Part shown: piece after piece, positions 1-64,000 of the stretch
Numbering within the stretch: the stretch's first letter is position 1
Layout: each line of letters opens with the position of its first letter
Origin: an uncultured virus (IMG/VR IMGVR_UViG_3300048832_000103)
Taxonomy: Duplodnaviria > Heunggongvirae > Uroviricota > Caudoviricetes
Direction: 5' to 3' (one strand)
IMG/VR virus record: IMGVR_UViG_3300048832_000103
DNA length: 64,000 nucleotides
Notes under the pieces: model-generated
What the model was told of the DNA's origin: nothing
Database searches by the model: none
Seen by the model: the letters and a program-made list of their open reading frames with translations, nothing else
Position numbers and translations under genes: made by a program

Positions 1-151
1 CTGTTGATGGTTGCCGGCTTCCGCCCAAGGAGTCTTTCGTGCGTTCAAGAGTTCGCCCAAGAGGATACCTCCATAGACCACGCCAGAGAGCAGACTCACC
101 GTGAGGAAAGCGTTTATCAATATAGATAGACCTCTCCCGCGAGACGCTAGT

Positions 152-757
152 CTACCCTTTAGCTTTCCCACCGTCAAGCTCAAAAAACCTTTTTTTGAAT
201 TCCATGTAGTCTCTTCTCGGGTTCGCATGACACGTGTCCAGTTCCATTAGTCGGACCTCGAGGCCCTGCCTCTGGCCGATGTACTTGTTCAAGAGCAATC
301 GTCCGTAGTTTCGGAAAGGCCCCTCGGGAGCCAAGCTCGTGATTTCTCGAGCCATCTGTAAGTCGTCGGCATCATTTATAATTTGCAACTGACCTTTATG
401 CATGGGAACGCAGTCATATCGACGCCATATCAACTTCTGCCATCGGGCTTCGTACTCGTCGAGGTCCACGCCGAGCTGCTTAAGGTAGCGCTTCACCGGC
501 CGCGTGACGTCGCCCACATAGGTCTCATGGGCATCGTGCAAGAGGGCGGCGAGACGGAGCTCGTCGGGGACCAGACGAGACACTTCCAACGAGTGACGAG
601 CGACCGAGATGTGGGTCGATAGGTGTCCGTTGAACCGTAGGATTCCCGCCAGACTCCATGCAATATCTTCTATATCAATGTCTTCTGATTTAGGATCACT
701 TAGATCAACCCAAGCACCAGAAGACACACCTAGCCAACAGGGCTCATTTGAACTCAT
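152..757 (-). CDS. HD-domain phosphohydrolase (YfdR/YfbR-like 5'-deoxynucleotidase)
   Basis: DIEDIAWSLA..RFNGH, SVARHS and LLHDAHETYVGDV.RPVK motifs typical of phage HD nucleotidases. Confidence 0.85.
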   Translation of the reverse strand: MSSNEPCWLGVSSGAWVDLSDPKSEDIDIEDIAWSLAGILRFNGHLSTHISVARHSLEVSRLVPDELRLAALLHDAHETYVGDVTRPVKRYLKQLGVDLDEYEARWQKLIWRRYDCVPMHKGQLQIINDADDLQMAREITSLAPEGPFRNYGRLLLNKYIGQRQGLEVRLMELDTCHANPRRDYMEFKKRFFELDGGKAKG

Positions 758-1233
758 TTAGAAATTCCCCATAGCATACCAAAGGTTATCGTTCCTGCCG
801 CAAGTATACCTATACCTCCCCACTTTAACCCATTTTTGATTTTTCGAATCCTTTCGGCACGAGCATATTCCTTCTGCTGTTCGCCTACCAAAGCCCGCAA
901 CCGGCTAACTTCTAAATTACTGGCTTCTAATTGGCTCGCTCTTATTTCGGATGTTTGACCTACAACAGTCAATTCAGCCCTAGTGGTATCTAGCAGGACA
1001 TTCAATTCGTGATTTACATAGTGAAAATGCTTAGCTACCTCTATCCAGATAACAATTTTTCTGAATTCCTCGGTAGGATAGCACTCACGCAACCCCGAGG
1101 GTGTTTTTATCGTGTACCCATCGGGTACTTCAGGCAGCTCGTCGGCCCTCAGGGACCACGTCAAGGCTATCAAAGCCCAGAAAATTAGCCCGACGAGGAG
1201 GTCTTTCAGAAAATTAGTCAGCGCTCTTTCCAT
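754..1233 (-). CDS. Membrane protein with N-terminal signal/TM, coiled coil and C-terminal TM (possibly spanin-like)
   Basis: Hydrophobic N-terminus LLVGLIFWALIALTWS and C-terminal GGIGILAAGTITFGMLWG; start moved to ATG at 1233. Confidence 0.5.
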   Translation of the reverse strand: MERALTNFLKDLLVGLIFWALIALTWSLRADELPEVPDGYTIKTPSGLRECYPTEEFRKIVIWIEVAKHFHYVNHELNVLLDTTRAELTVVGQTSEIRASQLEASNLEVSRLRALVGEQQKEYARAERIRKIKNGLKWGGIGILAAGTITFGMLWGISK

Positions 1234-1597
1234 ATAAACGATCTTTGAGTTCCTCGTGGGTAGCGTTAGCCACTGATTTCCGGGTCTGTTCGAAGTCGGC
1301 TCGGGCATCTTGAATCACCTTCTCGACAATAGCGGCCTTGTCCTTCAAGGCTTTTTGCTGTCCTTTCAATTGGGCGATGGATTTGTCGCAGGATTTATTT
1401 AGGCTGTCAAGTGGGGCGTTCTTCGCTCGCTCGATGTAGTTCTCGGTCAACCTGCTTGAATTCAACATCCACCACAACCCTGCCACGGTGAGAAGAGCAA
1501 TCCATGGAAGGATCAATAGGAGTATCACCCACCATTTTTTGTTACGGAATAGACTTGTGGGGTCATACAATATTTGGTCCCATACATTTTTTATCAT
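1214..1597 (-). CDS. Single-pass membrane coiled-coil protein (possibly Rz/i-spanin-like)
   Basis: TM segment WWVILLLILPWIALLTVAGLWW followed by a helical heptad region. Confidence 0.5.
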   Translation of the reverse strand: MIKNVWDQILYDPTSLFRNKKWWVILLLILPWIALLTVAGLWWMLNSSRLTENYIERAKNAPLDSLNKSCDKSIAQLKGQQKALKDKAAIVEKVIQDARADFEQTRKSVANATHEELKDRLYGKSAD

Positions 1598-1608
1598 TCT
1601 GGGAACTC

Positions 1609-1875
1609 CTATGCCTGGTGCCGCGTGTTTGCTGAATCTAAAACGACTGTGACCGGACTATCGTCTACAAGTTCACCTATTATATGCTCACGACACATTA
1701 CCCAAGAGCGCCTATCGTTAGAACTCTCCGCTCGAGAAGCAATATCGAACAGAGCGCACCACGTTCCACACTGCGCAGACCCGTCACCATAAGGACAACC
1801 AAGCTTCCGACCATCCTCGGCTACCAGGATCTTGGTGGTCTTGGTGTTCTTCCGAATTAGGCTAACCCTCTTCAC
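1609..1875 (-). CDS. Small Cys-containing hypothetical protein
   Basis: GTG start overlaps the cysH-like stop (GTGA); CP..C..WC..C pattern. Confidence 0.55.
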   Translation of the reverse strand: MKRVSLIRKNTKTTKILVAEDGRKLGCPYGDGSAQCGTWCALFDIASRAESSNDRRSWVMCREHIIGELVDDSPVTVVLDSANTRHQA

Positions 1876-2498
1876 GTTTTCACCGCATGGATTCCGCACT
1901 CTAGCCTCTCACCGGCCCAGCGGCCAGAGCGCTCATCGTCCGAGGTCGGCAGGCTCGTGCAAGGCTGGCACCCAATCGACCGGTATCCCTGGCTGTGCAG
2001 CGGTTGCACTGGTACGTCGTTATCTCGAATGTATTTCCAGCATTGCTCGCTTGTCCAGTTTAGCATCGGAGCCAAACGGATCTTGCCAAACTGGTCAGGC
2101 TCGATTTCCCTTGTGTCCTTTCTCGTCGAGGCCTGGTCCCACCGAAGAGCGGAAACCCATGCCTGATAAGGCTGTAGCGCGCACCACAGTGGAAGAACCT
2201 TGTGCTCGGTGCAGCACTCTTGCGTCGGCGGGAGGTGCGTGCTCTGCGGGGGAGGTCCGACCCAGTGCAGGTCCAGATCCCATTCCCGGCCCATGAGGTT
2301 GGCGAAGTCCACGGTTTCACTGAACAGCTTGCCAGTGTCGATGGAAATGACCGGGACGTGCTCCCAGACCTTGCGGGCATGATCAAGCAGAACCATCCCT
2401 GAGTAGCCCCACGCTGTGGTGAAGATGACCTTGTCGTTGTACATGTCACGGTAGAAACTCAAAGTCTCGCGCAACCTATCAGACTTCTCTGTCACCAA
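1872..2498 (-). CDS. cysH: APS/PAPS reductase (4Fe-4S APS-reductase type)
   Basis: IDTGKLFSET, ECC..HKV.PL, R.DQ..TR, P.LNWT, GYRSIGCQPCT, ERSGRW and C-terminal ECGIH. Confidence 0.92.
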   Translation of the reverse strand: MVTEKSDRLRETLSFYRDMYNDKVIFTTAWGYSGMVLLDHARKVWEHVPVISIDTGKLFSETVDFANLMGREWDLDLHWVGPPPQSTHLPPTQECCTEHKVLPLWCALQPYQAWVSALRWDQASTRKDTREIEPDQFGKIRLAPMLNWTSEQCWKYIRDNDVPVQPLHSQGYRSIGCQPCTSLPTSDDERSGRWAGERLECGIHAVKT

Positions 2499-3262
2499 GG
2501 TACTGGTCCTTTCAGCGCTCCGGTGAGGTTGATCACGGGAGGTCTCTCGGTCTCACCATATTTCTTAGTCCATCTCCACCATCCTGCAAGGCCTACCGCG
2601 GCCTCGAGGCCGGGAGCAGGCAAGCAGTTCACTAAGCTCTGTAGGTGCTCCAAGGCGCGGTAAATCTCCGATGCCGAGACCTCGATAGCCTCGGGGAGCT
2701 CGGGCGCGTCGGCCAGAGCAGGCGCCCAACGAGGGATGAGATCGGGCTCGGGGCGCACGGGAATGACCACGGTACTTCGAGCTGGCCAAACGGCTTTGAC
2801 CGCCGCGCAACCATATCCGCCGCCTGTGGCCTGGAAGTAATGATCTGGCGGGCTATCACGGTACATTTCATGGACTTGCTGTAATATCTCTCGAGCCATA
2901 ATCTGATGAGCAATCATCTTCAATTGGTTGTTGCTTCCAGCGAATAAGATAGTCCTTCCCTTATCAGACATCTCATACTCGTCCATAACCTGCTTTATGA
3001 CACGAATCCGGGGAGTCTTATCGTCCCATGTGTAAACTACAACATCTAAATCTTTGCATATACTAGTTATAGCCTCACCAGTGTTACCACTGGTTGCTAC
3101 AATAATCGTTTTCACACCCTGCAAAGCCGCAAAATGTTTCACAACCACAGCTTCGCGGTATTTAAAAGACCCCGTTGGGAGCATATAATCACATTTCAGA
3201 TAAACCATTCGGCCGCAACCGTCATCTGATAGGATGAGGGGACTTCTTATCATTTCTTCCAT
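2492..3262 (-). CDS. Fold-type II PLP enzyme, cysteate synthase/threonine synthase-like (compact, 256 aa)
   Basis: LKCDYMLPTGSFKYREA (PLP lysine), ATSGNTG, PDHYFQATGGG (resembles the cysteate synthase PDHYFQAVGSG) and INLTG. Confidence 0.8.
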   Translation of the reverse strand: MEEMIRSPLILSDDGCGRMVYLKCDYMLPTGSFKYREAVVVKHFAALQGVKTIIVATSGNTGEAITSICKDLDVVVYTWDDKTPRIRVIKQVMDEYEMSDKGRTILFAGSNNQLKMIAHQIMAREILQQVHEMYRDSPPDHYFQATGGGYGCAAVKAVWPARSTVVIPVRPEPDLIPRWAPALADAPELPEAIEVSASEIYRALEHLQSLVNCLPAPGLEAAVGLAGWWRWTKKYGETERPPVINLTGALKGPVPW

Positions 3263-4062
3263 ACAACACCTTTGAATTGCGTGCCGGGGTTATGATTGAT
3301 TTCTATAATCACAAATTTATTATTTTTATCAAATGTTCCATCGACGGACCAATTTTGATTTCTATAACGTTTAACCTTTGGGACTATCTCTTTGTTTATC
3401 TGCTCGACTACTTCAGGAATGCCCCCAAGCTTCTCCCCAAAAGGAGCGGTCTCAAGAGATTTTTCTTTGACTACTTTAGCCGTATGAGAATCAATTGATT
3501 TCAAATCAATATCTTCTTTACTTCGAATAACACCCTCTAAGTCGACCCATATGTATTTTCTGTCCTTCCAGCCAGAGTTAGAGATTCCTGAATGTTCAAA
3601 ATACAGTGGCGTTAGGCCTATAAAGCTCACTCGGTCGTGCCCAATAAGTCGGATAACCGGGGGGCATCTAATATCATCGGTGAACTTGTGTAGCCGTTCA
3701 TGTGGGTAAATCCATTCCTCGGCAAACCACGAACGTACAGCCATTAATTTTTTTGGAGTGTTTAGCTTTATCTTTCTTATCCTATTTAGTTTGACCCTTA
3801 GCTTGTTAGGTGCAATTAAATCTTTATCTGGAAACATTATGAAACCTTCAGAAGTCTTCTCTAGCAGAGCTATGCCGCTGCTTTGACGACCACTCTGAGG
3901 TTTCCACACGTATTCTCCCATAGGGGCGTTCACTAGAGCCCCTACCGTAGCATAAAACCGCCCAGGATTAATCAAGTTGTTAGGATAAGAAAAAGAGGTA
4001 TTCTCGCTAAGCCAAAGCTTAGTGAAAATCTTGTTCCAAAACATTTTGGCATTTATTAACAT
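3250..4062 (-). CDS. ATP-grasp ligase paralog 4 (ATPgrasp_ST / alpha-L-glutamate ligase-like)
   Basis: NKIFTK.WL...YP, YVWKP.SGRQSSGI, WFAEEWI.PHE and VDG.FD...IIEINHNPG. Confidence 0.8.
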   Translation of the reverse strand: MLINAKMFWNKIFTKLWLSENTSFSYPNNLINPGRFYATVGALVNAPMGEYVWKPQSGRQSSGIALLEKTSEGFIMFPDKDLIAPNKLRVKLNRIRKIKLNTPKKLMAVRSWFAEEWIYPHERLHKFTDDIRCPPVIRLIGHDRVSFIGLTPLYFEHSGISNSGWKDRKYIWVDLEGVIRSKEDIDLKSIDSHTAKVVKEKSLETAPFGEKLGGIPEVVEQINKEIVPKVKRYRNQNWSVDGTFDKNNKFVIIEINHNPGTQFKGVVWKK

Positions 4063-4890
4063 CTATTTCTTCTTCCAAGTGACTCCTAAAAATGGGGTTC
4101 CTATTGCAGAGTTAATTTCGATAATAACAAACCGATTATTCTTATCAAAGACTCCATCAACAGACCAGCACTTGTTATGAACTAGCTTCAATTTCGGACT
4201 AATTTCACTATTCACTTGATCGATGATTTCCTTAACGCCCTCAATTTTTTGGCCACACAAGTCCGTGTCAATACGCCTATCCACAACAGACTTTAGTGTT
4301 TTCTTGTCAGCACTAGACAGGTCCATTTCATCGGTGTGTCTTACGACACCATTAAAATCTAACCATAGATACTTCCGATGGTCCCAACCAAAGGAAGATA
4401 TGCCGACCTCGTTAAAGTATACTGGCGAAATCACAACAAAATGAACTTTACTGCGGCCGCAAATACGAATAACTGGCGGACAGCGCATGTCATCCGTAAA
4501 CGGTTTCAAGCGTTCGTGTGGCTTAATCCATTCCTCGGCAAACCACCTTCTATGACCTCGAATCTCTTTGGCCTCGGAAATAGTTAACCGCTTTATCCTA
4601 ATTAACTCTTCAATAGTGGCTTGCAAAGATAATACATCACTAGATGGAAATATCTTGTATCCGTCGGCAGTTTTATCCAGTAGAGCTACTCCCCAACCCT
4701 TGCGGCCAAAGCATGGCTTCCACACATATTCCCCAACGGGTAACTCCTCTAATTTATTGATAGAAACGTCGAAATAATCGAGCTCTATGCAGTTCTTAGG
4801 ATAAGCAAATGTAGTATTTTCGCTAAGCCATTGCTTAGTATAAATCTTGTTTGCAAACCTTTTAGGTATTATCCTATGATTAATAATCAT
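4063..4890 (-). CDS. ATP-grasp ligase paralog 3
   Basis: NKIYTK.WL, YVWKPCFGRKGWGV, WFAEEWI.PHE and VDGVFD..IEINSAIG; ATG overlaps the upstream stop. Confidence 0.8.
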   Translation of the reverse strand: MIINHRIIPKRFANKIYTKQWLSENTTFAYPKNCIELDYFDVSINKLEELPVGEYVWKPCFGRKGWGVALLDKTADGYKIFPSSDVLSLQATIEELIRIKRLTISEAKEIRGHRRWFAEEWIKPHERLKPFTDDMRCPPVIRICGRSKVHFVVISPVYFNEVGISSFGWDHRKYLWLDFNGVVRHTDEMDLSSADKKTLKSVVDRRIDTDLCGQKIEGVKEIIDQVNSEISPKLKLVHNKCWSVDGVFDKNNRFVIIEINSAIGTPFLGVTWKKK

Positions 4891-5729
4891 GGCCTTCCCG
4901 ACTTCCCTTTCCATGTAACACCCAAAAATCCTGGTGCGGCCATTTTATTAATCTCGACGACAATGAATCTGTCATCTTTATCAAAGATTCCATCAACAGA
5001 CCAGCTTCGGAACTTGTTAAATTTCAGCTTAGGGCTAATTTCTCGATTTATTTGGTTTATCAGTTCTCTAACACCTTCTATTTTTTCACCGTAAAAAGGT
5101 GTTTCTACACTTCTATCTGGTACAATTCGCTTAGTTAAAGCATTAGATTTTTTTATATTTAGCGCCTCTTCCGGTATAATCACGCCATCGAAATCGAGCC
5201 ATATATACTTGCGTTGTTTCCAACCCGTCGGCGCTATACCTGACAAATTGAGATACACTGGCGACAACGTCACAAAATGGACTCTATTCTGACCACAAAC
5301 GCGAATAAGTGGGGGCAACCTTTTGTCATCGGTGAATTTATGGAAGCGTTCATGTGGATAAATCCACTCTTCTGCAAACCATTTTTTAAATCTTCCGGCT
5401 TCACGGACCTCTGAAATAGATAATCTTTTTATCCTAGTCAGTTCACAAACTAATTCTTCCGAAGACATAATTTTGTCGGACGGGTATACTTTAAAACCTT
5501 CTACGTTTTTTTCTACTAGGGCTACACCCCAGCTTTTTCTACCATAGCAAGGCTTCCAAACATAGTTACCACAAGGTATATCAAGAAACCGGCTAGAAGC
5601 TTTACCGAAATCATCTAAATCTATAACATTCTTAGGATAGGCAAAGGTTGTATTAGCCTGCAACCATTCCTTGGTAAAAATCTTATCGTCGAATCTTGCA
5701 GTGTTGAGACCATCCTTATTTATTCGCAT
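4887..5729 (-). CDS. ATP-grasp ligase paralog 2
   Basis: DDKIFTK.WL, YVWKPCYGRKSWGV, WFAEEWI.PHE and VDGIFD..VEINKMAAPG. Confidence 0.8.
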   Translation of the reverse strand: MRINKDGLNTARFDDKIFTKEWLQANTTFAYPKNVIDLDDFGKASSRFLDIPCGNYVWKPCYGRKSWGVALVEKNVEGFKVYPSDKIMSSEELVCELTRIKRLSISEVREAGRFKKWFAEEWIYPHERFHKFTDDKRLPPLIRVCGQNRVHFVTLSPVYLNLSGIAPTGWKQRKYIWLDFDGVIIPEEALNIKKSNALTKRIVPDRSVETPFYGEKIEGVRELINQINREISPKLKFNKFRSWSVDGIFDKDDRFIVVEINKMAAPGFLGVTWKGKSGRP

Positions 5730-6628
5730 GGTCGCCTCAACCCGTCGTAAGTGTTTAGATGCTTCACGTTTGGAGCATGCTCAATCTCAATGCAAACGAA
5801 GTCGACCGAACCATCCTTGTTCTGCCGATAGACCCCATCGAACGCAAACAATGCGTGAGGGCTCATTGCCAAGCATATCTCATTTTTTATTGAGTCTAGG
5901 ATCTTGTCGAAGAACGGCAAGACCATCCCCGTAACGTCCTTCACCGTCCCGTAGTTCTCGATGGACCAAGGCAGGTCGTTCGGCACGTCTGGGCGGGTCT
6001 GTAGGAGCTCTCCCGCGTAGTTGAAACAGATGCGCCGAGCCCCACCCTGCAAGGTTCCCCGGCCTCGAGAGGCTTTCGTCGGTATGTGGATTTCACCGAA
6101 GTGGAAATCTCCTCGGCTCATGATGATTCTCACGAGCGGATTGAATGGGGCGTCATACTCAAGGGTTTTCAGTTCTTCGGGTGCAGGCGAGATGTACTCT
6201 TCCACAATCCACTTAAGAGCTGTCGGAGCTTTGGGGATGTCTGAAACAATATCAAGGAACAACTCGTTGGAATCAAGTAGGCGTAAATTAGCATCCCTGA
6301 ATCCAATATCATTTGGTTCCTTCCAGACCATACGAACTCCCCTAGAACGGGACAAGTTAACAGGCTTCACTATCACCCAACGTTCTGTAGGACAGCTCGT
6401 ACCTGTCAACCATGCACGCAACTCGGCCCAAGTAGCCGAGCAAACTAGCGTAGGAGGAATATTAAACGACGTATTGGCTAACAGCCAGTTCTTAGTCCAA
6501 ACCTTATTCCATGTAGACTTTAATATTTTCCTGTATGGTGCAGGTTCATTCTTTCTTCGCTCTGCACGCAACCGTTTAGGATTTATAACATGAGGCCTTT
6601 TCTGAGTCGTTACTACAACCTTACCCAT
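5720..6628 (-). CDS. ATP-grasp ligase paralog 1 (most similar to alpha-L-glutamate ligase-like proteins)
   Basis: NKVWTK.WL, IVKPVNLSRSRGV, WIVEEYI, PTKASRGRGTLQGGA (compare PT..S.GKANLHQGA) and IEIEHAP; start moved to 6628. Confidence 0.8.
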   Translation of the reverse strand: MGKVVVTTQKRPHVINPKRLRAERRKNEPAPYRKILKSTWNKVWTKNWLLANTSFNIPPTLVCSATWAELRAWLTGTSCPTERWVIVKPVNLSRSRGVRMVWKEPNDIGFRDANLRLLDSNELFLDIVSDIPKAPTALKWIVEEYISPAPEELKTLEYDAPFNPLVRIIMSRGDFHFGEIHIPTKASRGRGTLQGGARRICFNYAGELLQTRPDVPNDLPWSIENYGTVKDVTGMVLPFFDKILDSIKNEICLAMSPHALFAFDGVYRQNKDGSVDFVCIEIEHAPNVKHLNTYDGLRRPCE

Positions 6629-7010
6629 CTTTTTGCCTCTTTCGTGGTGTTTTAGAACGTACAATATGCCGAGGTGCTTTTTTACCTTCGGGGTCCGCTT
6701 TGGCTTGCCGAGCTTTCTTTGCTCTTGCCGCTCGCTCGAAAGGTCCAGTTCCATGTTCAGACATGAACTTGCCAGGGGAACTGGATAAGATTTGATTATC
6801 ACGCAACTCTGCTAACCCACAAAGGTCGCAAGAACTTCCAAGCAGGCGGTTTCCGCACTTCTCGCAGGCCTTGGTACCCATCCAACACACAAAACACAGA
6901 TCACCCACGTGAGTGTCTCTTATGGGCATCTTTGAGCGTTGACATTTCCTACACGCCCTTATTGTAAGGGGATAATGTCCCCAACTCTTACTTGTAAAGG
7001 TTGTGGTCAC
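6621..7010 (-). CDS. Multi-CxxC zinc-finger protein with basic tail
   Basis: CRKC, CFVC, CEKC and CDLC; overlaps both neighbouring genes. Confidence 0.6.
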   Translation of the reverse strand: MTTTFTSKSWGHYPLTIRACRKCQRSKMPIRDTHVGDLCFVCWMGTKACEKCGNRLLGSSCDLCGLAELRDNQILSSSPGKFMSEHGTGPFERAARAKKARQAKADPEGKKAPRHIVRSKTPRKRQKDG

Positions 7011-7278
7011 GATACTCTTTCAGCGCTACAAAGACGGTGTCAGCGACCTCCCGCATTACCACGCCCTTGGCGCTGTGCCAAAGCTGCGCGGTAATCTGCT
7101 CTTGTGAGCTGCCCAAGGCGCTCGAGATGAGGATTCTAAGTGCCGCCGATATATTAAGCGAGCCCCCCTCGTTTACGAGCCCATTCTTCTCAGCAAAGAC
7201 CTCGATTCGTTGGATTGTCTCGTTGTCCAGTCTAACTGCAAGTGCGCGTGTTTGCTCTTTATTCATGCAAATCCCCAT
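6988..7278 (-). CDS. Ribbon-helix-helix-like transcription regulator
   Basis: LAVRLD.ETIQRIE.FA...G..N.SAALR.LI pattern. Confidence 0.6.
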   Translation of the reverse strand: MGICMNKEQTRALAVRLDNETIQRIEVFAEKNGLVNEGGSLNISAALRILISSALGSSQEQITAQLWHSAKGVVMREVADTVFVALKEYRDHNLYK

Positions 7279-7326
7279 ATCACAATGTTGGAATGTTTAC
7301 AAGGCCAGAAAATGGTAAACCGCTTT

Positions 7327-9837
7327 TTATTTAGGGACGCGGAGATCAAGATGGTTGGGGCCTAGCTTGCCCTCGACCTCGAAGGCCATGTGATACGTCT
7401 TGCCGGTGATAGGCGAGGTCAGCTTCTTCGAGCAGCGCATCGAGCTCATGAGATCCTCGAGGGCCTGCTCGGCGTAGTCGACACTGACCTCGGCGCGAAG
7501 ATCGTCATGAAGCTGCATAATTGGCCATACTCTCGTGTGGTAGTCACCTTTCTCTTCCAATAATTGCATCCATCTGATTGTAGCAGTGTCTACAATGTCT
7601 GCCGCGCCGCCCTGAACCGGGTGGTTCGTGGCCTCGGTATCAGGCACACCCCCCAGGGGCCAGCGCCTTCGCCGGCCAAGCCAGGGCGTTCGGAGCTCAA
7701 AGGTCCGGTTTGCGATTTCAGTGACGTAGGCAGAATACTCATTGACATTTTGGTATTTTGCTCTCTTACGGGCCTGCATGACCTGGACCTCTTTGAAAGT
7801 GATCCCAGGAACATCCTCGCGCACGTTCTCATACAAAGTCTGTGGTCCAGCTCGATAGATGTCACCGAAGGTCACAGGCTTGGAGTTCGTCCGCAAGAGC
7901 TTGCGTTGATCGGTGCTCGCTCTATGCCAGGTCTCACCGAAATAAACCTCAGCAAACATAGAGTGTACGTCAGTCCCATTGATGAAGGCCTCGATGAGAT
8001 CCTCTTGGCCGGCGAGCAGCACCGATATGCGAAGCTCGAGCGCTGCGTAGTCCGCTGAGATGATGCAGCGCCCTGGTGCTGGCACGAGCATACGTCGCAT
8101 GGACCTCGGCCAGTTCTGCACAGCGGGCTTTGTGCCGAAGCGTCCTGAAGGCGTCGCGGTCTTGTTCCAGCGCGTGTGAATGCGCCCGTCCGAGCCGACC
8201 TCTTGACCCAAACCGTCGATGTAGGTCGAGAACAATTTCGTTTTGGTTCGATAGGCCTGCAAGAGCTCGACGAACGGATGATCTCTGAACTCAAAAAGGC
8301 TGGCAGCATCGGTCGAAAGCTGGCCACTTTTCGTGACCTTTTTGGGTACTAAATTGAACTGCTCAACGAGCACCTTCTGAAGTTGTGGGGGACTGTTCGG
8401 ATTGAAGTCGCGACTCCCCACGAGAGACCATATATTCTCTTTCAGGCATGCGATGCTCTCGCTGAATTCCTTATGCAGCACAAGGCGCGCATCCTCGTCG
8501 ACTCCGAGTCCGACCTTCTCCCAGTCCATAGCGTAGCGCGTGATAATCCGATCTGTCTCGTACACATTCAGAACGTTCTCACGACGCATCTCTTGCCGCA
8601 ATTTGTCATGCAGAAGGATCGTGTTCGCGGTGTCCGCTCCGTTGTAGTAGAGCAGCGCGGGGATGTCCTCGTCGCTCACGTTGATGAACCGCTTATCGTA
8701 GTATTCCTTCCAGGGCTCGACCGGGAAAAATTGAGTCGCCACAGCTTGCAAGTCGTGAGGTGTTTTTGGGTAGATCGCGTGGTGCTCGAGGAACGTGTCT
8801 TCGATCTTCCCAGCAATCTGGATTTCCATCATTCGCTCGATGATCGGGACGTCGAAAGCCATGTTGTGGAACACCCACGTTCGCTCAGGATCTTGGAAGG
8901 CGATCTTGAGTGCATTCCAAGAGGCTTGCCAATCTTCCGTGGTGAAGTAAGAGCGCAACCCTGGGCATGGAATGGACACCGCGAGGGGCTTCTCTTCGCC
9001 TGTCTCGTCATCATAGATGAGACGCGCCAAACCTACTGTCGTGATCCCGCATTCGCGCACGTCCAGTCCATCTGTCTCGAGGTCCACGGCTACGGGTTCT
9101 GAAGGTAACTCAAGCACTCGTTGAACAGCTTCAAGGGTGAAGGCCTCGACCACGGGCTGGCGCAACGCAAGCTTCTCGTTGGCCAAGAGGTGCGCCTTCT
9201 CGACGTCGGCAACGAACAGATCCAACCACACTTGCTTCGCGGGTGAGCGCAGCATAGCCGCTGGATGGATAGTCGACACGACGAGCGTTCCCCACGTCTC
9301 TTCGGCGGTGGCCTCGGTCTGTGCTGGCGGCTCCACTATCTTTGGGTCAAAGTCAACAGGAAACTGTGCAGTCTCGGACGTCAAGACCTCGAGGGGATAC
9401 TTGATACTAAAGTCTTGCCAAGTAGTAGCTCCTCGGAACTTCTCAACGCCTTTGAGGCCCGTCGTCGACTGCAATGCAATACCACCCAAAGTCAAGATCG
9501 CCCGCGGCTTCACTTCGACAATGTTGGCCTCGAGCTCCCCCTGACAACACTCTCGAGCAACCTTCATTGCGGCATCCGATGGTTTAGTCCCGCCGCTGAA
9601 GTTGCATCGAATCGCATTCGTGATATGGGTCGCCTCAATTGACGTGTGCAGATGGTCTAAAACCGTCTTCAAGATGTGTCCCGAGGCCCCCACAAAGGGA
9701 ACTCCCCGCTTGACCTCTTCGCGGCCCGGGCTCTCCCCGATGACCAGCAAGTTGTTCCACGCGACGAGGGGGTGCTTGTCCATGACTTCCAATCCATTCT
9801 CGAAGAATGGGCATGTAGTCTGATTACATGGTTTCAT
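7327..9837 (-). CDS. polA: Family A DNA polymerase with N-terminal UDG family-4-like domain (SPO1-like architecture) and 3'-5' exonuclease
   Basis: GESPG.EE...G.PFVG.SG, TNAIRC and HPA (UDG4); DLETDGL and FHNMAFD (exonuclease); DYAALELR, K..TFG.IY and HDD (polymerase motifs A, B, C). Confidence 0.95.
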   Translation of the reverse strand: MKPCNQTTCPFFENGLEVMDKHPLVAWNNLLVIGESPGREEVKRGVPFVGASGHILKTVLDHLHTSIEATHITNAIRCNFSGGTKPSDAAMKVARECCQGELEANIVEVKPRAILTLGGIALQSTTGLKGVEKFRGATTWQDFSIKYPLEVLTSETAQFPVDFDPKIVEPPAQTEATAEETWGTLVVSTIHPAAMLRSPAKQVWLDLFVADVEKAHLLANEKLALRQPVVEAFTLEAVQRVLELPSEPVAVDLETDGLDVRECGITTVGLARLIYDDETGEEKPLAVSIPCPGLRSYFTTEDWQASWNALKIAFQDPERTWVFHNMAFDVPIIERMMEIQIAGKIEDTFLEHHAIYPKTPHDLQAVATQFFPVEPWKEYYDKRFINVSDEDIPALLYYNGADTANTILLHDKLRQEMRRENVLNVYETDRIITRYAMDWEKVGLGVDEDARLVLHKEFSESIACLKENIWSLVGSRDFNPNSPPQLQKVLVEQFNLVPKKVTKSGQLSTDAASLFEFRDHPFVELLQAYRTKTKLFSTYIDGLGQEVGSDGRIHTRWNKTATPSGRFGTKPAVQNWPRSMRRMLVPAPGRCIISADYAALELRISVLLAGQEDLIEAFINGTDVHSMFAEVYFGETWHRASTDQRKLLRTNSKPVTFGDIYRAGPQTLYENVREDVPGITFKEVQVMQARKRAKYQNVNEYSAYVTEIANRTFELRTPWLGRRRRWPLGGVPDTEATNHPVQGGAADIVDTATIRWMQLLEEKGDYHTRVWPIMQLHDDLRAEVSVDYAEQALEDLMSSMRCSKKLTSPITGKTYHMAFEVEGKLGPNHLDLRVPK

Positions 9838-9882
9838 TGTTCTTCTCCCTTGGGGGGCGAGTGACTAGAAATTGTCTAAAAC

Positions 9883-9980
9883 TGGGTGGCACGAGCAGGA
9901 TTCGAACCTTCCACGACGGCACTACAGCCAAGGAGAAGAGAGACAACCGGCTTGTCCCGTCGCATCACCAGATCGTGCCA
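9883..9980 (-). ncRNA. tRNA-like RNA resembling the tmRNA tRNA-like domain without a coding region
   Basis: Minus strand: TGGCACGA/TCGTGCCA acceptor stem plus C-CCA, T arm GAAGG-TTCGAAT-CCTGC, stemless D region TCTGGTGATG and helix CGACGG/CCGTCG; no canonical anticodon arm. Confidence 0.6.
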
Positions 9981-9983
9981 GAA

Positions 9984-10178
9984 GGAGCCTTGAACCGTTG
10001 CAGGTTAGTTGGGCAACTGGCGCATCTTGTGGAAGAGATACAGCCTGCAACGACAAGGGCTCCATAAAGCGCCAGTGGCCAATTTAATGTCCAGCGAACT
10101 GGCAACCTGGACAACGGAAGGATTAAGGGCACGGTCCTTCCATGGCTCAAGCAAGGCGTGACTCTAAGCTTGAGCCAT
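9984..10178 (-). ncRNA. Structured intergenic RNA (three hairpins plus a large pseudoknot)
   Basis: Inverted repeats 10142-10152/10168-10178, 10116-10123/10134-10141, 10088-10094/10107-10113 and 9984-10063; loop 10009-10023 is complementary to 10069-10082. Confidence 0.5.
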
Positions 10179-10186
10179 TCTCGCCG

Positions 10187-10747
10187 CTAACGCCCTCGCC
10201 GCATAACTGTGGGCGCTGGAGCCGGTCTTGGTTGTGGAGCCGTCGTGGGCTGTGCCACGGCAGGCGCCGCCGCTACAGGAGCCGCTACGGCTGCTACCGG
10301 GGGCTCTTCCGCAGGAGCGTGCGAAATGGGAATGATGTTCGAAAGGCTTACCTTCGGATTGCCATCCGCACCAGTCTTGATCTTCACGTCCGCTGAGAAG
10401 GTCGTGTCGATGAGATTTTGCGTGTCCGCGTCCTCGCCGGCCTCGAGCAGATCATACCGACCCCATGCCTTGAGATAGCCGACCGTCTGCTCGATAGGCC
10501 TGCCCCACTTGCCAAGCTTGTCGCTCAGGCCGAGGTACTGACTGTGAACCTTGGTCCCTGGGTCATCGCCGCTGATTTGGACGCACTTCGCAGTGACGTA
10601 GCGCTCGCCGGCATGCTCCCCTTGAGAGTTTACGCCCTCGGTGATACCGGTAATCTGGAATTCCTGCCGGCCTGGGTCTGGTGGAATCCAGCCAGCTCCC
10701 GGAACCTTACCCTCAAACTCGTCCATCTTGATACCAAAAACGCCCAT
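10187..10747 (-). CDS. Probable phage ssDNA-binding protein (DUF669-like)
   Basis: Beta-rich OB-like pattern with a Pro/Ala tail; located downstream of the Sak4-like ATPase and nuclease. Confidence 0.6.
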   Translation of the reverse strand: MGVFGIKMDEFEGKVPGAGWIPPDPGRQEFQITGITEGVNSQGEHAGERYVTAKCVQISGDDPGTKVHSQYLGLSDKLGKWGRPIEQTVGYLKAWGRYDLLEAGEDADTQNLIDTTFSADVKIKTGADGNPKVSLSNIIPISHAPAEEPPVAAVAAPVAAAPAVAQPTTAPQPRPAPAPTVMRRGR

Positions 10748-10833
10748 TGTGTGTCTCTCCTTGTCAGTGATTGGTTTAGGTTTGATCCTTCTGGCATACC
10801 CAGTATCAGGGTGTCAACCAAAAAATACACCCG

Positions 10834-11436
10834 TTAGGATTTTCGAAGACTGTTCAGAATACTAAAAGTTATCCTTGCTGTAGCGCGAGCATCCTCTAAG
10901 GCATCATGAGCATGTAACAGTTCAATTTTCATATTTTTTGCCGTTGTTTCCAGCTTGTAATCTAATGGCTCTATGTTACGTATTGCAAAGTATAACATTG
11001 CAAATTGCATCGCGTCCCATACACGCATGTCCATTGGCAAGAAAATATTATAAAACCTGCAAACGTTCAGAATGAACGGATGATCGAACTTAGCCGCGTT
11101 GTAGCCACAACCTTGCGCGACGTAGTAACCTTTACCACTCTTGGCTATGCGCTTCTGATCGGTGAACCGTCCAACCCAACCAGCAAACCTATTCAGGGCT
11201 AAGCCTCTGTTAACGCCTTCCAAGCCCCATATTTCTGGGTCATAACAATTAGTAAATCCAGACTCTTTCATGCTATTTAGAGAAGCTACTCCCTTTTCAG
11301 TAGGTAAAAGCTTCACCTCGAAGGAAGAAATCTCCCTTCCTGTCAAACTATCCATACAAATAGCACCTATTTGTATGATTTCATCTTTGGAAATGTCTAC
11401 ACCCGTCGTTTCAAGGTCAAAAATTACTACGTTCAT
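10834..11436 (-). CDS. DEDDh 3'-5' exonuclease (DnaQ-like)
   Basis: IFDLETTG, GYN..KFD and HDALED motifs. Confidence 0.92.
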   Translation of the reverse strand: MNVVIFDLETTGVDISKDEIIQIGAICMDSLTGREISSFEVKLLPTEKGVASLNSMKESGFTNCYDPEIWGLEGVNRGLALNRFAGWVGRFTDQKRIAKSGKGYYVAQGCGYNAAKFDHPFILNVCRFYNIFLPMDMRVWDAMQFAMLYFAIRNIEPLDYKLETTAKNMKIELLHAHDALEDARATARITFSILNSLRKS

Positions 11437-11444
11437 TTCTACAC

Positions 11445-11861
11445 CTAGTCTATCAGTTGTGCTGTTTTTATTCCGACCTGATTTAACATTTCAATAGAAT
11501 CTACCATCCTATATAAATCTTTATAGAACAGTTTCTTAACACCACCCATATTTATAATTCTTTTTGCGCACATAACACACTGATTCACAGTTACAAACAC
11601 AGCCTTTGGAATATCTCTATGACAAGTACAGTTTATTATTGCATTCTCTTCAGAATGCAAACATCCACAATTTCCTGCCTCATGTCTGTCACAATCATGC
11701 TGCATACCGGAAGCGTTACCATTGTAACCTATAGCATACACATAGCGATAATCTAATGATGTTATAACAGTTCCTACTTGCAGACGCTGGCAAGTAGACC
11801 GTTGTGATAATGAAATAGCTAAATCCATATAAATCTTTTCAAATGAAGGTCTTATACGCAT
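11445..11861 (-). CDS. dCMP deaminase (ComEB-like)
   Basis: RSTC.RLQVG, GYNG, HSEENAI and C..CAK.IIN.G motifs. Confidence 0.92.
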   Translation of the reverse strand: MRIRPSFEKIYMDLAISLSQRSTCQRLQVGTVITSLDYRYVYAIGYNGNASGMQHDCDRHEAGNCGCLHSEENAIINCTCHRDIPKAVFVTVNQCVMCAKRIINMGGVKKLFYKDLYRMVDSIEMLNQVGIKTAQLID

Positions 11862-12583
11862 TACCTACCCTCAATTTTGGCGCATGATTCGAGGCCCAGT
11901 ATTTCCGCAAAGTCATCGTAATGGGGCGAAGGCCCTATGCGAGCGAATCCGGCGTTGTTTGCGTGGGCTCGAGCGAGGCGCATACGAGCTGGCCACGTGC
12001 CAAATTTGCGGCCGTGAACGTACCACTCGAGGCCCTTGCTGCCCATGTCCTTGACGTCACTATACAATAACAGGTCTGCATTCCCTGGAAAGAAATTCTT
12101 GGAGTCGCCCTTAAGCGTGAAGGTGCGCTCCTTGTCTGAATGGCAAATCCAGATCGAATGAATAGGCCATTTTTTGATGGTTGTCATGAGATGCACAAAG
12201 AAGCTCGTAAACTTGCCCCAGTGTTCCCACTCGAGCTTGTTGACTTTGAATTCCTTCTTTATCTCATCCTCGAATAGAAGCTGTGTCGTCGTGAGATTGT
12301 CCAGCACGATCGTCTTGCAAGCTACCTCGCCACTCTCAATGGCTTTGCCGAGGGCTTCGAGCTGGACCTTCAAGTCGTCCATGCTTCTGAAGAAGACCAC
12401 TGGAAGATTGAACTCGGCCAAGGTGCGCATCTCTCCCCGGGCGATGGTAGGCACCAGGAACACTGGGTGCGGCCAAGTTCCGGCGAAGTGCGTCTTGCCG
12501 GCGCCGTTCTCACCGTACAGCAGAACGTTGTACGTTGCATCGGACAGCAGATCCGACGTGCTGGACAATCGCAAATTACCCAT
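11861..12583 (-). CDS. AAA_24 / Sak4-like P-loop ATPase (recombinase)
   Basis: LLYGENGAGKT (Walker A), TIVLDNLT (Walker B) and ICH. Confidence 0.85.
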   Translation of the reverse strand: MGNLRLSSTSDLLSDATYNVLLYGENGAGKTHFAGTWPHPVFLVPTIARGEMRTLAEFNLPVVFFRSMDDLKVQLEALGKAIESGEVACKTIVLDNLTTTQLLFEDEIKKEFKVNKLEWEHWGKFTSFFVHLMTTIKKWPIHSIWICHSDKERTFTLKGDSKNFFPGNADLLLYSDVKDMGSKGLEWYVHGRKFGTWPARMRLARAHANNAGFARIGPSPHYDDFAEILGLESCAKIEGR

Positions 12584-13479
12584 TAGAACTCACTCCGATC
12601 CTTCTTCCGCAAGCCGTCCATCGAGTCTCTCAAGCACATGCCCATGTACTCACACGTCCGGTTCCACATGACGCAATTGTGCATGCGCTGGGGCCATTTC
12701 CCGAAATGGGAGCACTCTTCCAGTTCCCAGGAAATTTTCTTCATGGATTTTTCCCAGGCTTTGAGCATCTCATCGGGAATCACTACCTCTTCTTGATAAA
12801 TCATGACCTCGCGTTCATGCTTTACGATCTGGTCAACCATGAAGGAACGCAAGTCACCTAGATCACACTTTTTCCAGAGCCAAACCTGCCCCAGAAATTG
12901 GGGGTTCAACTTGTAGCTGTCGAGCAGTACGGTAGACCTTCTCGCCGCGGTCTTGTGCTCGCAAATTGTCGCCTGACCCTTTACTTGAATGACCGCATCG
13001 AGACGCGCCGAGTAGTGGAAGGGCTTCTTCACTTCGAGGGCGAGCTCGACGTGCAAAATGTCTGACTCCGTTATCTTGAGCACGCCCCCTGGACCCCAGA
13101 AGCGCGCCCATGCCGATAGCAGTCGACGCGCCTCGTTGGCAGTCACAGGCGCCACGGTAGAAGCCAGGTCGATGACATACCAAAGCGAAGCCCAGAAGGC
13201 TTCATCGCCATCCTGCCACGCAAGCAGAGCTTGGGCAATGGCTTCGTGCACCAGTCCGCCGAGCTCAAGCGCAGGGGAGAGCTCGACCGTGGTCAATCGC
13301 TTCACGAACTGGTAGAAATACCGCTTCGGGCAGCGAACGAACTCGGCCCACTTGGAGTTTCCCATGGGCGAAGGCCCACCGGCCAAATCTTCTTTTCGAA
13401 AAGCAGTTTGCCAGCTCGGCTCTTGCGCGAGCAGTCCGCCCTTGACGTCCACGTTTGAAAAGTCGACTCCAAATTTCAT
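12583..13479 (-). CDS. PD-(D/E)XK nuclease (Cas4/RecB-like phage exonuclease)
   Basis: CPKRYFY..., G.LVH, RLD...EHKT, Q..G..W and C-terminal C.....C.Y...C. Confidence 0.85.
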   Translation of the reverse strand: MKFGVDFSNVDVKGGLLAQEPSWQTAFRKEDLAGGPSPMGNSKWAEFVRCPKRYFYQFVKRLTTVELSPALELGGLVHEAIAQALLAWQDGDEAFWASLWYVIDLASTVAPVTANEARRLLSAWARFWGPGGVLKITESDILHVELALEVKKPFHYSARLDAVIQVKGQATICEHKTAARRSTVLLDSYKLNPQFLGQVWLWKKCDLGDLRSFMVDQIVKHEREVMIYQEEVVIPDEMLKAWEKSMKKISWELEECSHFGKWPQRMHNCVMWNRTCEYMGMCLRDSMDGLRKKDRSEF

Positions 13480-13480
13480 G

Positions 13481-13864
13481 CTATGCTCTTGGTCCGTTTC
13501 CTGCCGGAACGCTTACTATTAGTGGCTTGTCTTTCTTCTTCTCATGCACATCTATCCACGCGGCCTCAATGCCCATGCGAAGAGTCGTGGCCACGAGGTC
13601 ACTGATTGCCTGCAATTGGACCTGAAGCTCTTCTCGCGTTTGAACGGTTTGCACAACGGCCGCAGCGGCAAAGCGCGCCGAGGCGTAGCCCAACGCAACC
13701 AAACCATGCAACGTGGGCATCTCGCCGCCGAAGGCCTTAATCAGTTCGTTTACTGTATTCATAGAAAACTGATTTAGCCCTATGGCCGAAGGAACACCAT
13801 TCTCGGGTGTTTTTTCCATTAGGGCTCGGGTAGCTTCAGCTACTACTTGTTTTGTGCTCTTCAC
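13481..13864 (-). CDS. Hypothetical protein
   Basis: ORF within the operon; GTG start coupled to the upstream stop. Confidence 0.55.
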   Translation of the reverse strand: MKSTKQVVAEATRALMEKTPENGVPSAIGLNQFSMNTVNELIKAFGGEMPTLHGLVALGYASARFAAAAVVQTVQTREELQVQLQAISDLVATTLRMGIEAAWIDVHEKKKDKPLIVSVPAGNGPRA

Positions 13865-14235
13865 TGCATTTCCTTTCCGCTTCCCAGTGCGATGTAGATA
13901 AACCGGCCGATTTTCCTTCGACACTCTTTACAACAATCTGACAAATCAGCTAGTGACCGTCCAATGTTTACCGTGGTCGATCCATACCATCGGGCGAAAG
14001 CGATGCACTCCGCTGCGCTCAGGGGGCTATTGAGCTTTCCGCCTCTTGCCATGATCTCGTCTTCGAGTTCCTTGTGCCGTGCGTAAATACTTGAAATGTC
14101 TAATACCTGCCGTAACAAATAGCTTCTAACGTCTCTCCCCTTTCGGAGATTTGCGACGAGTCGATGGACTTCGCAATGCTCTCGACACAAATGTTTAAAG
14201 CACATGATTCGAGGATCGACCATCCACATACGCAT
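13861..14235 (-). CDS. Pyrimidine-dimer DNA glycosylase (DenV/endonuclease V-like)
   Basis: MRMWMVDP..MC.KHL..EH.E.H and RH.EL..E...RG....SPL motifs. Confidence 0.8.
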   Translation of the reverse strand: MRMWMVDPRIMCFKHLCREHCEVHRLVANLRKGRDVRSYLLRQVLDISSIYARHKELEDEIMARGGKLNSPLSAAECIAFARWYGSTTVNIGRSLADLSDCCKECRRKIGRFIYIALGSGKEMQ

Positions 14236-14520
14236 TTAGGCATCCTCTTTTCCTTCGACTAGAGGCGTTCCAGGTGCTTTACCGGTCAATGCAACAAATC
14301 TTACATACTTGTCAAGCTCTGCTTGCTTCGCGTTGAATGCAACCGCAATAAAGCCCATATTGAATACTACAGCGGTTAAGAAAGATACTACTGGCCAACC
14401 AAACGTGCCGAGGCTGTATACGGTATAGAAAGCAAGACCACCTAAGATAGCTTCCATTATCAGAAAAGCTAGGAATTTCTTGCTCTTATGCCAAACCTTC
14501 TCGATCACATTTTGGGCCAT
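14236..14520 (-). CDS. Two-TM membrane protein (possible holin)
   Basis: KSKKF followed by two hydrophobic helices and a charged C-terminus. Confidence 0.5.
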   Translation of the reverse strand: MAQNVIEKVWHKSKKFLAFLIMEAILGGLAFYTVYSLGTFGWPVVSFLTAVVFNMGFIAVAFNAKQAELDKYVRFVALTGKAPGTPLVEGKEDA

Positions 14521-14529
14521 AGGTCTCTC

Positions 14530-15141
14530 CTATTTCACTCTTAGGTGTACTCTGTCTCCGACCAGTCGAGCAAACTGTATATCGGAATCTCCAGCCTTCA
14601 AGGCAGCTAAGAGATCCTTTTTGTTCACTGAAACATCAATACGTAAGAAACGTGGTAAGTTTTTAAGGTCTAGCATTACATGCTCCTTCTCGGGATCTGT
14701 CACACCCACAACAATGTAAGACCCTTCTTGCAAGTAATGCTCAATGAACTTTTCCTCATTTTCCACAACGGCGCTTGGCGGATTCTGCTGAACTGAAGCC
14801 ATGAAGTTCAACGTCTTAAGCTTGTCCACTTTGGCTGTGGTCATTGCCCATAGGACGTAGTCTTCTAAGCGAGCTGCTTGATTTTTCAGCACCTTCGCCC
14901 GGTCCGCAAAGGTCTTCGCTCGTTCGGCCCAGACCCCTGCCTGCGCCTCGGCTTCTCGAGCGACCCAGAGACATCGGTCGACCTTGTCTGTGAGCTGGTC
15001 TTCGCACGCGGTGAGCTCTTCTTCGAGCTCGGGTGTGACCTCGCCTTCGAGGTCATCAATCGAGTGAATCACCTTCCGAAACTGTTCGATGATTTCAGAA
15101 AGTGTTTGCTTGCGAGGTTCTAATTTTTGTGCTTCTTCCAT
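14530..15141 (-). CDS. Siphovirus Gp157-family protein
   Basis: Coiled coil, L..Y....M......K...F..S...NPPS..V, K..L..ALKAG and C-terminal HLRVK. Confidence 0.8.
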   Translation of the reverse strand: MEEAQKLEPRKQTLSEIIEQFRKVIHSIDDLEGEVTPELEEELTACEDQLTDKVDRCLWVAREAEAQAGVWAERAKTFADRAKVLKNQAARLEDYVLWAMTTAKVDKLKTLNFMASVQQNPPSAVVENEEKFIEHYLQEGSYIVVGVTDPEKEHVMLDLKNLPRFLRIDVSVNKKDLLAALKAGDSDIQFARLVGDRVHLRVK

Positions 15142-15464
15142 TATTTACTCTCCGCTAGATGCAATTCTACCAGTTCACTAACAGTTACCTCACGCAACGT
15201 TAGCTTATCCCCTGATATATCGTCAGGAACAATCTTATGTACTCCAAACTCTACATCGTTCGCATAAGGAAAATTAACTAACAAATCCATTCCAGCAAAC
15301 ATGACCGACTTATGATCTTCTTCGAAGAAGAATTTTGAATCGTCTTCCTCAATGATGTGTCTAAGTGCCGACTCGGCCCCAATGATGTCCGCAGAATCGT
15401 CTACTAGGACATTGAACATTCTACGGTACGTCTTCCGTACCAAGATTTTAGCAATTTTCATCAT
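15141..15464 (-). CDS. Hypothetical protein
   Basis: Coupled ORF within the operon. Confidence 0.55.
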   Translation of the reverse strand: MMKIAKILVRKTYRRMFNVLVDDSADIIGAESALRHIIEEDDSKFFFEEDHKSVMFAGMDLLVNFPYANDVEFGVHKIVPDDISGDKLTLREVTVSELVELHLAESK

Positions 15465-17067
15465 GGTTCGACCCCATTAACATACGTTTCGCGGCCGTGG
15501 CAACAATTTCTTGCTCGGTCAAGTACGAATTTTCGGAATCGAGTAGCAGGCGCATCTGAGCCAGCGATCCATCTTCGCCGAGGGCTCCCTCGGACTCCTC
15601 TTGCTTCTCTGCAAGGGACAACGCCATGGCCTCGTCCACGGTCCCAGGGACCACGTAATAGTCCGTCCACAGTTCGTCGTAAAGCGAGCCGAAGCGATGG
15701 TGACGCTTCTCCGCTTGGATGAGATTGAGCGGTGTCCAGTCGAGGTCCACAAACTGGGCAGCTCGAGCGTTTGACAAGGAGATGCCCGTCGACGCGGCGG
15801 CGACCGACGCTATCAAAGCTCGAGGCTCGCGCAGCTTATCAGACGAGCCCCACTCCTCGAGGATACGAGTTCTTTTAGCTGTGGGTGCGTCGCCGGTCAT
15901 AACATCGACCGGGATGTTGAAGGCCTTGATGCGCTCTTCCAAAATCTTGGCTGTGTCACGGAACCAGACCCACCAAACCACGCGGTGGTGAGTGATCTGG
16001 ATATGCCCCACGGGAACAGCCTTGGCCTTTTCGGTCGAAATGTGTTGACGTAGCTCGTTGATGATGGTAAGATGAGCCCCAGTTGGGGCAGATACACCTT
16101 TCAATATTTCAGTCAAAGTCGGGAACTTCCGCGCAACGGGCAAATCGTGAACGGAGCGATGGTGCACTGGAACCGGGATGCCCATCTGCTCACGGGTCCG
16201 CTTGAACACAACCTCGGTGAGTCTTGACGCAAGTTCGTCCACATTTGTTCGGCCTGTATCAACCATGCCCCCATAAGGGCTCGGTGCCGCGCCGCAATAT
16301 CGAACTCGAAACTCGTTGCGCCCACCGAAAGCCCGTCCGCAAGCCGCGTCGAGCAACCCCCACAAGCTGACCAGCCTATTTCGCATGGGCGTGGCCGTGA
16401 TCAGATACGTCCGACCTCGAGGTATTCCTCGGAAGGCCTGCGACCAAGTCACGTACTTGTTCGCCACGGTGTGCGCCTCGTCGCAGAGCAGCGTTCCCAT
16501 GCGGTGCGCGGTGAAGTAGCCCGCGAGCCGGTCTGCCATGGAGTAGGGCAAGATGTAACAGTCGGTCTTGCCCGCCTTCAAGGTCGCCTTGAGCTCTGTG
16601 GCGTCTTTGCAAACGTGGAAGGTCCATCCGCATCGGCGGCACTCCGTGCGCCACACGTCGATGACACTAACTGGCACGCCCACGACAATGGGGAGATCTG
16701 AAGCGGCTGTAGCAACCGCAGTCTTCCCGCCGCCGAGGTCCAGGGCCAAAATAGCTCCGTGGCGTTGACGTAACCAAGCCACGGCTTCGAGCTGGAAGGG
16801 ACGCAACCACCCTTGAGATGCTAGTGGAATAGCGTGGTGATCGTCGAGTTGCGTCCCAGTGGGGATAAGCCCTGACAACAAGGGCAGGTGGCTCCGATGG
16901 ACGTCGACCTTCAAGGACTCGGGTGGCACAGGATTGAGCCAACCACGGTTTGAAGAAAATCCCGTGATCCTGACCCCTGGTATAGAGGATAGACCCCTAG
17001 CGGTGCTAGCATAACGCCTGATTTCCTCGGTGTCAAGAGCCCACCAGTCGTTTCCGATCAATTTCAT
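15448..17067 (-). CDS. SNF2-like superfamily 2 helicase
   Basis: LRPFQ, ALDLGGGKT, DEAH, TATPMRN, GISL and W.P....QAE.R.HR.G motifs; GGAGG RBS. Confidence 0.92.
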   Translation of the reverse strand: MKLIGNDWWALDTEEIRRYASTARGLSSIPGVRITGFSSNRGWLNPVPPESLKVDVHRSHLPLLSGLIPTGTQLDDHHAIPLASQGWLRPFQLEAVAWLRQRHGAILALDLGGGKTAVATAASDLPIVVGVPVSVIDVWRTECRRCGWTFHVCKDATELKATLKAGKTDCYILPYSMADRLAGYFTAHRMGTLLCDEAHTVANKYVTWSQAFRGIPRGRTYLITATPMRNRLVSLWGLLDAACGRAFGGRNEFRVRYCGAAPSPYGGMVDTGRTNVDELASRLTEVVFKRTREQMGIPVPVHHRSVHDLPVARKFPTLTEILKGVSAPTGAHLTIINELRQHISTEKAKAVPVGHIQITHHRVVWWVWFRDTAKILEERIKAFNIPVDVMTGDAPTAKRTRILEEWGSSDKLREPRALIASVAAASTGISLSNARAAQFVDLDWTPLNLIQAEKRHHRFGSLYDELWTDYYVVPGTVDEAMALSLAEKQEESEGALGEDGSLAQMRLLLDSENSYLTEQEIVATAAKRMLMGSNHDENC

Positions 17068-17111
17068 GCTCGCACCTCCACTAAATGACCTCTAATTTCA
17101 AGGGGCACCCT

Positions 17112-17140
17112 GTTTTAATGGAGCTAGAAACATATGTCAA
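17112..17140 (-). promoter_or_regulatory. Sigma70-like promoter for the leftward replication operon
   Basis: Minus strand TTGACA-17 nt-TAAAAC, 45 nt upstream of the helicase ATG. Confidence 0.55.
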
Positions 17141-17167
17141 CTGAAAAACTCCCTTGCGCCTAAAGGG

Positions 17168-18439
17168 GTGGCCGTGCTACCCAGGCGCATGCGGAAAAAA
17201 CTAAGCTCTCCTCTCCCAAAGTGGGCGATAAGTCAACAGGATATTGTTGACGTGGACCTACCTGTTGGATTTCTAAGAGATTTTATTGACTACGTAGAGC
17301 TGTGTACGGATGCCCCTAAAGTTTTTGCTCTCGGAACGGGACTAGGTATACTAGCAGTTGCGTGTGGTAGATGCAACGTCGTTGTTAAAAGTCTCGATTC
17401 TAATTTAGAGTCTGTTTTGCCTATTCGTTTATGGCAAGCTTTACTAGGAACATCTGGACAAAGAAAGTCCAAGGTGATGGATTTAGGTGTTGGATTATTG
17501 CAGCGCACCAATCATCAATTTTTATTGCCTGATGATGGTTCAGTGGAAGCTTGGCACGATGAAATGGTCGAACAACCAATATCTTTAATGTATCAAGAAG
17601 AGTTGTCAGGGTTATTTGATGCCCAACAGCGGTCATATAGTCTTGGATTGCAATCTTGGATGCTAAAGTTATGGTCTGGAACAGATAAAGATAGAAAGAC
17701 TAAAGGTGGTGGTACTAAATCTATAGTGAGGCCTAGACTAAATATTCTCGGAGCCATACCACCGGATATATTTTTGAAAAAAACTAAATCAACTGATTGG
17801 AGAAGTGGTTTTCTGCCTCGGTTTTTATATTGGGGAGGTGCTAGAGAAGAATGGTCATCTACTTGTTATAGTGCTCCTAAACAAGAGTTATTTTTATCTG
17901 AGCAATTAAAGAATATTCATTTTAATAGTGATGGTGATATAGTAATAACTAGTATGATTAGTAGCTTATTAGCAGAATGGTTTTATGAAACAGTGGAATT
18001 AAAAAGTGATATATACCTTGAAGATACTTATGCTGGGTTATTAAGGTTTCAAGAAATGGGTTATGTCATTGCTGCTTTGATAGCAATGTCTAGGTCTATG
18101 ATGATTGTTAGTAAAGTAGCTTCGAAGCGCCTTCTTGTATCTCAGAGTGACATGCTCACAACAATTAAGATTCTTAACTTATGCAAGAAGACGATTGAAG
18201 TTGTATCCAGTAAAGCTAATATGGATGTTATATCGGCTATTGAAGAATCCATAACAGAGCTTCTAACAGCGAATCCGTCAGGTTTAACCATAAAAGAGGT
18301 GTCTAAGAGACTAAGAATCTCTACTAGAGAGGCGGGCGCTCATCTAAAGTTGCTCACCGCGAATCAACAAATATCAGTAACTTCCCGGCCTGGTCCTGGT
18401 AGAGGCAGGCCCACTAATGTATACAAAGCTAATGAATAG
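17168..18439 (+). CDS. DUF3987-like ATPase/helicase with C-terminal winged HTH
   Basis: LLGTSGQRKS (variant Walker A), EELSGLF, PRLNILGAIPP, SGFLPRFL and C-terminal HTH with GRGRPT..Y. Confidence 0.75.
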   Translation: MAVLPRRMRKKLSSPLPKWAISQQDIVDVDLPVGFLRDFIDYVELCTDAPKVFALGTGLGILAVACGRCNVVVKSLDSNLESVLPIRLWQALLGTSGQRKSKVMDLGVGLLQRTNHQFLLPDDGSVEAWHDEMVEQPISLMYQEELSGLFDAQQRSYSLGLQSWMLKLWSGTDKDRKTKGGGTKSIVRPRLNILGAIPPDIFLKKTKSTDWRSGFLPRFLYWGGAREEWSSTCYSAPKQELFLSEQLKNIHFNSDGDIVITSMISSLLAEWFYETVELKSDIYLEDTYAGLLRFQEMGYVIAALIAMSRSMMIVSKVASKRLLVSQSDMLTTIKILNLCKKTIEVVSSKANMDVISAIEESITELLTANPSGLTIKEVSKRLRISTREAGAHLKLLTANQQISVTSRPGPGRGRPTNVYKANE

Positions 18440-18942
18440 CGAATTAATTCTCGAAAAGACCCGCGAAAACATTTAAAAACGGCGAAATCCTAAATTATCT
18501 CAAGTAGTTGCTGATTTAAGGTATTTTTATTTAATTCACCCCCCCTCTCTCTCTTTCTCTCTCTCAGGAATACCCTAGTAGGTATCTCCTTTGCATACTC
18601 ATTATGCACACTATATGCAAGGAATGAAACTGAACGAGCATCCTACCCTTGCAGGTGTTCCCGCGAAGATATCGGTGTGCGCGTGATCAGATCTTTGAAA
18701 ATAGGAAATTAAAAAAAAATATTCTAAATACCTATGTAAGAGCATGAGATCACTAGGTTTGTTTGTTTCCGATTTGACTACTTTGGACTGTTTTCATTTC
18801 TAAAAATCCGGGATCGTTTGGCTTTTCGTCTTTATCGTTATAAGATATTTATGTGTTTTTAGGGGGGTATTATTAAGGTAGACTCTTGTCAATGCGTCGG
18901 TACGAAACGGGTAGACTGTCGTTACAACGTTGAGATGACGCG

Positions 18943-19008
18943 CCCGTCTTAGCTTCAGACGACGTCGTCTCTTCGCTTCAGACGACACCCGTCTTCGCTT
19001 CAGACAAC
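18943..19008. repeat. Three imperfect ~22-bp tandem repeats (iteron-like)
   Basis: cccgtcttagcttcagacgac / gtcgtctcttcgcttcagacgac / acccgtcttcgcttcagacaac, in an AT-rich noncoding region. Confidence 0.75.
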
Positions 19009-19154
19009 AGTTGTCTCGAAACCGTTCTATGGCTCTTGAAGCACTAAAAGCGAGTTATAGTTGTTGTTAGTTATGGATATTATTAGTGAATTAGCTAAGC
19101 TTGTGATGTTGTTAGGGACAGAAAGAAAAGTTGAATCCTCGTGGTTTTTTTTGC

Positions 19155-19182
19155 TTGACACTGTTGGAAGCTTTGGTAAGCT
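19155..19182 (+). promoter_or_regulatory. Putative sigma70-like promoter
   Basis: TTGACA-16 nt-TAAGCT immediately before the ATG at 19191. Confidence 0.45.
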
Positions 19183-19190
19183 GCTGGGCA

Positions 19191-19934
19191 ATGAATGCGG
19201 CTCTGCATGATCTCTGCTTGTTTTGGGTGCCCAACAGGGTAGCCCCATCTCCGCGTAGTTCCTCTGTAAATACCGAGAATCCTGATGATATTTGTGCCTA
19301 TCAGGACGAAGTGACCGCTCTCGAAACCCTACGCGAAAAGCTGAGCATGATAGCCCAAAAGGCTACTGGGACCATTCACGAACTCCCCCAAATTGACGGC
19401 GCTCCCAAAGTCATCGAGAAGCCATGGGCTACCTTCGAGGCAGGGCAGCGTTATGTAGCTTGGAACCTGTTCGCCATCGACCCTGTTAGCGGTCACGAGG
19501 TCCAGCTCTCAAAGCGCCTCGAAAACGTTGGCGGCGGAGTCATGTGGGTAGAAACTCCCCGGTCGAACCGGGGGGTGGTTCAAAATTCCCCACCTCTAGA
19601 GAACGTCCAGAAGGGATACCGGTGCGAAATGTGCCGGCGATTCTCTTATGAGCAGGGGCAGAAGTGGCTCAATCAAGAGACGCATCGCTTTGAAAGCTCA
19701 AGCGCGCAGATGTGGCGTGACGTTGTAGAGCTCGTCGCTGAGAATTCGGAAGTGGAAGTGCCGAATTCTCTGTCAGACTTCGGCGCGTGCTTGGAAGATT
19801 CCAAGCTGGTTACAAAAATGTACCCAGGCTGTAATAAGTACAAAGCTCGCACACTTTGGAGGGTCGAGGCATGTCCGCCAACGGGAACGACCCCCGGAAG
19901 AGAGGAGAGTGGCGAGTCTCGCCATGGGCGGTAA
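19191..19934 (+). CDS. Hypothetical protein with C-terminal Cys-rich domain
   Basis: CEMCRRFS..GQ, FGAC and GC; start moved to 19191. Confidence 0.65.
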   Translation: MNAALHDLCLFWVPNRVAPSPRSSSVNTENPDDICAYQDEVTALETLREKLSMIAQKATGTIHELPQIDGAPKVIEKPWATFEAGQRYVAWNLFAIDPVSGHEVQLSKRLENVGGGVMWVETPRSNRGVVQNSPPLENVQKGYRCEMCRRFSYEQGQKWLNQETHRFESSSAQMWRDVVELVAENSEVEVPNSLSDFGACLEDSKLVTKMYPGCNKYKARTLWRVEACPPTGTTPGREESGESRHGR

Positions 19935-20359
19935 CAACCGCCAGTGAGGCTCGAAACGTAGCAGGGCCAAAGATGATCGTCCCAGATTCCCAAGCGAATT
20001 CAATGCGTTTGGCGTCTGGAAGGCCCCACGGACTGTGTACACATTTTTCGTTATCCGATGGACAGGCGCTCGTTAATGAACATATGTTCTTTACCGAGCT
20101 TTTGAACGGAGGATTGTCGGACACTGCTTATCTGCCAGAGTGGCTGGACAAGAAAAGCGGTTACGGGATTTGTGCGCTCATTGGTTCGGATACGTTGATC
20201 CATGCTCTGCATCCGGGAACTTGTACGCTAGACCAAGCGCAAGCTTGGGGAAAAGCTGAAGGATTACACGCTTGGCGCCGAGGCGACGGCGATATAGTCG
20301 CCTGCCCCTGCTGGCAAGAGAGGTCTGAACAGGCTGGCAAGGGTTCGAGGCGGCGATGA
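19871..20359 (+). CDS. Hypothetical protein, partial paralog of the preceding Cys-rich domain
   Basis: HGLCTHFS..GQ, YGIC and ACPCW. Confidence 0.65.
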   Translation: MSANGNDPRKRGEWRVSPWAVTTASEARNVAGPKMIVPDSQANSMRLASGRPHGLCTHFSLSDGQALVNEHMFFTELLNGGLSDTAYLPEWLDKKSGYGICALIGSDTLIHALHPGTCTLDQAQAWGKAEGLHAWRRGDGDIVACPCWQERSEQAGKGSRRR

Positions 20360-20700
20360 TCTCACTTATCCCACTTCAAGACCTGCTCGTGATAACCCTG
20401 ATTTCCGTGGGATTCTCATTCGTTGTGACCGGTTCCACGATAGGATATCCCATACGCTACGTGGCTTACAAGGCCCTCGGCTGGATAGGCTCGAGCCCCA
20501 TTTGGCTGGACAGTATCGCTCGTTGTCCGTATTGCCACGCATGGTGGCAAGGGCTCGGGTGGGCCTGGTACACCGGCCACGGATTGTGGGGATCTCTCCA
20601 GGCGGCGTTCGTTGCATGCGGCATTGCCGCTATAGTACAAGCTCAGTGGTCACTCGCGGCCGGGAAAGAAAGTTACATACGGGAAGGGCGCAATGTCTAA
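20356..20700 (+). CDS. DUF1360-like membrane protein with CPYC motif
   Basis: Hydrophobic helices flanking CPYCHAWW. Confidence 0.6.
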   Translation: MISLIPLQDLLVITLISVGFSFVVTGSTIGYPIRYVAYKALGWIGSSPIWLDSIARCPYCHAWWQGLGWAWYTGHGLWGSLQAAFVACGIAAIVQAQWSLAAGKESYIREGRNV

Positions 20701-22492
20701 AGTCAGCAAAGACGAGGTCTTGAAGGCCTTGGGCCAAGCCCAAGTGCAGGGTGTCAAAGAGGCTGTCAAAGAGCAGGCCAAAGAAATGGGGATGCTCAGC
20801 GGGATGATGCCTGGCAGGGCGAATCCCGTGGTTACAGGGGCCTTCGAGCAGGTTGCCCAACAGGCAACTGCCGTCCGCCTGAACATCCAGCGACGCGATC
20901 CAGTCTCGGGCAAGATGACCTACATTCGCGGGCCTGGTGAGATTGACGCGAATCTCATCGCCAGCAAAGGCCTTCCTGAGATTATCGATGACTGGTGCGG
21001 CGGCGGCGAGTACACCGTCGAGGTCATGGCGCCTGGGCAAGAGCGCCTCATGCAGAACTTCACGGTCGGCGGGGCTCCGCAAGATCCTGGCTATCGAGCG
21101 AAGACTGCCGTTGCCGGTGGGGTTCCGGTCAATCAGGCCTATGACCCCTCGCATTACTTCGGTGTGCCAAGGCCGATGTACGCCTCTCCGCAAGACAACT
21201 CGAGCAATATGGCTGTCAAAATGATGGAAATCATGATGGCCAAGGAAATGATGAGTGCCAAGTTGGGCAGCGTATCTAACGCAGGTCAAGCCTCGTCCGA
21301 GGTTCAAGAACTCCGCGCCGAGCTCGCTCGCATGCGAGATGACCAGAAGCGCGCCGAAGAAGATCGCCGCCGCACCGAAGAGATGGAACGCTTGCGGCGC
21401 GAAGCGGCCGAAGACCGGCGCAAGTCCGAAGAGCGCTTCGAGAAGCTGCTCGCGGAGATGAACAAGGACAAGACCCCGGCATGGGTGGGCTTGGCACAGG
21501 CGGCGATGCCGGCGATTGCCGAGGTGTTCCGAGGCAAGGACGCCACAATGGGCTTGCTCTCAAACACGTTCGGAACGGTCCTGCAAGCTCAGCAGATGGC
21601 GTCAAATCAGCAAGCAGAGACCTTCAAGATGTTGCTGAACCGGCCCACGGCCACCGACGAAATCTCGAAGATGACCTCGGTCTTCGCACAGAGCCAGCTC
21701 ACGAATCTGCAAACCATCAACCAGATCGTGAGCTCGGGCCTGCTCGACAAGGGCGGCGGACATCCACTGGTCGAGCTTCTCTCGCAGATCATCGATCAGG
21801 GTGGGCAAGTGCTTCAGGCAGGTCTGTCAAACAAACAGGCCGCGGGCAACATCGCCGGCATGGAATCGGAACCAGCTCCAGTGCTTCCGACTCGAGCAAG
21901 CTCCGAGGTTCCGCAACTGCCGGCTCCCAAGGATGCCCAGAAGCAATATGACCTGAACGCAGATCCGAGCTTCCGCGTCATCATCGAGCAGATCAAGGGC
22001 GATGGCGACCCACGTGAGATCGCTCTGCGACTCTATCGTCACGGACAACCGCTCCGAGAGGACCAGGGACACCCGTTGGCGAAGTCCTGGTGTCGAGATC
22101 CCGAAAGCTACTCACGTCTCATCCTCAGTCAGCTAGGCGTGGCAGACTCACGCATTCAGCAGATCACAACTGCCCTGGTCGACCTCGCGCTGTGGGTCAA
22201 AGATGGTCGTGACCCCGAGGAGTTTGCGCAAGTCGAAACACGTCGCCGTCGACGCAAGAAGTTGATCCCTTCGGCGTCGCCCGAAATGCAGTCGACACAC
22301 GGCTTCTCGTTCAGCGATCCTGAAGAGGGCGAGGAAGACGACGACAACGGGGAAGAGTTTTACGAGGATGAGACTGACCGAAGTCTTGAAGACGACGAAC
22401 TCAACGGCGAAGACGAGCGGCAACAAGAATTGAGCGCGGTCATTGCAGAAGAGGCGCGGACTGCCGAAGCTTCTTCAGTCGCGGAGTCGTGA
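20693..22492 (+). CDS. Large coiled-coil protein with acidic C-terminus, function unknown
   Basis: 599-aa ORF with strong GC3 codon bias and an E/R-rich coil. Confidence 0.8.
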   Translation: MSKVSKDEVLKALGQAQVQGVKEAVKEQAKEMGMLSGMMPGRANPVVTGAFEQVAQQATAVRLNIQRRDPVSGKMTYIRGPGEIDANLIASKGLPEIIDDWCGGGEYTVEVMAPGQERLMQNFTVGGAPQDPGYRAKTAVAGGVPVNQAYDPSHYFGVPRPMYASPQDNSSNMAVKMMEIMMAKEMMSAKLGSVSNAGQASSEVQELRAELARMRDDQKRAEEDRRRTEEMERLRREAAEDRRKSEERFEKLLAEMNKDKTPAWVGLAQAAMPAIAEVFRGKDATMGLLSNTFGTVLQAQQMASNQQAETFKMLLNRPTATDEISKMTSVFAQSQLTNLQTINQIVSSGLLDKGGGHPLVELLSQIIDQGGQVLQAGLSNKQAAGNIAGMESEPAPVLPTRASSEVPQLPAPKDAQKQYDLNADPSFRVIIEQIKGDGDPREIALRLYRHGQPLREDQGHPLAKSWCRDPESYSRLILSQLGVADSRIQQITTALVDLALWVKDGRDPEEFAQVETRRRRRKKLIPSASPEMQSTHGFSFSDPEEGEEDDDNGEEFYEDETDRSLEDDELNGEDERQQELSAVIAEEARTAEASSVAES

Positions 22493-22495
22493 TCC

Positions 22496-22708
22496 ATGGC
22501 GGTCAACATCGACCGCGGACAGATTTCGGTGCGCTTGACGGACGACCAAGCACGCGCTCTCGAGCGGTATCGAGTAACGCTTCAGAAGCGTATTCGCTGC
22601 CACGCTCCGGGGTGGTCATGCAGTTCGGCACATGCAATCCGCGATCTGATTTTACGAGGATTGAAGACCGAAGGCCTCATTCCTGACGTAGCCGAGCCCC
22701 CCGAATAA
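22496..22708 (+). CDS. RHH/Arc-like DNA-binding protein
   Basis: QISVRLTD.Q..ALE.Y ... AIRDLI.RGL. Confidence 0.55.
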   Translation: MAVNIDRGQISVRLTDDQARALERYRVTLQKRIRCHAPGWSCSSAHAIRDLILRGLKTEGLIPDVAEPPE

Positions 22709-22833
22709 CGGTTTCCATTAGTTAACCTCAAAACCCCCTCGATTGACCTCTGTATACAACCGCCTAATATAATTGCGGTTTCATTAAACACACCGGAAAA
22801 CCTAAGTATTCAAAAACACCCAGGATTTCGCTA

Positions 22834-22861
22834 TTGACCACTAAATAGCTCGTTGTAGTCT
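22834..22861 (+). promoter_or_regulatory. Putative promoter of the virion operon
   Basis: TTGACC-16 nt-TAGTCT, 8 nt before the ATG at 22870. Confidence 0.4.
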
Positions 22862-22869
22862 GCCAGTGT

Positions 22870-23457
22870 ATGAGTCTACCTGGCAGAAGAATTGTCGATG
22901 CACAATTCGGGACAGCCGAAGTTCACGACGTCTATTCGCTCAACGACCGCTTGTCCCTCATCAACGGTCAAGTTTTCAAAAGCCTGCGAGACCCTTCCAT
23001 ACGCGCCCTTGCGTTAGACCTCGTTCGAGGCACCCCGCAACATGGCAATGAATCCGAGCTCTCAGAACTGTCGCGAGTCTTCTGGTTCGTCAAGAAGAAT
23101 GTTGAATACAGGCAAGACCCACACCAGTACGATTTATACTCTACAGCTTCTAGGACTATCCAGGTGCATGCGGGGGATTGTGACGATCACTGCACGTTGA
23201 TCGCTGCCCTGGTAGGAAACCTTGGATTCATCCCAGGGGCTAAAGTGATTTCACCGGATGGAGCTAACTGGCACATCTACGCGCTCACTTCAGTGTTTCC
23301 GCGTAGCAACCCGCAAGCTCCCACGGCAAGATATTTAGCTCTCGACACCACACAACCGGCAAGTCACCCAGGGTGGGAACCTCCCGCGAAGTTCCAACGC
23401 TACGCACGGGTGGTCACGTTCACTGAAAGTGGGCCACTGGTCCAAACCGTGAGGTAA
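22870..23457 (+). CDS. Transglutaminase-like (papain-fold Cys-His-Asp) protein
   Basis: FWFVK.NV.Y..DP, GDCDDH, WHIY and LDTT motifs. Confidence 0.85.
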   Translation: MSLPGRRIVDAQFGTAEVHDVYSLNDRLSLINGQVFKSLRDPSIRALALDLVRGTPQHGNESELSELSRVFWFVKKNVEYRQDPHQYDLYSTASRTIQVHAGDCDDHCTLIAALVGNLGFIPGAKVISPDGANWHIYALTSVFPRSNPQAPTARYLALDTTQPASHPGWEPPAKFQRYARVVTFTESGPLVQTVR

Positions 23458-23459
23458 TC

Positions 23460-24386
23460 ATGGAATATCATCGTTTCATTACGGACCCCAGTCGAACATT
23501 GTCCGCGGCAGATCGCATGGACGTGTTTGGCGGCGGGATGGACCCTGCTGGCCTTGGCACCTTGGGAGCTCCCGTGAATCCGGCGCACGTCTTCGAGTAC
23601 CTTGGCGAGAATCTCCCCCCTTCAGGGAATCCGAAGGACTTCATTGGGCGCGGTGGGGCTCGATGGGCTCGTGGCGCGCAAGACGTCTACGGTGGTAAGT
23701 ACATCACCGAGACACAGAACCGCTTCTCACCCAACACGAAGACGATCACGGTCGAGGATGCACAGCCGGTGGTCATGCGGCCCGACGAGCTCACCGAGAT
23801 CAAGAACAATTCGCAGATTGTTCGGGAGATGACTCAGAACATCGGCTCAGTCCGAATGTTCCCCGCCCGTCCGAATGCGAACCACTTGGCCGAGCAGGTC
23901 AGTGCCGATGCCGAGGCGCGCAACACGCAAGACCAGGCTGTCGCGCTCGTCTATGAGAGCCAAATGGACGCCATTCGAGCATCACATTTGGGTGCTCGAG
24001 CTCGAGGAGCTGCTCTTCGCGGTGAGACCATCGGTGCCATGTCATCGGCCATGCCGCTGGTTCAGGCTCGCAAGCCCATCCTGTCAACGAACACCGTCCG
24101 CATGCAGGCGCCAGCGCCGAAGACCATGGTGACGCTCTACCCCGTCGTGGGAAAGGCGAGCTCCCCGCCAGCCGGTAGCAGTGACCCCGCGCCAGTGTCG
24201 TTCACGACCGGCGAGAACATGTCTTTGGCAACCTTCCCCACCACCTCGAATGGTTCCTTTTCGGCCGAAGAGGCTGGCATGGGAGAAACCTACGTGGACA
24301 CGCGCTTCGAGCCCACGAAGGTCGCGATGATTCTTGGTGGCGTCGCAGTCGCGGCCGTTGCCGCTTATTTCCTGATGAGGAAATAA
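23460..24386 (+). CDS. Putative virion membrane protein (C-terminal TM)
   Basis: C-terminal MILGGVAVAAVAAYFLMRK. Confidence 0.7.
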   Translation: MEYHRFITDPSRTLSAADRMDVFGGGMDPAGLGTLGAPVNPAHVFEYLGENLPPSGNPKDFIGRGGARWARGAQDVYGGKYITETQNRFSPNTKTITVEDAQPVVMRPDELTEIKNNSQIVREMTQNIGSVRMFPARPNANHLAEQVSADAEARNTQDQAVALVYESQMDAIRASHLGARARGAALRGETIGAMSSAMPLVQARKPILSTNTVRMQAPAPKTMVTLYPVVGKASSPPAGSSDPAPVSFTTGENMSLATFPTTSNGSFSAEEAGMGETYVDTRFEPTKVAMILGGVAVAAVAAYFLMRK

Positions 24387-24389
24387 CTC

Positions 24390-25316
24390 ATGAAGACTTG
24401 GGCATGGATTGTCGGTGGAGTCGGAATCGCGGCCGGCGCATGGTGGTATCTCAAAGGGCGCAACTCTGCAATGCCTGAAGCGAGCTACCCCGAAGGCGTG
24501 GTCCCTGGTGTAACTCCCGGTTATCCCCTCGCTCCGAGTGCCGATGAGCTCCCGCCTGACACCGCTCAGCAAATGGCGCCTGCCATGGGAGAAAGCTATG
24601 CCACTCCAGCACAGTCATCTTCTTCTCAAGCGTCCGCTGTCAGTACAGGATACAGCGAGCCTTCGACGAACACCCCTTCGAGCAGTGGAGCGCCATATGC
24701 CGTGGATACCGGAACTGGGACGACCACGCCTTCGGCGAAGACGTCGTTCCCCTCGATAGCGCCCTCTTCTCCTTCGGTGGCGACGACGTCCTACGTGCGT
24801 CCTATCACGCCTTCACCGAAGCCTTCGGTAGCTTTGATGTTAGCTCCGAGGCCCACGGTAGCTCCGCAAGCAATGCCTACCGTGAGTCTGCCAAAGACGG
24901 TGATACCTTCACAGCCTACCGTGAGCTTGCCAAGTCCGGTGGTAGCTCCGAGGCCTATCGTGAGTTCACCGCGGCCGGTGGTAGCGCCACAACCGACCAA
25001 GGTCATGGTCACGACGTATCGAAGCCCGGTGACGAGCGCCACGCGAACGGTTGTCGTTCCAATGTCGAAGGCTCCGATGCCGGTGGTCGTCACTCCGATG
25101 CCAAAGAGTCCAACACCGCCCGTCGTGACGAAACCTTTGACCAGGCCCCTGGCCGTGGTCCGACCGACGAACCTCCGAGGCGTCTATGCCGTTGGGGCAG
25201 ACTTCACCGAGGCCGAGTATCGCGCCATGGGCGTTCGAGCTGAGCTCGAGACGCGACGGCGTGAGTGGGCAGCAAACCAAATGGCGGAAAATGCCGCCGT
25301 CAACGCTCGGAGATAG
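24390..25316 (+). CDS. N-terminal TM, Pro/Ser/Thr-rich low-complexity protein
   Basis: TM WAWIVGGVGIAAGAWWYL followed by repeated PTVSLP/VVAPRP units. Confidence 0.75.
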   Translation: MKTWAWIVGGVGIAAGAWWYLKGRNSAMPEASYPEGVVPGVTPGYPLAPSADELPPDTAQQMAPAMGESYATPAQSSSSQASAVSTGYSEPSTNTPSSSGAPYAVDTGTGTTTPSAKTSFPSIAPSSPSVATTSYVRPITPSPKPSVALMLAPRPTVAPQAMPTVSLPKTVIPSQPTVSLPSPVVAPRPIVSSPRPVVAPQPTKVMVTTYRSPVTSATRTVVVPMSKAPMPVVVTPMPKSPTPPVVTKPLTRPLAVVRPTNLRGVYAVGADFTEAEYRAMGVRAELETRRREWAANQMAENAAVNARR

Positions 25317-25318
25317 TC

Positions 25319-25606
25319 ATGGCCAAAAAAGGTGCACCTCGACGAAAACGCCCTTCACTTTGTAGCGCTCTCAAGTCTCAAGCAGAGTTTGCACTCAAGC
25401 GGTTTAGAGCGGCTCGAAAAGCAGAAAAGGCATGCGCTGCTAAGCCGTCGGGCGACAAGTGTGATCTGTCTTTGAAGAAGGCTATCACTCAAGAAGCTCG
25501 AGAAGCGTTTCATACTGAGGCTGGACGCATCGAAGATAATTGCGGGAACGCAACCATTTCTAAGGTGCGCGTAATGGCCATGAAAACAAGAGTGTATCAG
25601 AAGTAA
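25319..25606 (+). CDS. Small basic protein
   Basis: GGAG RBS; K/R-rich MAKKGAPRRKRP with three Cys. Confidence 0.65.
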   Translation: MAKKGAPRRKRPSLCSALKSQAEFALKRFRAARKAEKACAAKPSGDKCDLSLKKAITQEAREAFHTEAGRIEDNCGNATISKVRVMAMKTRVYQK

Positions 25607-25642
25607 GGATGGGCGTCAAGAGATAGATTGGAGATCCCGACT

Positions 25643-26026
25643 GTGGCTAAGGCTATCACACTTTCAGGCGTAGGACAACCGGCCAATGTTCCTTGGCAGT
25701 ATCGTGCATGCACGCCTGTTGAGGTGTTTTCGCCGCCTCTCAACCAGAACGTGACGGTATGCCGCGAGTCGCTTCCAGCGGCCACGCCGACAACGGTTGT
25801 GCCGGCCGCTCCAATACCTATGCCGAAGAAGCGCGGCAGGCCTCGAGGCTCGAAGCCCGGCGCCCTCGACAAGAAGGGTCGACCGATTCACAGGCCGCAG
25901 TTCCCGGCATGCTCCCGATACGAGTGGATTCAGACGAAAAAAGGCCCGCGGTGTAAGTGCACTCGCGGTCAAGGAAAGTATGCCCCGAATGACATGTGTC
26001 GTCGAGGGTCAAACAACGCGGGCTAG
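25643..26026 (+). CDS. Basic protein with AT-hook-like KRGRPRGS and C-terminal Cys-rich module
   Basis: PKKRGRPRGSK and CSRYEWIQTKKGPRCKC...YAPNDMC. Confidence 0.65.
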   Translation: MAKAITLSGVGQPANVPWQYRACTPVEVFSPPLNQNVTVCRESLPAATPTTVVPAAPIPMPKKRGRPRGSKPGALDKKGRPIHRPQFPACSRYEWIQTKKGPRCKCTRGQGKYAPNDMCRRGSNNAG

Positions 26027-26047
26027 CTTTGCCCGTAGGAGGTCGAC

Positions 26048-26542
26048 ATGGGAAAAGACATGATCGCCCGCAACGACGGGCAAGATGAGTCGGATGGCGA
26101 TTTCGGTGCGCTCGACATTCAAGTGTTGAGTGGACTGGACCTCTCTGCTGACAACGTGATCCCGCCGATTCTGGGCGTGGGCGCGGCGGCGATTTCCTCG
26201 CTGCTCGTCCGAAAGTTCGTCGCGCACGAACTCGTCCAGAACTGGGCAGATGCGATTGGCGGCGTGATCGGTGCGGCTCTCTGCATGCCGATCAAATACT
26301 GGAAGGGCGACGAAGCCATGAGCTCTGCCATGGTGTCGTCTCTCGCTTACGGCGTGGTCACAACTGCCGTGAAGAAGCTCGGCCCCATGCTCGGCATCGG
26401 CTATCTGGTTCCCCAGATGAGCGGCCTGGCCATGGAGCGCATGGGCTATCTGCCGCAGATCCCGACCATGTCCGCTCAGCAGGCATCCATTCCACGTGAG
26501 GTCCGTGCGTCCGCTGACATTTCGGCTTTCGGCCGTCCGTAG
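26048..26542 (+). CDS. Multi-TM virion membrane protein immediately upstream of the capsid gene
   Basis: AGGAGG RBS, three hydrophobic segments and strong codon bias. Confidence 0.75.
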   Translation: MGKDMIARNDGQDESDGDFGALDIQVLSGLDLSADNVIPPILGVGAAAISSLLVRKFVAHELVQNWADAIGGVIGAALCMPIKYWKGDEAMSSAMVSSLAYGVVTTAVKKLGPMLGIGYLVPQMSGLAMERMGYLPQIPTMSAQQASIPREVRASADISAFGRP

Positions 26543-26608
26543 TCAGTACGCAAAAACAAATGCCGCTTTAAGGCATAGAAGACCGCAAAGGTCACAAGAG
26601 GTTTCATC

Positions 26609-27717
26609 ATGGCACAGATCAAGAAAATCGAATTCGGCGACGGCTCCCAGGTCACGATCACTGATTGGGGTAAACGGTAATTGCCCCCCACTCCCGTGAG
26701 GGAGATGGGATAACCGGGTGAAGGAGGAAACTCCGGTGCGAGAAGGAAGAAACAACATGAATTCGTGGACTGTTGGAACCCGTTTCCTACAGTTCCCCGA
26801 GTTATATGTGTCGTCATCTTCTCGTGCCTACGGGGAAGCCCGACCGGCCCCTTCTGGGTCGAGGGTAATCCCGTCGGAAGCCTTGGGAAGCACAACAAGT
26901 ACCAAGGAACCGCTAGAGAGCAGAGCGACGAGCAGTGCATGCAGTAATTCGCTCCACGAGTGCCCGGCACCCTTTGAGGGTGAAGATGTGCTCCGATCCT
27001 CGAGGAAACTCGAGAGCTGGGATAAAGAGCCCAGCGAAGACATAGCGGCTAACTGAGGGAACGGATTACCCCCTCTGGTCGCGCATCTGCGTCACGGCGG
27101 CAGGCTTCGGCACGGACCAGGCCTTCTTCCAGTACCAGAGTGGACAGGCGGCGCCTGGCATCACTCTGTCGACCGACCTGGACACGAACATGCTCGCCAA
27201 CGGCCAGCTCCCGGCGTCGCATGAGTTCCTCGTCTACTCGTTCCAGATCATCCCCGATGAGATCCTCGGCGTGGACACGACCGTGGCCGAAGTGACCTAT
27301 GCAGCGGGTCATCACCTCCCCGAAGTGGACGTGACAGCGGGATTCCAGAAGATGAACCAAATCTTCAACTCCCTGCTCTTCCAGTTCCGCATCGAGCAGA
27401 GCAAGACCTACGTGGAAGGCCCCATCGGCTACTTCCCCGCAGGCGGCGGCGCGCACATCGAGCACAACTCGGCTGTGGACGGTCAGGCTTCGGAAGCCGC
27501 GTCCTACATCGAGGCCTATGCGATCCACAACGGTCGCCAAGGTTGGGATCACGTCCGACGTCTGTGGATGCCGATCTACATCGCCGGACTCGAGACGTTC
27601 CGGGGCACCCTGCGTGCTCCCCGCGGCGCGTTCAACACTGACACGCCCATCGATTGGGACTTCGGCATGGGCTTCACCTGCCGCATGACCGGCCCGCGCA
27701 AGCGCCCGACCTACTGA
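26609..27717 (+). CDS. Probable major capsid protein (single jelly-roll-like, 238 aa), join(26609..26671,27064..27717)
   Basis: Exon 1 MAQIKKIEFGDGSQVTITDWG splices in frame to DYPLWSRICV...DTNMLANGQLP...F.VYSFQI...PIYI...ETFRGTL...MTGPRKRP; very strong codon bias; GAGG RBS. Confidence 0.75.
26672..27063 (+). ncRNA. Group I self-splicing intron, 392 nt, without a homing endonuclease ORF
   Basis: 5' exon ends in U and the intron ends in omega-G; IGS GGTAATT-GCCCC forms P1 (GGGGU) and P10 (GATTACC); P3 CCGGGTG/TGCCCGG, P4 ACGGG/CCCGT, P7 GAGCA/TGCTC within AAGATGTGCTCC, P8 CACCCT/AGGGTG and P9 CTCGAG-GAAA-CTCGAG. Confidence 0.93.
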
Positions 27718-27719
27718 TC

Positions 27720-27809
27720 GGTCGCGTGTTCGAATTCTGCCCCTGGGTGGCTTAAAAAACACCCTTCCCGTTGGCTTGGCTGTCCGGGGGCAGTCTCGAG
27801 AACACGACC
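27720..27809 (+). promoter_or_regulatory. Long stem-loop directly after the capsid gene (mRNA stabiliser or attenuator)
   Basis: ggtcgcgtgttcga..ctgcccctgggtggct pairs with ggctgtccgggggcag..tcgagaacacgacc; no U-tract. Confidence 0.5.
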
Positions 27810-27827
27810 CATAGGAGGCTGTCAGAT

Positions 27828-28700
27828 ATGGGAAAGATGAAATACGTGCCCCACTGGATTCATTCCCGTGTGGTTGTTACATCGATAGGCGACGTTATAG
27901 CCGATCCTGAAGCCTTCATGAACAAGACCATGTGGCCGTTCAAGATCGAGCATCTAACAATCTTCGGTTATCCCCTAGATGTGGCGAATAACTTTTGGCG
28001 TTGGGGTGGTATCGGACCACTTGTTCAGGGTGAAATTGGTATCAGTGGTGCAACCGACGTGAACCTCGTGCCCGCTTATGTGAGCGCTTCATTTGGCCGA
28101 AAAGAGCCGCATCTTCAAACGGGCGCGTTCATGCAGGGAACAACCATGAAGTTCAAACATCCGTATTTGCTCCCACGTGATAGTGGGTTCAATGTCGAGT
28201 GTACTTTGAACATTGATGATTGTGGCACAAACACCTTGGCCACTGCTATGAAGCATGGAATAACGGTGTTTGGCACAAAGGTGCAATCAAATAAGCCTGC
28301 CATGTTTGCGGGTTTGTTCAGACATTTGAACATGCCCACAGGAAGCTCTTTCTCTGTTGAGACGGCAGACCTCTTGAATGATGGTGAAGAAGACGTGTAT
28401 GTCCAGAGCATGCAATTGACGCATCCTATGGCAGACATGCAAAACATCCTTATGGGTGTTTACTGGAAAATAAATCCGATGTCTGGCGTGACTTGGATGG
28501 ACTCACCCATACATATTTCAGGAATTACCCCCTACACTCAAGGGGTGTTTTTACAAAGGGGTATCGCACCATTCTCGTTGACTCCGCTCGAGAACACCTA
28601 CCTTTATCGACGGCAACGGCTTGGAATCAAGTTGACACCTCTGGTGACAGAAGATCAACCCGTCAACTTGACGCTCTTTGGATATTTGGAGGTCGAGTGA
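27828..28700 (+). CDS. Capsid-like protein A (two tandem jelly-roll-like repeats)
   Basis: AGGAGG RBS; repeated F..PY.L......V and L.lFG motifs in both halves; paralog of the next two ORFs. Confidence 0.65.
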   Translation: MGKMKYVPHWIHSRVVVTSIGDVIADPEAFMNKTMWPFKIEHLTIFGYPLDVANNFWRWGGIGPLVQGEIGISGATDVNLVPAYVSASFGRKEPHLQTGAFMQGTTMKFKHPYLLPRDSGFNVECTLNIDDCGTNTLATAMKHGITVFGTKVQSNKPAMFAGLFRHLNMPTGSSFSVETADLLNDGEEDVYVQSMQLTHPMADMQNILMGVYWKINPMSGVTWMDSPIHISGITPYTQGVFLQRGIAPFSLTPLENTYLYRRQRLGIKLTPLVTEDQPVNLTLFGYLEVE

Positions 28701-29578
28701 TGGCTAAGAACTATCTCCCCTTTGCTCGCCGTGTGTACCTCACGGTTCCTGTAGGAGCTCGAAGAGCGGTCCTTCGTGAGCAGTTCTCTAGCGGCATGGG
28801 AAATCGGACATTTTTGTCCGACGTTGCTATCGACTTGGTTGTTGATGACCGCGGGCTAGGAACCCAGTATGATTATACATGGGCAAACGCTCGAACGCTC
28901 ACTGAGCGGGTGTTCATGCGAATGGGAATCTTCGGGCGTCCCTATCTTACCGAAGATTTCTATCCCATCGCCCTGTTCAACGATCTTCCCCTTGAGGAGT
29001 CGGGTGTCTGGCGCTTGCCAAAGCCCTACACGATCTTCCCGGGCGAACGTATGAAGGCCGCTGTGCGCTTCTCCCCAGGCGGCGCGGTTGCCCCCTTGCC
29101 GGATGATGCCTATGCAGGCGCTTGGGCAACATGGCCAAGCATCTCGTTCCATGGGGTGCGGCGGGATAACAATTGGCCAATCGTTCTTTATGACACCTTC
29201 CCTTCGACGTTTAATGGTGCAGATGTGTTCGTGAACCCCCCACTTGGAACGCCAACGATTCTGCAAGGCCCTCGGTTGCAGTGTCCCCAGGAAACTGAAG
29301 TCGACATTTACGCCGTCAAACACCCGACCACGGGTGGTGCTGGCGGAAATCAAAACCCTGGTGTGCAGATTTGGAGCCCTGATGGGCGCAAGTGGTGGGA
29401 AAACGATCTATGGCCTGAAATCCTACTGCCGACCTTTATCATCAAGGATCTTCGCGGCCCTGAATGGGTTCTTGATTCTAGCGAGACCTTGCTGCTTGAG
29501 TTTGAGAATCTTGGAGAATACGCCTTCACGAATGTTCTCGTGCTCACATTGCGCGGCCAGGTCGAGGTAGAGATATGA
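28700..29578 (+). CDS. Capsid-like protein B (paralog)
   Basis: WRLPKPYTIFPGERM, ISFHG....N.P, P.G.KW and LTLRGQVEVE; TGATG coupling. Confidence 0.65.
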   Translation: MAKNYLPFARRVYLTVPVGARRAVLREQFSSGMGNRTFLSDVAIDLVVDDRGLGTQYDYTWANARTLTERVFMRMGIFGRPYLTEDFYPIALFNDLPLEESGVWRLPKPYTIFPGERMKAAVRFSPGGAVAPLPDDAYAGAWATWPSISFHGVRRDNNWPIVLYDTFPSTFNGADVFVNPPLGTPTILQGPRLQCPQETEVDIYAVKHPTTGGAGGNQNPGVQIWSPDGRKWWENDLWPEILLPTFIIKDLRGPEWVLDSSETLLLEFENLGEYAFTNVLVLTLRGQVEVEI

Positions 29579-30630
29579 AAAACATTTTTGTAACAACCCC
29601 AGGTGTCCCACGACCTACGCTTGCCTCGAGGTTCACAGCCATAAAGGGTGAGCGCCCGAAGACTTTGACAGAAGTTCCGGCCGGTGAGGCTGTTTCCGAA
29701 GTATATCCGTGGATTTCCAGTTTGAAGCAGGTTATTTCGGGTGTTGCACAAACCGAGACGCGGATTGTTCGTGCTGGTTATGGTTCGTCGGCTTTCATCA
29801 ACAATACCGACCGGTTCATCAACATCAAGCAGCTTCGAATCTTTTGCATTGCGCCCGTTGGCGCGACTCTCACAATGGGCAACTTGATGATAGGTAATCG
29901 TTTAGGAATCAAGGTTCGGCATACTGATTTTGAAGTAGTGTCCGAATGGATTCCTTGTGGTATGCTTGCAACGCATAACAATCTCATTGCGGCATCGCCA
30001 AGACCCAATTTCTGTATGTCGTTGCCGACACCTTATTACTTGCAATCAGGGCATCCCTTCAGGGTCAGGATACGGGCTACGAATCCTTACCATGTTCCTG
30101 ACGTAGACTACACCTTCTTCATGACACTATTTGGCAAAGACCCAAAGAATGGAAAGCCCTATGAGCTTTGCAAGCAGGTAACGATTCCTTACCGTGCCGC
30201 GCCTGCTGTGAGCGATGCGAATCCATTGTATGTCGATGTGGTGTTCGATGAAAATCGAGATTACCCCATGCGCGACATGCTCTTGACGAACATCATCTTT
30301 GCAGCAACGCCCTACACGAGCAACGTTCCGGCCGTGGTTCTGCAATATATTCAACAACTGGATTTTCAGATTATGCCCCCAGAAGGACCGAAGTGGATGG
30401 ACTTCGCAGACTGGGCGCCTGTTGGAAATCTCGTGGACCAGGCGGTTGCAGCGTTCCTGATCATTCATAAGCCCGAGACGCCGATTCCATTCTTGCCAAG
30501 CCAACAAATTGACATTGACGTCAAAGCATTGCTTAATTTGTCGTACAGTCCTAATGGTGAAACATTCACTTTCGAAGCGCCCTTGTGGTTCACTTTGATT
30601 GGAACACAAGAACAGAGGGTGACACGATGA
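29575..30630 (+). CDS. Capsid-like protein C (paralog)
   Basis: LPTPYYLQSGHPF, TLFGK...NGKP, P.GPKWMD and FTLIGTQE. Confidence 0.65.
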   Translation: MKNIFVTTPGVPRPTLASRFTAIKGERPKTLTEVPAGEAVSEVYPWISSLKQVISGVAQTETRIVRAGYGSSAFINNTDRFINIKQLRIFCIAPVGATLTMGNLMIGNRLGIKVRHTDFEVVSEWIPCGMLATHNNLIAASPRPNFCMSLPTPYYLQSGHPFRVRIRATNPYHVPDVDYTFFMTLFGKDPKNGKPYELCKQVTIPYRAAPAVSDANPLYVDVVFDENRDYPMRDMLLTNIIFAATPYTSNVPAVVLQYIQQLDFQIMPPEGPKWMDFADWAPVGNLVDQAVAAFLIIHKPETPIPFLPSQQIDIDVKALLNLSYSPNGETFTFEAPLWFTLIGTQEQRVTR

Positions 30631-30920
30631 GCCAGCTTGACCGCTATATGTTGAAGTCATCGCCCGAAGTGATCGTCAAGGTCCAAGTTCCGTCGCTTGT
30701 CACCCTTTGGGTGGTCCCCGTCGTGGACATGGAAGATGAGACCTTCGAGTCGTCGATGGTCTATATCACGATCAACGACGAGACAAAGTGCCGCTTGTGG
30801 AAGGGGACACCCCTCATGACGAACCGGCTCCACTTCCTGCATCTCGAGGCCGGTGATTCCGTTTGGGCGTGTACTCGTGACCAGGCTCTTGTAGGAATCC
30901 AGATCGACGCGGAGAACTGA
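30627..30920 (+). CDS. Small beta-rich structural protein (penton-like?)
   Basis: ATGA coupling; L.L.AGDSVWA motif. Confidence 0.55.
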   Translation: MSQLDRYMLKSSPEVIVKVQVPSLVTLWVVPVVDMEDETFESSMVYITINDETKCRLWKGTPLMTNRLHFLHLEAGDSVWACTRDQALVGIQIDAEN

Positions 30921-30922
30921 AG

Positions 30923-31474
30923 ATGGACGTCACCTACGGGCATGACCAGCGCTGGCCGGCAAACACATGGATAAACCTGTGGGTTGAGACCTACAATCGC
31001 CCGCCTGTCATGCCCTCGGAGATGCTTCCCGAGCTCGAGGCTCTTGGGCTCGACGTGCTGAATCCCGAAGAGGGTGTGTTCTCCGTGTTCGGCGAATCCT
31101 TGGTGAGCTACGATCCAGACCAAGAGATCGGCAAGTCGCTCGTGATCGTGCGTGACCGTAGTGGTCTTATGACCAAAACCAATTTGATCTCGTCGCTCGC
31201 GCAGGCTCCCTGGACACCCGTCACGTCGGGACCGTCCATGCCCTCTGTGTCATATTGGCCGGGATTGTCCGACACGCTCAAGACGAACCAGGACACGATC
31301 ACGGCGCTGTGGGAAGCTCAAAAAGGCGTCGAGGATGCTTGGAGCTTTGCCAAGTTTTTCGGGACCGTTCTTAAGGTGGGAGCGGTGGGTTTGGTCGGGA
31401 TTGTGTTATACTCGATCTACACCAGAGCCATGCCGGAACCCAGCATGTATTATAAAAGAAAGAGAATCCGATGA
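30923..31474 (+). CDS. Membrane protein (C-terminal TM with basic tail)
   Basis: VLKVGAVGLVGIVLYSIY..KRKRIR. Confidence 0.7.
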   Translation: MDVTYGHDQRWPANTWINLWVETYNRPPVMPSEMLPELEALGLDVLNPEEGVFSVFGESLVSYDPDQEIGKSLVIVRDRSGLMTKTNLISSLAQAPWTPVTSGPSMPSVSYWPGLSDTLKTNQDTITALWEAQKGVEDAWSFAKFFGTVLKVGAVGLVGIVLYSIYTRAMPEPSMYYKRKRIR

Positions 31475-31626
31475 ATACGAATGACAAGATCAAACTCGGA
31501 GCAAGTCTCTTGAAGGCGCTCGTTGCCGGCGCGGCAAAGAACCGTTCACAGCGGTCCAACGAGAATGCAAAGCAGAATACGAACTTGAGCGGCTGTGGAG
31601 GTTGCTCGCGTTCTGATCACAAGTGA
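31471..31626 (+). CDS. 51-aa protein ending LSGCGGCSRSDHK (not in ORF track)
   Basis: ATGA-coupled and fills the gap exactly. Confidence 0.55.
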   Translation: MNTNDKIKLGASLLKALVAGAAKNRSQRSNENAKQNTNLSGCGGCSRSDHK

Positions 31627-31634
31627 GGTGAGTC

Positions 31635-32609
31635 ATGTCAGAACCCTGGGAAGCCGACGAAGACACCAGTTATTGGGATACGACAACGCAGGACTACAGC
31701 TCGCAAGCTGAACGCGATGCAGGTGGTCAGACGTTGGACGAGTCGTGGGAATACCAGACGGACGACTACGGCTACACCAAGCAGGACAACAGCCAAACCA
31801 CAGGCTACAAGGAAGCGCGCAAGACCGAGATCAAGCGGATTCAGACCGCCCTCTTGCGAGCGACCTTCAACCCCGGCACCATCGACGGCTCTTGGGGTCC
31901 GAAGACCTGCTCGGCCATGCTCGCCTTCCAGAAGAGCCGCTTCGGCTCGGCCAAGAAGGCCTGGCTGGATATCGAGACGTGGACCAAGCTTGACTTTGAC
32001 ATGAGCACCTCGAAGCGATTCGAGGATCTCTACGGTCGGTCTTGCGGTGGCACTCCACCGGCCGGCTGGACGGGCGCGGGAAGCGGCACGAATGTCGGAA
32101 TCAACACTACCGAAATCCAGAAGATTCAGTATGGCCTCGGCGTGCTCACAACAGGCAAGTTCGACAAAGCAACGTGCGAGGCGCTCTACAAGAAACAGGC
32201 GGCTCTCGGGGTAAGCGGGTCCGTGCTCACGAAGCGCGTCTTCGAAACGCTCGGCTTCACGACCTCGGACGCTCAGAAGTTGGCTACGCAGCTCGGCACG
32301 GCTTGCACAGCCTACTACAAAGCGGCCGGGACCACAACTGGTGGCGGTGGAAGTGTCACGCCAGCGAAACCGCCGACTCCAAAGCCACCTACCCCGGCAG
32401 TGAAGTGCGCGACGGGTTACACCGCAATCAATGGCAAGTGCACCTTCACAGGATGCCCCATTGGCTACGTCCGAGATTCGAAGGGCGCGTGCGTTCAGCA
32501 ACAAGCCGCAGGGCTCAGTGGATGGTGGATTCTCGCTGGCATGCTCGTCGTGGGCGTTGGCGGGATGATTTTCATGAAAGACCAGAAGCCTGGTAAGAGG
32601 CGCCGATAA
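31635..32609 (+). CDS. Peptidoglycan-binding-domain protein (two repeats) with C-terminal TM
   Basis: IKRIQ.AL....FNPGTIDGSWGPKT..A...FQ; second repeat IQ..LGV..TGKFD..T; C-terminal TM. Confidence 0.8.
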   Translation: MSEPWEADEDTSYWDTTTQDYSSQAERDAGGQTLDESWEYQTDDYGYTKQDNSQTTGYKEARKTEIKRIQTALLRATFNPGTIDGSWGPKTCSAMLAFQKSRFGSAKKAWLDIETWTKLDFDMSTSKRFEDLYGRSCGGTPPAGWTGAGSGTNVGINTTEIQKIQYGLGVLTTGKFDKATCEALYKKQAALGVSGSVLTKRVFETLGFTTSDAQKLATQLGTACTAYYKAAGTTTGGGGSVTPAKPPTPKPPTPAVKCATGYTAINGKCTFTGCPIGYVRDSKGACVQQQAAGLSGWWILAGMLVVGVGGMIFMKDQKPGKRRR

Positions 32610-33289
32610 TGCCAATCGTTCACGCACAATTTGGACTTCCGATTTTCATCGCTGATGACGGTGAAAAACCCCAACGTGGTGCGTTCTTCGCGACGAATGC
32701 CAAATGGACGTTGTCCGGCATTGCGAAGGCGGCGTACAACGACAGTTCGGCGTGGAAGATCATCAACAAGAACGGCTGGAACACCTCGAATCTCGTCTAC
32801 CGAGCAGATTCCACGAATTGCTCTTCGGCAAAGCGTGAGAGCTCGTGGGCGCTCACGACTCTGTCGCCCGTGGCGAGCACGAAGTCGGCATTCATTGCGT
32901 TGTGCCAGCGCGATGCGAAAGCGGTTCTGTCCATTCCGGCGAGGGGCTTCAAGTTTCCAGTGATCTGGATTCCTGACCTCGAGAAGATGCCTTTGCCAGT
33001 CGCCGGGAAGCCTGTTGCGGAACCGGAAACTCAACCGGTCGGGCCGGCCGTGTTCGTCGATGCAGTCAAGGCGGACATTGACATCGCCGTGGACCCCGGC
33101 AAGCCCACGAGCGACGGCTCTGGGAGCGGCTCTGGCGGCGGTTCGGGCGGTGGGTCGTCCATTATCACCCCTGGGACACCACGGCCGCAAGAGGCGGGCA
33201 TGGGACCGTTTGTGCTAATCGGTGGCGGACTGCTCATGTTGCTTGGCCTGTTCATTTGGCCGGTGACGAAAGGCAAGAAGCGTAGATGA
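32609..33289 (+). CDS. LysM-like protein with C-terminal TM
   Basis: WTLSGIAKAAYNDSSAWKIINKN...IWIP, Gly-Ser linker and TM. Confidence 0.6.
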   Translation: MPIVHAQFGLPIFIADDGEKPQRGAFFATNAKWTLSGIAKAAYNDSSAWKIINKNGWNTSNLVYRADSTNCSSAKRESSWALTTLSPVASTKSAFIALCQRDAKAVLSIPARGFKFPVIWIPDLEKMPLPVAGKPVAEPETQPVGPAVFVDAVKADIDIAVDPGKPTSDGSGSGSGGGSGGGSSIITPGTPRPQEAGMGPFVLIGGGLLMLLGLFIWPVTKGKKRR

Positions 33290-33507
33290 GCGCGGCGGTT
33301 GTGAAGCATGTGGAAGTTCTTGAATCTCGCCTTGTGGCGTTGTGTGTCTGGTGCAAGCGTGACGCGGATGACGCAGCGCAGTGGATTTCCTTGAACGGCC
33401 GGCCGGTGGTCCCTCTCTGCTCAAGGTGTCATAAAGACGTTGAACGAGTCGCTCAAGCCATGGTTGTTTTTGGGCGCTTTGTGCTGCCAAAGATGGTGAA
33501 GAAATGA
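33286..33507 (+). CDS. Small zinc-finger protein
   Basis: CVWC...LCSRCH. Confidence 0.55.
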   Translation: MSAAVVKHVEVLESRLVALCVWCKRDADDAAQWISLNGRPVVPLCSRCHKDVERVAQAMVVFGRFVLPKMVKK

Positions 33508-34901
33508 CAGCTAAGTCTCAAGATGTAAAAGTCTTTCCCGGCGATGAGAGCACAAAGTTCCGCTTGCTCGAGCGCACCATCGACACTGGCGCTGACCCCG
33601 CATTTGCCGAGGCGCCGCCCTACATCCTGAACGCCACAGGCAACAATGCCAATGGTGTGGACGTGACCAAGTGGCACTCGGTGACGGTCACGCACACCGC
33701 ACAGGACTATTCCCAAACGGGATGGACTGGGTGTTCGGTGACGTTCATCCCGTGGCGCTACTACAAGCCGATCACTCCCCAAGCAGCGGCAACACCTCCC
33801 GCCGTGAACATCCCGCCGCAAGGTGCATGGATCGCGGACAACGAAGAGACCATCGCCATTGACGCGGTGCTGCTCGGCGTCACTCAGCAAAAGGTGTACT
33901 CGACGCTCAACTGTGATCGCATGTTCTTCCAGATCACGAGCGTTCTGAGCACTGACGAAGAAGAGGCAGTCATTGCCGGCGCCGAGGTCATGCGCCAGTC
34001 AGTGTTCGGCGTGACGCCTCGGCAGGACGATGGATATTCGCCCACCGTGGTCGGCGCGGCTGGCACGGGCGGCTCGGGCGGCGGCGGCACGGTCACGATT
34101 CCAGACCCGATCAACAATAACACGATTCAGTTGGCTGGCAATGCCATCGACCTGCAAGCGGGCAACGTCGCGGCAGGAACCCAACGGGTCACGATTGCCA
34201 CTGACGACGTCAACCTCGCGGCGATAAACACGAACATCGCAGACATCGAGACTGACACCGGGGATATCGTCACCAATACTGGTACGATAGTCACCAATAC
34301 CGGCAACACCGCGACGTCTGTTGCCATCATGGACGACTGGGACGCGGTCCACGATGCAGTGGCCGGGACCGACGGCGTGCGCCTCGAGGGCTATGCGTCC
34401 GACTCACAAGTCACCGCGGTGTCTGCGAATGCGGATGACGTTCGCTTGGCTCTGAGCAAGCACGGCGAGGTCTACGAGGCGAATCACACCTACGCCACGC
34501 AGAGCAACCGCACTGAGGAAATCGACCCCGCCAATCAGTGGTACGAATTCTCAACGTTGGTCGCTGTCACGAACGGCGCCGATGCCACGAATTACTACTA
34601 CATACCCATGGCGGCGTACACCCGCCTGGACATGCAGTTAATCTTGAGCGGTGGCTCTGGTACGGTTACGGTCACTGTCGAAGCTTCCGTGCAAGCAGAC
34701 GGCACGGCTCCCGCAAGCTTGAACTATCTCGACGTCACAAATCAAGCTTACGGCTCGGCAAGCTTCACAGCCAGCATCATGCTAGTGGACAATACGCAGT
34801 TCTTCGGCGCATTCAATTACGTCCGCGTGAAAGTTGTGGCCTCGACGGGCGGCGCGAACGACGGCGATTGGACAATCTACATAAAGAAGACGTGGGAGTA
34901 A
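33504..34901 (+). CDS. Putative spike/fibre structural protein
   Basis: Gly linker, TNTG.IV repeats and a beta-rich C-terminal domain. Confidence 0.65.
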   Translation: MTAKSQDVKVFPGDESTKFRLLERTIDTGADPAFAEAPPYILNATGNNANGVDVTKWHSVTVTHTAQDYSQTGWTGCSVTFIPWRYYKPITPQAAATPPAVNIPPQGAWIADNEETIAIDAVLLGVTQQKVYSTLNCDRMFFQITSVLSTDEEEAVIAGAEVMRQSVFGVTPRQDDGYSPTVVGAAGTGGSGGGGTVTIPDPINNNTIQLAGNAIDLQAGNVAAGTQRVTIATDDVNLAAINTNIADIETDTGDIVTNTGTIVTNTGNTATSVAIMDDWDAVHDAVAGTDGVRLEGYASDSQVTAVSANADDVRLALSKHGEVYEANHTYATQSNRTEEIDPANQWYEFSTLVAVTNGADATNYYYIPMAAYTRLDMQLILSGGSGTVTVTVEASVQADGTAPASLNYLDVTNQAYGSASFTASIMLVDNTQFFGAFNYVRVKVVASTGGANDGDWTIYIKKTWE

Positions 34902-34905
34902 ACCA

Positions 34906-35454
34906 ATGGCGGTACGTGGACGCACAGCGATCTATCCGGTAAAAATCGATCAAACGACCGATTCCGCCGCCGTGGTTGATTATGAACACAAAGAGGTTCA
35001 TACCGGCGACGCCTTCTATGTGACACAGGTTGATGAGGTTGACTCAGCAGGTATCACATCTCATCGTTTTTATCCGCCAAATACTGTAGAGTGGATGCAC
35101 TTCTATTTTTCTATCGAAGCGCAAGCAACCTGCTTGATAGAAATAAGAGAAGGCATAAGTGATGCCCTAGAAGCTAACTCGGGCATACGCAACCGAAATC
35201 GTAATTTTTCCGACGCTTTGTCTACTATGGGTCATGAGAGACAACTCGCCGCTGCTACGGGTGGTACGGTGATATGGTCGTGGGCCAGTGGCGGGGCTAC
35301 TGCGAGTGCCAGAACCCCGGCTGTCACAAGACAAAGTGGTGAGATCGTGTTTAAACAGGGCACAAAATATGAAGTTCGGGTGACTTCAGGTGCCGATGGC
35401 AATATCGTTTCAACTTATTTCACTTGGTATGAGCATACCAATGTTGAAAACTGA
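34906..35454 (+). CDS. Structural protein, paralog 1
   Basis: Shares MAV.GRTA..P.KIDQTT, EH..VHTGD, NRNRN and WYEHTN.EN with the next ORF. Confidence 0.75.
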   Translation: MAVRGRTAIYPVKIDQTTDSAAVVDYEHKEVHTGDAFYVTQVDEVDSAGITSHRFYPPNTVEWMHFYFSIEAQATCLIEIREGISDALEANSGIRNRNRNFSDALSTMGHERQLAAATGGTVIWSWASGGATASARTPAVTRQSGEIVFKQGTKYEVRVTSGADGNIVSTYFTWYEHTNVEN

Positions 35455-35463
35455 GGTGCTATA

Positions 35464-36009
35464 ATGGCTGTTGTAGGACGCACCGCACTATTCCCAAATA
35501 AGATAGACCAGACCACGTCTGGCAAGTCGCAGCTAGAATATGAACATTTCAAAGTTCATACAGGGGATTCTTGGGTAGTTACCTATAACGCATCCACTAA
35601 TGATGCTGCTACGCTAGACCGTTACATAATAACTCCTAACACGACGAGATGGCCTCATGTATTCTGGGACGTAGTTGGCCAGGGGCTAACAACCATTTCG
35701 TTGTATGAGGGCGCTTCTGGCACTTACAATGCCGTCACAGCATATAACAGAAATAGAAACAGTGCACTGGTTAACACAACGGTTATTGGGAACCCAAGCG
35801 GCGCAGTTACGGCAGGGACGCTAATATGGACGTGGCAGTCTGGCACGACGGGTCCGGGACCGGCGCGGAGTACGGGCGCTACACGAGAGACCGGCGAGCT
35901 TGTGCTGAAACAGAACACTCAATATCTATTTCGATGCACAAGTGGTGTCAATAACAACATCATTTCAGTAGACTTAACTTGGTATGAGCACACAAACATC
36001 GAGAACTAG
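35464..36009 (+). CDS. Structural protein, paralog 2
   Basis: Tandem paralog of 34906..35454. Confidence 0.75.
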   Translation: MAVVGRTALFPNKIDQTTSGKSQLEYEHFKVHTGDSWVVTYNASTNDAATLDRYIITPNTTRWPHVFWDVVGQGLTTISLYEGASGTYNAVTAYNRNRNSALVNTTVIGNPSGAVTAGTLIWTWQSGTTGPGPARSTGATRETGELVLKQNTQYLFRCTSGVNNNIISVDLTWYEHTNIEN

Positions 36010-36018
36010 GAGCTGCCA

Positions 36019-36309
36019 ATGGCACAGACAGATAAATGGGTAACAGACCTCGTGAAGGAGCTCGACAAGAAGGACGCGAAAGACCTCGAGCCAACTAAAG
36101 TCGTGCCCGACGGCAAGTCGAACCTCATCGAGCCGACCCTCGTGGAGTCGCAACAGATGGTCGAGTATTTCCGTGCAGGGTACTTGCCATGGGACGTCAT
36201 GAAGCTCGTGAAGCGAGGTCAGCTCACGTTCTCGTTTGAGCAACTGAACGACGCCATGATAGCATGGCAGGGCGTTTTAGCGAAGAAGACGGTGACAACG
36301 ATTCCATGA
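36019..36309 (+). CDS. Hypothetical protein
   Basis: AGGAG RBS and codon bias. Confidence 0.65.
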   Translation: MAQTDKWVTDLVKELDKKDAKDLEPTKVVPDGKSNLIEPTLVESQQMVEYFRAGYLPWDVMKLVKRGQLTFSFEQLNDAMIAWQGVLAKKTVTTIP

Positions 36310-36983
36310 CGAGCTCGGTTTACAACTATGTGAACAATGCTAAGTTATGGTTGCCTATGACTGCGGCATGCCATGATCCAGTTAACGTTCGCACGTTGGA
36401 CAAGAGCGGCAACGGTTTACATTACCGCTTTGGTGATGGAGTTACCGCGAACACTTTTCCGACAAAATTGACTGCTAGGGGGTACTCTTTTGATGGAAGC
36501 AATGACTATTTAATAGCACTAGCTAATCAAACAAATGCTATAACAGAAGCAACTTGGGCAGTTTTATATCGAGAAACCTTAGTAACTACCACTGAATATA
36601 TATCTTCACATTGGGATGCTGGAGGTACACGGCATTTAATATTGCACACTACTAGTAACATACAATTTTATTGCGGTGATATTGTTAATTTTGCTCTCGT
36701 TAACACTGCCCCTATTCGAGGACAAGCGTCTTTTGTCGCTGGTTATAGGACAATAGATGGATTTAGACGTGTATATTATAATGGTATAGTTGGGACTCCT
36801 AGTAACACGGGGGTCACTTTACCCAGCACAACGGTTATAAGTAATCCTTATCTAGGGCGCGGATCTGGCGGCGGGATTAGTTCGTGTGATATTTTATGGC
36901 ATGGTCATTGGGAATATGCACTATCAGAGCTTCAACTAAGAGACCTCGAGCAACGCCTACGTCGTCAACTGAACGATGTGTGA
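36306..36983 (+). CDS. LamG/concanavalin-like domain protein (putative receptor binding)
   Basis: DKSGNG.H, YSFDGSNDY, YYNG and ALSE.Q motifs. Confidence 0.7.
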   Translation: MTSSVYNYVNNAKLWLPMTAACHDPVNVRTLDKSGNGLHYRFGDGVTANTFPTKLTARGYSFDGSNDYLIALANQTNAITEATWAVLYRETLVTTTEYISSHWDAGGTRHLILHTTSNIQFYCGDIVNFALVNTAPIRGQASFVAGYRTIDGFRRVYYNGIVGTPSNTGVTLPSTTVISNPYLGRGSGGGISSCDILWHGHWEYALSELQLRDLEQRLRRQLNDV

Positions 36984-36992
36984 GGATATATA

Positions 36993-37661
36993 ATGGGACT
37001 AGGCGGTATATTACAAGAACTGAAAACTGAGGGCGTTCTAGGGTTTTATCATGATTACCGCTCAGGACGTTTGTACGATTATTCTGGTAATGGTAATAAT
37101 GTAAGTTTAAATAGTAACTTTATTTTTACTAAACAAGGCTTAAATGTTACTAATACTTCATCTTTACAGATACCGTTCAGCGCCACGTGGGCTTGGAATA
37201 CCCAAGTTACAATATTACTGTTCTATAAAGTGGCTAAGTCATTATTAACGACAGCAGCATCTAATTATGGATCTTATCATACAACTCCACCAACTCAAGC
37301 AATGCGTTTAGGTGACACAATTATCGGTTGGAGTGACGGCATAAATCTTAGAGTTCTTTCGGCCAATGCTAATATTTATAGGTGTTTAGGTGTTAGCATG
37401 TTAAATAATGCTATAGGCACGGTTTATGGTAATGGTGTGTCGTTAGGAAGTCTATCAGGAACTTCTGTTATACAAGCTCCTACAGCGGGAGATTTGCTCC
37501 TCGATTATCCACAGCTAGATCCTTCTTGGCGATGGTTAGCTCGAGCTGATGTTCTTGTAAAGAGAGTGCTCACAGCAACAGAGCATGCAAGGCTTTACGG
37601 GCAACTTGAAAATATGCGATGGAATACAAAAGGACTAACTCCCGGACCTATGATGCCGTAG
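36993..37661 (+). CDS. LamG-like paralog
   Basis: DYSGNGNN, Y.NGV.LG and RVLTATEH. Confidence 0.7.
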   Translation: MGLGGILQELKTEGVLGFYHDYRSGRLYDYSGNGNNVSLNSNFIFTKQGLNVTNTSSLQIPFSATWAWNTQVTILLFYKVAKSLLTTAASNYGSYHTTPPTQAMRLGDTIIGWSDGINLRVLSANANIYRCLGVSMLNNAIGTVYGNGVSLGSLSGTSVIQAPTAGDLLLDYPQLDPSWRWLARADVLVKRVLTATEHARLYGQLENMRWNTKGLTPGPMMP

Positions 37662-37670
37662 GAGGTTTGA

Positions 37671-38282
37671 GTGGGTTTAGGTGGTATACTACAACGATTG
37701 AAAACAGAGGGCGTGATACTTGTGTATCACGATCACCGCTCTGGGACTCTATATGATTTCTCTGGCAACGGTCGGACGGGATCTCCTTATGCAACTAATT
37801 ATTTCAGTAAAAACGGTATGATCACTAAAGGCCAAGTGACGGTAACTAATGACGCTACGTTACAATCTGCCACAACTGGAACTTTAATAGTTCGGCAGAG
37901 TGCTACTCGTTCTGGGTCAACGTCCTACTTTGCTAAAAAGAATAATCAATTTCAGTTCACTTATTCTTATGGACTGAATCAATATGATCTGTATATCAAT
38001 GGAACCTCACGAACTTTAAATTATACTAATCTAGTAGGTATGCACACGCATGCGGTTGAGTTTGATAATGCTGGAGGTACTCCTAAAGGATACCTGAACG
38101 GAATCCTGTTAGGTAACTATTCTGGTGTGCAAACCTCGGTAGCCGATGCCTCAAATTTGTTTTATGGCACGGCTTCTAGTGACCTAGAACCTCAAACAGT
38201 AAGATATTTCTTGTGGATTTCTAGAAAGCTATCGGATGCAGAACATCAAGAAATCTATCAACAATTGCAGGCGCTATCATGA
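37671..38282 (+). CDS. LamG-like paralog
   Basis: N-terminus nearly identical to the previous ORF; DFSGNG, YLNG and RKLSDAEH. Confidence 0.7.
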   Translation: MGLGGILQRLKTEGVILVYHDHRSGTLYDFSGNGRTGSPYATNYFSKNGMITKGQVTVTNDATLQSATTGTLIVRQSATRSGSTSYFAKKNNQFQFTYSYGLNQYDLYINGTSRTLNYTNLVGMHTHAVEFDNAGGTPKGYLNGILLGNYSGVQTSVADASNLFYGTASSDLEPQTVRYFLWISRKLSDAEHQEIYQQLQALS

Positions 38283-39613
38283 GTTGGCCAAATAAAGTTT
38301 ACTCTCAAAGTTCTCGAAATGGGGATTTTACAGACGACTCGACTCTGGTTGCTCGTTGGGGCGGTTCTATATGCAACCAGTTATTGATTGATGCCGTAGG
38401 CACTAGAAATTTGACCGTTCCTAGTGGAGTATCTTCTTATTGTAAATTGCGAAATATTATGCGCCGATCTACAGATGGTGTGGCTTTCAATAGCACTGCG
38501 GCATTTGCTTATCCATCGGTAAACAATATTCCTGTTACTGCTGTAGCTTTGATACGCTCAAGAAGTGTTGGTTCAGAGTTTATTTTCAATAGTTCTAATG
38601 CAGGTAATCCAGGATGGAATCTCATTGTTCATCCGGCATTAGGATTACAGATAGAGCGAATAAATTATCCTGATAGTGCTCGATATGTGTCAGGAATACT
38701 TCTATCAGTTAATCAACAAAGCTTGGTTATGGCTCAAGTTAATCCGGCTACACCGACAATGTCTGTAGGCGTAAACGGTCAAGTTTATACTGGTGCTGCT
38801 GGTGCGCTATTTTATGGCGCTGCTACTGGCCTGGCATTAGGTCGGCAAGCCTCGGCAACCTTTGTGTTTACTGGTGATATTGGCAGAGCGGCTATTTATA
38901 ATGGTTTTAAAGATGCTGCATGGTTTAGGAAAGAATGGGTGAAAGTAGCTCAAGCGGCGCACCTAAAAACTGGGTGGGGCTCCAAGGTATCCATCGCCAT
39001 CGAATCCACGGTTGGAAATTTCGTCGGCAATGGGTCGACCCCATTTGAGATCCTATCAGGGACGTGGAAGGTCTCAACGCAGACGGTCGACGGCGAGCTC
39101 CACAAGGTGCTTGAATGTGTAGCCGCTGGCACTATTTGGCTTGATCGCCACTTCATGGGCATCAACAGTTCCGAAGCCTCTTATGGCGGTTGGCGCTTCT
39201 TTGTGAGCCATGCGGCGAGCGCTACACCGACCACGATAGCGCTCACTGCGACGGCAAAGAACACCCCAGCGGTGACGACCGGTTACTACTTGCGAGTCTA
39301 TGATACCGAGACTCGCGAGGGAAGGTACAGTGCCGGCGCTTACACCGACTTTGAGACCTTGGCCACGGGCGGCGGCGCTACTGAGCCTCTCGAGGTCCAA
39401 GTACGTCGCCGGTTCGACAACGTTTGGCAGCACCACAACAGGCGGATAGGTCAAGCTTGGTTGACCAGTGGCAGTGACACGGACGCCACGTATCTGACCT
39501 CAGAAGGTGTGTCGATCACGGCGAACGCGGGAGATTGGATTTCACTGGGCACGGTGCGAGACAACTTCGCCTTCACCAAGTACCTCGGTGAATTTGATCC
39601 TTCGGAGGTGTGA
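38279..39613 (+). CDS. LamG-like multidomain protein
   Basis: VNG...LGR....F.GDI...AIYN; AT-rich 5' part and GC-rich 3' part. Confidence 0.7.
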   Translation: MSWPNKVYSQSSRNGDFTDDSTLVARWGGSICNQLLIDAVGTRNLTVPSGVSSYCKLRNIMRRSTDGVAFNSTAAFAYPSVNNIPVTAVALIRSRSVGSEFIFNSSNAGNPGWNLIVHPALGLQIERINYPDSARYVSGILLSVNQQSLVMAQVNPATPTMSVGVNGQVYTGAAGALFYGAATGLALGRQASATFVFTGDIGRAAIYNGFKDAAWFRKEWVKVAQAAHLKTGWGSKVSIAIESTVGNFVGNGSTPFEILSGTWKVSTQTVDGELHKVLECVAAGTIWLDRHFMGINSSEASYGGWRFFVSHAASATPTTIALTATAKNTPAVTTGYYLRVYDTETREGRYSAGAYTDFETLATGGGATEPLEVQVRRRFDNVWQHHNRRIGQAWLTSGSDTDATYLTSEGVSITANAGDWISLGTVRDNFAFTKYLGEFDPSEV

Positions 39614-39804
39614 GCATGAAGCTGAAGTGTCCACGTCTGCCGAAGGGAATCTCGAAGAAGGAGCTCGCGAAGGGCATCAAGGTCGAACTCGAGCACACGG
39701 ATGACCATCAAGCTGCGACGTGCATTGCGAAGGTGCATCTCAATGAGTGTCCGACCTATTATCGACGCCTAGAAAAAATGGAAAAGGCATGCCAGGCGAA
39801 ATGA
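39610..39804 (+). CDS. DUF5661-like protein
   Basis: ELAKGIKVELEHT......IA..HL.E.PTYY.RL..ME. Confidence 0.75.
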   Translation: MSMKLKCPRLPKGISKKELAKGIKVELEHTDDHQAATCIAKVHLNECPTYYRRLEKMEKACQAK

Positions 39805-40286
39805 TGGACTTGGGCAAGACCTACCGTGGCCTACCACCCTCGGACACGGGGATCTTACAGGTCGTCTTGGCCGGCCAAGAGCAGATCCGTTCCGAGATTA
39901 ACAAGCTTGCTCAGATCGCGGCGGCGCAGGGTGCGAAGCTTGAGACGTTTGACAAGCGTTTCGACTTTTTCCAAGATTCACTTTCCAAGATTTATGAGCA
40001 CAACAGCAATTGCCCGGTCAAGACGCACCTTCAAGAGCTCCGCGGCGACGTGTCCGAGATTCGCGTCATGGTCGGGACGCACGATAGGCAGCTCGCTGAA
40101 GAGCAAGGCTTCAAGGCCGGCCGGAAGATGAAACCCACGCCGTGGGCGGGGATTTCGAAGTACACGAGCTCGCCGCCTGTGACGCTCTCGTTGTCCATCA
40201 AAGACCCCAAGGTGTGGGGCAAGATCATCTTCTATACCATCGTGGCAGCGGCCGCGGGAGCGAGTTTGCTCGCACAGTACATGTGA
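39801..40286 (+). CDS. Coiled-coil protein with C-terminal TM
   Basis: Heptad region and IIFYTIVAAAAGASLL. Confidence 0.65.
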   Translation: MMDLGKTYRGLPPSDTGILQVVLAGQEQIRSEINKLAQIAAAQGAKLETFDKRFDFFQDSLSKIYEHNSNCPVKTHLQELRGDVSEIRVMVGTHDRQLAEEQGFKAGRKMKPTPWAGISKYTSSPPVTLSLSIKDPKVWGKIIFYTIVAAAAGASLLAQYM

Positions 40287-40295
40287 GGTGTTTGC

Positions 40296-40433
40296 ATGCC
40301 CGACAGCAACCTTCAACCGACTCGGCCCAACAACATGCCGGTGTTCGGGGCTATGGTGGGAGTCTTTGTCTTCTCGGCGTTCACGTACTTCATCATCCAG
40401 TGGATGGGATCGGGGATGACTCGTGACTACTAG
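40296..40433 (+). CDS. 45-aa single-TM protein (not in ORF track)
   Basis: GAGG RBS; VFGAMVGVFVFSAFTYFII. Confidence 0.5.
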   Translation: MPDSNLQPTRPNNMPVFGAMVGVFVFSAFTYFIIQWMGSGMTRDY

Positions 40434-40515
40434 CAATTGGGGCTTCAAAGATGCGTTGATCGTCGGCGGCGTGCTGGTGCTCTTCTTCTACGTGGCGAAG
40501 ACTCGGAGCTGAAGC

Positions 40516-40890
40516 ATGAATCTCGACCAGTACATGGCGCAGCGCGGTTACGAACATCTCGTCGATGACTTTTTCATTGACGGTGTGCGGCAACCTGTTT
40601 TGCCTGACGAGGCCGTGCTGCTACCGCTCAGTAATTTACGGGCGGACACCAGCGCGACGACCGTCTATGACCTCGCACGAACCGACTACGGTGCCTTCGA
40701 AGGTCCGGTAGAGCTTTACGTTTGGCGCCAGACCGACGGTTCCGAGCTCGAGTACGTTACGGTTGCCGGCCAGGCCTTCGCACGTCAGCGGTTGTCGGCA
40801 ACAGAGGCTCGCAACAGAGTGCGAATGTTATTTGCAATCGCTGGAGCACTCGGCGCACTTGGCGCGGGAGTTTACCTGAGCAAGAGGTGA
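40516..40890 (+). CDS. Membrane protein (C-terminal TM)
   Basis: MLFAIAGALGALGAGVYLSKR. Confidence 0.65.
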   Translation: MNLDQYMAQRGYEHLVDDFFIDGVRQPVLPDEAVLLPLSNLRADTSATTVYDLARTDYGAFEGPVELYVWRQTDGSELEYVTVAGQAFARQRLSATEARNRVRMLFAIAGALGALGAGVYLSKR

Positions 40891-40893
40891 GGC

Positions 40894-41568
40894 ATGAGTG
40901 AGCGCACAGAGAAGCTTGCGTGGGGTGCGGTCCTGCTGAGCATCATCGGGGCCGGCATCTTCGGATGGTGGCGCCAGAAGAAGGCGAGCATCGGCGGTTA
41001 CGACGACGTCAAGGACATCAAGCCGATGGTCATTCATGCGCCAAGTTACACCTATCCGACCGGTCCCGCTCTGAGCGCGGAAGAGAAGCCGAAGACTCGG
41101 AAACGCCCGGTGAAGCGCAAATGTGATCCGGTTGAGATTGTGCAAGAGTCGAAGAGCAACACACAGATCCTCGCGTGCCGAGGTGAACCTCTCGGACGAG
41201 TGCAGAGCGCTCGAGACGCCTATGATTTCGTTCGCGGCCAATCGCAGCTTTTGCAAGAAGAGATGATCGTGTTGGCCATGAACTCGAGGAATGATATCAT
41301 GGCGACCTCGCTGGTCCATCGAGGAGCTGTGAACGAGGTCCATGTGAATCCCATGGACGTGTTCCGTACCCCGGTTATCTACGGGGCGCCGCGAATGATT
41401 CTGGTCCACAACCATCCTTCGGGCGCTCCCGCGCCGAGCCCGAGTGATGTGGCGATGACTCGGAAGATGAAAGGCCTTGGGGATGAAATGGGGATAGCCC
41501 TGCTGGACCATATCATCGTGGGCAAGGATGACTTCGCGAGCCTTCGAGACATGGGGATTTTGCAGTGA
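40894..41568 (+). CDS. RadC-like JAB-domain protein with N-terminal TM anchor
   Basis: QEE..VL..N..N, ILVHNHPSG...PS.SD...T and LLDHIIVG; N-terminal LAWGAVLLSIIGAGIFGWW. Confidence 0.9.
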   Translation: MSERTEKLAWGAVLLSIIGAGIFGWWRQKKASIGGYDDVKDIKPMVIHAPSYTYPTGPALSAEEKPKTRKRPVKRKCDPVEIVQESKSNTQILACRGEPLGRVQSARDAYDFVRGQSQLLQEEMIVLAMNSRNDIMATSLVHRGAVNEVHVNPMDVFRTPVIYGAPRMILVHNHPSGAPAPSPSDVAMTRKMKGLGDEMGIALLDHIIVGKDDFASLRDMGILQ

Positions 41569-41629
41569 GAGAGGAATTAATAGGCATATATGCCCCCTAT
41601 GGGCGTAAGCATACCTCGGAGGTTTGACC

Positions 41630-41980
41630 GTGTCAAGCAAAAAATCAACGTGTTCTTGGGACATGATCTCGGTGAGCAAAAACGTCGCCCAAGGCAAGTG
41701 GGAGATGGACCCAGACGGCAAGGGCCAAAACTACTGCGAGCTTCACTGGGACCGTGCGGACGAAGGCGGCGAGATTTGGTGGGTCTGCTTTGCGGGCAAG
41801 TCTCACAAAAAAGGGACTCATCAAGCGTCGGTTCCAGCGGCGAAGAAGGCAGCTTGCAAGTGGTTTACTAAGGCGAAAGCAGTTCACGCCCTCAAGGATA
41901 ACCTCCCTGTAGGTTTGATGCTTCTTGTTCCTGCTGTGGCCGTCGTTGGCTATGGCGTATATAAGTCCACGAAAGCGTAA
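41630..41980 (+). CDS. Cys/Trp-containing protein with C-terminal TM
   Basis: GGAGG RBS plus GTG; C-terminal hydrophobic helix. Confidence 0.6.
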   Translation: MSSKKSTCSWDMISVSKNVAQGKWEMDPDGKGQNYCELHWDRADEGGEIWWVCFAGKSHKKGTHQASVPAAKKAACKWFTKAKAVHALKDNLPVGLMLLVPAVAVVGYGVYKSTKA

Positions 41981-41988
41981 AGATGATC

Positions 41989-42017
41989 TTGACGGTGAAC
42001 AGAGAGCCCGGTAGACT
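41989..42017 (+). promoter_or_regulatory. Sigma70-like promoter
   Basis: TTGACG-17 nt-TAGACT, followed by a ~195-nt leader. Confidence 0.55.
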
Positions 42018-42217
42018 GTCCCACGGGAAGGGTGTTGGTAGGAGCATCCGATTGGATGATGACCTCTCAACTCCCTGCTCTTCTATGGTAGAGTCGCTCT
42101 CCTCGTCTCTCCTATCCGCCAAGTATCCGAAAAGTTTGGGCAATTTCGCCCGCAAGGGACTCGGGAAGGGTTTATCCTCACGAGCCCACAACGGCCCACT
42201 GGGCAATGAGGTTCATC

Positions 42218-42340
42218 ATGGCTAAGCGTCGTCGCGCTCGCAAGTCCGGTTCCTGCAAGATCATCTCCCTCAAGGGTGGCCGTGGTCGCCGCTGCATGTG
42301 CAAGGGCAAGTTTCGGAAGATGGCTTCCTGCAAGCGTTAG
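42218..42340 (+). CDS. 40-aa basic Cys-rich mini-protein (not in ORF track)
   Basis: MAKRRRARKSGSCKIISLKGGRGRRCMCKGKFRKMASCKR; RBS context gaggttcatcatgg is nearly the same as the capsid gene. Confidence 0.7.
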   Translation: MAKRRRARKSGSCKIISLKGGRGRRCMCKGKFRKMASCKR

Positions 42341-42354
42341 GATCGAGAAGTTCG

Positions 42355-42507
42355 ATGGACCGGAAGCGCTCGCTGCTTGAGGCGTACCTACAAGGAACGG
42401 CAGACCTCGTCGTCTGGTTGTTCCCCGCTATCGTCATGGGCATTGTAGTTGCCCTCGCGCAGCGAGCGCTTTTGGAACCCACGAAAGCACGAGGAGAGAA
42501 GCAATGA
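42355..42507 (+). CDS. Small TM protein
   Basis: LVVWLFPAIVMGIVVALA. Confidence 0.5.
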   Translation: MDRKRSLLEAYLQGTADLVVWLFPAIVMGIVVALAQRALLEPTKARGEKQ

Positions 42508-42854
42508 ATTTAGCACAACTGGCAATCGCAGTTGTTACGGGCGCGGTCCCTCTCACGGCGAGCTTTTACACCTACGATCAATTGGCGGGCTCGAGCTCGT
42601 TCAAGCGTTCGGTGTACTCGGCGCTTGCTGGCCTCGGCGCGGGTGTCATTGCCTCGTTGGCTATGACGCAGCTCATCGGGGTGACGGCAGAAAACCCCGT
42701 CATGACCCTGAACCGCTCCCGTAGCACCGCGATTAGTGGTCTGGCCGATGCGTGGAACGTCAACATGATGCCCCCACGCGGCGGAATCCCGATGAACGTT
42801 TACTCCAAGATGCCCGACGTTGCCGAGGTCGGTAAGTCGTTCGGCGTCGTCTGA
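42504..42854 (+). CDS. Small membrane protein
   Basis: Two hydrophobic helices. Confidence 0.65.
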   Translation: MNLAQLAIAVVTGAVPLTASFYTYDQLAGSSSFKRSVYSALAGLGAGVIASLAMTQLIGVTAENPVMTLNRSRSTAISGLADAWNVNMMPPRGGIPMNVYSKMPDVAEVGKSFGVV

Positions 42855-42868
42855 AAGGATCTGATCTC

Positions 42869-43177
42869 ATGATGAAGCTACTCGGATTCTTCATGGTCGC
42901 GCTTCCTGGCATCGCCGGATTCGCCGCCTACGGCATGTCCCAAGAGAAGGGCCTGAGCCCCCTCGCCAGCGCTGCCCTTGCCGGCGCTGCTTTCGCCGCG
43001 GCCGAAATCGGCGGCAACATGCTCTCGGGGGGCCTCGCTGGCCTTTCCATGGAGCAAGTCGGTGCCCTGGCACTGAACCCCCAACCACAATCTTGGGCGG
43101 CTCTGAACGCAGCTCAGCGCGGCAACATGGGGTATCTATCCCCAGAGCGAATCGCCGCCTGCTACGGAACGTGTTGA
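42869..43177 (+). CDS. Small membrane protein
   Basis: Two hydrophobic helices and a MGYL motif. Confidence 0.65.
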   Translation: MMKLLGFFMVALPGIAGFAAYGMSQEKGLSPLASAALAGAAFAAAEIGGNMLSGGLAGLSMEQVGALALNPQPQSWAALNAAQRGNMGYLSPERIAACYGTC

Positions 43178-43178
43178 A

Positions 43179-43523
43179 ATGATCCGCTCGGCCCTCGTCA
43201 AAGCGGTCCCAATGGTCGGCACTGTAGCCGCCGTGATCTACACCAAAGAGCGCAAGGGCTGGACGTGGGCCATTCCCATTGGGATTGTGTCCCACTTTGC
43301 CGGCTCTTGGCTCGTTGGGCAGTTGCTTGGAGCTCTCGATGCCGTGCAAGCCATGCCTTTGAAGCCTGCCGAGGTCGCAGGTGGGGAAGTGAAGATCCCT
43401 GCGAGCGAAGCCTCGACGAGCTCGGGCAACATGGCCGGCGTTGGAGTTCTAGCGAAGACAACCGAAGTGATCGACCGAAACGACAACGTGATTCGGCTCC
43501 CCACGGCAATGGGCGAGCCCTAA
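43179..43523 (+). CDS. Small membrane protein
   Basis: Two hydrophobic helices. Confidence 0.65.
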   Translation: MIRSALVKAVPMVGTVAAVIYTKERKGWTWAIPIGIVSHFAGSWLVGQLLGALDAVQAMPLKPAEVAGGEVKIPASEASTSSGNMAGVGVLAKTTEVIDRNDNVIRLPTAMGEP

Positions 43524-43532
43524 AGGTGTAAC

Positions 43533-43712
43533 ATGAGCCGAAATCTCCTTCTGTTTCTAGGACTCGTCGCGGTGGGCGGCGGTGCGTTCTATCTCTACAA
43601 GAGTGGCAAGCTCGTGAGCATGCCCGGACAAATGTCGCAGGGCGCTCCTCGGCAGATGTTCTACGTTAGCCCGAAGCATGTCGTCGCGACTATGCAGGGT
43701 TACGGTTGGTAA
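43533..43712 (+). CDS. 59-aa N-terminal TM protein (not in ORF track)
   Basis: MSRNLLLFLGLVAVGGGAFYLYK. Confidence 0.6.
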   Translation: MSRNLLLFLGLVAVGGGAFYLYKSGKLVSMPGQMSQGAPRQMFYVSPKHVVATMQGYGW

Positions 43713-43743
43713 GTGCAGAAGACTCCCGCCCACGAGGTGACAA

Positions 43744-45891
43744 GTGGCTTTAGAGACTAAAGATGAAATTGGGATCGCTGCGTTAGCAGCAGTCACCGTG
43801 GGCGGGATTGTCTACTATCTTACTAAAAACTCTGCCGGTAACGCCGAAATACTTCAAGCTGCAATAACTGAAGATAAAAAGAAGATAGTTACTATCCAGT
43901 CTGTTCAGAAGATGACTCCGTTAGATAAATCCATCTTGGATAGGCAGTTCACCACGAAGATAATTAAGACTATATCCAAGCCAGTTCTTCCAACATTCAA
44001 AGAAGTGTCAGGATTTTCCAACGAACCACGCATGAACAGTGGCTTGTTGGGCAAACTTGTCGCAGCTTATTGGGCTTACGCACAAACCAGATTATGGTAC
44101 ATGACGCGCTGCAAGCAATACCATCCATTCGACGACACCCCGCAGTGGTTGGCAAGGGATGCTGCCCATGGCGGTCACGATATGGACAAAGCTCACTACA
44201 AAGAGCTCATGAAGACCGACCGAGGAACCTGGCCGATAGGCGTTCCTCGGTCATTTATCTTGAACCGCTTTGAAGGTGAGAATCCTTCGAAGTTCAACAA
44301 GTACCAGAGATACAACTCTTTAGACCTGACATTCCCAAACTGGTCTATGCCTTTTAACGGATTCGACTGCGTTCGAACACAGGCATCGCTTAAGCATGCC
44401 CATATTGCCAGTGGCGCGGGTTATAAGACCGGTTGCTGGACTCGCTGTGGATGGAGAAGACCTTTTGGATCGTCTCATACAGGGTGTGTTCCTGCGATGT
44501 GTCCAAGACCTCTCCCAACAAGATGGTTTGCGGACATTAATTGGAAGATAAAGACTGAAAGAACCTCGTCTTATTTTACTAATTACGAACCCTTCACAAT
44601 AGGCAAAAAGTTCGATGGCCAGGTTATAAGTAATCAACTTGTAGTGACAAGAGGTTACAAGTACCAAGATGGGCCATGGGAAGATGATAAGGCTTTTGCG
44701 GGCATAGTTGAGAAGAATTACTACAAAGTAGGATTGCCCATAATTGGCGGCTACCCTGGAAGAATATGGGGAAAGGTGTCCGCCAGTGACCGTGCCGCCG
44801 CAAGGTATTTGATAAAAGTTCCTCAAGACTTCTCAAAGAGATACTCTCTTTCGAACAAGGCAACTAAAGAAGACGAAAAAAGCGTTTCAGACAAGTTTAT
44901 AAAAGAACTGCATCGGTATTATCATAGGGGTTACAACCTAGTTAATACCTGCCTAGATATTCTAATAGACCGTAAGCATTTTGATTTGGAGAAGGAATTT
45001 CCAAAGTTTGTTAAGCATTGCAACTGGTGGTGGATCTTACCGCCTAACAAGGCAATGCTGTCAAATGTAAGAGATAAGGACAATGAAATTATTCGCATGC
45101 CGCGCTTTTCAGATATTGGCGGTGGCAATATGGGTCTCGGAGATGTTACGTCCGAGTATCTTGTCAGCTATGTCATGAAGCTAACGCCCCCACCGGGAAC
45201 TATCCCACCGTGGGAAGATAAAGGCCCATTATGGTTATGGCCGAGCACAGCAGGCCAAATGACCTTGATAGGTGCTCCGACTATACCGTATCAGCCCGCA
45301 GCAGGTTCTTATATCACGGGTGACGGTAACTATCTTAGAAGCTCTGCCACGAATGCGTGGAATAGTTGGAATAATATGTTTGAGTATATGCTAGCCGCTC
45401 TAAATGAGGCTATCTATGAGTATGTAATGCAAGAAGCCGGTGGGGCTATTGCCGGTCAAGTTACCAAAACGGCCGCTGCTTGGGCAGAGAATTTAGGAAT
45501 TGACATACTAGAGCAACTTCAAGATAAGCTTGGAGGCGACCTTGGCGGCATAATGGATTTAGGTTCTAAGGTTGCGGCCTTCGCGGGTCTAGTGGAAAAT
45601 ATTGACATAGCGGACAGTTTAAATAAAACAATAAAGAAGTCTTTCGAGGGAACAGCCTTAAACACATATGATCTGTTAAAAAAATACCTGAAAGGAACTG
45701 TTGACGGGATGTTCCCCGATGAGTTGCGCAAAGCTAGAGAACTGCTAGACACGGGTATGTCCGAGCTGCGCTCGTGGGGATGGCACGATGACCTTATCGG
45801 CGAACTAGGCTCAGTTGGCAGTAGATACGGTGATAATGGTATTAAAGCATTAAAGTCTAAATATGGGTATAACGTTCAAAAGTTTGGTTGA
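43744..45891 (+). CDS. Large N-terminally anchored protein of unknown function
   Basis: 715-aa ORF; TM IGIAALAAVTVGGIVYYL; aromatic/Cys-rich middle and helical C-terminus. Confidence 0.75.
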   Translation: MALETKDEIGIAALAAVTVGGIVYYLTKNSAGNAEILQAAITEDKKKIVTIQSVQKMTPLDKSILDRQFTTKIIKTISKPVLPTFKEVSGFSNEPRMNSGLLGKLVAAYWAYAQTRLWYMTRCKQYHPFDDTPQWLARDAAHGGHDMDKAHYKELMKTDRGTWPIGVPRSFILNRFEGENPSKFNKYQRYNSLDLTFPNWSMPFNGFDCVRTQASLKHAHIASGAGYKTGCWTRCGWRRPFGSSHTGCVPAMCPRPLPTRWFADINWKIKTERTSSYFTNYEPFTIGKKFDGQVISNQLVVTRGYKYQDGPWEDDKAFAGIVEKNYYKVGLPIIGGYPGRIWGKVSASDRAAARYLIKVPQDFSKRYSLSNKATKEDEKSVSDKFIKELHRYYHRGYNLVNTCLDILIDRKHFDLEKEFPKFVKHCNWWWILPPNKAMLSNVRDKDNEIIRMPRFSDIGGGNMGLGDVTSEYLVSYVMKLTPPPGTIPPWEDKGPLWLWPSTAGQMTLIGAPTIPYQPAAGSYITGDGNYLRSSATNAWNSWNNMFEYMLAALNEAIYEYVMQEAGGAIAGQVTKTAAAWAENLGIDILEQLQDKLGGDLGGIMDLGSKVAAFAGLVENIDIADSLNKTIKKSFEGTALNTYDLLKKYLKGTVDGMFPDELRKARELLDTGMSELRSWGWHDDLIGELGSVGSRYGDNGIKALKSKYGYNVQKFG

Positions 45892-45940
45892 TTTGAAACA
45901 GTAGCCAAACATGGCTACCCCAACGGTAAGAGGTGCTATC

Positions 45941-46120
45941 ATGGCGAGAAGCAAAAGAAGCAAAAGACAACCTGGCTACTACTGCGTCAACACCAAGCCG
46001 GCGACCCGTGGCAAGCGCTGCTTGCACAAGGCTGTCAGCGGCAAGGTCCAGTTCGTCAAGTCCGGCAACATCAAGTGCCCGAAGACCTGCCGTTCCTACG
46101 CGAAGAAGCATCGCAAGTAG
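45941..46120 (+). CDS. Basic Cys-rich mini-protein
   Basis: MARSKRSKR..YCV....GKRC.....FVK....CP..C. Confidence 0.7.
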   Translation: MARSKRSKRQPGYYCVNTKPATRGKRCLHKAVSGKVQFVKSGNIKCPKTCRSYAKKHRK

Positions 46121-46129
46121 GAGGTTTCC

Positions 46130-46345
46130 ATGGCCAAGCGCAAGAGGTCTTCGAGTAGAGGTTATGGGGAGCGCGGCGCGTCGGTGTACTGCGTTGACAC
46201 CCATGCCGGGAAGCGTTGTGTTCGTCAAAGCGCCCACACGAATGACGTGCGCTTTATCAAAGCGAACAATTCTCGGTGTCCTGCGGCCTGCTACAAAAAA
46301 GCTGTGCCGAAAAGGCATGGAAAACAGCGGCCTAGCGATTGGTAG
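46130..46345 (+). CDS. Basic Cys-rich mini-protein (paralog)
   Basis: AGGAGG RBS; YCV...GKRC....RFIK....CP..C. Confidence 0.7.
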   Translation: MAKRKRSSSRGYGERGASVYCVDTHAGKRCVRQSAHTNDVRFIKANNSRCPAACYKKAVPKRHGKQRPSDW

Positions 46346-46354
46346 GAGGTTCCG

Positions 46355-46483
46355 ATGCCCTACAAATGCGCGCCCGTCAAGAACCGCAAGGGCAAGGTTG
46401 TCCGCAAGCAATGCTACCACATGGTCAACGGCAGGCCCCGTTTCGTCAAAAACTCGACGAAAGGGTGTCGCTGTTCCCGCTGA
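46355..46483 (+). CDS. 42-aa basic Cys-rich mini-protein (not in ORF track)
   Basis: AGGAGG RBS; MPYKCAPVKNRKGKVVRKQCYHMVNGRPRFVKNSTKGCRCSR. Confidence 0.7.
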   Translation: MPYKCAPVKNRKGKVVRKQCYHMVNGRPRFVKNSTKGCRCSR

Positions 46484-46551
46484 TTTTCGCTTTATAGACG
46501 TTGACGCCTACATCCTTCACGGGGTAAGCTACCCCGCAGGAGGAGCGAAGC

Positions 46552-46908
46552 ATGTCTACTAATTCTTGTCGGCCCAACGTGCTCAAGATGACCGCTGGCC
46601 AGGCGAAGAAATTCCTCGAGGCCCAAGACAAACCGACGCTCGTCCAGTTCGCAGCAGACTGGTGCGAGTTCTGCGAAGCCTCGAAGCCGGAAGTCGAAGC
46701 GACCTCGGCGGCGCTCTGTGATCGAGCTCGAGTGGTCCGTGTGAACGTCGATAAAGCTCCACAGCTCGCGGACAAGTTCGGCGTGAATGCTCTCCCCGAT
46801 TTCGTGGTCATGCACCGCGGCAAAGTCGTGGCGCGCATTAAAGGCTACGCCGACCGGAAGACGCTCCTTAACGCCGTCGCCAAGGCTTTGAAAGGAAGGA
46901 AACGATGA
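46552..46908 (+). CDS. Thioredoxin
   Basis: LVQF.ADWCEFC, VNVD...LA.KFGV..LP.F and G.....G. Confidence 0.9.
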   Translation: MSTNSCRPNVLKMTAGQAKKFLEAQDKPTLVQFAADWCEFCEASKPEVEATSAALCDRARVVRVNVDKAPQLADKFGVNALPDFVVMHRGKVVARIKGYADRKTLLNAVAKALKGRKR

Positions 46909-47555
46909 GTTCTGCTGTTTTCTCGGGGCCTGCCGGCAATCTCACACTGACCGAAGAAGACAAGCTCTGGGCAGCTCGAGGCCTTTGGGGCGAAGAGGGC
47001 GGAAGAACCTTCTCCGAAGAGATCATGGCGGCGTATCTGTGGGCGGTCATGAGGAAGTGCTTGATGCGCGAGACGGTTGGCAACTACGGCTTGGTGTGGC
47101 GTCAATCCTCTCGGTCCATCAACCCAAATTGGCTGGCCGATGGTCCATTCTGCCGCACTGTTGGACTGTCCGAGCCTACTGTGGACTGCACAACGGAAGC
47201 GATAGCTCGGCGGGAAAAAATAATCTCGACTCGTTGGGAGGATATTCCTTTCAAGTTTCGCGGTGCAGTGACCCGCTTCGCTCAAGGGATTCTCCTCAAG
47301 CCTTATACTGAGGCAACTCTACCAGCCGACCGCAGACGTCTATCGAACTGGGACAGCTTCATCGGCGTCGAGGCCAAATACCCTTGGGGTGTGAATATCG
47401 AGGGTACATGGTTCTTCCAAGACCACCCCATGCAGGCTGGTGACGTGACGGTTGCCCGTGCTATCGGCGGTGACACCGCTTTCCCAATTTTGAGGCTATG
47501 CGCCGCGGGGCTTGTTGTCGGGGCAGTCGTGTGGCTGGTTCTGCGGAAGGAATAA
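46905..47555 (+). CDS. SleB/Hydrolase_2-like cell-wall hydrolase with C-terminal TM, paralog 1
   Basis: DKLWAARGLWGE (catalytic-Glu-like) and I.G.WF; C-terminal TM. Confidence 0.55.
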   Translation: MSSAVFSGPAGNLTLTEEDKLWAARGLWGEEGGRTFSEEIMAAYLWAVMRKCLMRETVGNYGLVWRQSSRSINPNWLADGPFCRTVGLSEPTVDCTTEAIARREKIISTRWEDIPFKFRGAVTRFAQGILLKPYTEATLPADRRRLSNWDSFIGVEAKYPWGVNIEGTWFFQDHPMQAGDVTVARAIGGDTAFPILRLCAAGLVVGAVVWLVLRKE

Positions 47556-47559
47556 TTAG

Positions 47560-48216
47560 GTGCAGGTTGCGACGTACAAAGGCCCTGCCGGCGAGCTTCG
47601 ATTGACGGCAAAGGATCGTCTGCTGGCCGCTCGAGGCATCCTCGGCGAAGGTGACGATAACCCGTCGGACGAGGTCATGCGCGCCTACCTGTGGGCTATC
47701 ATGCGGCGGTGCTTGATACGTGGGACGGTCATTGGCTACGGCACGATGTGGGAACAATTCTCGCAGCCGATCAACCCTGAGTGGCGTGCCGATGGTGCGT
47801 TCTGTAGGCCGGGGGGTCTTTATCACGGAAAAGACGAATGTTCAAGTGCTCGTTTGGCTCGACGTGAAAAAACTGCCGCGACCTCTTGGGATAACATTCC
47901 TGTCAAGATCCGCAACGCCGTGGACCAGTTTGCCGCTGGAGCTCTCCCGCCGCCGATGACCGAGAGGCTTCTGCCTGCCGGCCGCAACCGCCTGTCAAAC
48001 TGGGCAAGCTACAAGGGCGTCCGTGAGAAGTTCCCATGGGGCGTTGAGATTGGCGGCGAGTGGTTCCTCGAGGACCGGCCCATGCGAGCCGGCGACGTTG
48101 AGATTGTTGGTGTCACGGAAGTTGTCGAGCCCTCAAGTATCATCTTGAAGGTTTCTTCTATTGGTATTGGGATTGTCGCTGCACTAGCGTGGTTGTTTTT
48201 CTACCGAAAGGGCTGA
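47560..48216 (+). CDS. SleB/Hydrolase_2-like cell-wall hydrolase with C-terminal TM, paralog 2
   Basis: DRLLAARGILGE and QFSQPINP; clear tandem paralog. Confidence 0.55.
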   Translation: MQVATYKGPAGELRLTAKDRLLAARGILGEGDDNPSDEVMRAYLWAIMRRCLIRGTVIGYGTMWEQFSQPINPEWRADGAFCRPGGLYHGKDECSSARLARREKTAATSWDNIPVKIRNAVDQFAAGALPPPMTERLLPAGRNRLSNWASYKGVREKFPWGVEIGGEWFLEDRPMRAGDVEIVGVTEVVEPSSIILKVSSIGIGIVAALAWLFFYRKG

Positions 48217-48221
48217 AGTAT

Positions 48222-48944
48222 TTATAAAATAGCTAGCAGTTCGCAGAAAATTCCACAGTCATCGAGTATTGGTTTTGAATGGCGCCCCTCATTAGGATCT
48301 AGCTCATCGAGGTATGTTCCTTTTATACACGAATGACCTATTTTCTTTTCTAGTTCCGCCCTGCTAGCAAAAATTTCTGGAAAATCCACTCTGATATGAT
48401 TCCAGTAACCTTTGCCCCCCTTCACGCATCCAACGCAATTGTTATTTGAGTATCCTATATCGTACATGGCAGGTCTTTTAATGTTCGAAGCTGCTAGAAT
48501 CTTATGCGCCTGTTCTTTTGATACTTGCTGTTCTACAAGGGGAAATACGTGATCTTGTTCTGGCATAGAGTCTTGTAGCCGTTGGCATCGATCAGATTCG
48601 TTGTAGTCCATTCCCCAAACATAGGTTAGTTTTTCATTTACCGGTTGCTCATATTCCCATTGCTTTCGCACCTTGCGTTTGAGAAGTCTCGTGCAGGCGG
48701 CGCCGCCAATGCCATTTATGTACCCCTTACCGCCAGCGGCAAGACAAGCATTTTCAACAGTCTTTAAGGGAGATTGCAGTATTTCAATAGGTTTTTCAAA
48801 CCAGGCTTCGCAATCTTTGACAAAGCGCAAGGTGTCTGGGTGCTGGTCTTCTATGTGAGTGTATAGAATTTTGTCTATTTTGGCGATTGCCAGCTTTGTG
48901 GCCACGGCACTGGACACCCCGGCAGAAAACCACGAGACTATCAT
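48222..48944 (-). CDS. Phage PAPS-reductase-family (PP-loop) protein
   Basis: SWFSAGVSSA, HPD..RF, CT..LK, FPL, P.MY..GY.NNNC.GCVKGG.GYW and CG.FC. Confidence 0.8.
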   Translation of the reverse strand: MIVSWFSAGVSSAVATKLAIAKIDKILYTHIEDQHPDTLRFVKDCEAWFEKPIEILQSPLKTVENACLAAGGKGYINGIGGAACTRLLKRKVRKQWEYEQPVNEKLTYVWGMDYNESDRCQRLQDSMPEQDHVFPLVEQQVSKEQAHKILAASNIKRPAMYDIGYSNNNCVGCVKGGKGYWNHIRVDFPEIFASRAELEKKIGHSCIKGTYLDELDPNEGRHSKPILDDCGIFCELLAIL

Positions 48945-48992
48945 AGGGGGGCTCCTTCGGAGTTGATCATGCTAGGCGGGGATGTTTGTGTT

Positions 48993-49259
48993 TCAGGAAG
49001 CTTTGTCGAGGGCGTTCTTAGCTCGGCGTGCTGCACCAGCTTCGCGCAAGCGGTTCTTGTGCTCTTCACTCATCGTTCGCTTCGCGGGCTTGGCCACTTC
49101 CTTGCTCGCGAGCCATTCCTCGAGAGTGGTGATCTTCACGAATCGGAGCTTGCCAACGATGACCAAGGGCAGATTCCCCTTTTTGTGTTCGTTGAGAAGG
49201 GTGATTTCACGGAGCCCGAGCTCGGCGGCGGCGTCTTCGAGGGTCTTCATTCCTACCAT
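48993..49259 (-). CDS. Excisionase-like HTH protein
   Basis: TLEDAAAELGL...TL.....G.LP...VG..RFV....LEEWL; AAGGAG RBS. Confidence 0.7.
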   Translation of the reverse strand: MVGMKTLEDAAAELGLREITLLNEHKKGNLPLVIVGKLRFVKITTLEEWLASKEVAKPAKRTMSEEHKNRLREAGAARRAKNALDKAS

Positions 49260-49273
49260 GATGTGCTCCTTCT

Positions 49274-49621
49274 TTACTTTGGATAAATTCGTCGTTCATA
49301 GAACATCATTCGGCCGTCGTCATCATGGCCAAGGTTATCTGTGAAGTCAAGGGGCCTGAACTTACTTTCTGATAAAAAAATTACGTTGTCAACGGCTTCG
49401 CCCTCACGATTCTTTTGCAGGTCGCCGTGTTTTGTTTTGCTTCGAATCCATCTTCCCTCTTCGGGATGCAGCAATATGAGCACTAGATATTCCCTACTAG
49501 GAGCTTCGGGCGCTTCAACGCCGAGCATTGCTTGCCGTTCCGTTGACACGGGTTTGTAATAGGACCGTGTCAACCAAATGGAGTGGGGATGCACGAATTC
49601 GTTGTAAGGAACCCAGTTCAT
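49274..49621 (-). CDS. Hypothetical protein
   Basis: ATG at 49621 coupled to the upstream stop. Confidence 0.55.
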   Translation of the reverse strand: MNWVPYNEFVHPHSIWLTRSYYKPVSTERQAMLGVEAPEAPSREYLVLILLHPEEGRWIRSKTKHGDLQKNREGEAVDNVIFLSESKFRPLDFTDNLGHDDDGRMMFYERRIYPK

Positions 49622-50262
49622 GACGCGATCCTTTCCAACAGGTCTTCGATGCTCGAGCACATTGGAATCTGAAACCTCAAAGGGGAGTCTGGTAGATGAA
49701 GATGCTTGTAGAGGATTTTTATCTGCTCTGGGCTTGCAAACGAGTAATTCTGGTGAGTTATGCACGCTAGATTTGGGTTTTTCGTGGTATGCCCTGCCGT
49801 GGTATGCCCCCACGCGATGAGCTCGCAAGCGTCGCAGAGTCGAACAATTTCCTCGAGGATTCCTTGGTTCTGGGAACCTCTCACGCGGGGGTTATGCGCG
49901 GCCGTCCGGCAGGCGGCAAACCACAAGGTGGCCTTGGGTGCCATGATTCCTTCGAGGAGCCCCACGAGCCCGCCGATGCGCGTCAAGAGGTGTCCTGTTT
50001 GAATCCATTGCTCAGTGCCATGGCCGAAGTAGGCGAACACGTTGAAAGGCTGTTTGTTGTGCCGCTGGAACACTTGCGTCGCGGTGTTCTCTATCGCCGC
50101 AGGCCTTCGGGAAGCTGGAAGGTGACACGGAACCGGGACCATGAGCACCTCATGGCCGAGCGCGTTGTGATACGCTGCATAGGCCACGGCTTCGCGTTCG
50201 AATTCGGCGCCGTCGTGCTTCCCCTCGGTGTTCTTGTTCACATACAAGATTAAATGTCGCAT
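49618..50262 (-). CDS. Putative caspase-like (clan CD) His-Cys peptidase-fold protein
   Basis: AYFGHG ... LWFAACRTA dyad spacing. Confidence 0.45.
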   Translation of the reverse strand: MRHLILYVNKNTEGKHDGAEFEREAVAYAAYHNALGHEVLMVPVPCHLPASRRPAAIENTATQVFQRHNKQPFNVFAYFGHGTEQWIQTGHLLTRIGGLVGLLEGIMAPKATLWFAACRTAAHNPRVRGSQNQGILEEIVRLCDACELIAWGHTTAGHTTKNPNLACITHQNYSFASPEQIKILYKHLHLPDSPLRFQIPMCSSIEDLLERIAS

Positions 50263-50284
50263 CTTGTTCCTTCTTTTTGCAGCA

Positions 50285-50662
50285 TTACTGCGGTAGCTTC
50301 TCTGCTTTCTTATTTCTATATTTTAATGAATATTCAGCTCTAGCTTTCTTACACAAGTCACAGCGGCAACCACGATATTTATGTCCTGTGACCGTGCCGT
50401 GGTAGTCTACAACGTAGCCATGTTCGATTTTATGGCATCTCTCACATAGGATTACACACTTAGCTAATTCTTCTTTTCGCCTACTCTCGGACCATGACCA
50501 GATTCTATGATTCTTCTTTGTAGTTTTATCCACATGATGTATAACTAGCTTTTCTTTAGACCCACATTTAGAGCATACTTTATCCACTAAATAATCTAGT
50601 CGCCTCTTAGACAACCAATTACGTTGATAGTCTGTTTGCTCTTTTTTTGTTCTACAGGGCAT
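50285..50662 (-). CDS. HNH endonuclease
   Basis: CSKCG...L.IHHVD ... C.ILCERCHK.EH and GCRC..C. Confidence 0.85.
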   Translation of the reverse strand: MPCRTKKEQTDYQRNWLSKRRLDYLVDKVCSKCGSKEKLVIHHVDKTTKKNHRIWSWSESRRKEELAKCVILCERCHKIEHGYVVDYHGTVTGHKYRGCRCDLCKKARAEYSLKYRNKKAEKLPQ

Positions 50663-50671
50663 CCTACTGTC

Positions 50672-50923
50672 TCAAATGTCGCATCCTATGCCTTCTTCGC
50701 GAAACAGGTTGCCTACAGACCTGCAAAGTGTTTCTGGCGAAACTCGCAATATTTGACTGTCTCGAGCCACATATAAGCTGTGCTTATTAGGGTCGAGAAG
50801 CGCTGATACTGTTACGCCCTCGTCCTTTAGAATCTTTATCGCGTCCTTTAAAGACTCGTACATCGTTATATTCTTCACGTTGATACACAAAACTGAAAAC
50901 TTCTTTGAACACTCGTTAGCCAT
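50672..50923 (-). CDS. Hypothetical protein
   Basis: ORF within the operon. Confidence 0.5.
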   Translation of the reverse strand: MANECSKKFSVLCINVKNITMYESLKDAIKILKDEGVTVSALLDPNKHSLYVARDSQILRVSPETLCRSVGNLFREEGIGCDI

Positions 50924-50924
50924 T

Positions 50925-51974
50925 TCAATCCTCCTCGTCGTCGTCGTCGCCGTCGTCGTCGTCCGTTGCGTACATGTCTTCGAGCCTATCGTTCATCTCA
51001 TCCATTCTATTAGAGGCGAGATAAATTTGTGTGGTCTCTATGCTCGTGTGACCGAGAAAGTTTGCTACAAGCATGATGTCCTTGGTTGCCTGATACAACC
51101 TGAGCGCGGCGGTCTTGCGGAAGCGGTGCGAGCGGACCTCCGAGGCTTCTATGCCGGCCGCGGTGGCATAGTCCTTGAGATGCTTCGAGATGTGCGCGTA
51201 GGAGCTCTTCGGCCGGTTCTCTGCCGGCGTGGCAGGCGCGACGATATCCGCGATGTAGTTCCAGGCCCCTGGCCATCTGCTCAGCACTTCGAGCTCTTCG
51301 CGCACCACGCCCGAGGGCAAGCTGCGCTGTTTCAACCGCTTCGACCAAATCATCAAAGGAGCGCCTGTCTCGACCGAGTGGAGCACGGATTCTCGTTGAA
51401 TCCAGGGTGTGTCCGCGCCAGCTCGGAGGCCAAGCTTGATAGCGATGCGCAGCACTGGCCACGTCCAGGGCCACCGAGGATTGCCCTTATCTGCATCGAT
51501 CACCGCAAGGATTTTACCTACCTCTTGTTCAGTGAAGGCCGGCAGGATCTTCTTTGTCGGCGCTTCCCGGTCGCGGAGCATCTTCTTTACCTTCAGGCCG
51601 GCGAGCTCGACTATCAGTTCCCCACGGTTCGTGTAGAGCGCGTACTGCCTGATAGCGGCGCGGATCGCGTGCTTAGTGGTCAGTTGCAGGTCACGTCTGC
51701 GCAGGGCGTCGACTGGCGTCCCGCCCGTGGTAATGAGCGCGTGCCAGACGTAGTTGGCATACGTTTCAGCGCTGTTCTTCGACAGTGCGGCATCCTCGAC
51801 CATGAAGCGGACGAACGCCTTGCAGCTCTCCCGGCAACACTTGGCGACGTAGGTCCGCGCCGCGTGCACAATCTCGATAGGCACGGGCTCGAAGATCGCG
51901 TCCTTGCCGTTGATCAAGGCCTCGGCGCCCTCGAGGCCGTTCACGAGCAGGTTGGCGTTATCGTTCTGGCTCAT
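50925..51974 (-). CDS. Tyrosine recombinase/integrase
   Basis: GLR, SKR, HRFR and LGHTSIETTQIY catalytic residues. Confidence 0.9.
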   Translation of the reverse strand: MSQNDNANLLVNGLEGAEALINGKDAIFEPVPIEIVHAARTYVAKCCRESCKAFVRFMVEDAALSKNSAETYANYVWHALITTGGTPVDALRRRDLQLTTKHAIRAAIRQYALYTNRGELIVELAGLKVKKMLRDREAPTKKILPAFTEQEVGKILAVIDADKGNPRWPWTWPVLRIAIKLGLRAGADTPWIQRESVLHSVETGAPLMIWSKRLKQRSLPSGVVREELEVLSRWPGAWNYIADIVAPATPAENRPKSSYAHISKHLKDYATAAGIEASEVRSHRFRKTAALRLYQATKDIMLVANFLGHTSIETTQIYLASNRMDEMNDRLEDMYATDDDDGDDDDEED

Positions 51975-52626
51975 TCTCTTTTTCTTTTAGTTCCTTGCGC
52001 AAATTGTCATCGCACGTCAGGTCATCACAGCAATGACAAAGCTGGATATGCGTCCGCTTGCACCATTCACTGATACTGATACCTTCGGGGGGCGAGATAA
52101 ACCGATTTATCTTGTCCATGTCTTCTTTCGGCTCGACCTCTTCGAGCATCCAGGCATGATTAATGGCCCACTTAGACACCTTAGCTTTGAGCTTGTGCAG
52201 TTCGACCTTTAGAGCGTCTCTCTCAACTCTCAAACGGTCGAGTTCATCTAGCATGACTTCCAACCTTTCCACGTCAAGCTTGAGATCATTGCGCTCTATT
52301 TCCAATTTCTCTAGTTGTGCAAAATATTCTTGTTCTACCTTCTCTCTGGTCAGTGCTACAACATCTTTCAAATATCTTGCACTTAATTCTAAGTTGCTAA
52401 TACGAGTAGTCAGTTCTAAACTAGTCGGAACCTTGCCTATTAGGACTTCTGGACTGTCTTTACCCAAGGGAACAAGCCCCCAATTAGGGAACCTTATAAA
52501 GAGCTTCCCAGACGCGTTTCTGTGAACCTCTCGTATTACCTCTGAGCGGTGTCCCATTGAATAGTAGTATGCCCATGTGTCATTTGCTAAATTTGCAACA
52601 ACCTGCTCGTTGTCAAGCATCGGCAT
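51958..52626 (-). CDS. Coiled-coil hypothetical protein
   Basis: Heptad region and Cys cluster at the C-terminus. Confidence 0.6.
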   Translation of the reverse strand: MPMLDNEQVVANLANDTWAYYYSMGHRSEVIREVHRNASGKLFIRFPNWGLVPLGKDSPEVLIGKVPTSLELTTRISNLELSARYLKDVVALTREKVEQEYFAQLEKLEIERNDLKLDVERLEVMLDELDRLRVERDALKVELHKLKAKVSKWAINHAWMLEEVEPKEDMDKINRFISPPEGISISEWCKRTHIQLCHCCDDLTCDDNLRKELKEKENEPER

Positions 52627-52855
52627 TCTCCTTCTTAACGCTGTCAGGGTCTACAATATGGAAATCATGATCCCCACAATCGCAAGGAGCTTGCACGCCA
52701 AAACAACAGTAAAGCATACTGCAACCACAGGGTGCTAAGTCGTCTGTAGTGCAAGCACAGCCTTGCGTTTCGCTTGGGTCATAGAGACCATCATATTCAG
52801 GATGTTTGTCAAAGAAATCGATCACTAAATCAAGAACGCTTCGTATCTTGCTCAT
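52613..52855 (-). CDS. Cys-rich hypothetical protein
   Basis: YDGLY....CAC..DDLAPC. Confidence 0.6.
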   Translation of the reverse strand: MSKIRSVLDLVIDFFDKHPEYDGLYDPSETQGCACTTDDLAPCGCSMLYCCFGVQAPCDCGDHDFHIVDPDSVKKENADA

Positions 52856-52857
52856 GG

Positions 52858-53136
52858 CTATTCCTCTTCAGGCGGCACCGTTCGCAGGTTGCCCTCGGAG
52901 TCGACCTTTAAACGTCGATTTTGGAGCATTGGATACACTCGGCCGTGGCCGAGCTCTCCTATATAGCAGCTCCCTACTATGACAATGTGCCAAGTTAAAT
53001 GGCATTCTGTGCAAAACGCTAAAAGGCTATCTCCGACCCTTCCAAGCAGTTGCAGGTCAGGGTCTTCATGACCGCATTCTGGGCAGATCGGCCAACAGGC
53101 GTCGGCTGGTTGCTGTTTTTTAGACATTGTTGTCAT
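52858..53136 (-). CDS. Zn-ribbon protein
   Basis: CPECG...CTEC. Confidence 0.6.
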   Translation of the reverse strand: MTTMSKKQQPADACWPICPECGHEDPDLQLLGRVGDSLLAFCTECHLTWHIVIVGSCYIGELGHGRVYPMLQNRRLKVDSEGNLRTVPPEEE

Positions 53137-53675
53137 TCTCCTTCGAGGCTTTCGAGCTCATCGAGCGCTTCGACGAGGCGCGTAAGAGACTGGATCTCGT
53201 GCTCGGGTCCGTAGGATACGTAAGGCTCCCCGCGAGCTTCACGTTGCAGGTTGGCGAGCACTGCGAGCTCGAGTTGATAGTCTCGAGATGCACTGAGCTC
53301 GGCCTGCCGGGGGTCGCTGTTCACGAGGTCTTCCCGCCGAGTTACCGCCTCGATTTCCTCGACGGTGTCGTCTTGCGGCGGCAGGGCCTCGGCAGGAACC
53401 TGCTCGACCTCGAGCACTGGCTCTGCCGGAATAGCTGGAATCGGTTCCTCACGAGCTTTGAAGCACTCGTCGCAATAGTCCGTGCGCGAGCCGTCCGAGT
53501 TACGCCCACCTTGCCAGCCAGGCGCAGGCAGACCGTCGAGGAACCATATCGACGGGATAGGCCCCTTCCACTGAGGGTCGTATACTGTATGCTCAATACC
53601 GCATAGGTCGCACTTGATGTGCGGCTTGCCGGGAACGCCGTTCAGTCTATCGTCTAAACCGCAGTGGTAACTCAT
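53133..53675 (-). CDS. Zn-binding hypothetical protein with acidic tail
   Basis: CDLCG...DYCDEC; start moved to MSYHC. Confidence 0.6.
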   Translation of the reverse strand: MSYHCGLDDRLNGVPGKPHIKCDLCGIEHTVYDPQWKGPIPSIWFLDGLPAPGWQGGRNSDGSRTDYCDECFKAREEPIPAIPAEPVLEVEQVPAEALPPQDDTVEEIEAVTRREDLVNSDPRQAELSASRDYQLELAVLANLQREARGEPYVSYGPEHEIQSLTRLVEALDELESLEGE

Positions 53676-53953
53676 GAAAAGTCTTATCCGCTTTCCGGTC
53701 CGCTTCGACCTCTTCAGGCGTGGGTACTCGATTCTCTCGCTGATAGGTGTTGAAGCCGCAGCAACACCCTTCGCCGGCACTTAGCGTTTTCGCACGAGCA
53801 GGGCTCCTCGCAATTATGTGGCAGCGCCAGCGCTCGCCGTTCCAAAATAGGTGTTTGCAATACGTTATAGGGTCAAACTCCCCATAACCGCACGGCCCTT
53901 TGCGACAACAATAATCAACCGCACCCGATGCAAGGTCTATTCAACTCTCGCAT
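53647..53953 (-). pseudogene. Frameshifted CxxCGxCC (Fe-S/Zn) protein gene
   Basis: MRELNRPCIGCG-TGA; continues in the +1 frame as (D)YCCRKGPCGYG...C...C...GEGCC. Confidence 0.55.
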
Positions 53954-53978
53954 ACGGGTGCAATTTCCTTTCTCTTTA

Positions 53979-54761
53979 TTAGTCAATTAAAAACCCATAC
54001 TTTCTTGCCAGTCTAGGCCCATCACTACTATATAGCGCTTTCCAAAGAAGGCGAACACTATTACCACCAAACTGAACGATATGGAATTTACTTTTACGTG
54101 TTAAACTGCCAACTTCCCGAAACGTTCGCCAGCACCAGTCCCGAAATCCGTCAATTACAGTGGGATGCTTTGCTATTTTGGCGCATAAACCGCCATTTTT
54201 CCTTCTATGAAAACACCCATCTCCATCAAACAAACCCCGATAATAATGACACTCTAAATCCTCTCTCAAACATATCCGCTGTGCCTTATATGTTTTCCGT
54301 GGGACAACCCCCCACAACAAAAGCTGACTAGCGATATCGGGTGCCGTTACGCGAAGCGATATCATTTCTGATACTAATCCAGATTTTCGACGACAACTTC
54401 TCGGTATAACTGGCCCAGTATATTGTATAAACGATGCTAATCCGTCAACAAGCTCTCTGTCCTTACTATGCAATTCGAGAGATACTAACCCTCTATCAGA
54501 CACGCTTCCATCCGCCGCAAGAAGACCTGCCCAGTACGCTGTTACAGGTTCGAAATGTTCAAACGCATCATGCCTATAAGTGTATTTTCTATTTCTATCA
54601 GAAATTGTTCTTCTTTCAACACCAGCTTTTTCTAACCATTTCCTGATAGTCTCGCCACTTACGCCAAAATCTCGCGCAATCCTTGAACAATGCTCTCCAC
54701 GCTCATACCTTTGTATGATTTCTTGTACGTTAGTAAGCTCAAACTCGGACGACGAAATCAT
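53979..54761 (-). CDS. Free-standing LAGLIDADG homing endonuclease with N-terminal HTH
   Basis: AYWAGLLAADGSV and YYRGLFDGDGCF; IARDFGVSGETIRKWL. Confidence 0.9.
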   Translation of the reverse strand: MISSSEFELTNVQEIIQRYERGEHCSRIARDFGVSGETIRKWLEKAGVERRTISDRNRKYTYRHDAFEHFEPVTAYWAGLLAADGSVSDRGLVSLELHSKDRELVDGLASFIQYTGPVIPRSCRRKSGLVSEMISLRVTAPDIASQLLLWGVVPRKTYKAQRICLREDLECHYYRGLFDGDGCFHRRKNGGLCAKIAKHPTVIDGFRDWCWRTFREVGSLTRKSKFHIVQFGGNSVRLLWKALYSSDGPRLARKYGFLID

Positions 54762-55006
54762 TACTTCTTAACCTTTTTGTTGACCGACTCCCAACCAGAG
54801 CAAATACCAGACCCGCAAGTGTAAACGATAACCTCTCGAGGGAAAAACTCGTTCGGGTCATAGTGGCTTCTAAGCTCGCACTTCCAATAGTGACCTTTGT
54901 AGCCGAAATCCATCAAAACCGTGCCGCTGTGCTCGTCTTCGCTTATATGCTTACAGCTTTCGCAGGTCTTGCCTCTCGGGTGTAAAACGTCAACGGCCAT
55001 GGTCAA
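54761..55006 (-). CDS. Cys-containing hypothetical protein
   Basis: CESCKH..C..C..W. Confidence 0.55.
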   Translation of the reverse strand: MTMAVDVLHPRGKTCESCKHISEDEHSGTVLMDFGYKGHYWKCELRSHYDPNEFFPREVIVYTCGSGICSGWESVNKKVKK

Positions 55007-55314
55007 TCGTCCTTCACAGTCCCAAAGATTCGGTATGACTCGATCTCGGTAGCCTTGTCCTTGAAAGGCCCTTCGACCATCGCGTCAGGAATGAACGTCA
55101 AGGCCTCGGCAACCTGATCGCCGAGCTGCGTCGAAACCTGCACGAGCACCCCGCGACCTTCGATGTTCATGGCCTTTGTTGATTTCATCCACTGGTGCTG
55201 ATCAGAAAAAACTTTTGAGATGAGCTTCCAGAGGTCTGGATTGCCAATTATTTTTACAGTGCTATCTAGCTCCTTGGCGTCATTGGTGTTTTTTGCGTTC
55301 ACTTGCTTTACCAT
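55003..55314 (-). CDS. Conserved phage hypothetical protein
   Basis: WMKSTKAM.I...G.LVQVSTQ...VAEALTF.P motif. Confidence 0.7.
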   Translation of the reverse strand: MVKQVNAKNTNDAKELDSTVKIIGNPDLWKLISKVFSDQHQWMKSTKAMNIEGRGVLVQVSTQLGDQVAEALTFIPDAMVEGPFKDKATEIESYRIFGTVKDD

Positions 55315-55317
55315 TGG

Positions 55318-56373
55318 TCACTCCTTTATGTGTTCTATCTGCAAAGCGCATGCTCCACAGGTTGTGCAGGCGCCGTAAATCCCAGCCTCTTCAGGCAGGT
55401 CGATCACGGTGTCAAGAATCCACGACGAGCCCTGTGGGCAGGCACAGCGCCACGCTAAGAGCGGCCGCGAAGACCTCGAGATCAAGAGGAGCTGTTCCTT
55501 GTCGCGGAAGAACTTGACCACGAATCTATCGAAAACAGATTCGCCCGGTAGCAAGAGCAACCGCACCGCGGCATGACCTTCCCCACGGGCAATCAGGCGC
55601 ATGTAGACCGGAACTCTGCTCAAATCTCCCCAAATCGAGCCTTGAGCTCCAGGCCGAGCGCTCCCACGGGTATCCTCGGCAAGCTCAAAGAGCGCTTGAT
55701 ACTCGCCAACTTGCTCCATGGGGAGAATCTCCGCGAGGAGCTCGAGGTCGACGGGCAACCGCTCGACGAGCAGGCGCTCTTCCTGCCATTGTCGCTGAGC
55801 GGCCTGGGCCTTGCCGGCCGGTGTCCAGCCGCCCTTGTCCCGGCGAATCTCCCCTCGAGGTACTTCGGGCAGGGGCTCGACGGCGCCGAAGGCTAGAGCG
55901 GCCTCGCATTCGTCCTTGCCACAGCTCTTTGGTGGCACGGCCACGCCGCCCGTTCCATAGAAGAACTTCTTCGCAGGGATGAGCTCTTGGCAGACCGGGC
56001 AAAGCACCTCGGGCGCAACCACTCGAGGTCGGTGCGCGGGCTTGATGGGCTCGTTCACGCGGCCAAGCTCCACGACGAGCTTTTTCGCGTCGCAATGGAA
56101 GTGAGCGGCAAGAGCCTCGAGGCTTTCCCCATCGCGATACCTCTGAACAAGCTCGACGAGCTGGTCTGGCGTGAACTGGTACTTGTTGGGTGGAGGTCGG
56201 CGTATTGGCCTATCAGGGCTCCCAGTGATGCCGAGCTCGCGACAGACGACCTTGACCACGGTAGACCAGACCACACCAGTCTTGCGGGCAATGTCCGGGC
56301 CGGTGTGACCCGTCTCGTACAGTTCAACGATTTCGTCGATTTGCTCGCGTGTTAAGTGAACTCCACTAGGCAT
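55318..56373 (-). CDS. Tandem-HTH and Zn-finger protein
   Basis: IVELYETG....DIARKTGV and LVQRYRDGESLEALAAHF; CPVC and CTTCG. Confidence 0.7.
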   Translation of the reverse strand: MPSGVHLTREQIDEIVELYETGHTGPDIARKTGVVWSTVVKVVCRELGITGSPDRPIRRPPPNKYQFTPDQLVELVQRYRDGESLEALAAHFHCDAKKLVVELGRVNEPIKPAHRPRVVAPEVLCPVCQELIPAKKFFYGTGGVAVPPKSCGKDECEAALAFGAVEPLPEVPRGEIRRDKGGWTPAGKAQAAQRQWQEERLLVERLPVDLELLAEILPMEQVGEYQALFELAEDTRGSARPGAQGSIWGDLSRVPVYMRLIARGEGHAAVRLLLLPGESVFDRFVVKFFRDKEQLLLISRSSRPLLAWRCACPQGSSWILDTVIDLPEEAGIYGACTTCGACALQIEHIKE

Positions 56374-56648
56374 TAGCGCTTGATCCTTATTGATTCCTTG
56401 ACGGTGTCAAGGAGCTGTGACTCGACACACGAGCCGAGGCATGCTTGCAAGGTTGCCGAGCAGCTCTTATTTACGATTTCGATTTCGGCTATATGTTCCT
56501 TGAGAGCTTTTATTTCCGCTTCGAGGGTTTGAATTTTCTTAAGCTTTTCGTCGCCTTTGATAGCGGAAACCATTGTTAGGAACATTAGTGCTGCAACCGC
56601 CAGCATATAAAAGATTGCTACCATACGCCCGTTCGAAAAATTTATCAT
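56373..56648 (-). CDS. TM plus coiled-coil protein
   Basis: MVAIFYMLAVAALMFLTMVSA followed by heptads. Confidence 0.55.
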   Translation of the reverse strand: MINFSNGRMVAIFYMLAVAALMFLTMVSAIKGDEKLKKIQTLEAEIKALKEHIAEIEIVNKSCSATLQACLGSCVESQLLDTVKESIRIKR

Positions 56649-56687
56649 TTTTTCGCCTTTTTTAGCTCGCGAGCCTTTCCCTATCAC

Positions 56688-56728
56688 GACAAATAGGTAT
56701 TTGTCAAGAGGCGGTTTACATTGTAAAC
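56688..56728. promoter_or_regulatory. Two palindromic operator-like sites overlapping a minus-strand TTGACA
   Basis: GACAAATA-GG-TATTTGTC (56688-56705) and GTTTACA-T-TGTAAAC (56714-56728). Confidence 0.5.
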
Positions 56729-56837
56729 AGCAAAAAAGCGTGTGAACGCTAATCGAGCGTTTGGCTCAAAATTCGCGAAAAAGGGGGTTTGGTTGTTTTG
56801 AACGCGCTTTGACCAGGTTTTTGGGGAGCTTGACCGA

Positions 56838-58844
56838 CTAGTCGGGAAGGCATGCTAAACGACGTACTTGAGAATAAGCCCAGTTAAAAAGCTGTGGTTT
56901 GGTAATATTGGTTGGCATACGCTCAGTAATGCCAAGCTCATAACCGGCAGGACAATCCTGAGCAAACACAATCGAACCACGTTTGAAGTAAAGGTACAAA
57001 GAAATAACACCGGCATGCTGGCAAGCGATAACAAATGCCTCATTCACCGCTTTACTCGTTTCTTCAATTAGCCACTTTTCACTTTCTTGATGATTCATGA
57101 CAACGCCCCTTTCAGTATCGCGGAAACAATCCGCTTGTCTTCGGCCGTAGCATTGCGCAGCTTTTCGGCCAGTAACTCGGACAGTTCTGCCACTTCCGGA
57201 TCGAGGTTATTCTCTAGCATCGCATGGACCTTTTCAGTAGCGGTCAAAATAGCGTTCCCTGCTACGTAGCAGATTTCGTCTCGGTAGCGCGTTAACATTC
57301 CTTCAAGTAGCTCATGCTTAGTCTTAGGGAACCCGTGAAAATCGGGATAGTCCACTTCGCTAGCGGCTAGGTCGATGTCTTCGCACGCCATTTCCAGCGC
57401 TCCACGTACTATGTGATCTTTTAGTAGCGTCATTGTCCGTCCCTTTCCATGCAGAAATGATCAATAATTTGCCACGGCACAAGCTCAATATGCACAGAAT
57501 ATTCATCAAAGTTTTCGGTTTCACTTTGATGCTTCATAGTCCAAACGCTAATCCTGCCACTTGATACAGAATAAAAGCTTTGACCAGGCGCAAACGCGCT
57601 AGCTAATCTCAAAACCTGCAAAAAAATATCGTTGACACTAGGAACATGCATACCGTGGTTGCTAGTCCATTGCCAGTTATTCGCCTCGAAAATTGGCTGA
57701 ACTTTTTCAGCAAACTCATACGCTCTGCTTTTGATTGTCTCGCACGTTCTATTTAATTCTTCCTGGTCCATTGGTTTAGTCATTTTCCTCTATCCTTTCG
57801 TTGTCTCGTTCTATCATTCGTCGTTCTGCCTCTAATTCAAGTTCCTCGCACAATCGAGCGCGAAAATAGCTCCATTCCTGGGAATAGCTCATTCCTCGAG
57901 TATGTTCCAAAATATCTTTGTTCAATGGGTATTTAACTTTCATCGGTTTTTCACCTCTCATTCCACAATTCAGGATCGCCGTCTAATTCCCAGTATGCGC
58001 AAACCCAATGACCAGCATCGACCATACGATGGTCTGTTTTTGTGCATACCGCGAATTTCATGGGCGGAGTCAATGAATGGATACAATTTGCACAGCTAGC
58101 ACGTTGCCCGAATTTTTTTAGAATTGCTTGTCCCACTTTCGACAGTCTATCTACTTCCATTGTTTTTCCCTTTCATTTAAAATTCACGGCCACTGGTCCA
58201 AACCCGTCAAATCCCTAGCGAATTCCTTTTTTCCTTCTTTGGTCAACCGAGAAAGAATTTTATCACATATCCGATAAAAAAGAACCATATCAGATTCGAA
58301 TTCACGAGTCAGTGTTTCAATCAATAACTCCCTGTCATTGATTTTGGCATACTTGTCTCTAATTGCCTTTTCTCGTTCTAATTCAGTGTTCATTTGTTAT
58401 TCCCTTTCCCTTTCGTTTTTTTCGTTTCTCGATCTCGCTTCACTGCCCAAGTATTTGGGCAGTGATACCAGATCAAGAAGCGTACTCGAATCGAGCACAA
58501 AACACTGTCTCACCATCCTTAATGTCATGAACGTCTAAATTGATTTGTTCACATTCATCGGAATCGGTAAACGCTAGTTGTTCCTCGGTATATTCATCGA
58601 AATATGTCGAATCGGTATCTCCCGGTTTAAGAGTTAAAAAACCTAGAAGTGAAAGCAAACATTCATCGGAATCAATAGCAACGCGAGCTGAGCAATAAAA
58701 GTCACGGCCAGCGAATAAAATGGACCCGTCCGAATTACAAAATTCATATCGTAGCATTGACTTATTGTCCCTAACTTGATACGTATCCCATAACTCTAAG
58801 GTCATTCCCGTTTCGATATGCCTTACTTTCCTTAGCTTTTCCAT
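56838..58844 (-). CDS. Run of seven small AT-rich hypothetical genes (56838-57098, 57095-57433, 57430-57783, 57776-57961, 57951-58160, 58184-58393, 58473-58844)
   Basis: Tightly packed ORFs with purine-rich RBSs; no recognisable families. Confidence 0.6.
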
Positions 58845-59156
58845 TTCTTTGCCTCTTTCTTTCTCAAAATCGCCGTTTTTGTTTCCCGCAAAAACGGTTA
58901 CTATATATGAGACATAATATAACCCAAAAAATTCACAAAAAATAGTAAAAAAGTATATCTCACAATATACTGTGACAATTTTGACATACTAAACAACGTT
59001 TCAGTGATAGTATTTCACAAGTTTAGATATACTGTAATAAAAAATAGTTAGGGATATTCTTTTTTGTTGAATTTTATCAGATTCGGGATAGTCTCAATAA
59101 TGGAAACAGTAGTTTCGGGAAACGTGGGAATGTTTCCCCCAAGAAAGAGGCACAAC
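58845..59156. promoter_or_regulatory. AT-rich divergent control region
   Basis: ORF-poor and very AT-rich; gene direction switches here. Confidence 0.55.
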
Positions 59157-59504
59157 ATGAGGGAAAAGAAGAAAGAGGAAATCAAAAACCTAGACGATCT
59201 GATCAGATCAGAGGGTTTTTCCGCGTTCGATGCAGATCGGCGTGGAAATCAAATGTTCCTCGACGATCCTGAACGAGCTGATCGCTGCTATGACGCGGCA
59301 GAAAATGGGTCAGACGGATCGACTCATGCCGAAATAATCCAAGACTGGCGCGATTATCTCGGAACTTTGCGAGTAATTGATCCTGAATTCCCGGAAGAAA
59401 ACGGCGACATTACCGAAACGGTGCTCGATCTAATCGTTTCGGAAATTGACGCATGCGAAGAATGGCACGCGAAAAACGGATCGCTACATAAACAGCTCGG
59501 ATGA
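59157..59504 (+). CDS. Acidic hypothetical protein
   Basis: GAGG RBS; start moved to 59157. Confidence 0.65.
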   Translation: MREKKKEEIKNLDDLIRSEGFSAFDADRRGNQMFLDDPERADRCYDAAENGSDGSTHAEIIQDWRDYLGTLRVIDPEFPEENGDITETVLDLIVSEIDACEEWHAKNGSLHKQLG

Positions 59505-59519
59505 AAAGGACGACACAAA

Positions 59520-60137
59520 ATGAAAACATTGACCCGCGAATTTTACATAGCGAAAAACAGCAAAATAGTAGCATCGCCAGACATACCGCAAGAAAAGGCG
59601 GTATGTTACATAATCGAACAAAATGGTAAAGCTCTAGTTCAGTTTTTTGTCGGCAAACAATCAAAACCGTCAAAATATTTGGCATATCGTGACTTAAACA
59701 GCGCGACAAAGGCAATTGAGGCGTTTTATCAAAACATGCTTGATGTTATTGAATATAAAGAACGGCAAAAACAGGAACAAAAACAAGCAAAGATAAATGC
59801 AAAAGCCAATTTCGCGGGTGTTCCTGGGTCTGTTTTTGTTGCGTCATGGGGTTATGAACAAACGAACGTCGATGCATATCAAATGACTCGGCGCATCAAT
59901 AACCAAACAATCGAAGTGGTTGAAATTGGATTTGAATCTATTCCAAGGGAAGGCCTTTCTCCCATGGCCGAAAATGTTCGACCGATCCCAATATCGGCCG
60001 AAGTAGCAGCGACAAAACCCAAGCTTTTGGCCAGAATCGCGGCAGAAAACAGAATTCAGGTTACCGGAAAAAATAGTTCGGGCAATGCCGATTTATGGGA
60101 CACAAAAGAGGTGTACTATCATTCGTGGTACGCATGA
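59520..60137 (+). CDS. Phage hypothetical protein
   Basis: G.VFVASWGYEQTNVD.YQ motif. Confidence 0.7.
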   Translation: MKTLTREFYIAKNSKIVASPDIPQEKAVCYIIEQNGKALVQFFVGKQSKPSKYLAYRDLNSATKAIEAFYQNMLDVIEYKERQKQEQKQAKINAKANFAGVPGSVFVASWGYEQTNVDAYQMTRRINNQTIEVVEIGFESIPREGLSPMAENVRPIPISAEVAATKPKLLARIAAENRIQVTGKNSSGNADLWDTKEVYYHSWYA

Positions 60138-60160
60138 CAGCGAACAGAAAGGAGCAAAAA

Positions 60161-60403
60161 ATGGGTAATTTGATTGGACATCAACACAAAGCAATCAAAA
60201 GCAGGCATGTTTGCTTCATCAATTGTGTAAATCCGCACAACTGCAACGAAGTGGCTCATGGAGGTATCTGCATCATTGAAACCTGTTCGTGTAAAGCCGA
60301 GCGCTACACAAACTCAAATCAAGGGCGTTTGGAAATAGGAAAATGGTTTGATGCAGAACCAACACAATTCGACGAAACGAGCCATTACAAATGCGTGCTA
60401 TGA
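60161..60403 (+). CDS. Cys/His-rich hypothetical protein
   Basis: AAGGAG RBS; AHGGI...ETCSC.A.R.TN.N...E. Confidence 0.6.
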   Translation: MGNLIGHQHKAIKSRHVCFINCVNPHNCNEVAHGGICIIETCSCKAERYTNSNQGRLEIGKWFDAEPTQFDETSHYKCVL

Positions 60404-60416
60404 AAGGATCAAAAAA

Positions 60417-61220
60417 ATGAAAGAGCGTAAAGTTTTCATTGAATTCGATTTCCAATCTGGCCAAATCAGTATCGGCGAGGACTGGTGTGGCAATGGTCGA
60501 CCAATGCTTGAGCATAGCGGGATGATATATCGCCACGATATCGGCAAGTACCTATCAATTGGAGATCAAGAAGAAGCGGAATCCAATATTTCGGCCGAGC
60601 AACGCGCTGAATTCGCTCGACTTTGGGAAAGTGGCTTTGAAACTTATCATAATAATGGCCACATAAAAGGGCGTATAGGTGAAGAACTAGGCAATTTTAT
60701 TGAGGCTTTGTGCGAAGAAATTGACGAAGATATGCGTTGTAATACCTTGCCCGGACTATTACATATTGTCGATGCTCATGACGTGCTGGACAAAGATATG
60801 GTAATATCCTACGGTTTAACTATGCTTTCGACAGACCGAGAAATTGAAAAACTGGCCGAGGAAATCGACCAAATAGGCACAAGCGATTTCCATCAAGATA
60901 TGCAATACACTGAGCAGTGTTTGCGCGATTATCGCGTAACACTCCGCGAAAGTTACGAAGAAAAAATCGCGTGGATTGTTACCAATGATTCAAACATTTT
61001 GAAAGTTTGTGACGATTTTGACTCTGCCATAGACGCAGCGCAAGAGCTAGCCGAGGAACAAGCAACCACGGAAGAACTCGAAACCCTTGAACGTTGGGGC
61101 GATGATATGGCCACAGGTTGGGGCGTTTGCCCCGTCAATGATACTGGCGGTTACTGGCCACAGGTTCACTGTGAATACAAAGGCAAGCGCATTGAGCGTT
61201 TACCATGGGAAAGGGGCTAA
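60417..61220 (+). CDS. Acidic hypothetical protein
   Basis: Long ORF with AAGGA RBS. Confidence 0.65.
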   Translation: MKERKVFIEFDFQSGQISIGEDWCGNGRPMLEHSGMIYRHDIGKYLSIGDQEEAESNISAEQRAEFARLWESGFETYHNNGHIKGRIGEELGNFIEALCEEIDEDMRCNTLPGLLHIVDAHDVLDKDMVISYGLTMLSTDREIEKLAEEIDQIGTSDFHQDMQYTEQCLRDYRVTLRESYEEKIAWIVTNDSNILKVCDDFDSAIDAAQELAEEQATTEELETLERWGDDMATGWGVCPVNDTGGYWPQVHCEYKGKRIERLPWERG

Positions 61221-61222
61221 AA

Positions 61223-61441
61223 ATGGGTAAATACAAAGTGGTAGGAGTCACGGAAGAAGACTACATGGAAATGACCGAGTCATACATGGGTTTTTGCCCG
61301 GATTGCGGTGATTTTACACGAGACACCACAGAGCCGGACGCAGAAAATTACGATTGCCCGGACTGTGAGAAAAACAACGTGGTTGGCGCTGAACAAGCGC
61401 TCTTACTGGGACTAATTGACATAACGGAAAGCGAGGAATAG
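61223..61441 (+). CDS. Zn-ribbon protein
   Basis: GFCPDCG....EPDA.NY.CP.C..N.V.GAE. Confidence 0.7.
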   Translation: MGKYKVVGVTEEDYMEMTESYMGFCPDCGDFTRDTTEPDAENYDCPDCEKNNVVGAEQALLLGLIDITESEE

Positions 61442-61597
61442 CACTGGCGCAACCATGAAAAACAGAGCGGCAACCTTGCCGCTCGAAACGAATCATCGAA
61501 CGAGCTGTGCAACTCACGCCTCTTGCTGCACGACTATTCCCACGTTCGATGGTTCGTTTCGAGTAACAAGGGAACTCGACAACAAAAGAGGTAACCA

Positions 61598-62230
61598 ATG
61601 GCGCGACGAAAAGACCCGGTAGAAAAATGGCTCGAGCTAGCATTGAGCGAAGACACAACAAGACCGACCCTACTAAAACCGTTTTTTTCAAAAGACGACA
61701 AAAACATGGTTGGCGCTACAGATGGACACCGGTTACATCTAACTACCACTAAAATGTACGCTAAAGAAATACGCGAAAATGACCCAGTGTATACAGACAT
61801 GTTTTTCAAGCCACAACATGGATTTGAGCATGTAAAAACATTTAGTCGGCTAGCATTATTGAACGACATTGAAACCTTGGTTAGTAAAACACTGAACGAG
61901 AAACTAGTCGAACAATTGGCAGAACTAAACAAAGCGCAAGAGTCATTTAAAGAAGACAAAAACTTTCACACGCGAACAGTGCTCGAAAATGAACTAAAAA
62001 CTACGGCAACCATTCTTCGAGCATACCGCAATCCGGTAAACCTGGTATCTTTGAAAGAGTTCATAGATTCAGATATTGTCTTGAATGAGCGCTATCTACT
62101 CGAAGCGCTATCTTACGATGGACCAAAATCGACTAGGATCAAAATTCAAGCAAACGGACCGCTCGATCCTGTGATCATTGGATACCTAGACTTTCCACTT
62201 GCGGCATGTATAATGCCGATGCGACACTAA
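61598..62230 (+). CDS. Beta-sliding-clamp-like fragment protein
   Basis: VGATDGHRLH, LNERYLLEAL, P..I and C-terminal IMPMR, all DnaN-like motifs. Confidence 0.6.
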   Translation: MARRKDPVEKWLELALSEDTTRPTLLKPFFSKDDKNMVGATDGHRLHLTTTKMYAKEIRENDPVYTDMFFKPQHGFEHVKTFSRLALLNDIETLVSKTLNEKLVEQLAELNKAQESFKEDKNFHTRTVLENELKTTATILRAYRNPVNLVSLKEFIDSDIVLNERYLLEALSYDGPKSTRIKIQANGPLDPVIIGYLDFPLAACIMPMRH

Positions 62231-62244
62231 CGAAAGGAAAAAAA

Positions 62245-62616
62245 GTGGCTAAAGTACGACTTTTATTGAGGAAAATGTTGAAAGACGGTCAAGTGGTTGA
62301 CTTGGTTGATGCGTGGACGGCAAATCTGCGCGCAAAGATCGAGGCGCACGATTTTGGGGACGTCGAACCGTATATGGTGGCAGTAGCTCACGCCTCGGTA
62401 TACCGACACACGCGGTGCATGGCCGAGCTATCCGCAGACGAAGGCGTGATTTTCCCGCCGGTCATTCCTCGGAAAGTAAGAGAGCCGCTAATGCGAGTGC
62501 TCAATGAAGCGATAGACGTCTGCGACGGGGCAAACTTGGGCAGGCAGTACGCCCGTGCAAAGAAGCACGGAACGTGGCCACCACCACCAGAAACGTGGAT
62601 AAAAAAAGAACCATGA
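62245..62616 (+). CDS. Hypothetical protein
   Basis: AAGGA RBS plus GTG. Confidence 0.55.
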   Translation: MAKVRLLLRKMLKDGQVVDLVDAWTANLRAKIEAHDFGDVEPYMVAVAHASVYRHTRCMAELSADEGVIFPPVIPRKVREPLMRVLNEAIDVCDGANLGRQYARAKKHGTWPPPPETWIKKEP

Positions 62617-62629
62617 AAGGGGACAAACG

Positions 62630-63016
62630 ATGAAAAAGCTGCACTGGCTCGTGATTGTGCTCGCATGCTGCATGCCACCATGTTTGTGGACTGCTTGTGA
62701 ACAAGCAGACGAAAACGAAGAAGCACAAGAAGATTGCGCCACGTGGCAGGAAGTGTACAACGGATGCGAAGCGGTCTATGAAACGGCAGTAGCAGAGTGG
62801 CGCTGGTGCACAGAAACCTATGATATGCCTGCCGGTAAGGTCGAAATGGTTTGGAACGTGTTGCCAGTGTTCCAGCAACTCTGTGAATCGTATGGGGCAA
62901 ACAATTGCGTGGACGTGAACAACTATGAGACCTGTATCGACAGCGGCATAAAATGCAGTCCTGAACTAGTCGATATGACCCTATCACCTATCTGCATGCA
63001 AGTTCTAGAAGACTAG
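62630..63016 (+). CDS. Putative Cys-rich lipoprotein (possibly superinfection exclusion)
   Basis: MKK plus hydrophobic segment and (WTA)C; acidic, Cys-rich mature part. Confidence 0.55.
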   Translation: MKKLHWLVIVLACCMPPCLWTACEQADENEEAQEDCATWQEVYNGCEAVYETAVAEWRWCTETYDMPAGKVEMVWNVLPVFQQLCESYGANNCVDVNNYETCIDSGIKCSPELVDMTLSPICMQVLED

Positions 63017-63018
63017 GC

Positions 63019-63678
63019 TCAAAAAATCCGATTCACTAAAATTTGCGTCTCATCGAGTAAAAACGGCCGGATTTTTTCGGCCAGTCTAAGCCGGCCGCGA
63101 ATGAGCTGTGCTGTGCGCACAGTCCGTGCTGAGCAGCTCCCACTTGCGTAGCCGGCTAGACCTCCGCTACACGCGCCTCGAGCGCCCGTATTTCGGCACT
63201 TCTCCGCGTCGAGCACCAAAGACCCGCCGCACTCTTGAACGACCCTGGCAAGCCAGCGAGCGCCACATGCCGCTTGACCTTCGGCCGTGGTCAGATCACA
63301 CCCACGCTTTGCCTTGCCATGGACCTGGACCAAGCCAAACTCGCCAAGCCGACCTCGAGCTGCGGTGTCGAAAGAGCTCTCCTTGTAGGCCATGGCGATG
63401 AACAGGGCAGGATCTAGGTTGTTGTCTACCGCGGCACCGTATAGGGCGACCTCGAAGCGCTCGCTCTCTTTCCATCTTGGGTCTTTTGCGGGGGTATGGT
63501 CACGCTCGAGCAGGTAAGCTACAGCTCCCAGGGGCCTGGATTGACCCGTATTGGGCTCGGCCGGCTCGGCAAAAGCTGGTTTCAGACCGCACGTTTCGAA
63601 GAATAAAGCGATGCAGACGCCTATGAACAGGGCGAAAAATACAAATTTCATTCCAGCGGTTAGGTCACGACGATCCAT
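63019..63678 (-). CDS. Lytic transglycosylase (SLT) with signal-anchor; probable endolysin
   Basis: LDPALFIAMAYKESSF...ARG..GE.GL.QV and GA.WL; N-terminal TM. Confidence 0.85.
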   Translation of the reverse strand: MDRRDLTAGMKFVFFALFIGVCIALFFETCGLKPAFAEPAEPNTGQSRPLGAVAYLLERDHTPAKDPRWKESERFEVALYGAAVDNNLDPALFIAMAYKESSFDTAARGRLGEFGLVQVHGKAKRGCDLTTAEGQAACGARWLARVVQECGGSLVLDAEKCRNTGARGACSGGLAGYASGSCSARTVRTAQLIRGRLRLAEKIRPFLLDETQILVNRIF

Positions 63679-63740
63679 TTTGTACCTCCATGGTCCATTG
63701 GTTTCATCGACCCTACCAGACACCGGGAGTCATTTCAATA

Positions 63741-63769
63741 TTGACAAATTTTGTCGACTTCTGTAGACT
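63741..63769 (+). promoter_or_regulatory. Near-consensus sigma70 promoter with overlapping palindrome
   Basis: TTGACA-17 nt-TAGACT; GACAAATTTTGTC palindrome at 63743-63755. Confidence 0.6.
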
Positions 63770-64000
63770 ACGTCACCGTAGGGGGCGGTATATCCTTTAT
63801 AAATTCAAAATATATGGAAAAAGGGGCAAAAGAGGAACTCCCAAGCTTGCGCTTAGGAGCCCCTGCCTCAACCGGATCGGACTTGGAGTTACCCTGTTCT
63901 ACCCCGGGAAAGACCAGAGTCAAGAGATTTCGATAGGGGAGCACCTTCGAAGGCGTTCGAAGACGCTCCCAGGACAACGACACAGCCGAGGGGACGAAGC

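Follow-up and report, generated by a model that had tools for sequence, protein, structure and literature searches.

A virus-encoded gene string downstream of polA, with CysH, a cysteate-synthase-like enzyme and divergent ATP-grasp ligases, as a possible pathway for a sulfonated amino acid

Do the genes that follow polA in an uncultured virus of the Caudoviricetes encode a single pathway, in which a sulfonated amino acid would be made and ligated to an acceptor, or several separate functions? The window, which is the whole stretch of 64,000 nucleotides analysed (IMG/VR record IMGVR_UViG_3300048832_000103), shows a string of nine ORFs on the minus strand, 3' of polA (7327-9837, minus strand), whose product is a UDG-fused polymerase with UDG, 3'-5' exonuclease and DNA_pol_A domains. 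The string contains a 96-aa ORF (6988-7278), a 129-aa ORF with four CxxC pairs (6621-7010), four ATP-grasp paralogues, AG1 (5720-6628, in a frame open to 6802; 302 aa from MGKVV), AG2 (4887-5729; 280 aa), AG3 (4063-4914; 283 aa) and AG4 (3250-4062; 270 aa), a minimal fold-type-II PLP enzyme (2492-3262; 256 aa), an Fe-S-type CysH (1872-2498; 208 aa) and a Cys-rich small ORF (1609-1899; 96 aa). Of the eight junctions, seven overlap and one abuts (23, 8, 10, 28, 0, 13, 7 and 28 nt in the direction from 7278 to 1609), and from the CxxC protein through CysH every gene overlaps or abuts its neighbour. The ORF coordinates thus bear out the order given in a preliminary description of this DNA, four ATP-grasp genes followed by the PLP enzyme and CysH, and the co-direction and overlaps suggest an operon. 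The cassette follows PolA directly within the replication module. IMG/VR records with 100% identity, together with genes for phage replication and integrase, support a viral origin. The GC content is about 40% in AG2-4, 52% in the PLP gene and 58% in the CysH gene, a sharp contrast that is compatible with separate acquisitions.

CysH matches PF01507 with 119.4 bits and passes the NCBIfam equivalog cut-off of NF002537 (173.2 bits, cut-off 154). Its translation shows the CC..CxxC cysteines of the Fe-S motifs that had been reported for it, in ECC and GCQPC, together with the catalytic ECGIH; judged by these motifs and scores, the virus encodes a genuine assimilatory sulfonucleotide reductase. The viral CysH proteins (204-209 aa) form a separate lineage with at most 45% identity to the nearest cellular proteins, and the viral cysH family in PHROG is phrog_424. 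In its main text, a preprint surveying viral cysH (10.1101/2021.01.05.425418) presents the gene as a common viral auxiliary gene and has no occurrence of the word "cysteate". Unlike such auxiliary genes, the window cysH is joined in one string to the gene of a cysteate-synthase-like enzyme, with which it is co-inherited.

The PLP enzyme matches PF00291 with 63.7 bits (cut-off 35) and contains SFKYREA and PDHYFQATGGG, likened in the preliminary description to motifs of cysteate synthase. ThrC-type cysteate synthases (TIGR03844) belong to the coenzyme M pathway of Methanosarcinales and to the sulfonolipid pathway of Alistipes and relatives. Both motifs were verified by a motif table and by the alignment to cysteate synthase 9k3c, the top phmmer match in the PDB (E 2e-4), in which SFK..EA and PD.YFQA.G.G.G are both aligned. 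The pattern [ST]FKxxE[AS] is present in 24/24 cysteate synthases and 11/11 viral proteins, and in 0/38 of the ThrC, CysK/M, TrpB, IlvA and other references; SFKxxEA and YFQAxGxG are found in none of the seven ThrC and none of the 12 CysK/M references. Like ThrC-type cysteate synthases such as 9k3c, the viral enzyme is of PLP fold type II and has SFKxxEA after the Schiff-base lysine, a phosphate loop of the form YFQAxGxG, an SxGNT loop and, close to the C-terminus, an N(L/I)TG strand, and all 11 members of the viral family (247-256 aa) keep Lys34, SGNT and the Gly loop invariant. Searching genomes for the loop motif gave at least 120 stretches; in 86 of the 120 listed, the motif is in frame within an ORF of 100 aa or more. 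Those ORFs that are truncated neither by the fetched stretch nor by a contig end are about 420-550 aa long, and the five candidates tested with TIGR03844 all scored 460-617 bits. Since the cysteate-synthase references were drawn from genomes that this motif had picked out, part of the loop agreement is built in.

The hhalign scores against the viral family are highest for cysteate synthase (103.2) and ThrC (95.7), followed by 80.7 for IlvA/BhcB, 69.8 for CysK/M and 30 for TrpB. The viral family profile finds aspartate and serine racemases at the top of the PDB, and Foldseek with the PLP model (pLDDT 72) singles out no subfamily. The best NCBIfam match is thrC with 35.7 bits, slightly above TIGR03844 with 26.7 bits, far below its cut-off of 324.9. 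The viral protein, whose activity is a predicted one, has 256 aa and a very long branch, unlike the cysteate synthases of about 430 aa, and it is devoid of their N-terminal domain (about 100 aa) and of their seven-residue, PEKGAxM-type insert. In a 73-row tree the viral proteins and the cysteate synthases are together on one side of a branch (SH-aLRT 84), and in a careful 41-row maximum-likelihood tree this split reaches 99/95 and is kept at 76 after removal of both motif blocks. An AU test rejects a grouping of the viral clade with CysK/M (p-AU 0.02) and does not reject one with ThrC (p 0.19, delta lnL 8.3). Both stems are long, 2.2 for the viral clade and 1.2 for the cysteate synthases, so attraction between them is possible. 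The earlier placement of this enzyme closer to cysteate synthase than to threonine synthase therefore stands in the motifs and the best tree, but not in the family cut-off, the domain content or the AU test. By sequence, the enzyme most resembles cysteate synthases, as their sister in the best trees.

The PLP and CysH genes, which overlap by 7 nt in the window, are adjacent in the eight related loci that span the junction, including locus L179, with only 42% identity in the PLP protein and 58% in CysH. One record (three contigs, the longest of 62,951 nt) also contains both a PLP homologue of 47% identity and a CysH homologue of 59%. By comparison, of 80 cellular cysteate-synthase loci retrieved together with their flanks, two have a CysH homologue within 6 kb, among the matches listed. 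The sequence comparisons support co-inheritance of the pair at deep divergence, which fits the earlier idea that CysH is a dedicated source of sulfite.

The ATP-grasp paralogues are harder to place, since three of them match PF14397 (ATPgrasp_ST) with 13.7-17.9 bits, below the Pfam cut-off, and the fourth shows no match. AG3 scores 17.9 bits with PF14397 and 19 bits with rimK_fam, both below cut-off; AG2, 51% identical to AG3, scores 14.9 bits, also below cut-off; AG4, 50% identical to AG3, shows weak matches to ATPgrasp_YheCD and ATPgrasp_ST. AG1 is related to AG3 with 24% identity (BLASTP E 5e-08), has the Mg motif IEIEH instead of ExN and a probable start at 6628, set by its orthologues, one of which (P0033) matches PF14397 with 33.3 bits. 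Relatives reach up to 96.6 bits, and 13 of the 15 distant relatives scanned match PF14397, four of them above its cut-off. The family conserves the residues K, EE, R and D...ExN, as in ATPgrasp_ST and RimK/LysX/Ddl ligases, and the AF2 model of AG3 (pLDDT 74) has an ATP-grasp fold matching Ddl, ArgX/LysX and L-amino-acid ligases. On these relatives' scores, residues and model, which uphold the earlier family assignment, AG1-4 are real but very divergent ATPgrasp_ST relatives. In the comparison of the window ligases with the ATPgrasp_ST/RimK/LysX/Ddl ligases the N-terminal pre-ATP-grasp domain is absent, and the window proteins differ from those ligases in scoring below the Pfam cut-off, in belonging to a rare family and in occurring as three to four tandem paralogues. 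The family has 24 representatives among 1.84 billion proteins and 16 matches in another search; a search of 50,697 phage records gave none. The paralogue types persist as distinct lineages, with three to four copies per genome: AG2 is absent from locus L002, and AG4 from L171, L173 and L174. Ligases are seen with the PLP-CysH pair only in viruses whose PLP proteins share 81-88% identity, where the whole region is syntenic; the sequence of L179 ends upstream of the PLP gene. The co-occurrence of the three families that had been anticipated in viruses thus extends to 42%/58% identity for PLP-CysH, but for the ligases only within one closely related group, and it is adjacency within one viral genus that suggests their tie to the pair.

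From these data we tentatively propose, as the best reading, a virus-encoded pathway built on host sulfate activation, from APS/PAPS to sulfite, to cysteate or a close analogue, and to ATP-dependent amide ligation to some acceptor. CysH would reduce host APS or PAPS to free sulfite, a chemistry established for its family. The PLP enzyme, a putative stripped-down relative of ThrC-type cysteate synthases, would combine sulfite with O-phospho-L-serine, or an activated serine like it, by beta-replacement, giving L-cysteate or a close sulfonated analogue. AG1, the divergent paralogue, and the two to three similar AG2-4 may then, as their adjacency suggests, each convert a carboxylate to an acyl phosphate and couple it with an amine; stepwise action would give a short cysteate-containing amide or oligomer, or attachment to a carboxylate-bearing acceptor. 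On these data the acceptor would more likely be a small molecule, a peptide or a protein C-terminus than DNA, and virion, glycan, lipid or DNA acceptors are speculation. Among the window genes, the Pfam scan recognised none for activating sulfate or supplying phosphoserine, and none for an obvious acceptor. For the earlier proposal that a sulfonated amino acid is made and ligated, synthesis draws on the family assignments, the motifs, the best tree and PLP-CysH co-inheritance, but membership in the cysteate synthases is below the family cut-off and ligation is read from adjacency. No viral system that makes and attaches a sulfonated amino acid was found in the literature; if the proposal is true, this would be new for any virus.

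The cassette could also be a set of separate auxiliary genes, in which CysH would strengthen sulfate assimilation by the host, the role assumed for other viral cysH genes, the PLP enzyme would make threonine, cysteine or homocysteine as a minimal protein of ThrC-like or sulfhydrylase-like kind, and the ATP-grasp proteins would do something unrelated. This is rather unlikely, even if cysH is common as a viral auxiliary gene in the preprint's main text and has its own PHROG, thrC is the best NCBIfam match, the ThrC grouping survives the AU test, the GC content is heterogeneous and, among the matches listed, the ligase family is missing from the neighbourhoods of cellular cysteate synthases (2,116 ORFs of 120 stretches). 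Both motifs are absent from the ThrC and CysK/M references, the CysK/M grouping is rejected, and the PLP and CysH genes stay adjacent down to 42%/58% identity in short, virus-specific lineages; cysteine synthesis would moreover require a sulfite reductase acting between CysH and the PLP enzyme, and the window scan recognised no such gene.

It is improbable that the ligases add ordinary amino acids to a protein or ribosomal peptide in the style of RimK, LysX or graspetides, for example to the CxxC protein encoded alongside or to a protein of the host, with the PLP enzyme and CysH only supplying a sulfur amino acid. Among the structural neighbours are ArgX/LysX in complex with LysW, a zinc-ribbon carrier, as well as tubulin tyrosine ligase and PsnB, a graspetide ligase, but Ddl and L-amino-acid ligases score equally in the fold search. 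As in the LysW-LysX system, the gene of a small multi-Cys protein adjoins an ATP-grasp ligase, and its stop codon and the probable AG1 start overlap, which suggests translational coupling. However, its C-terminal tail is basic and ends in KDG, unlike the acidic tails of LysW and S6, and profile searches found neither similarity to LysW nor any family match. The Zn-finger name given earlier to this 129-aa protein is drawn from its four CxxC pairs, whose cysteines are invariant across orthologues; ESM Atlas gave weak leads only. Very improbable is a hypermodification of DNA or nucleotides, with an amino-acid-derived group appended to a base. The position of the cassette after PolA in the replication module, near genes for a dCMP deaminase (11445-11861) and an HD phosphohydrolase (152-757), would suit it, and PLP enzymes are among the genes of known phage thymidine hypermodification clusters. 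Against it, Pfam finds no thymidylate-synthase-like hydroxymethylase, kinase, TET/JBP enzyme or glycosyltransferase among 62 different window proteins, ATP-grasp ligases require a carboxylate, which normal bases do not have, and the nearest Pfam model of the ligase family is polysaccharide-associated.

Two small ORFs flank the string. The one at 6988-7278 had been called an RHH regulator, a label that found no HMM support: Pfam, NCBIfam and PHROG give no match to its product even at E <= 10. The product shows 95-96% conservation in relatives and gives the impression of a possible strand-helix-helix pattern. The ORF at 1609-1899 is probably not essential to the PLP-CysH pair, because its orthologue is missing after CysH in L179; its product, with no family match in profile searches, shows four conserved Cys in an alignment of seven orthologues.

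The window is viral DNA: a 42-kb IMG/VR record shows 100% identity to it over the matches, and a 65.6-kb record is closely related. Its replication module contains genes encoding a UDG-fused PolA, an RNase T-like exonuclease, a Sak4-like ATPase, a PD-(D/E)XK nuclease, a SNF2 helicase, a primase and Gp157, and an integrase gene is also present. All genes between 17067 and 152 are carried by the minus strand. PolA (7327-9837) shows an N-terminal uracil-DNA-glycosylase-superfamily domain (57.9 bits) and a 3'-5' exonuclease domain, and is immediately upstream of a cassette of nine genes on the same strand: a 96-aa ORF (6988-7278), which is the first gene after PolA; a gene encoding a 129-aa protein with four CxxC pairs (6621-7010); four paralogous ATP-grasp genes, AG1 (5720-6802), AG2 (4887-5729), AG3 (4063-4914) and AG4 (3250-4062); a gene encoding a 256-aa PLP enzyme (2492-3262); cysH (1872-2498); and a Cys-rich 96-aa ORF, p96 (1609-1899). 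The orthologues indicate that AG1 begins with MGKVV at 6628, a start that overlaps the CxxC gene's stop codon. The order and the overlaps, already reported in the preliminary description, are seen in the translation, where neighbours overlap by 7-28 nt or abut. Since the genes are packed in this way and terminator-like sites are no commoner than in shuffled sequence (10 observed, 10.2 expected), a single transcription unit is plausible for the cassette. No Rfam family was matched over the whole window. The GC content differs by gene, about 40% in AG2-4, 49% in AG1, 52% in the PLP enzyme gene and 58% in cysH, which suggests that the parts of the cassette arrived separately. A strong gene-by-gene GC mosaic extends over 1-12600, with 35% in the dCMP deaminase gene (GC3 27%), 41% in the exonuclease gene, 58% in cysH (GC3 72%) and 61% in p186. 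Downstream of p96, at 754-1597 on the minus strand, two genes conserved in all relatives encode proteins of 127 and 184 aa with hydrophobic stretches resembling membrane anchors.

The PLP enzyme is a fold-type II protein (63.7 bits on PF00291) and belongs to a family of 11 clusters with identity down to 40%, in which the Schiff-base Lys34, S58-G-N-T61 and the glycines G147, G149 and G151 are invariant. All 11 clusters show 247-256 aa, so that the small size is conserved and does not reflect a truncation. Cysteate synthase (CS) has about 430 aa and an N-terminal domain, whereas the viral enzymes lack this domain, as well as a 7-residue insert before the lysine, and their alignment begins around column 118 of the CS profile. 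The preliminary description rated two motifs of the viral enzyme, SFKYREA and PDHYFQATGGG, as closer to CS than to threonine synthase (ThrC), and the joint alignment bears this out. Immediately following the PLP lysine, the pattern [ST]FKxxE[AS] is found in 24 of 24 CS and in the 11 viral clusters (SFKYREA), and in none of 38 other PLP references (seven ThrC, 12 CysK/M, six TrpB, five TrpB-like, two IlvA, two BhcB-like and four unnamed). The phosphate-binding loop of the viral family reads HYFQATG[GS]GYG, with one member showing VYFQ; it agrees with the CS loop pattern [HY]YFQAVGSGxG and was aligned to that of the CS structure 9k3c. None of the 38 other references shows the FQA loop, and its presence in the CS references is partly by construction, because these were found through the loop motif. 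E-A at +3/+4 and the FQA loop are lacking in all seven ThrC references, and the PLP enzyme does not show the SFKD(R/L)G-type motif.

A degenerate DNA pattern for [HY]YFQA[TV]G[GS]GxG, run on species-representative genomes, matched at least 120 stretches, against about six expected by a rough estimate. The matches listed belong mostly to Alistipes and Rikenellaceae, Marinilabiliales, Methanosarcinales, Methanoregulaceae, Spirochaetota and Nitrospirota. The motif is in frame in 86 of the 120 matches listed, all 86 reading YFQAVGSG[TA]G, and the ORFs that are complete within their stretch or contig, among the loop matches listed, encode about 420-550 aa. The PF00291 matches from eight of these genomes comprise 44 ORFs, named by NCBIfam, and include five CS candidates with 460-617 bits on TIGR03844.

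Profile comparisons place the viral family nearest to CS and ThrC. By hhalign, the family profile scores 103.2 against CS (93.7 with seven sequences), 95.7 against ThrC, 80.7 against IlvA/BhcB, 69.8 against CysK/M, 30 against TrpB and 24 against TrpB-like proteins. Among the NCBIfam models, which cover only the first 80-90 residues of the PLP enzyme, the ranking is thrC (TIGR00260, 35.7 bits, below its cut-off of 167.1), dehydratase (34.3 bits) and CS (TIGR03844, 26.7 bits over residues 27-82 only, below the curated cut-off of 324.9); the copy from the relative G001 scores 15.9 bits on TIGR03844. Against the PDB, the family profile finds Asp/Ser racemases at the top, and the single sequence finds CS 9k3c at the top, aligning both of the motifs named above, so that PDB sequence searches alone leave the subfamily undecided. 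Foldseek on the model of the enzyme did not separate the subfamilies, and tblastn against phages gave only one weak match (27.5%).

In a 73-row quick tree, viral and CS sequences are together (SH-aLRT 84), and the larger group around them includes ThrC. In a 41-row careful tree (LG+C20 PMSF), the split of viral plus CS sequences from ThrC, IlvA/BhcB and CysK/M has a support of 99/95, and the same split has 76 without the 25 motif columns. Both stems are long (2.2 for the viral enzymes and 1.2 for CS). A ThrC affiliation, which would agree with the first rank of thrC among the NCBIfam models, is less favoured by the 99/95 split and by the two motifs, but an AU test does not reject the grouping of viral enzymes with ThrC (p 0.19). 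Identity as a cysteine synthase is not supported: the CysK/CysM models, with cut-offs of 344-394 bits, give only 15.6-25.1, CysK/M forms a separate clade at 100/100, and its joint grouping with the viral enzymes is marginally rejected by an AU test (p 0.02). The placement proposed in the preliminary description is favoured by the trees as a sister relation to CS, but is not borne out as membership by the CS cut-off or by exclusion of ThrC. The PLP enzyme is a candidate relative of CS and not a demonstrated member of that family; in our reading, it would be a miniaturised offshoot of the ThrC/CS lineage that shares active-site signatures with CS.

CysH scores 119.4 bits on PF01507 and passes NF002537 with 173.2 bits (residues 11-206) against a cut-off of 154. 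Its translation contains ECC at 94-96, GCQPC at 176-180 and a C-terminal ECGIH at 200-204, which we take to be the Fe-S ligand pattern of Fe-S-containing APS/PAPS reductases. Both the identity and the CC..CxxC motifs noticed in the preliminary description stand. The three motifs are also found in the CysH homologue of L179, a distant viral locus. The relatives of CysH are split in two: 16 clusters of 204-209 aa (56-87% identity) versus cellular enzymes of about 230-245 aa with at most 45% identity. A second PAPS_reduct-domain protein, divergent and of 240 aa (48222-48944, minus strand; PF01507 26.6 bits), is near the integrase region and distant from the cassette; it is probably of the common phage "PAPS reductase-like" type and not a true CysH.

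Nine further loci were compared, all of them from close relatives (PLP enzyme 81-88% identical) except L179. The gene order is constant as far as the locus DNA extends, with AG1 and either two or all three of AG2-4; AG2 is missing in L002, and AG4 in L171, L173 and L174. In L179 (PLP enzyme 42% and CysH 58% identical) the PLP gene is directly before cysH, p96 is absent, and the locus DNA ends upstream of the PLP gene. A p127-like protein is encoded immediately after cysH in this locus. A PLP homologue of 47% and a CysH homologue of 59% identity are in the same contig record (three contigs, the longest of 62,951 nt), which suggests a third, independent instance of the pair. Another locus, L182 (PolA 60% identical), ends at the polymerase and is uninformative on the cassette. 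Of the three families expected to co-occur in viruses, the PLP enzyme and CysH do so down to 42% and 58% identity and, judged by gene neighbourhood, are well linked, but the ligases do so within one viral group only, where tight packing is what would connect them with the pair. In cellular genomes, the ligase profile matched none of 2,116 ORFs of CS stretches, among the matches listed. A CysH homologue at most 6 kb from CS was found in two Spirochaetota loci among the cellular CS stretches listed, which may be a precedent in cells for CysH as a dedicated source of sulfite. These homologues, at 4315-5037 in L025 and 2578-3492 in L064, are a few kb from a TIGR03844-type CS, and transcription is divergent in L025.

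The four ligases score below the gathering score of PF14397 (ATPgrasp_ST, 31.4 bits), with 17.9 bits for AG3, 14.9 for AG2, 13.7 for AG4 and no match for AG1. They are ATP-grasp enzymes nevertheless, as initially described, on four lines of evidence. AG2-4 share about 50% identity, and AG1 shows 24-25% to them (BLASTP E 5e-08). The alignment shows invariant K66, E127, E128, R150, D253 and E266, presumably the nucleotide- and Mg-binding residues; the Mg-motif position reads IEIEH in AG1 and IEIN in the other paralogues. An exhaustive profile search gave 24 representatives, 15 of which were scanned, leaving out fragments and near-copies: PF14397 matches 13, four of them above the cut-off (33.3, 32.5, 43.6 and 96.6 bits). 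The AF2 model of AG3 (pLDDT 74) matches Ddl, ArgX/LysX, L-amino-acid ligases (BacD), tubulin tyrosine ligase, cyanophycin synthetase and PsnB with a Foldseek probability of 1.00 and TM-scores of 0.3-0.47, all of them carboxylate-amine ligases. Very few proteins belong to the family of the cassette's ligases, with 16 matches in a word-indexed search and the 24 representatives among 1.84 billion proteins. No match was found in 50,697 phage records by tblastn with AG3 or in the phage collection by blastn with the whole cassette, and a search of viral contigs with P0036 and P0033 (the latter an AG1 orthologue) for the context of distant relatives found no locus. Two distant relatives, P0037 (281 aa) and P0038 (275 aa), are each recorded on just one contig, 2,647 nt long, which suggests that tandem pairs of this family exist beyond the viral group studied.

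Pfam at E <= 10 gave nothing usable for the 96-aa ORF, the CxxC protein or p96, and the label of RHH regulator given earlier to the first of them has no HMM support. ESM Atlas scores for the CxxC protein and p96 were all below 0.9 and uninformative. The position of the CxxC gene beside ATP-grasp genes recalls a LysW-type carrier with LysX; however, LysW shows an acidic C-terminal Glu tail, whereas the tail of the CxxC protein is basic and ends in KDG in four of four orthologues.

CysH releases sulfite and CS consumes it with phosphoserine. Sulfite is the only direct product-substrate relation between CysH and the PLP enzyme, which favours a route from APS/PAPS through sulfite to cysteate. A route to cysteine would require a sulfite reductase, and no such enzyme was recognised in the window, so that cysteate or an analogue is the favoured product. 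CysH would thus release sulfite from APS/PAPS, the PLP enzyme would convert it to cysteate or an analogue, and an ATP-dependent amide formation would follow; we put this sequence forward tentatively, as a serious possibility somewhat short of an even chance. Viral cysH genes are usually assumed to boost the sulfur assimilation of the host in a general way, whereas this one seems to provide the opening step of a private pathway. As for the target, DNA is a less likely candidate, since no enzyme that would activate a base was recognised. A more specific and distinctly more speculative version, which we consider rather improbable as a whole, is that a temperate virus converts activated sulfate of the host to L-cysteate by its own two-enzyme unit, and that three to four ATP-grasp ligases build from it an oligo-sulfonated peptide or a sulfonate tag on a protein tail, a surface polymer or a nucleic acid; the product would be a strong polyanion of viral make, with no described counterpart in cells or viruses.

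Every part of the cassette is a member of a known superfamily; the novelty lies in the combination of the parts and in the miniature PLP enzyme. Among the listed titles of the literature naming "cysteate synthase", none mentions a virus or phage, and searches of the literature covered, pairing "cysteate" with "ATP-grasp" and for "ATPgrasp_ST", found nothing. The sole match for "cysteate" with "bacteriophage" is, by its title, a genome report of a methanogenic archaeon, and the word cysteate is absent from the main text of a survey of viral organosulfur genes (10.1101/2021.01.05.425418). Should the PLP enzyme turn out to produce cysteate, it would be the first cysteate synthase from a virus and the smallest one known, and a minimal scaffold useful for studying the chemistry switch in ThrC-type enzymes. 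Were the ligases to act on its product, a sulfonated amide or oligomer of viral make would result, with possible roles in surface alteration, protein tagging or counter-defence. The cassette, of about 5.7 kb, is small and directly amenable to heterologous expression.

Elsewhere in the window, ARAGORN places a tRNA-Asn at 44980-45053 (plus strand) within a same-strand open frame of 715 aa (43744-45891); this call is doubtful because Rfam finds no tRNA in the window at gathering score. The window also encodes a LAGLIDADG-like protein with an N-terminal HTH (53979-54761, minus strand) and a RadC-like JAB-domain protein (40894-41568, plus strand; 111 bits).

Follow-up and report, generated by a model that had tools for sequence, protein, structure and literature searches.

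Our results show that positions 9980-9883 on the minus strand of the window (the whole stretch of viral DNA analysed here, 64,000 nucleotides) encode a tRNA mimic that lacks both the D arm and the anticodon arm, has the architecture of the tRNA-like domain (TLD) of tmRNA, and lies within a minus-strand replication operon. The element is a real RNA structure maintained by selection. It belongs to a known kind of phage RNA, the anticodon-less TLD-type tRNA mimics, and is distinct within that kind in several respects. It has no alanine identity (the G3.U70 pair occurs in one relative only, L005) and no tmRNA sequence signature; its central helix is long and bears a pyrimidine loop that is conserved; a new structured domain of ~200 nt is joined to the element; and its place before the polymerase gene is constant, in a phage that has no tRNAs. 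As to its role, we tentatively favour an RNase P/Z 'punctuation' module, which would protect the end of the upstream message, free the polA message and release the tRNA-like RNA.

Structure and genomic setting of the element

The element sits in a 349-nt gap (9838-10186) within a long run of minus-strand genes, and the polA gene begins 45 nt downstream of it. The 186-aa product of the gene upstream of the gap has no Pfam or PHROG match. The other neighbours encode an RNase T-type exonuclease, a dCMP deaminase, an AAA_24 ATPase, a PD-(D/E)XK nuclease, a Gam-like protein, an SNF2 helicase and a primase, and the gene surroundings as a whole are a phage replication module. Between 9600 and 10900 there are no promoter-like sites, and the sole terminator-like site in this interval falls inside the element. 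The genes and the parts of the element are as follows.

7327..9837, minus strand: downstream gene, 836 aa, encoding UDG, 3'-5' exonuclease and family A DNA polymerase (Pfam DNA_pol_A 1.6e-64, UDG 1.5e-15, exonuclease 2.8e-9)
9842..9851, minus strand: polA Shine-Dalgarno region AAGGGAGAAG, complementary to the apical loop
9876..9882, minus strand: tract GUUUUAG, rich in U and adjoining the element on its 3' side, with a U run in 5/6 homologues; putative RNase E or 3'-processing site
9883..9887, minus strand: A73 and C74, both invariant, then a tail that varies within the family (ACCCA in the window copy)
9888..9894, minus strand: 3' strand of the acceptor stem, UCGUGCC, positions 66-72
9911..9895, minus strand: T arm GAAGG-UUCGAAU-CCUGC with a 5-bp stem and one A.G mismatch in the window copy
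9913..9931, minus strand: 3' strand of the central, P2-like helix
9932..9946, minus strand: apical pyrimidine loop UUGUCUCUCUUCUCC, 15 nt, with an anti-Shine-Dalgarno-like CUCC
9947..9963, minus strand: 5' strand of the central, P2-like helix, which occupies the place of a tRNA anticodon arm
9964..9972, minus strand: D-loop analogue UCUGGUGAU without a D stem, joining the acceptor to the CGACGG/CCGUCG helix; its UGG is invariant in 6/6
9973..9979, minus strand: 5' strand of the acceptor stem, GGCACGA, positions 1-7, pairing with 9894-9888
9980, minus strand: U(-1), invariant and able to pair with A73 (U and A in 6/6 sequences); an RNase P cut is predicted just 3' of it
10187..10747, minus strand: upstream gene, 186 aa, syntenic in the relatives (51% identity to the L005 neighbour, E 4e-55)

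Read 5' to 3', the element runs UGGCACGA-UC-UGGUGAUGCGACGG-(37 nt)-CCGUCG-UG-GAAGG-UUCGAAU-CCUGC-UCGUGCCA-CCCA. An earlier note on this DNA had described an acceptor pairing, a T arm with UUCGAAU and one stem mismatch, the lack of a D stem, and a helix around ~37 nt with neither a tag reading frame nor a G3.U70 pair. All of these features are present on the minus strand of the window; the CGACGG/CCGUCG helix closes exactly 37 nt (9956-9920), and no conserved reading frame is present.

The acceptor register, however, probably differs from the earlier description. Eight pairs are possible between UGGCACGA (9980-9973) and UCGUGCCA (9894-9887), followed by CCCA (9886-9883), and the note had accordingly described an 8-bp acceptor with a C discriminator. 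In tRNAs the T stem adjoins the acceptor stem directly. Within the family, the acceptor is probably a stem of 7 bp, G1...A7 with U66...C72, accompanied by the invariant A73, C74 and U(-1), so that the first U:A pair of the earlier description becomes the -1:73 pair. An encoded CCA, also described earlier, is present in the window copy but in only one of the six copies in either register. The tails after the stem read ACCCA, ACUCG (three copies), ACUUG and ACCAA, and those of variant contigs mostly resemble the forms without CCA. That CCA is not conserved is compatible with removal of the trailer followed by CCA addition.

Taken as a single sequence, the window element has an unexceptional fold energy (z -1.12), and the T arm is missing from its own minimum-energy fold. 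The single-sequence folds of the relatives L011 and L005 give the three-way shape unaided. The family covariance model finds no second copy of the element in the window.

Covariation and conservation in the family

A search with the polymerase yielded three viral contigs and four metagenome contigs. One of the viral contigs, G001 of IMG/VR, is 100% identical to the window across the gap, and L012 was excluded as a contig without upstream DNA. The analysis comprised six distinct copies of the element: those of the window, L003, L009, L010, L011 and L005. The polymerases of the five close copies are 91-93% identical to that of the window, and the L005 polymerase is 60-63% identical. Each of the six copies is flanked by the 186-aa gene on one side and the UDG-exonuclease-PolA gene on the other, both on the strand of the element. 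When trained on the five close copies, a covariance model recovers the L005 element over its full length and where it is expected (22.9 bits; E 3.6e-6 for a search of 701 nt).

Covariation among homologues, which the earlier note had named as a check, is borne out. Standard pairs fill 91.8% of the 159 cells in the six-row alignment, compared to 27.7-51.8% when the partners are slid, and compensatory changes occur at 17 of the 28 pairs; none of 500 shuffles matched the alignment values. The compensated pairs are spread over the acceptor helix (helix 1; three of eight pairs, with 97.9% of cells paired), the lower central helix (helix 2; 7/9), the upper central helix (helix 3; 3/6) and the T stem (4/5). 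The variants seen on contigs of four public DNA runs are consistent with the family variation, and one of them is a compensated change from G-C to A-U. Because G.U pairs are tolerated, which on the opposite strand would be C/A mismatches, the element is an RNA of the minus strand. Intergenic identity is above that of polA four-fold sites in four of five comparisons (0.80-0.86 vs 0.69-0.72; 0.51-0.53 vs 0.38), and in L011 it equals the neutral estimate (0.67 vs 0.68).

Several other searches added no members to the family. As a negative control, the family model gave no match at E<=1 on 78 unrelated phage loci. A 15-mer taken from the upstream domain occurs in 81 stretches, and running the model on 80 of these returned only the two known contigs. 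A degenerate pattern of the linker and T arm retrieved five stretches, of which two were known members and three were unrelated tRNA or attachment-site pieces. Searching with the upstream protein led back to the same three viral contigs, and a genome collection contained no relatives. A DNA search of a phage database gave no match; in the protein search of this database all 460 records were below 60% identity, and among the matches listed the polymerases of cultured phages were below 32%.

Several features are invariant among the six copies. These are U(-1), G2-C71, A73, C74, the 7+5 bp acceptor/T stack, U54-U55-C56-R57-A58 in the T loop, and UGG in the linker. The linker is 8-9 nt long and UGG is its only invariant part (columns T14 G15 G16). 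The G53-C61 pair is GC in all six, with T loops that read UUCGAAU, UUCAAUU or UUCAAUG. The acceptor pair beside the T stem is weak; it is A-U in four copies, G.U in one and G/A in L005, and a contig variant has A/C. The apical loop UUGUCUCUCUUCUCC is nearly constant in the five close members while the stem that supports it varies freely, and its apex differs in L005. The apical loop is thus under sequence constraint.

A second conserved structure of ~200 nt lies directly 5' of the element, where it was recognised from pairing and covariation. Its parts are as follows.

9984..10176, minus strand: conserved structured domain
10176-10144, minus strand: hairpin H1
10141-10116, minus strand: hairpin H2
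10112-10089, minus strand: pseudoknot-forming H3
10063-9984, minus strand: long hairpin P4, ending 4 nt before U(-1)

In this upstream domain, 93.3% of cells are paired, compared to 32-49% after sliding, and 10 of 43 pairs show compensatory changes. The motif ACUGGC has two pseudoknot pairings that exclude each other; L005 supports one, and the other is supported in L011, where it reaches 13 bp. Only UUCU separates the domain from the tRNA-like element. Together the two parts make up a new structured RNA, ~300 nt long, which is carried by phages of wetlands and soils and falls outside every Rfam family.

Comparison with tRNAs and tmRNA

The element is not an ordinary tRNA. It has no D stem, its apical loop of 15 nt takes the place of a 7-nt anticodon loop, and both ARAGORN and the tRNA model RF00005 were negative. 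ARAGORN reported nothing at the element and only a doubtful tRNA-Asn elsewhere in the window, and RF00005 matched none of three phage records, one of them a relative that is 94% complete. Both had been suggested earlier as checks on a tRNA identity, and neither scores the element as one. An intron-split tRNA was rejected because a D stem cannot be formed. At gathering thresholds Rfam has no match in the 64 kb. A permissive scan of 9600-10400 gives, at the element, only a weak tRNA-Sec (RF01852) with 15.6 bits and E 4.5; L011 reaches 20.7 bits, and the threshold is 47. Like tRNAs and tRNA-Sec, the element has an acceptor stem, a T arm and a GG that is able to meet the T loop, and its possible eighth acceptor pair recalls bacterial tRNA-Sec. 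In tRNA-Sec, however, the 8/5 stack is accompanied by a D stem of 6 bp and by a long variable arm, whereas the element has no D stem and scores far below the family threshold.

It is very improbable that the element is merely a decayed tRNA gene, an attP copy of the 3' end of a host tRNA or tmRNA, or a signal at the DNA level such as a replication origin. A tRNA-like T loop and acceptor stem, and a site within the replication module, are what such explanations have in their favour. Decay, however, would not keep pairing by compensatory change, and these changes continue in the relative whose polymerase is only 60-63% identical; moreover, the relatives have no tRNA genes (RF00005 matched none of the three records). 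The earlier note had named a match to a host tRNA 3' end, acting as attP, as a result that would speak against its interpretation. A search of 185,579 species, each represented by one genome, gave no match to the 22-nt string from T loop to acceptor, and the 79 ORFs scanned include no integrase. A DNA-level signal is at odds with G.U pairs that are strand-specific.

The element is also not a tagging tmRNA, because no reading frame has a conserved stop. The candidate tag MRQLPN* of the window loses its stop in the relatives. A conserved UAA in GUUAAA was likewise rejected as a tag stop, since the preceding frame ends in H, L or R, and RNA pairing explains the UAA. Two further suggestions find no support here. 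A mimic of the YrlA or Y RNA kind, for which an Infernal check had been proposed, finds no Rfam match, and the 79 ORFs contain no TROVE (Ro60) or RtcB domain. The earlier suggestion of a decoy for tRNA-targeting nucleases has nothing in its favour, as an anticodon-like loop is absent.

The closest parallel in shape is found in Mycobacterium phage DS6A. The purpose of anticodon-less phage mimics is debated, and ribosome-rescue inhibition, processing signals and decoys have all been considered. To our knowledge, DS6A is the one tested case of such a mimic in a phage. In the accounts given by PMC4131195 and PMC11915505, this phage encodes a TLD-only or 'CDS-less' tmRNA (Mao et al., 2009), a mini-tmRNA that was proposed to act against host trans-translation. 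We located the DS6A element at 28478-28560 of JN698994, between gp33 and a gene annotated as DNA polymerase III. It has a GGGG acceptor, G3.U70, A73 and no encoded CCA; it matches RF00023 with 43.2 bits (E 6.5e-14), and ARAGORN misses it too.

Our element has the TLD architecture as well: the acceptor stem has 7 bp, a D stem is absent, the linker contains GG, a helix replaces the anticodon arm, and a single nucleotide leads to a T arm whose loop is canonical. It shares with the DS6A element that it is phage-encoded, has a 7-bp acceptor and A73, lacks a D stem and has UGGUG in the linker. In both, a helix closes a short insert (20 nt in DS6A, 37 nt here) next to a canonical T arm. Each is situated immediately 5' of a DNA polymerase gene, and neither has a tag reading frame, a CCA encoded at the family level or an ARAGORN hit. 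In contrast to the DS6A element, with its G3.U70 and RF00023 match, our family has C3-G70 in five of six copies (G.U only in L005, in the 7-bp register and together with A73; A73 itself is found in all six). RF00023 gave no match at E<=10 in 9600-10400 of the window, 2200-2520 of L005 or 1130-1510 of L011, where one lower-scoring match of the same clan was masked. The earlier note had proposed a scan with the tmRNA model, and here DS6A served as the positive control. The central helix of our element is also about twice as long, bears the conserved CU-rich loop, and is fused to the ~200-nt pseudoknotted domain. With the family model R1 the DS6A element scores 14.8 bits, below ordinary tRNAs at 21-24 bits, and the likeness is therefore one of shape and not of detectable common sequence.

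The resemblance to the tmRNA 5' end that the earlier note saw in CGAC holds for the window copy, but the other five read CGGC, CGGU, CGGC, CGGU and UGUG. This motif is private to the window, and the base of the central helix is G.U/C-G/G-C, covarying as a Watson-Crick helix. The G.A/A.G pairs of the consensus P2a base (GAC...GGA) are absent at the family level, and GAC occurs in the window only. The family offers a comparative case in which the tmRNA marks and the alanine identity are gone and selection has kept the shape. It could separate a shape that is recognised by tRNA-processing enzymes from tmRNA mimicry.

Reduced tmRNAs without the mRNA-like part are also described from organelles, namely the jakobid mitochondrial tmRNA and plastid forms of ~65 bp (PMC11915505). 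Like the element, they consist of a tRNA-like domain only and have no tag reading frame. In that account, however, they are recognisable homologues of tmRNA that co-occur with SmpB, whereas the element is a phage RNA without detectable tmRNA homology, and no phage SmpB gene was found in the three records searched.

Possible roles in processing and regulation

A processing role is the best supported of the possible roles, because the determinants of tRNA processing are invariant, the element has a fixed place between cistrons, and no promoter-like site was found around it. RNase P and RNase Z read a U at -1, a 12-bp acceptor/T stack, a T loop with its GG partner, A73 and C74. Correspondingly, a non-decoding acceptor/T-arm structure lies between two same-strand cistrons, as a processing module would. 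The earlier note had raised an RNase P/Z signal as one option. The invariant U(-1), A73, C74, stack and UGG and the intercistronic place fit this option, while the cuts themselves are predictions from the sequence, and we hold the reading only tentatively.

If the element acts in this way, host RNase P would cut between U(-1) and G1. The upstream message would then end in the ~200-nt pseudoknotted domain, which could protect that 3' end. RNase Z or RNase E would cut after A73 or in the U tract and so free the polA message, and the two cuts together would release a tRNA-like small RNA of ~93 nt. The pyrimidine loop of this RNA is under selection, probably because it has another function, for instance in pairing with purine runs that resemble Shine-Dalgarno sequences. 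The conserved apical loop indicates that the element is more than a cut site; a bare signal would not need a central helix of ~16 bp or a conserved loop of 15 nt.

Some features of the family go against processing. L005 and one natural variant have a mismatch at the pair adjoining the T stem, the intergenic identity of L011 is at the neutral level, and the minimum-energy fold of the window copy is without the T arm.

Processing of this kind has precedents. RNase P is described as cutting polycistronic mRNAs, precursors of phage regulatory RNAs, tmRNA precursors and tRNA-like 3' modules, among them MALAT1/mascRNA (PMC4919922), and the t-elements of plant mitochondria are presented as comparable RNase P substrates with the same punctuation job (PMC1920247). 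As these sources portray them, t-elements and MALAT1/mascRNA are, like the element, non-decoding tRNA-like structures within longer transcripts. There, RNase P and RNase Z cuts make the neighbouring RNA ends; in the element such cuts are predicted. MALAT1 also has a structured element that protects the 3' end, directly 5' of the tRNA-like part, and the pseudoknotted domain is its predicted counterpart here. Unlike the element, which comes from a phage, these systems are eukaryotic or organellar.

The processing reading can be extended to a two-part phage RNA device, an extension that we regard as speculative and unlikely as it stands. The ~200-nt pseudoknotted cap would guard the 3' end of the upstream message. 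RNase P would release a TLD-shaped mimic that is not alanine-chargeable, and its anti-Shine-Dalgarno loop would act on ribosomes or ribosome-binding sites, thereby timing polymerase synthesis or disturbing host translation rescue. If true, such a device would be the counterpart in a bacterial virus of the MALAT1/mascRNA arrangement combined with a riboregulator, which is undescribed so far.

An alternative explanation might be that the element is a TLD-only analogue of tmRNA. Bound to SmpB of the host, and perhaps also to EF-Tu or the ribosome, it would titrate or block trans-translation during infection. A decoy for SmpB was among the options of the earlier note. By analogy with DS6A it gains a phage precedent, a shared architecture with the tmRNA TLD and a similar location just 5' of a DNA polymerase gene. 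Furthermore, GAUCUGG and CGACGGGA of the window agree with the RF00023 consensus, and L005 combines G3.U70 with A73. Yet we consider this explanation unlikely. The three RF00023 scans were all negative at E<=10 where DS6A passes, position 3-70 is C-G in five of six copies, and the family is missing both CGAC and the tandem G.A/A.G pairs at the base of a helix that is Watson-Crick and covarying. In addition, tmRNA has no counterpart of the conserved apical loop, and the three phage records lack an SmpB gene. A different possibility is that the CU-rich loop is an anti-Shine-Dalgarno riboregulator, in cis or in trans. It would pair either with the ribosome-binding site of polA, 80-90 nt further down the same transcript, or with other sites rich in purines, and processing of the tRNA-like body would free or switch it. 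This idea draws on the near constancy of the loop in the five close members above a freely changing stem, and on CUCC, which all six copies carry close to the 3' side of their apical region; in L005, however, this CUCC lies inside a small hairpin. The duplex of the loop with the polA start region reaches -15.1 kcal/mol against a median of -8.45, and this start region ranks second among 74. An equally good pairing, however, is achieved by 5.8% of shuffled loops, and complementarity between a polypurine and a polypyrimidine tract is expected by chance. In L011, both loop and Shine-Dalgarno region differ and yet are complementary again (8 bp), whereas in L003 and L010 the extended complementarity is lost and only the Shine-Dalgarno core pairs (-8.8 and -9.3 kcal/mol). 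The window holds no longer target, with eight matches at <=3 mismatches against 5.8 expected. As the pairing of the loop is weak in view of the shuffles, the loss in L003 and L010 and the lack of a longer target, we rank this regulator below the SmpB decoy and think it quite unlikely. A parallel for it would be the C4 antisense RNA of phages P1 and P7, which acts on the downstream ribosome-binding region of its own transcript. Hartmann et al., in 1995, reportedly found that this RNA is processed from an operon leader by RNase P via a stack of tRNA-like acceptor and T type. The proposed likeness is that of a phage regulatory RNA cut by RNase P and acting downstream on the same transcript; unlike C4 RNA, the element has no Rfam match other than the weak tRNA-Sec, and the complementarity between loop and target is short and statistically weak.

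Finally, the tRNA-like part might belong, as one of two domains, to a stable non-coding RNA of ~300 nt that works as a unit, for example as a scaffold that binds proteins. Both halves are conserved and covarying, they are always adjacent, and neither matches a known Rfam family. Still, this is improbable in our view, as no promoter or terminator brackets the two halves, and no partner protein is evident, with Pfam showing no RNA-binding or RNA-modifying gene among the 79 ORFs. Moreover, the conserved U(-1), A73 and C74 sit exactly at the junction, an indication that a cut is made at this place.

A structured domain beside the tRNA-like element

The 5' side of the tRNA-like element, the anticodon-less tRNA mimic located before polA, is directly adjoined by a conserved and covarying structured domain of ~200 nt:

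9984-10176, minus strand, structured domain

The domain contains two hairpins, a hairpin with a pairing-capable loop, and a long helix (GGAGCC.../...GGCUCC). The loop of this third hairpin, GCCAGU, can pair with a downstream ACUGGC. An alternative partner for ACUGGCGC is the loop of the long helix, and this pairing reaches 13 bp in L011, a contig with a homologous copy of the tRNA-like element. Because of this alternative pairing, our results suggest that the domain has two mutually exclusive conformations. It matched no family in Rfam.

Comparison with other tRNA-like sequences

The published TLD-only tmRNA (tRNA-like domain only) of Mycobacterium phage DS6A is not annotated in its GenBank record:

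DS6A (JN698994), 28478-28560, TLD-only tmRNA

Like the tRNA-like element of the window, it lies immediately 5' of the gene for a DNA polymerase, in this case gp34 ('DNA polymerase III'). With only two cases, this common placement may be a coincidence.

Another tRNA-like sequence, of ~120 nt, adjoins a normal tRNA in a locus of an unrelated phage, on an IMG/VR contig 88,953 bp long:

L014, 586-705, minus strand of the locus, tRNA-like sequence

Its T arm and acceptor stem are good, and a long insert replaces the D and anticodon arms. It is possibly another non-decoding tRNA mimic.

ARAGORN called only one tRNA within the window, inside a 715-aa ORF (43744-45891):

44980-45053, plus strand, tRNA-Asn (GTT)

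It had no Rfam support, and a search of the near-identical record with the Rfam tRNA model RF00005 found no tRNA. This is probably a false call.

Other genes of the window

On its downstream side, polA is followed by a run of minus-strand genes (152-6802), in which four ORFs had no family match. Features of this run and elsewhere in the window include:

152-757, minus strand, deoxynucleotidase-like HD protein
1872-2498, minus strand, PAPS-reductase-domain protein
2492-3262, minus strand, PLP-dependent enzyme
48222-48944, second PAPS-reductase-like ORF
53979-54761, minus strand, ORF with LAGLIDADG-like and helix-turn-helix domains

The gene run, with the PAPS-reductase-like ORFs, may represent a DNA or nucleotide modification module. 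The last ORF, which matched a PHROG endonuclease, is probably a homing endonuclease within the phage genome.
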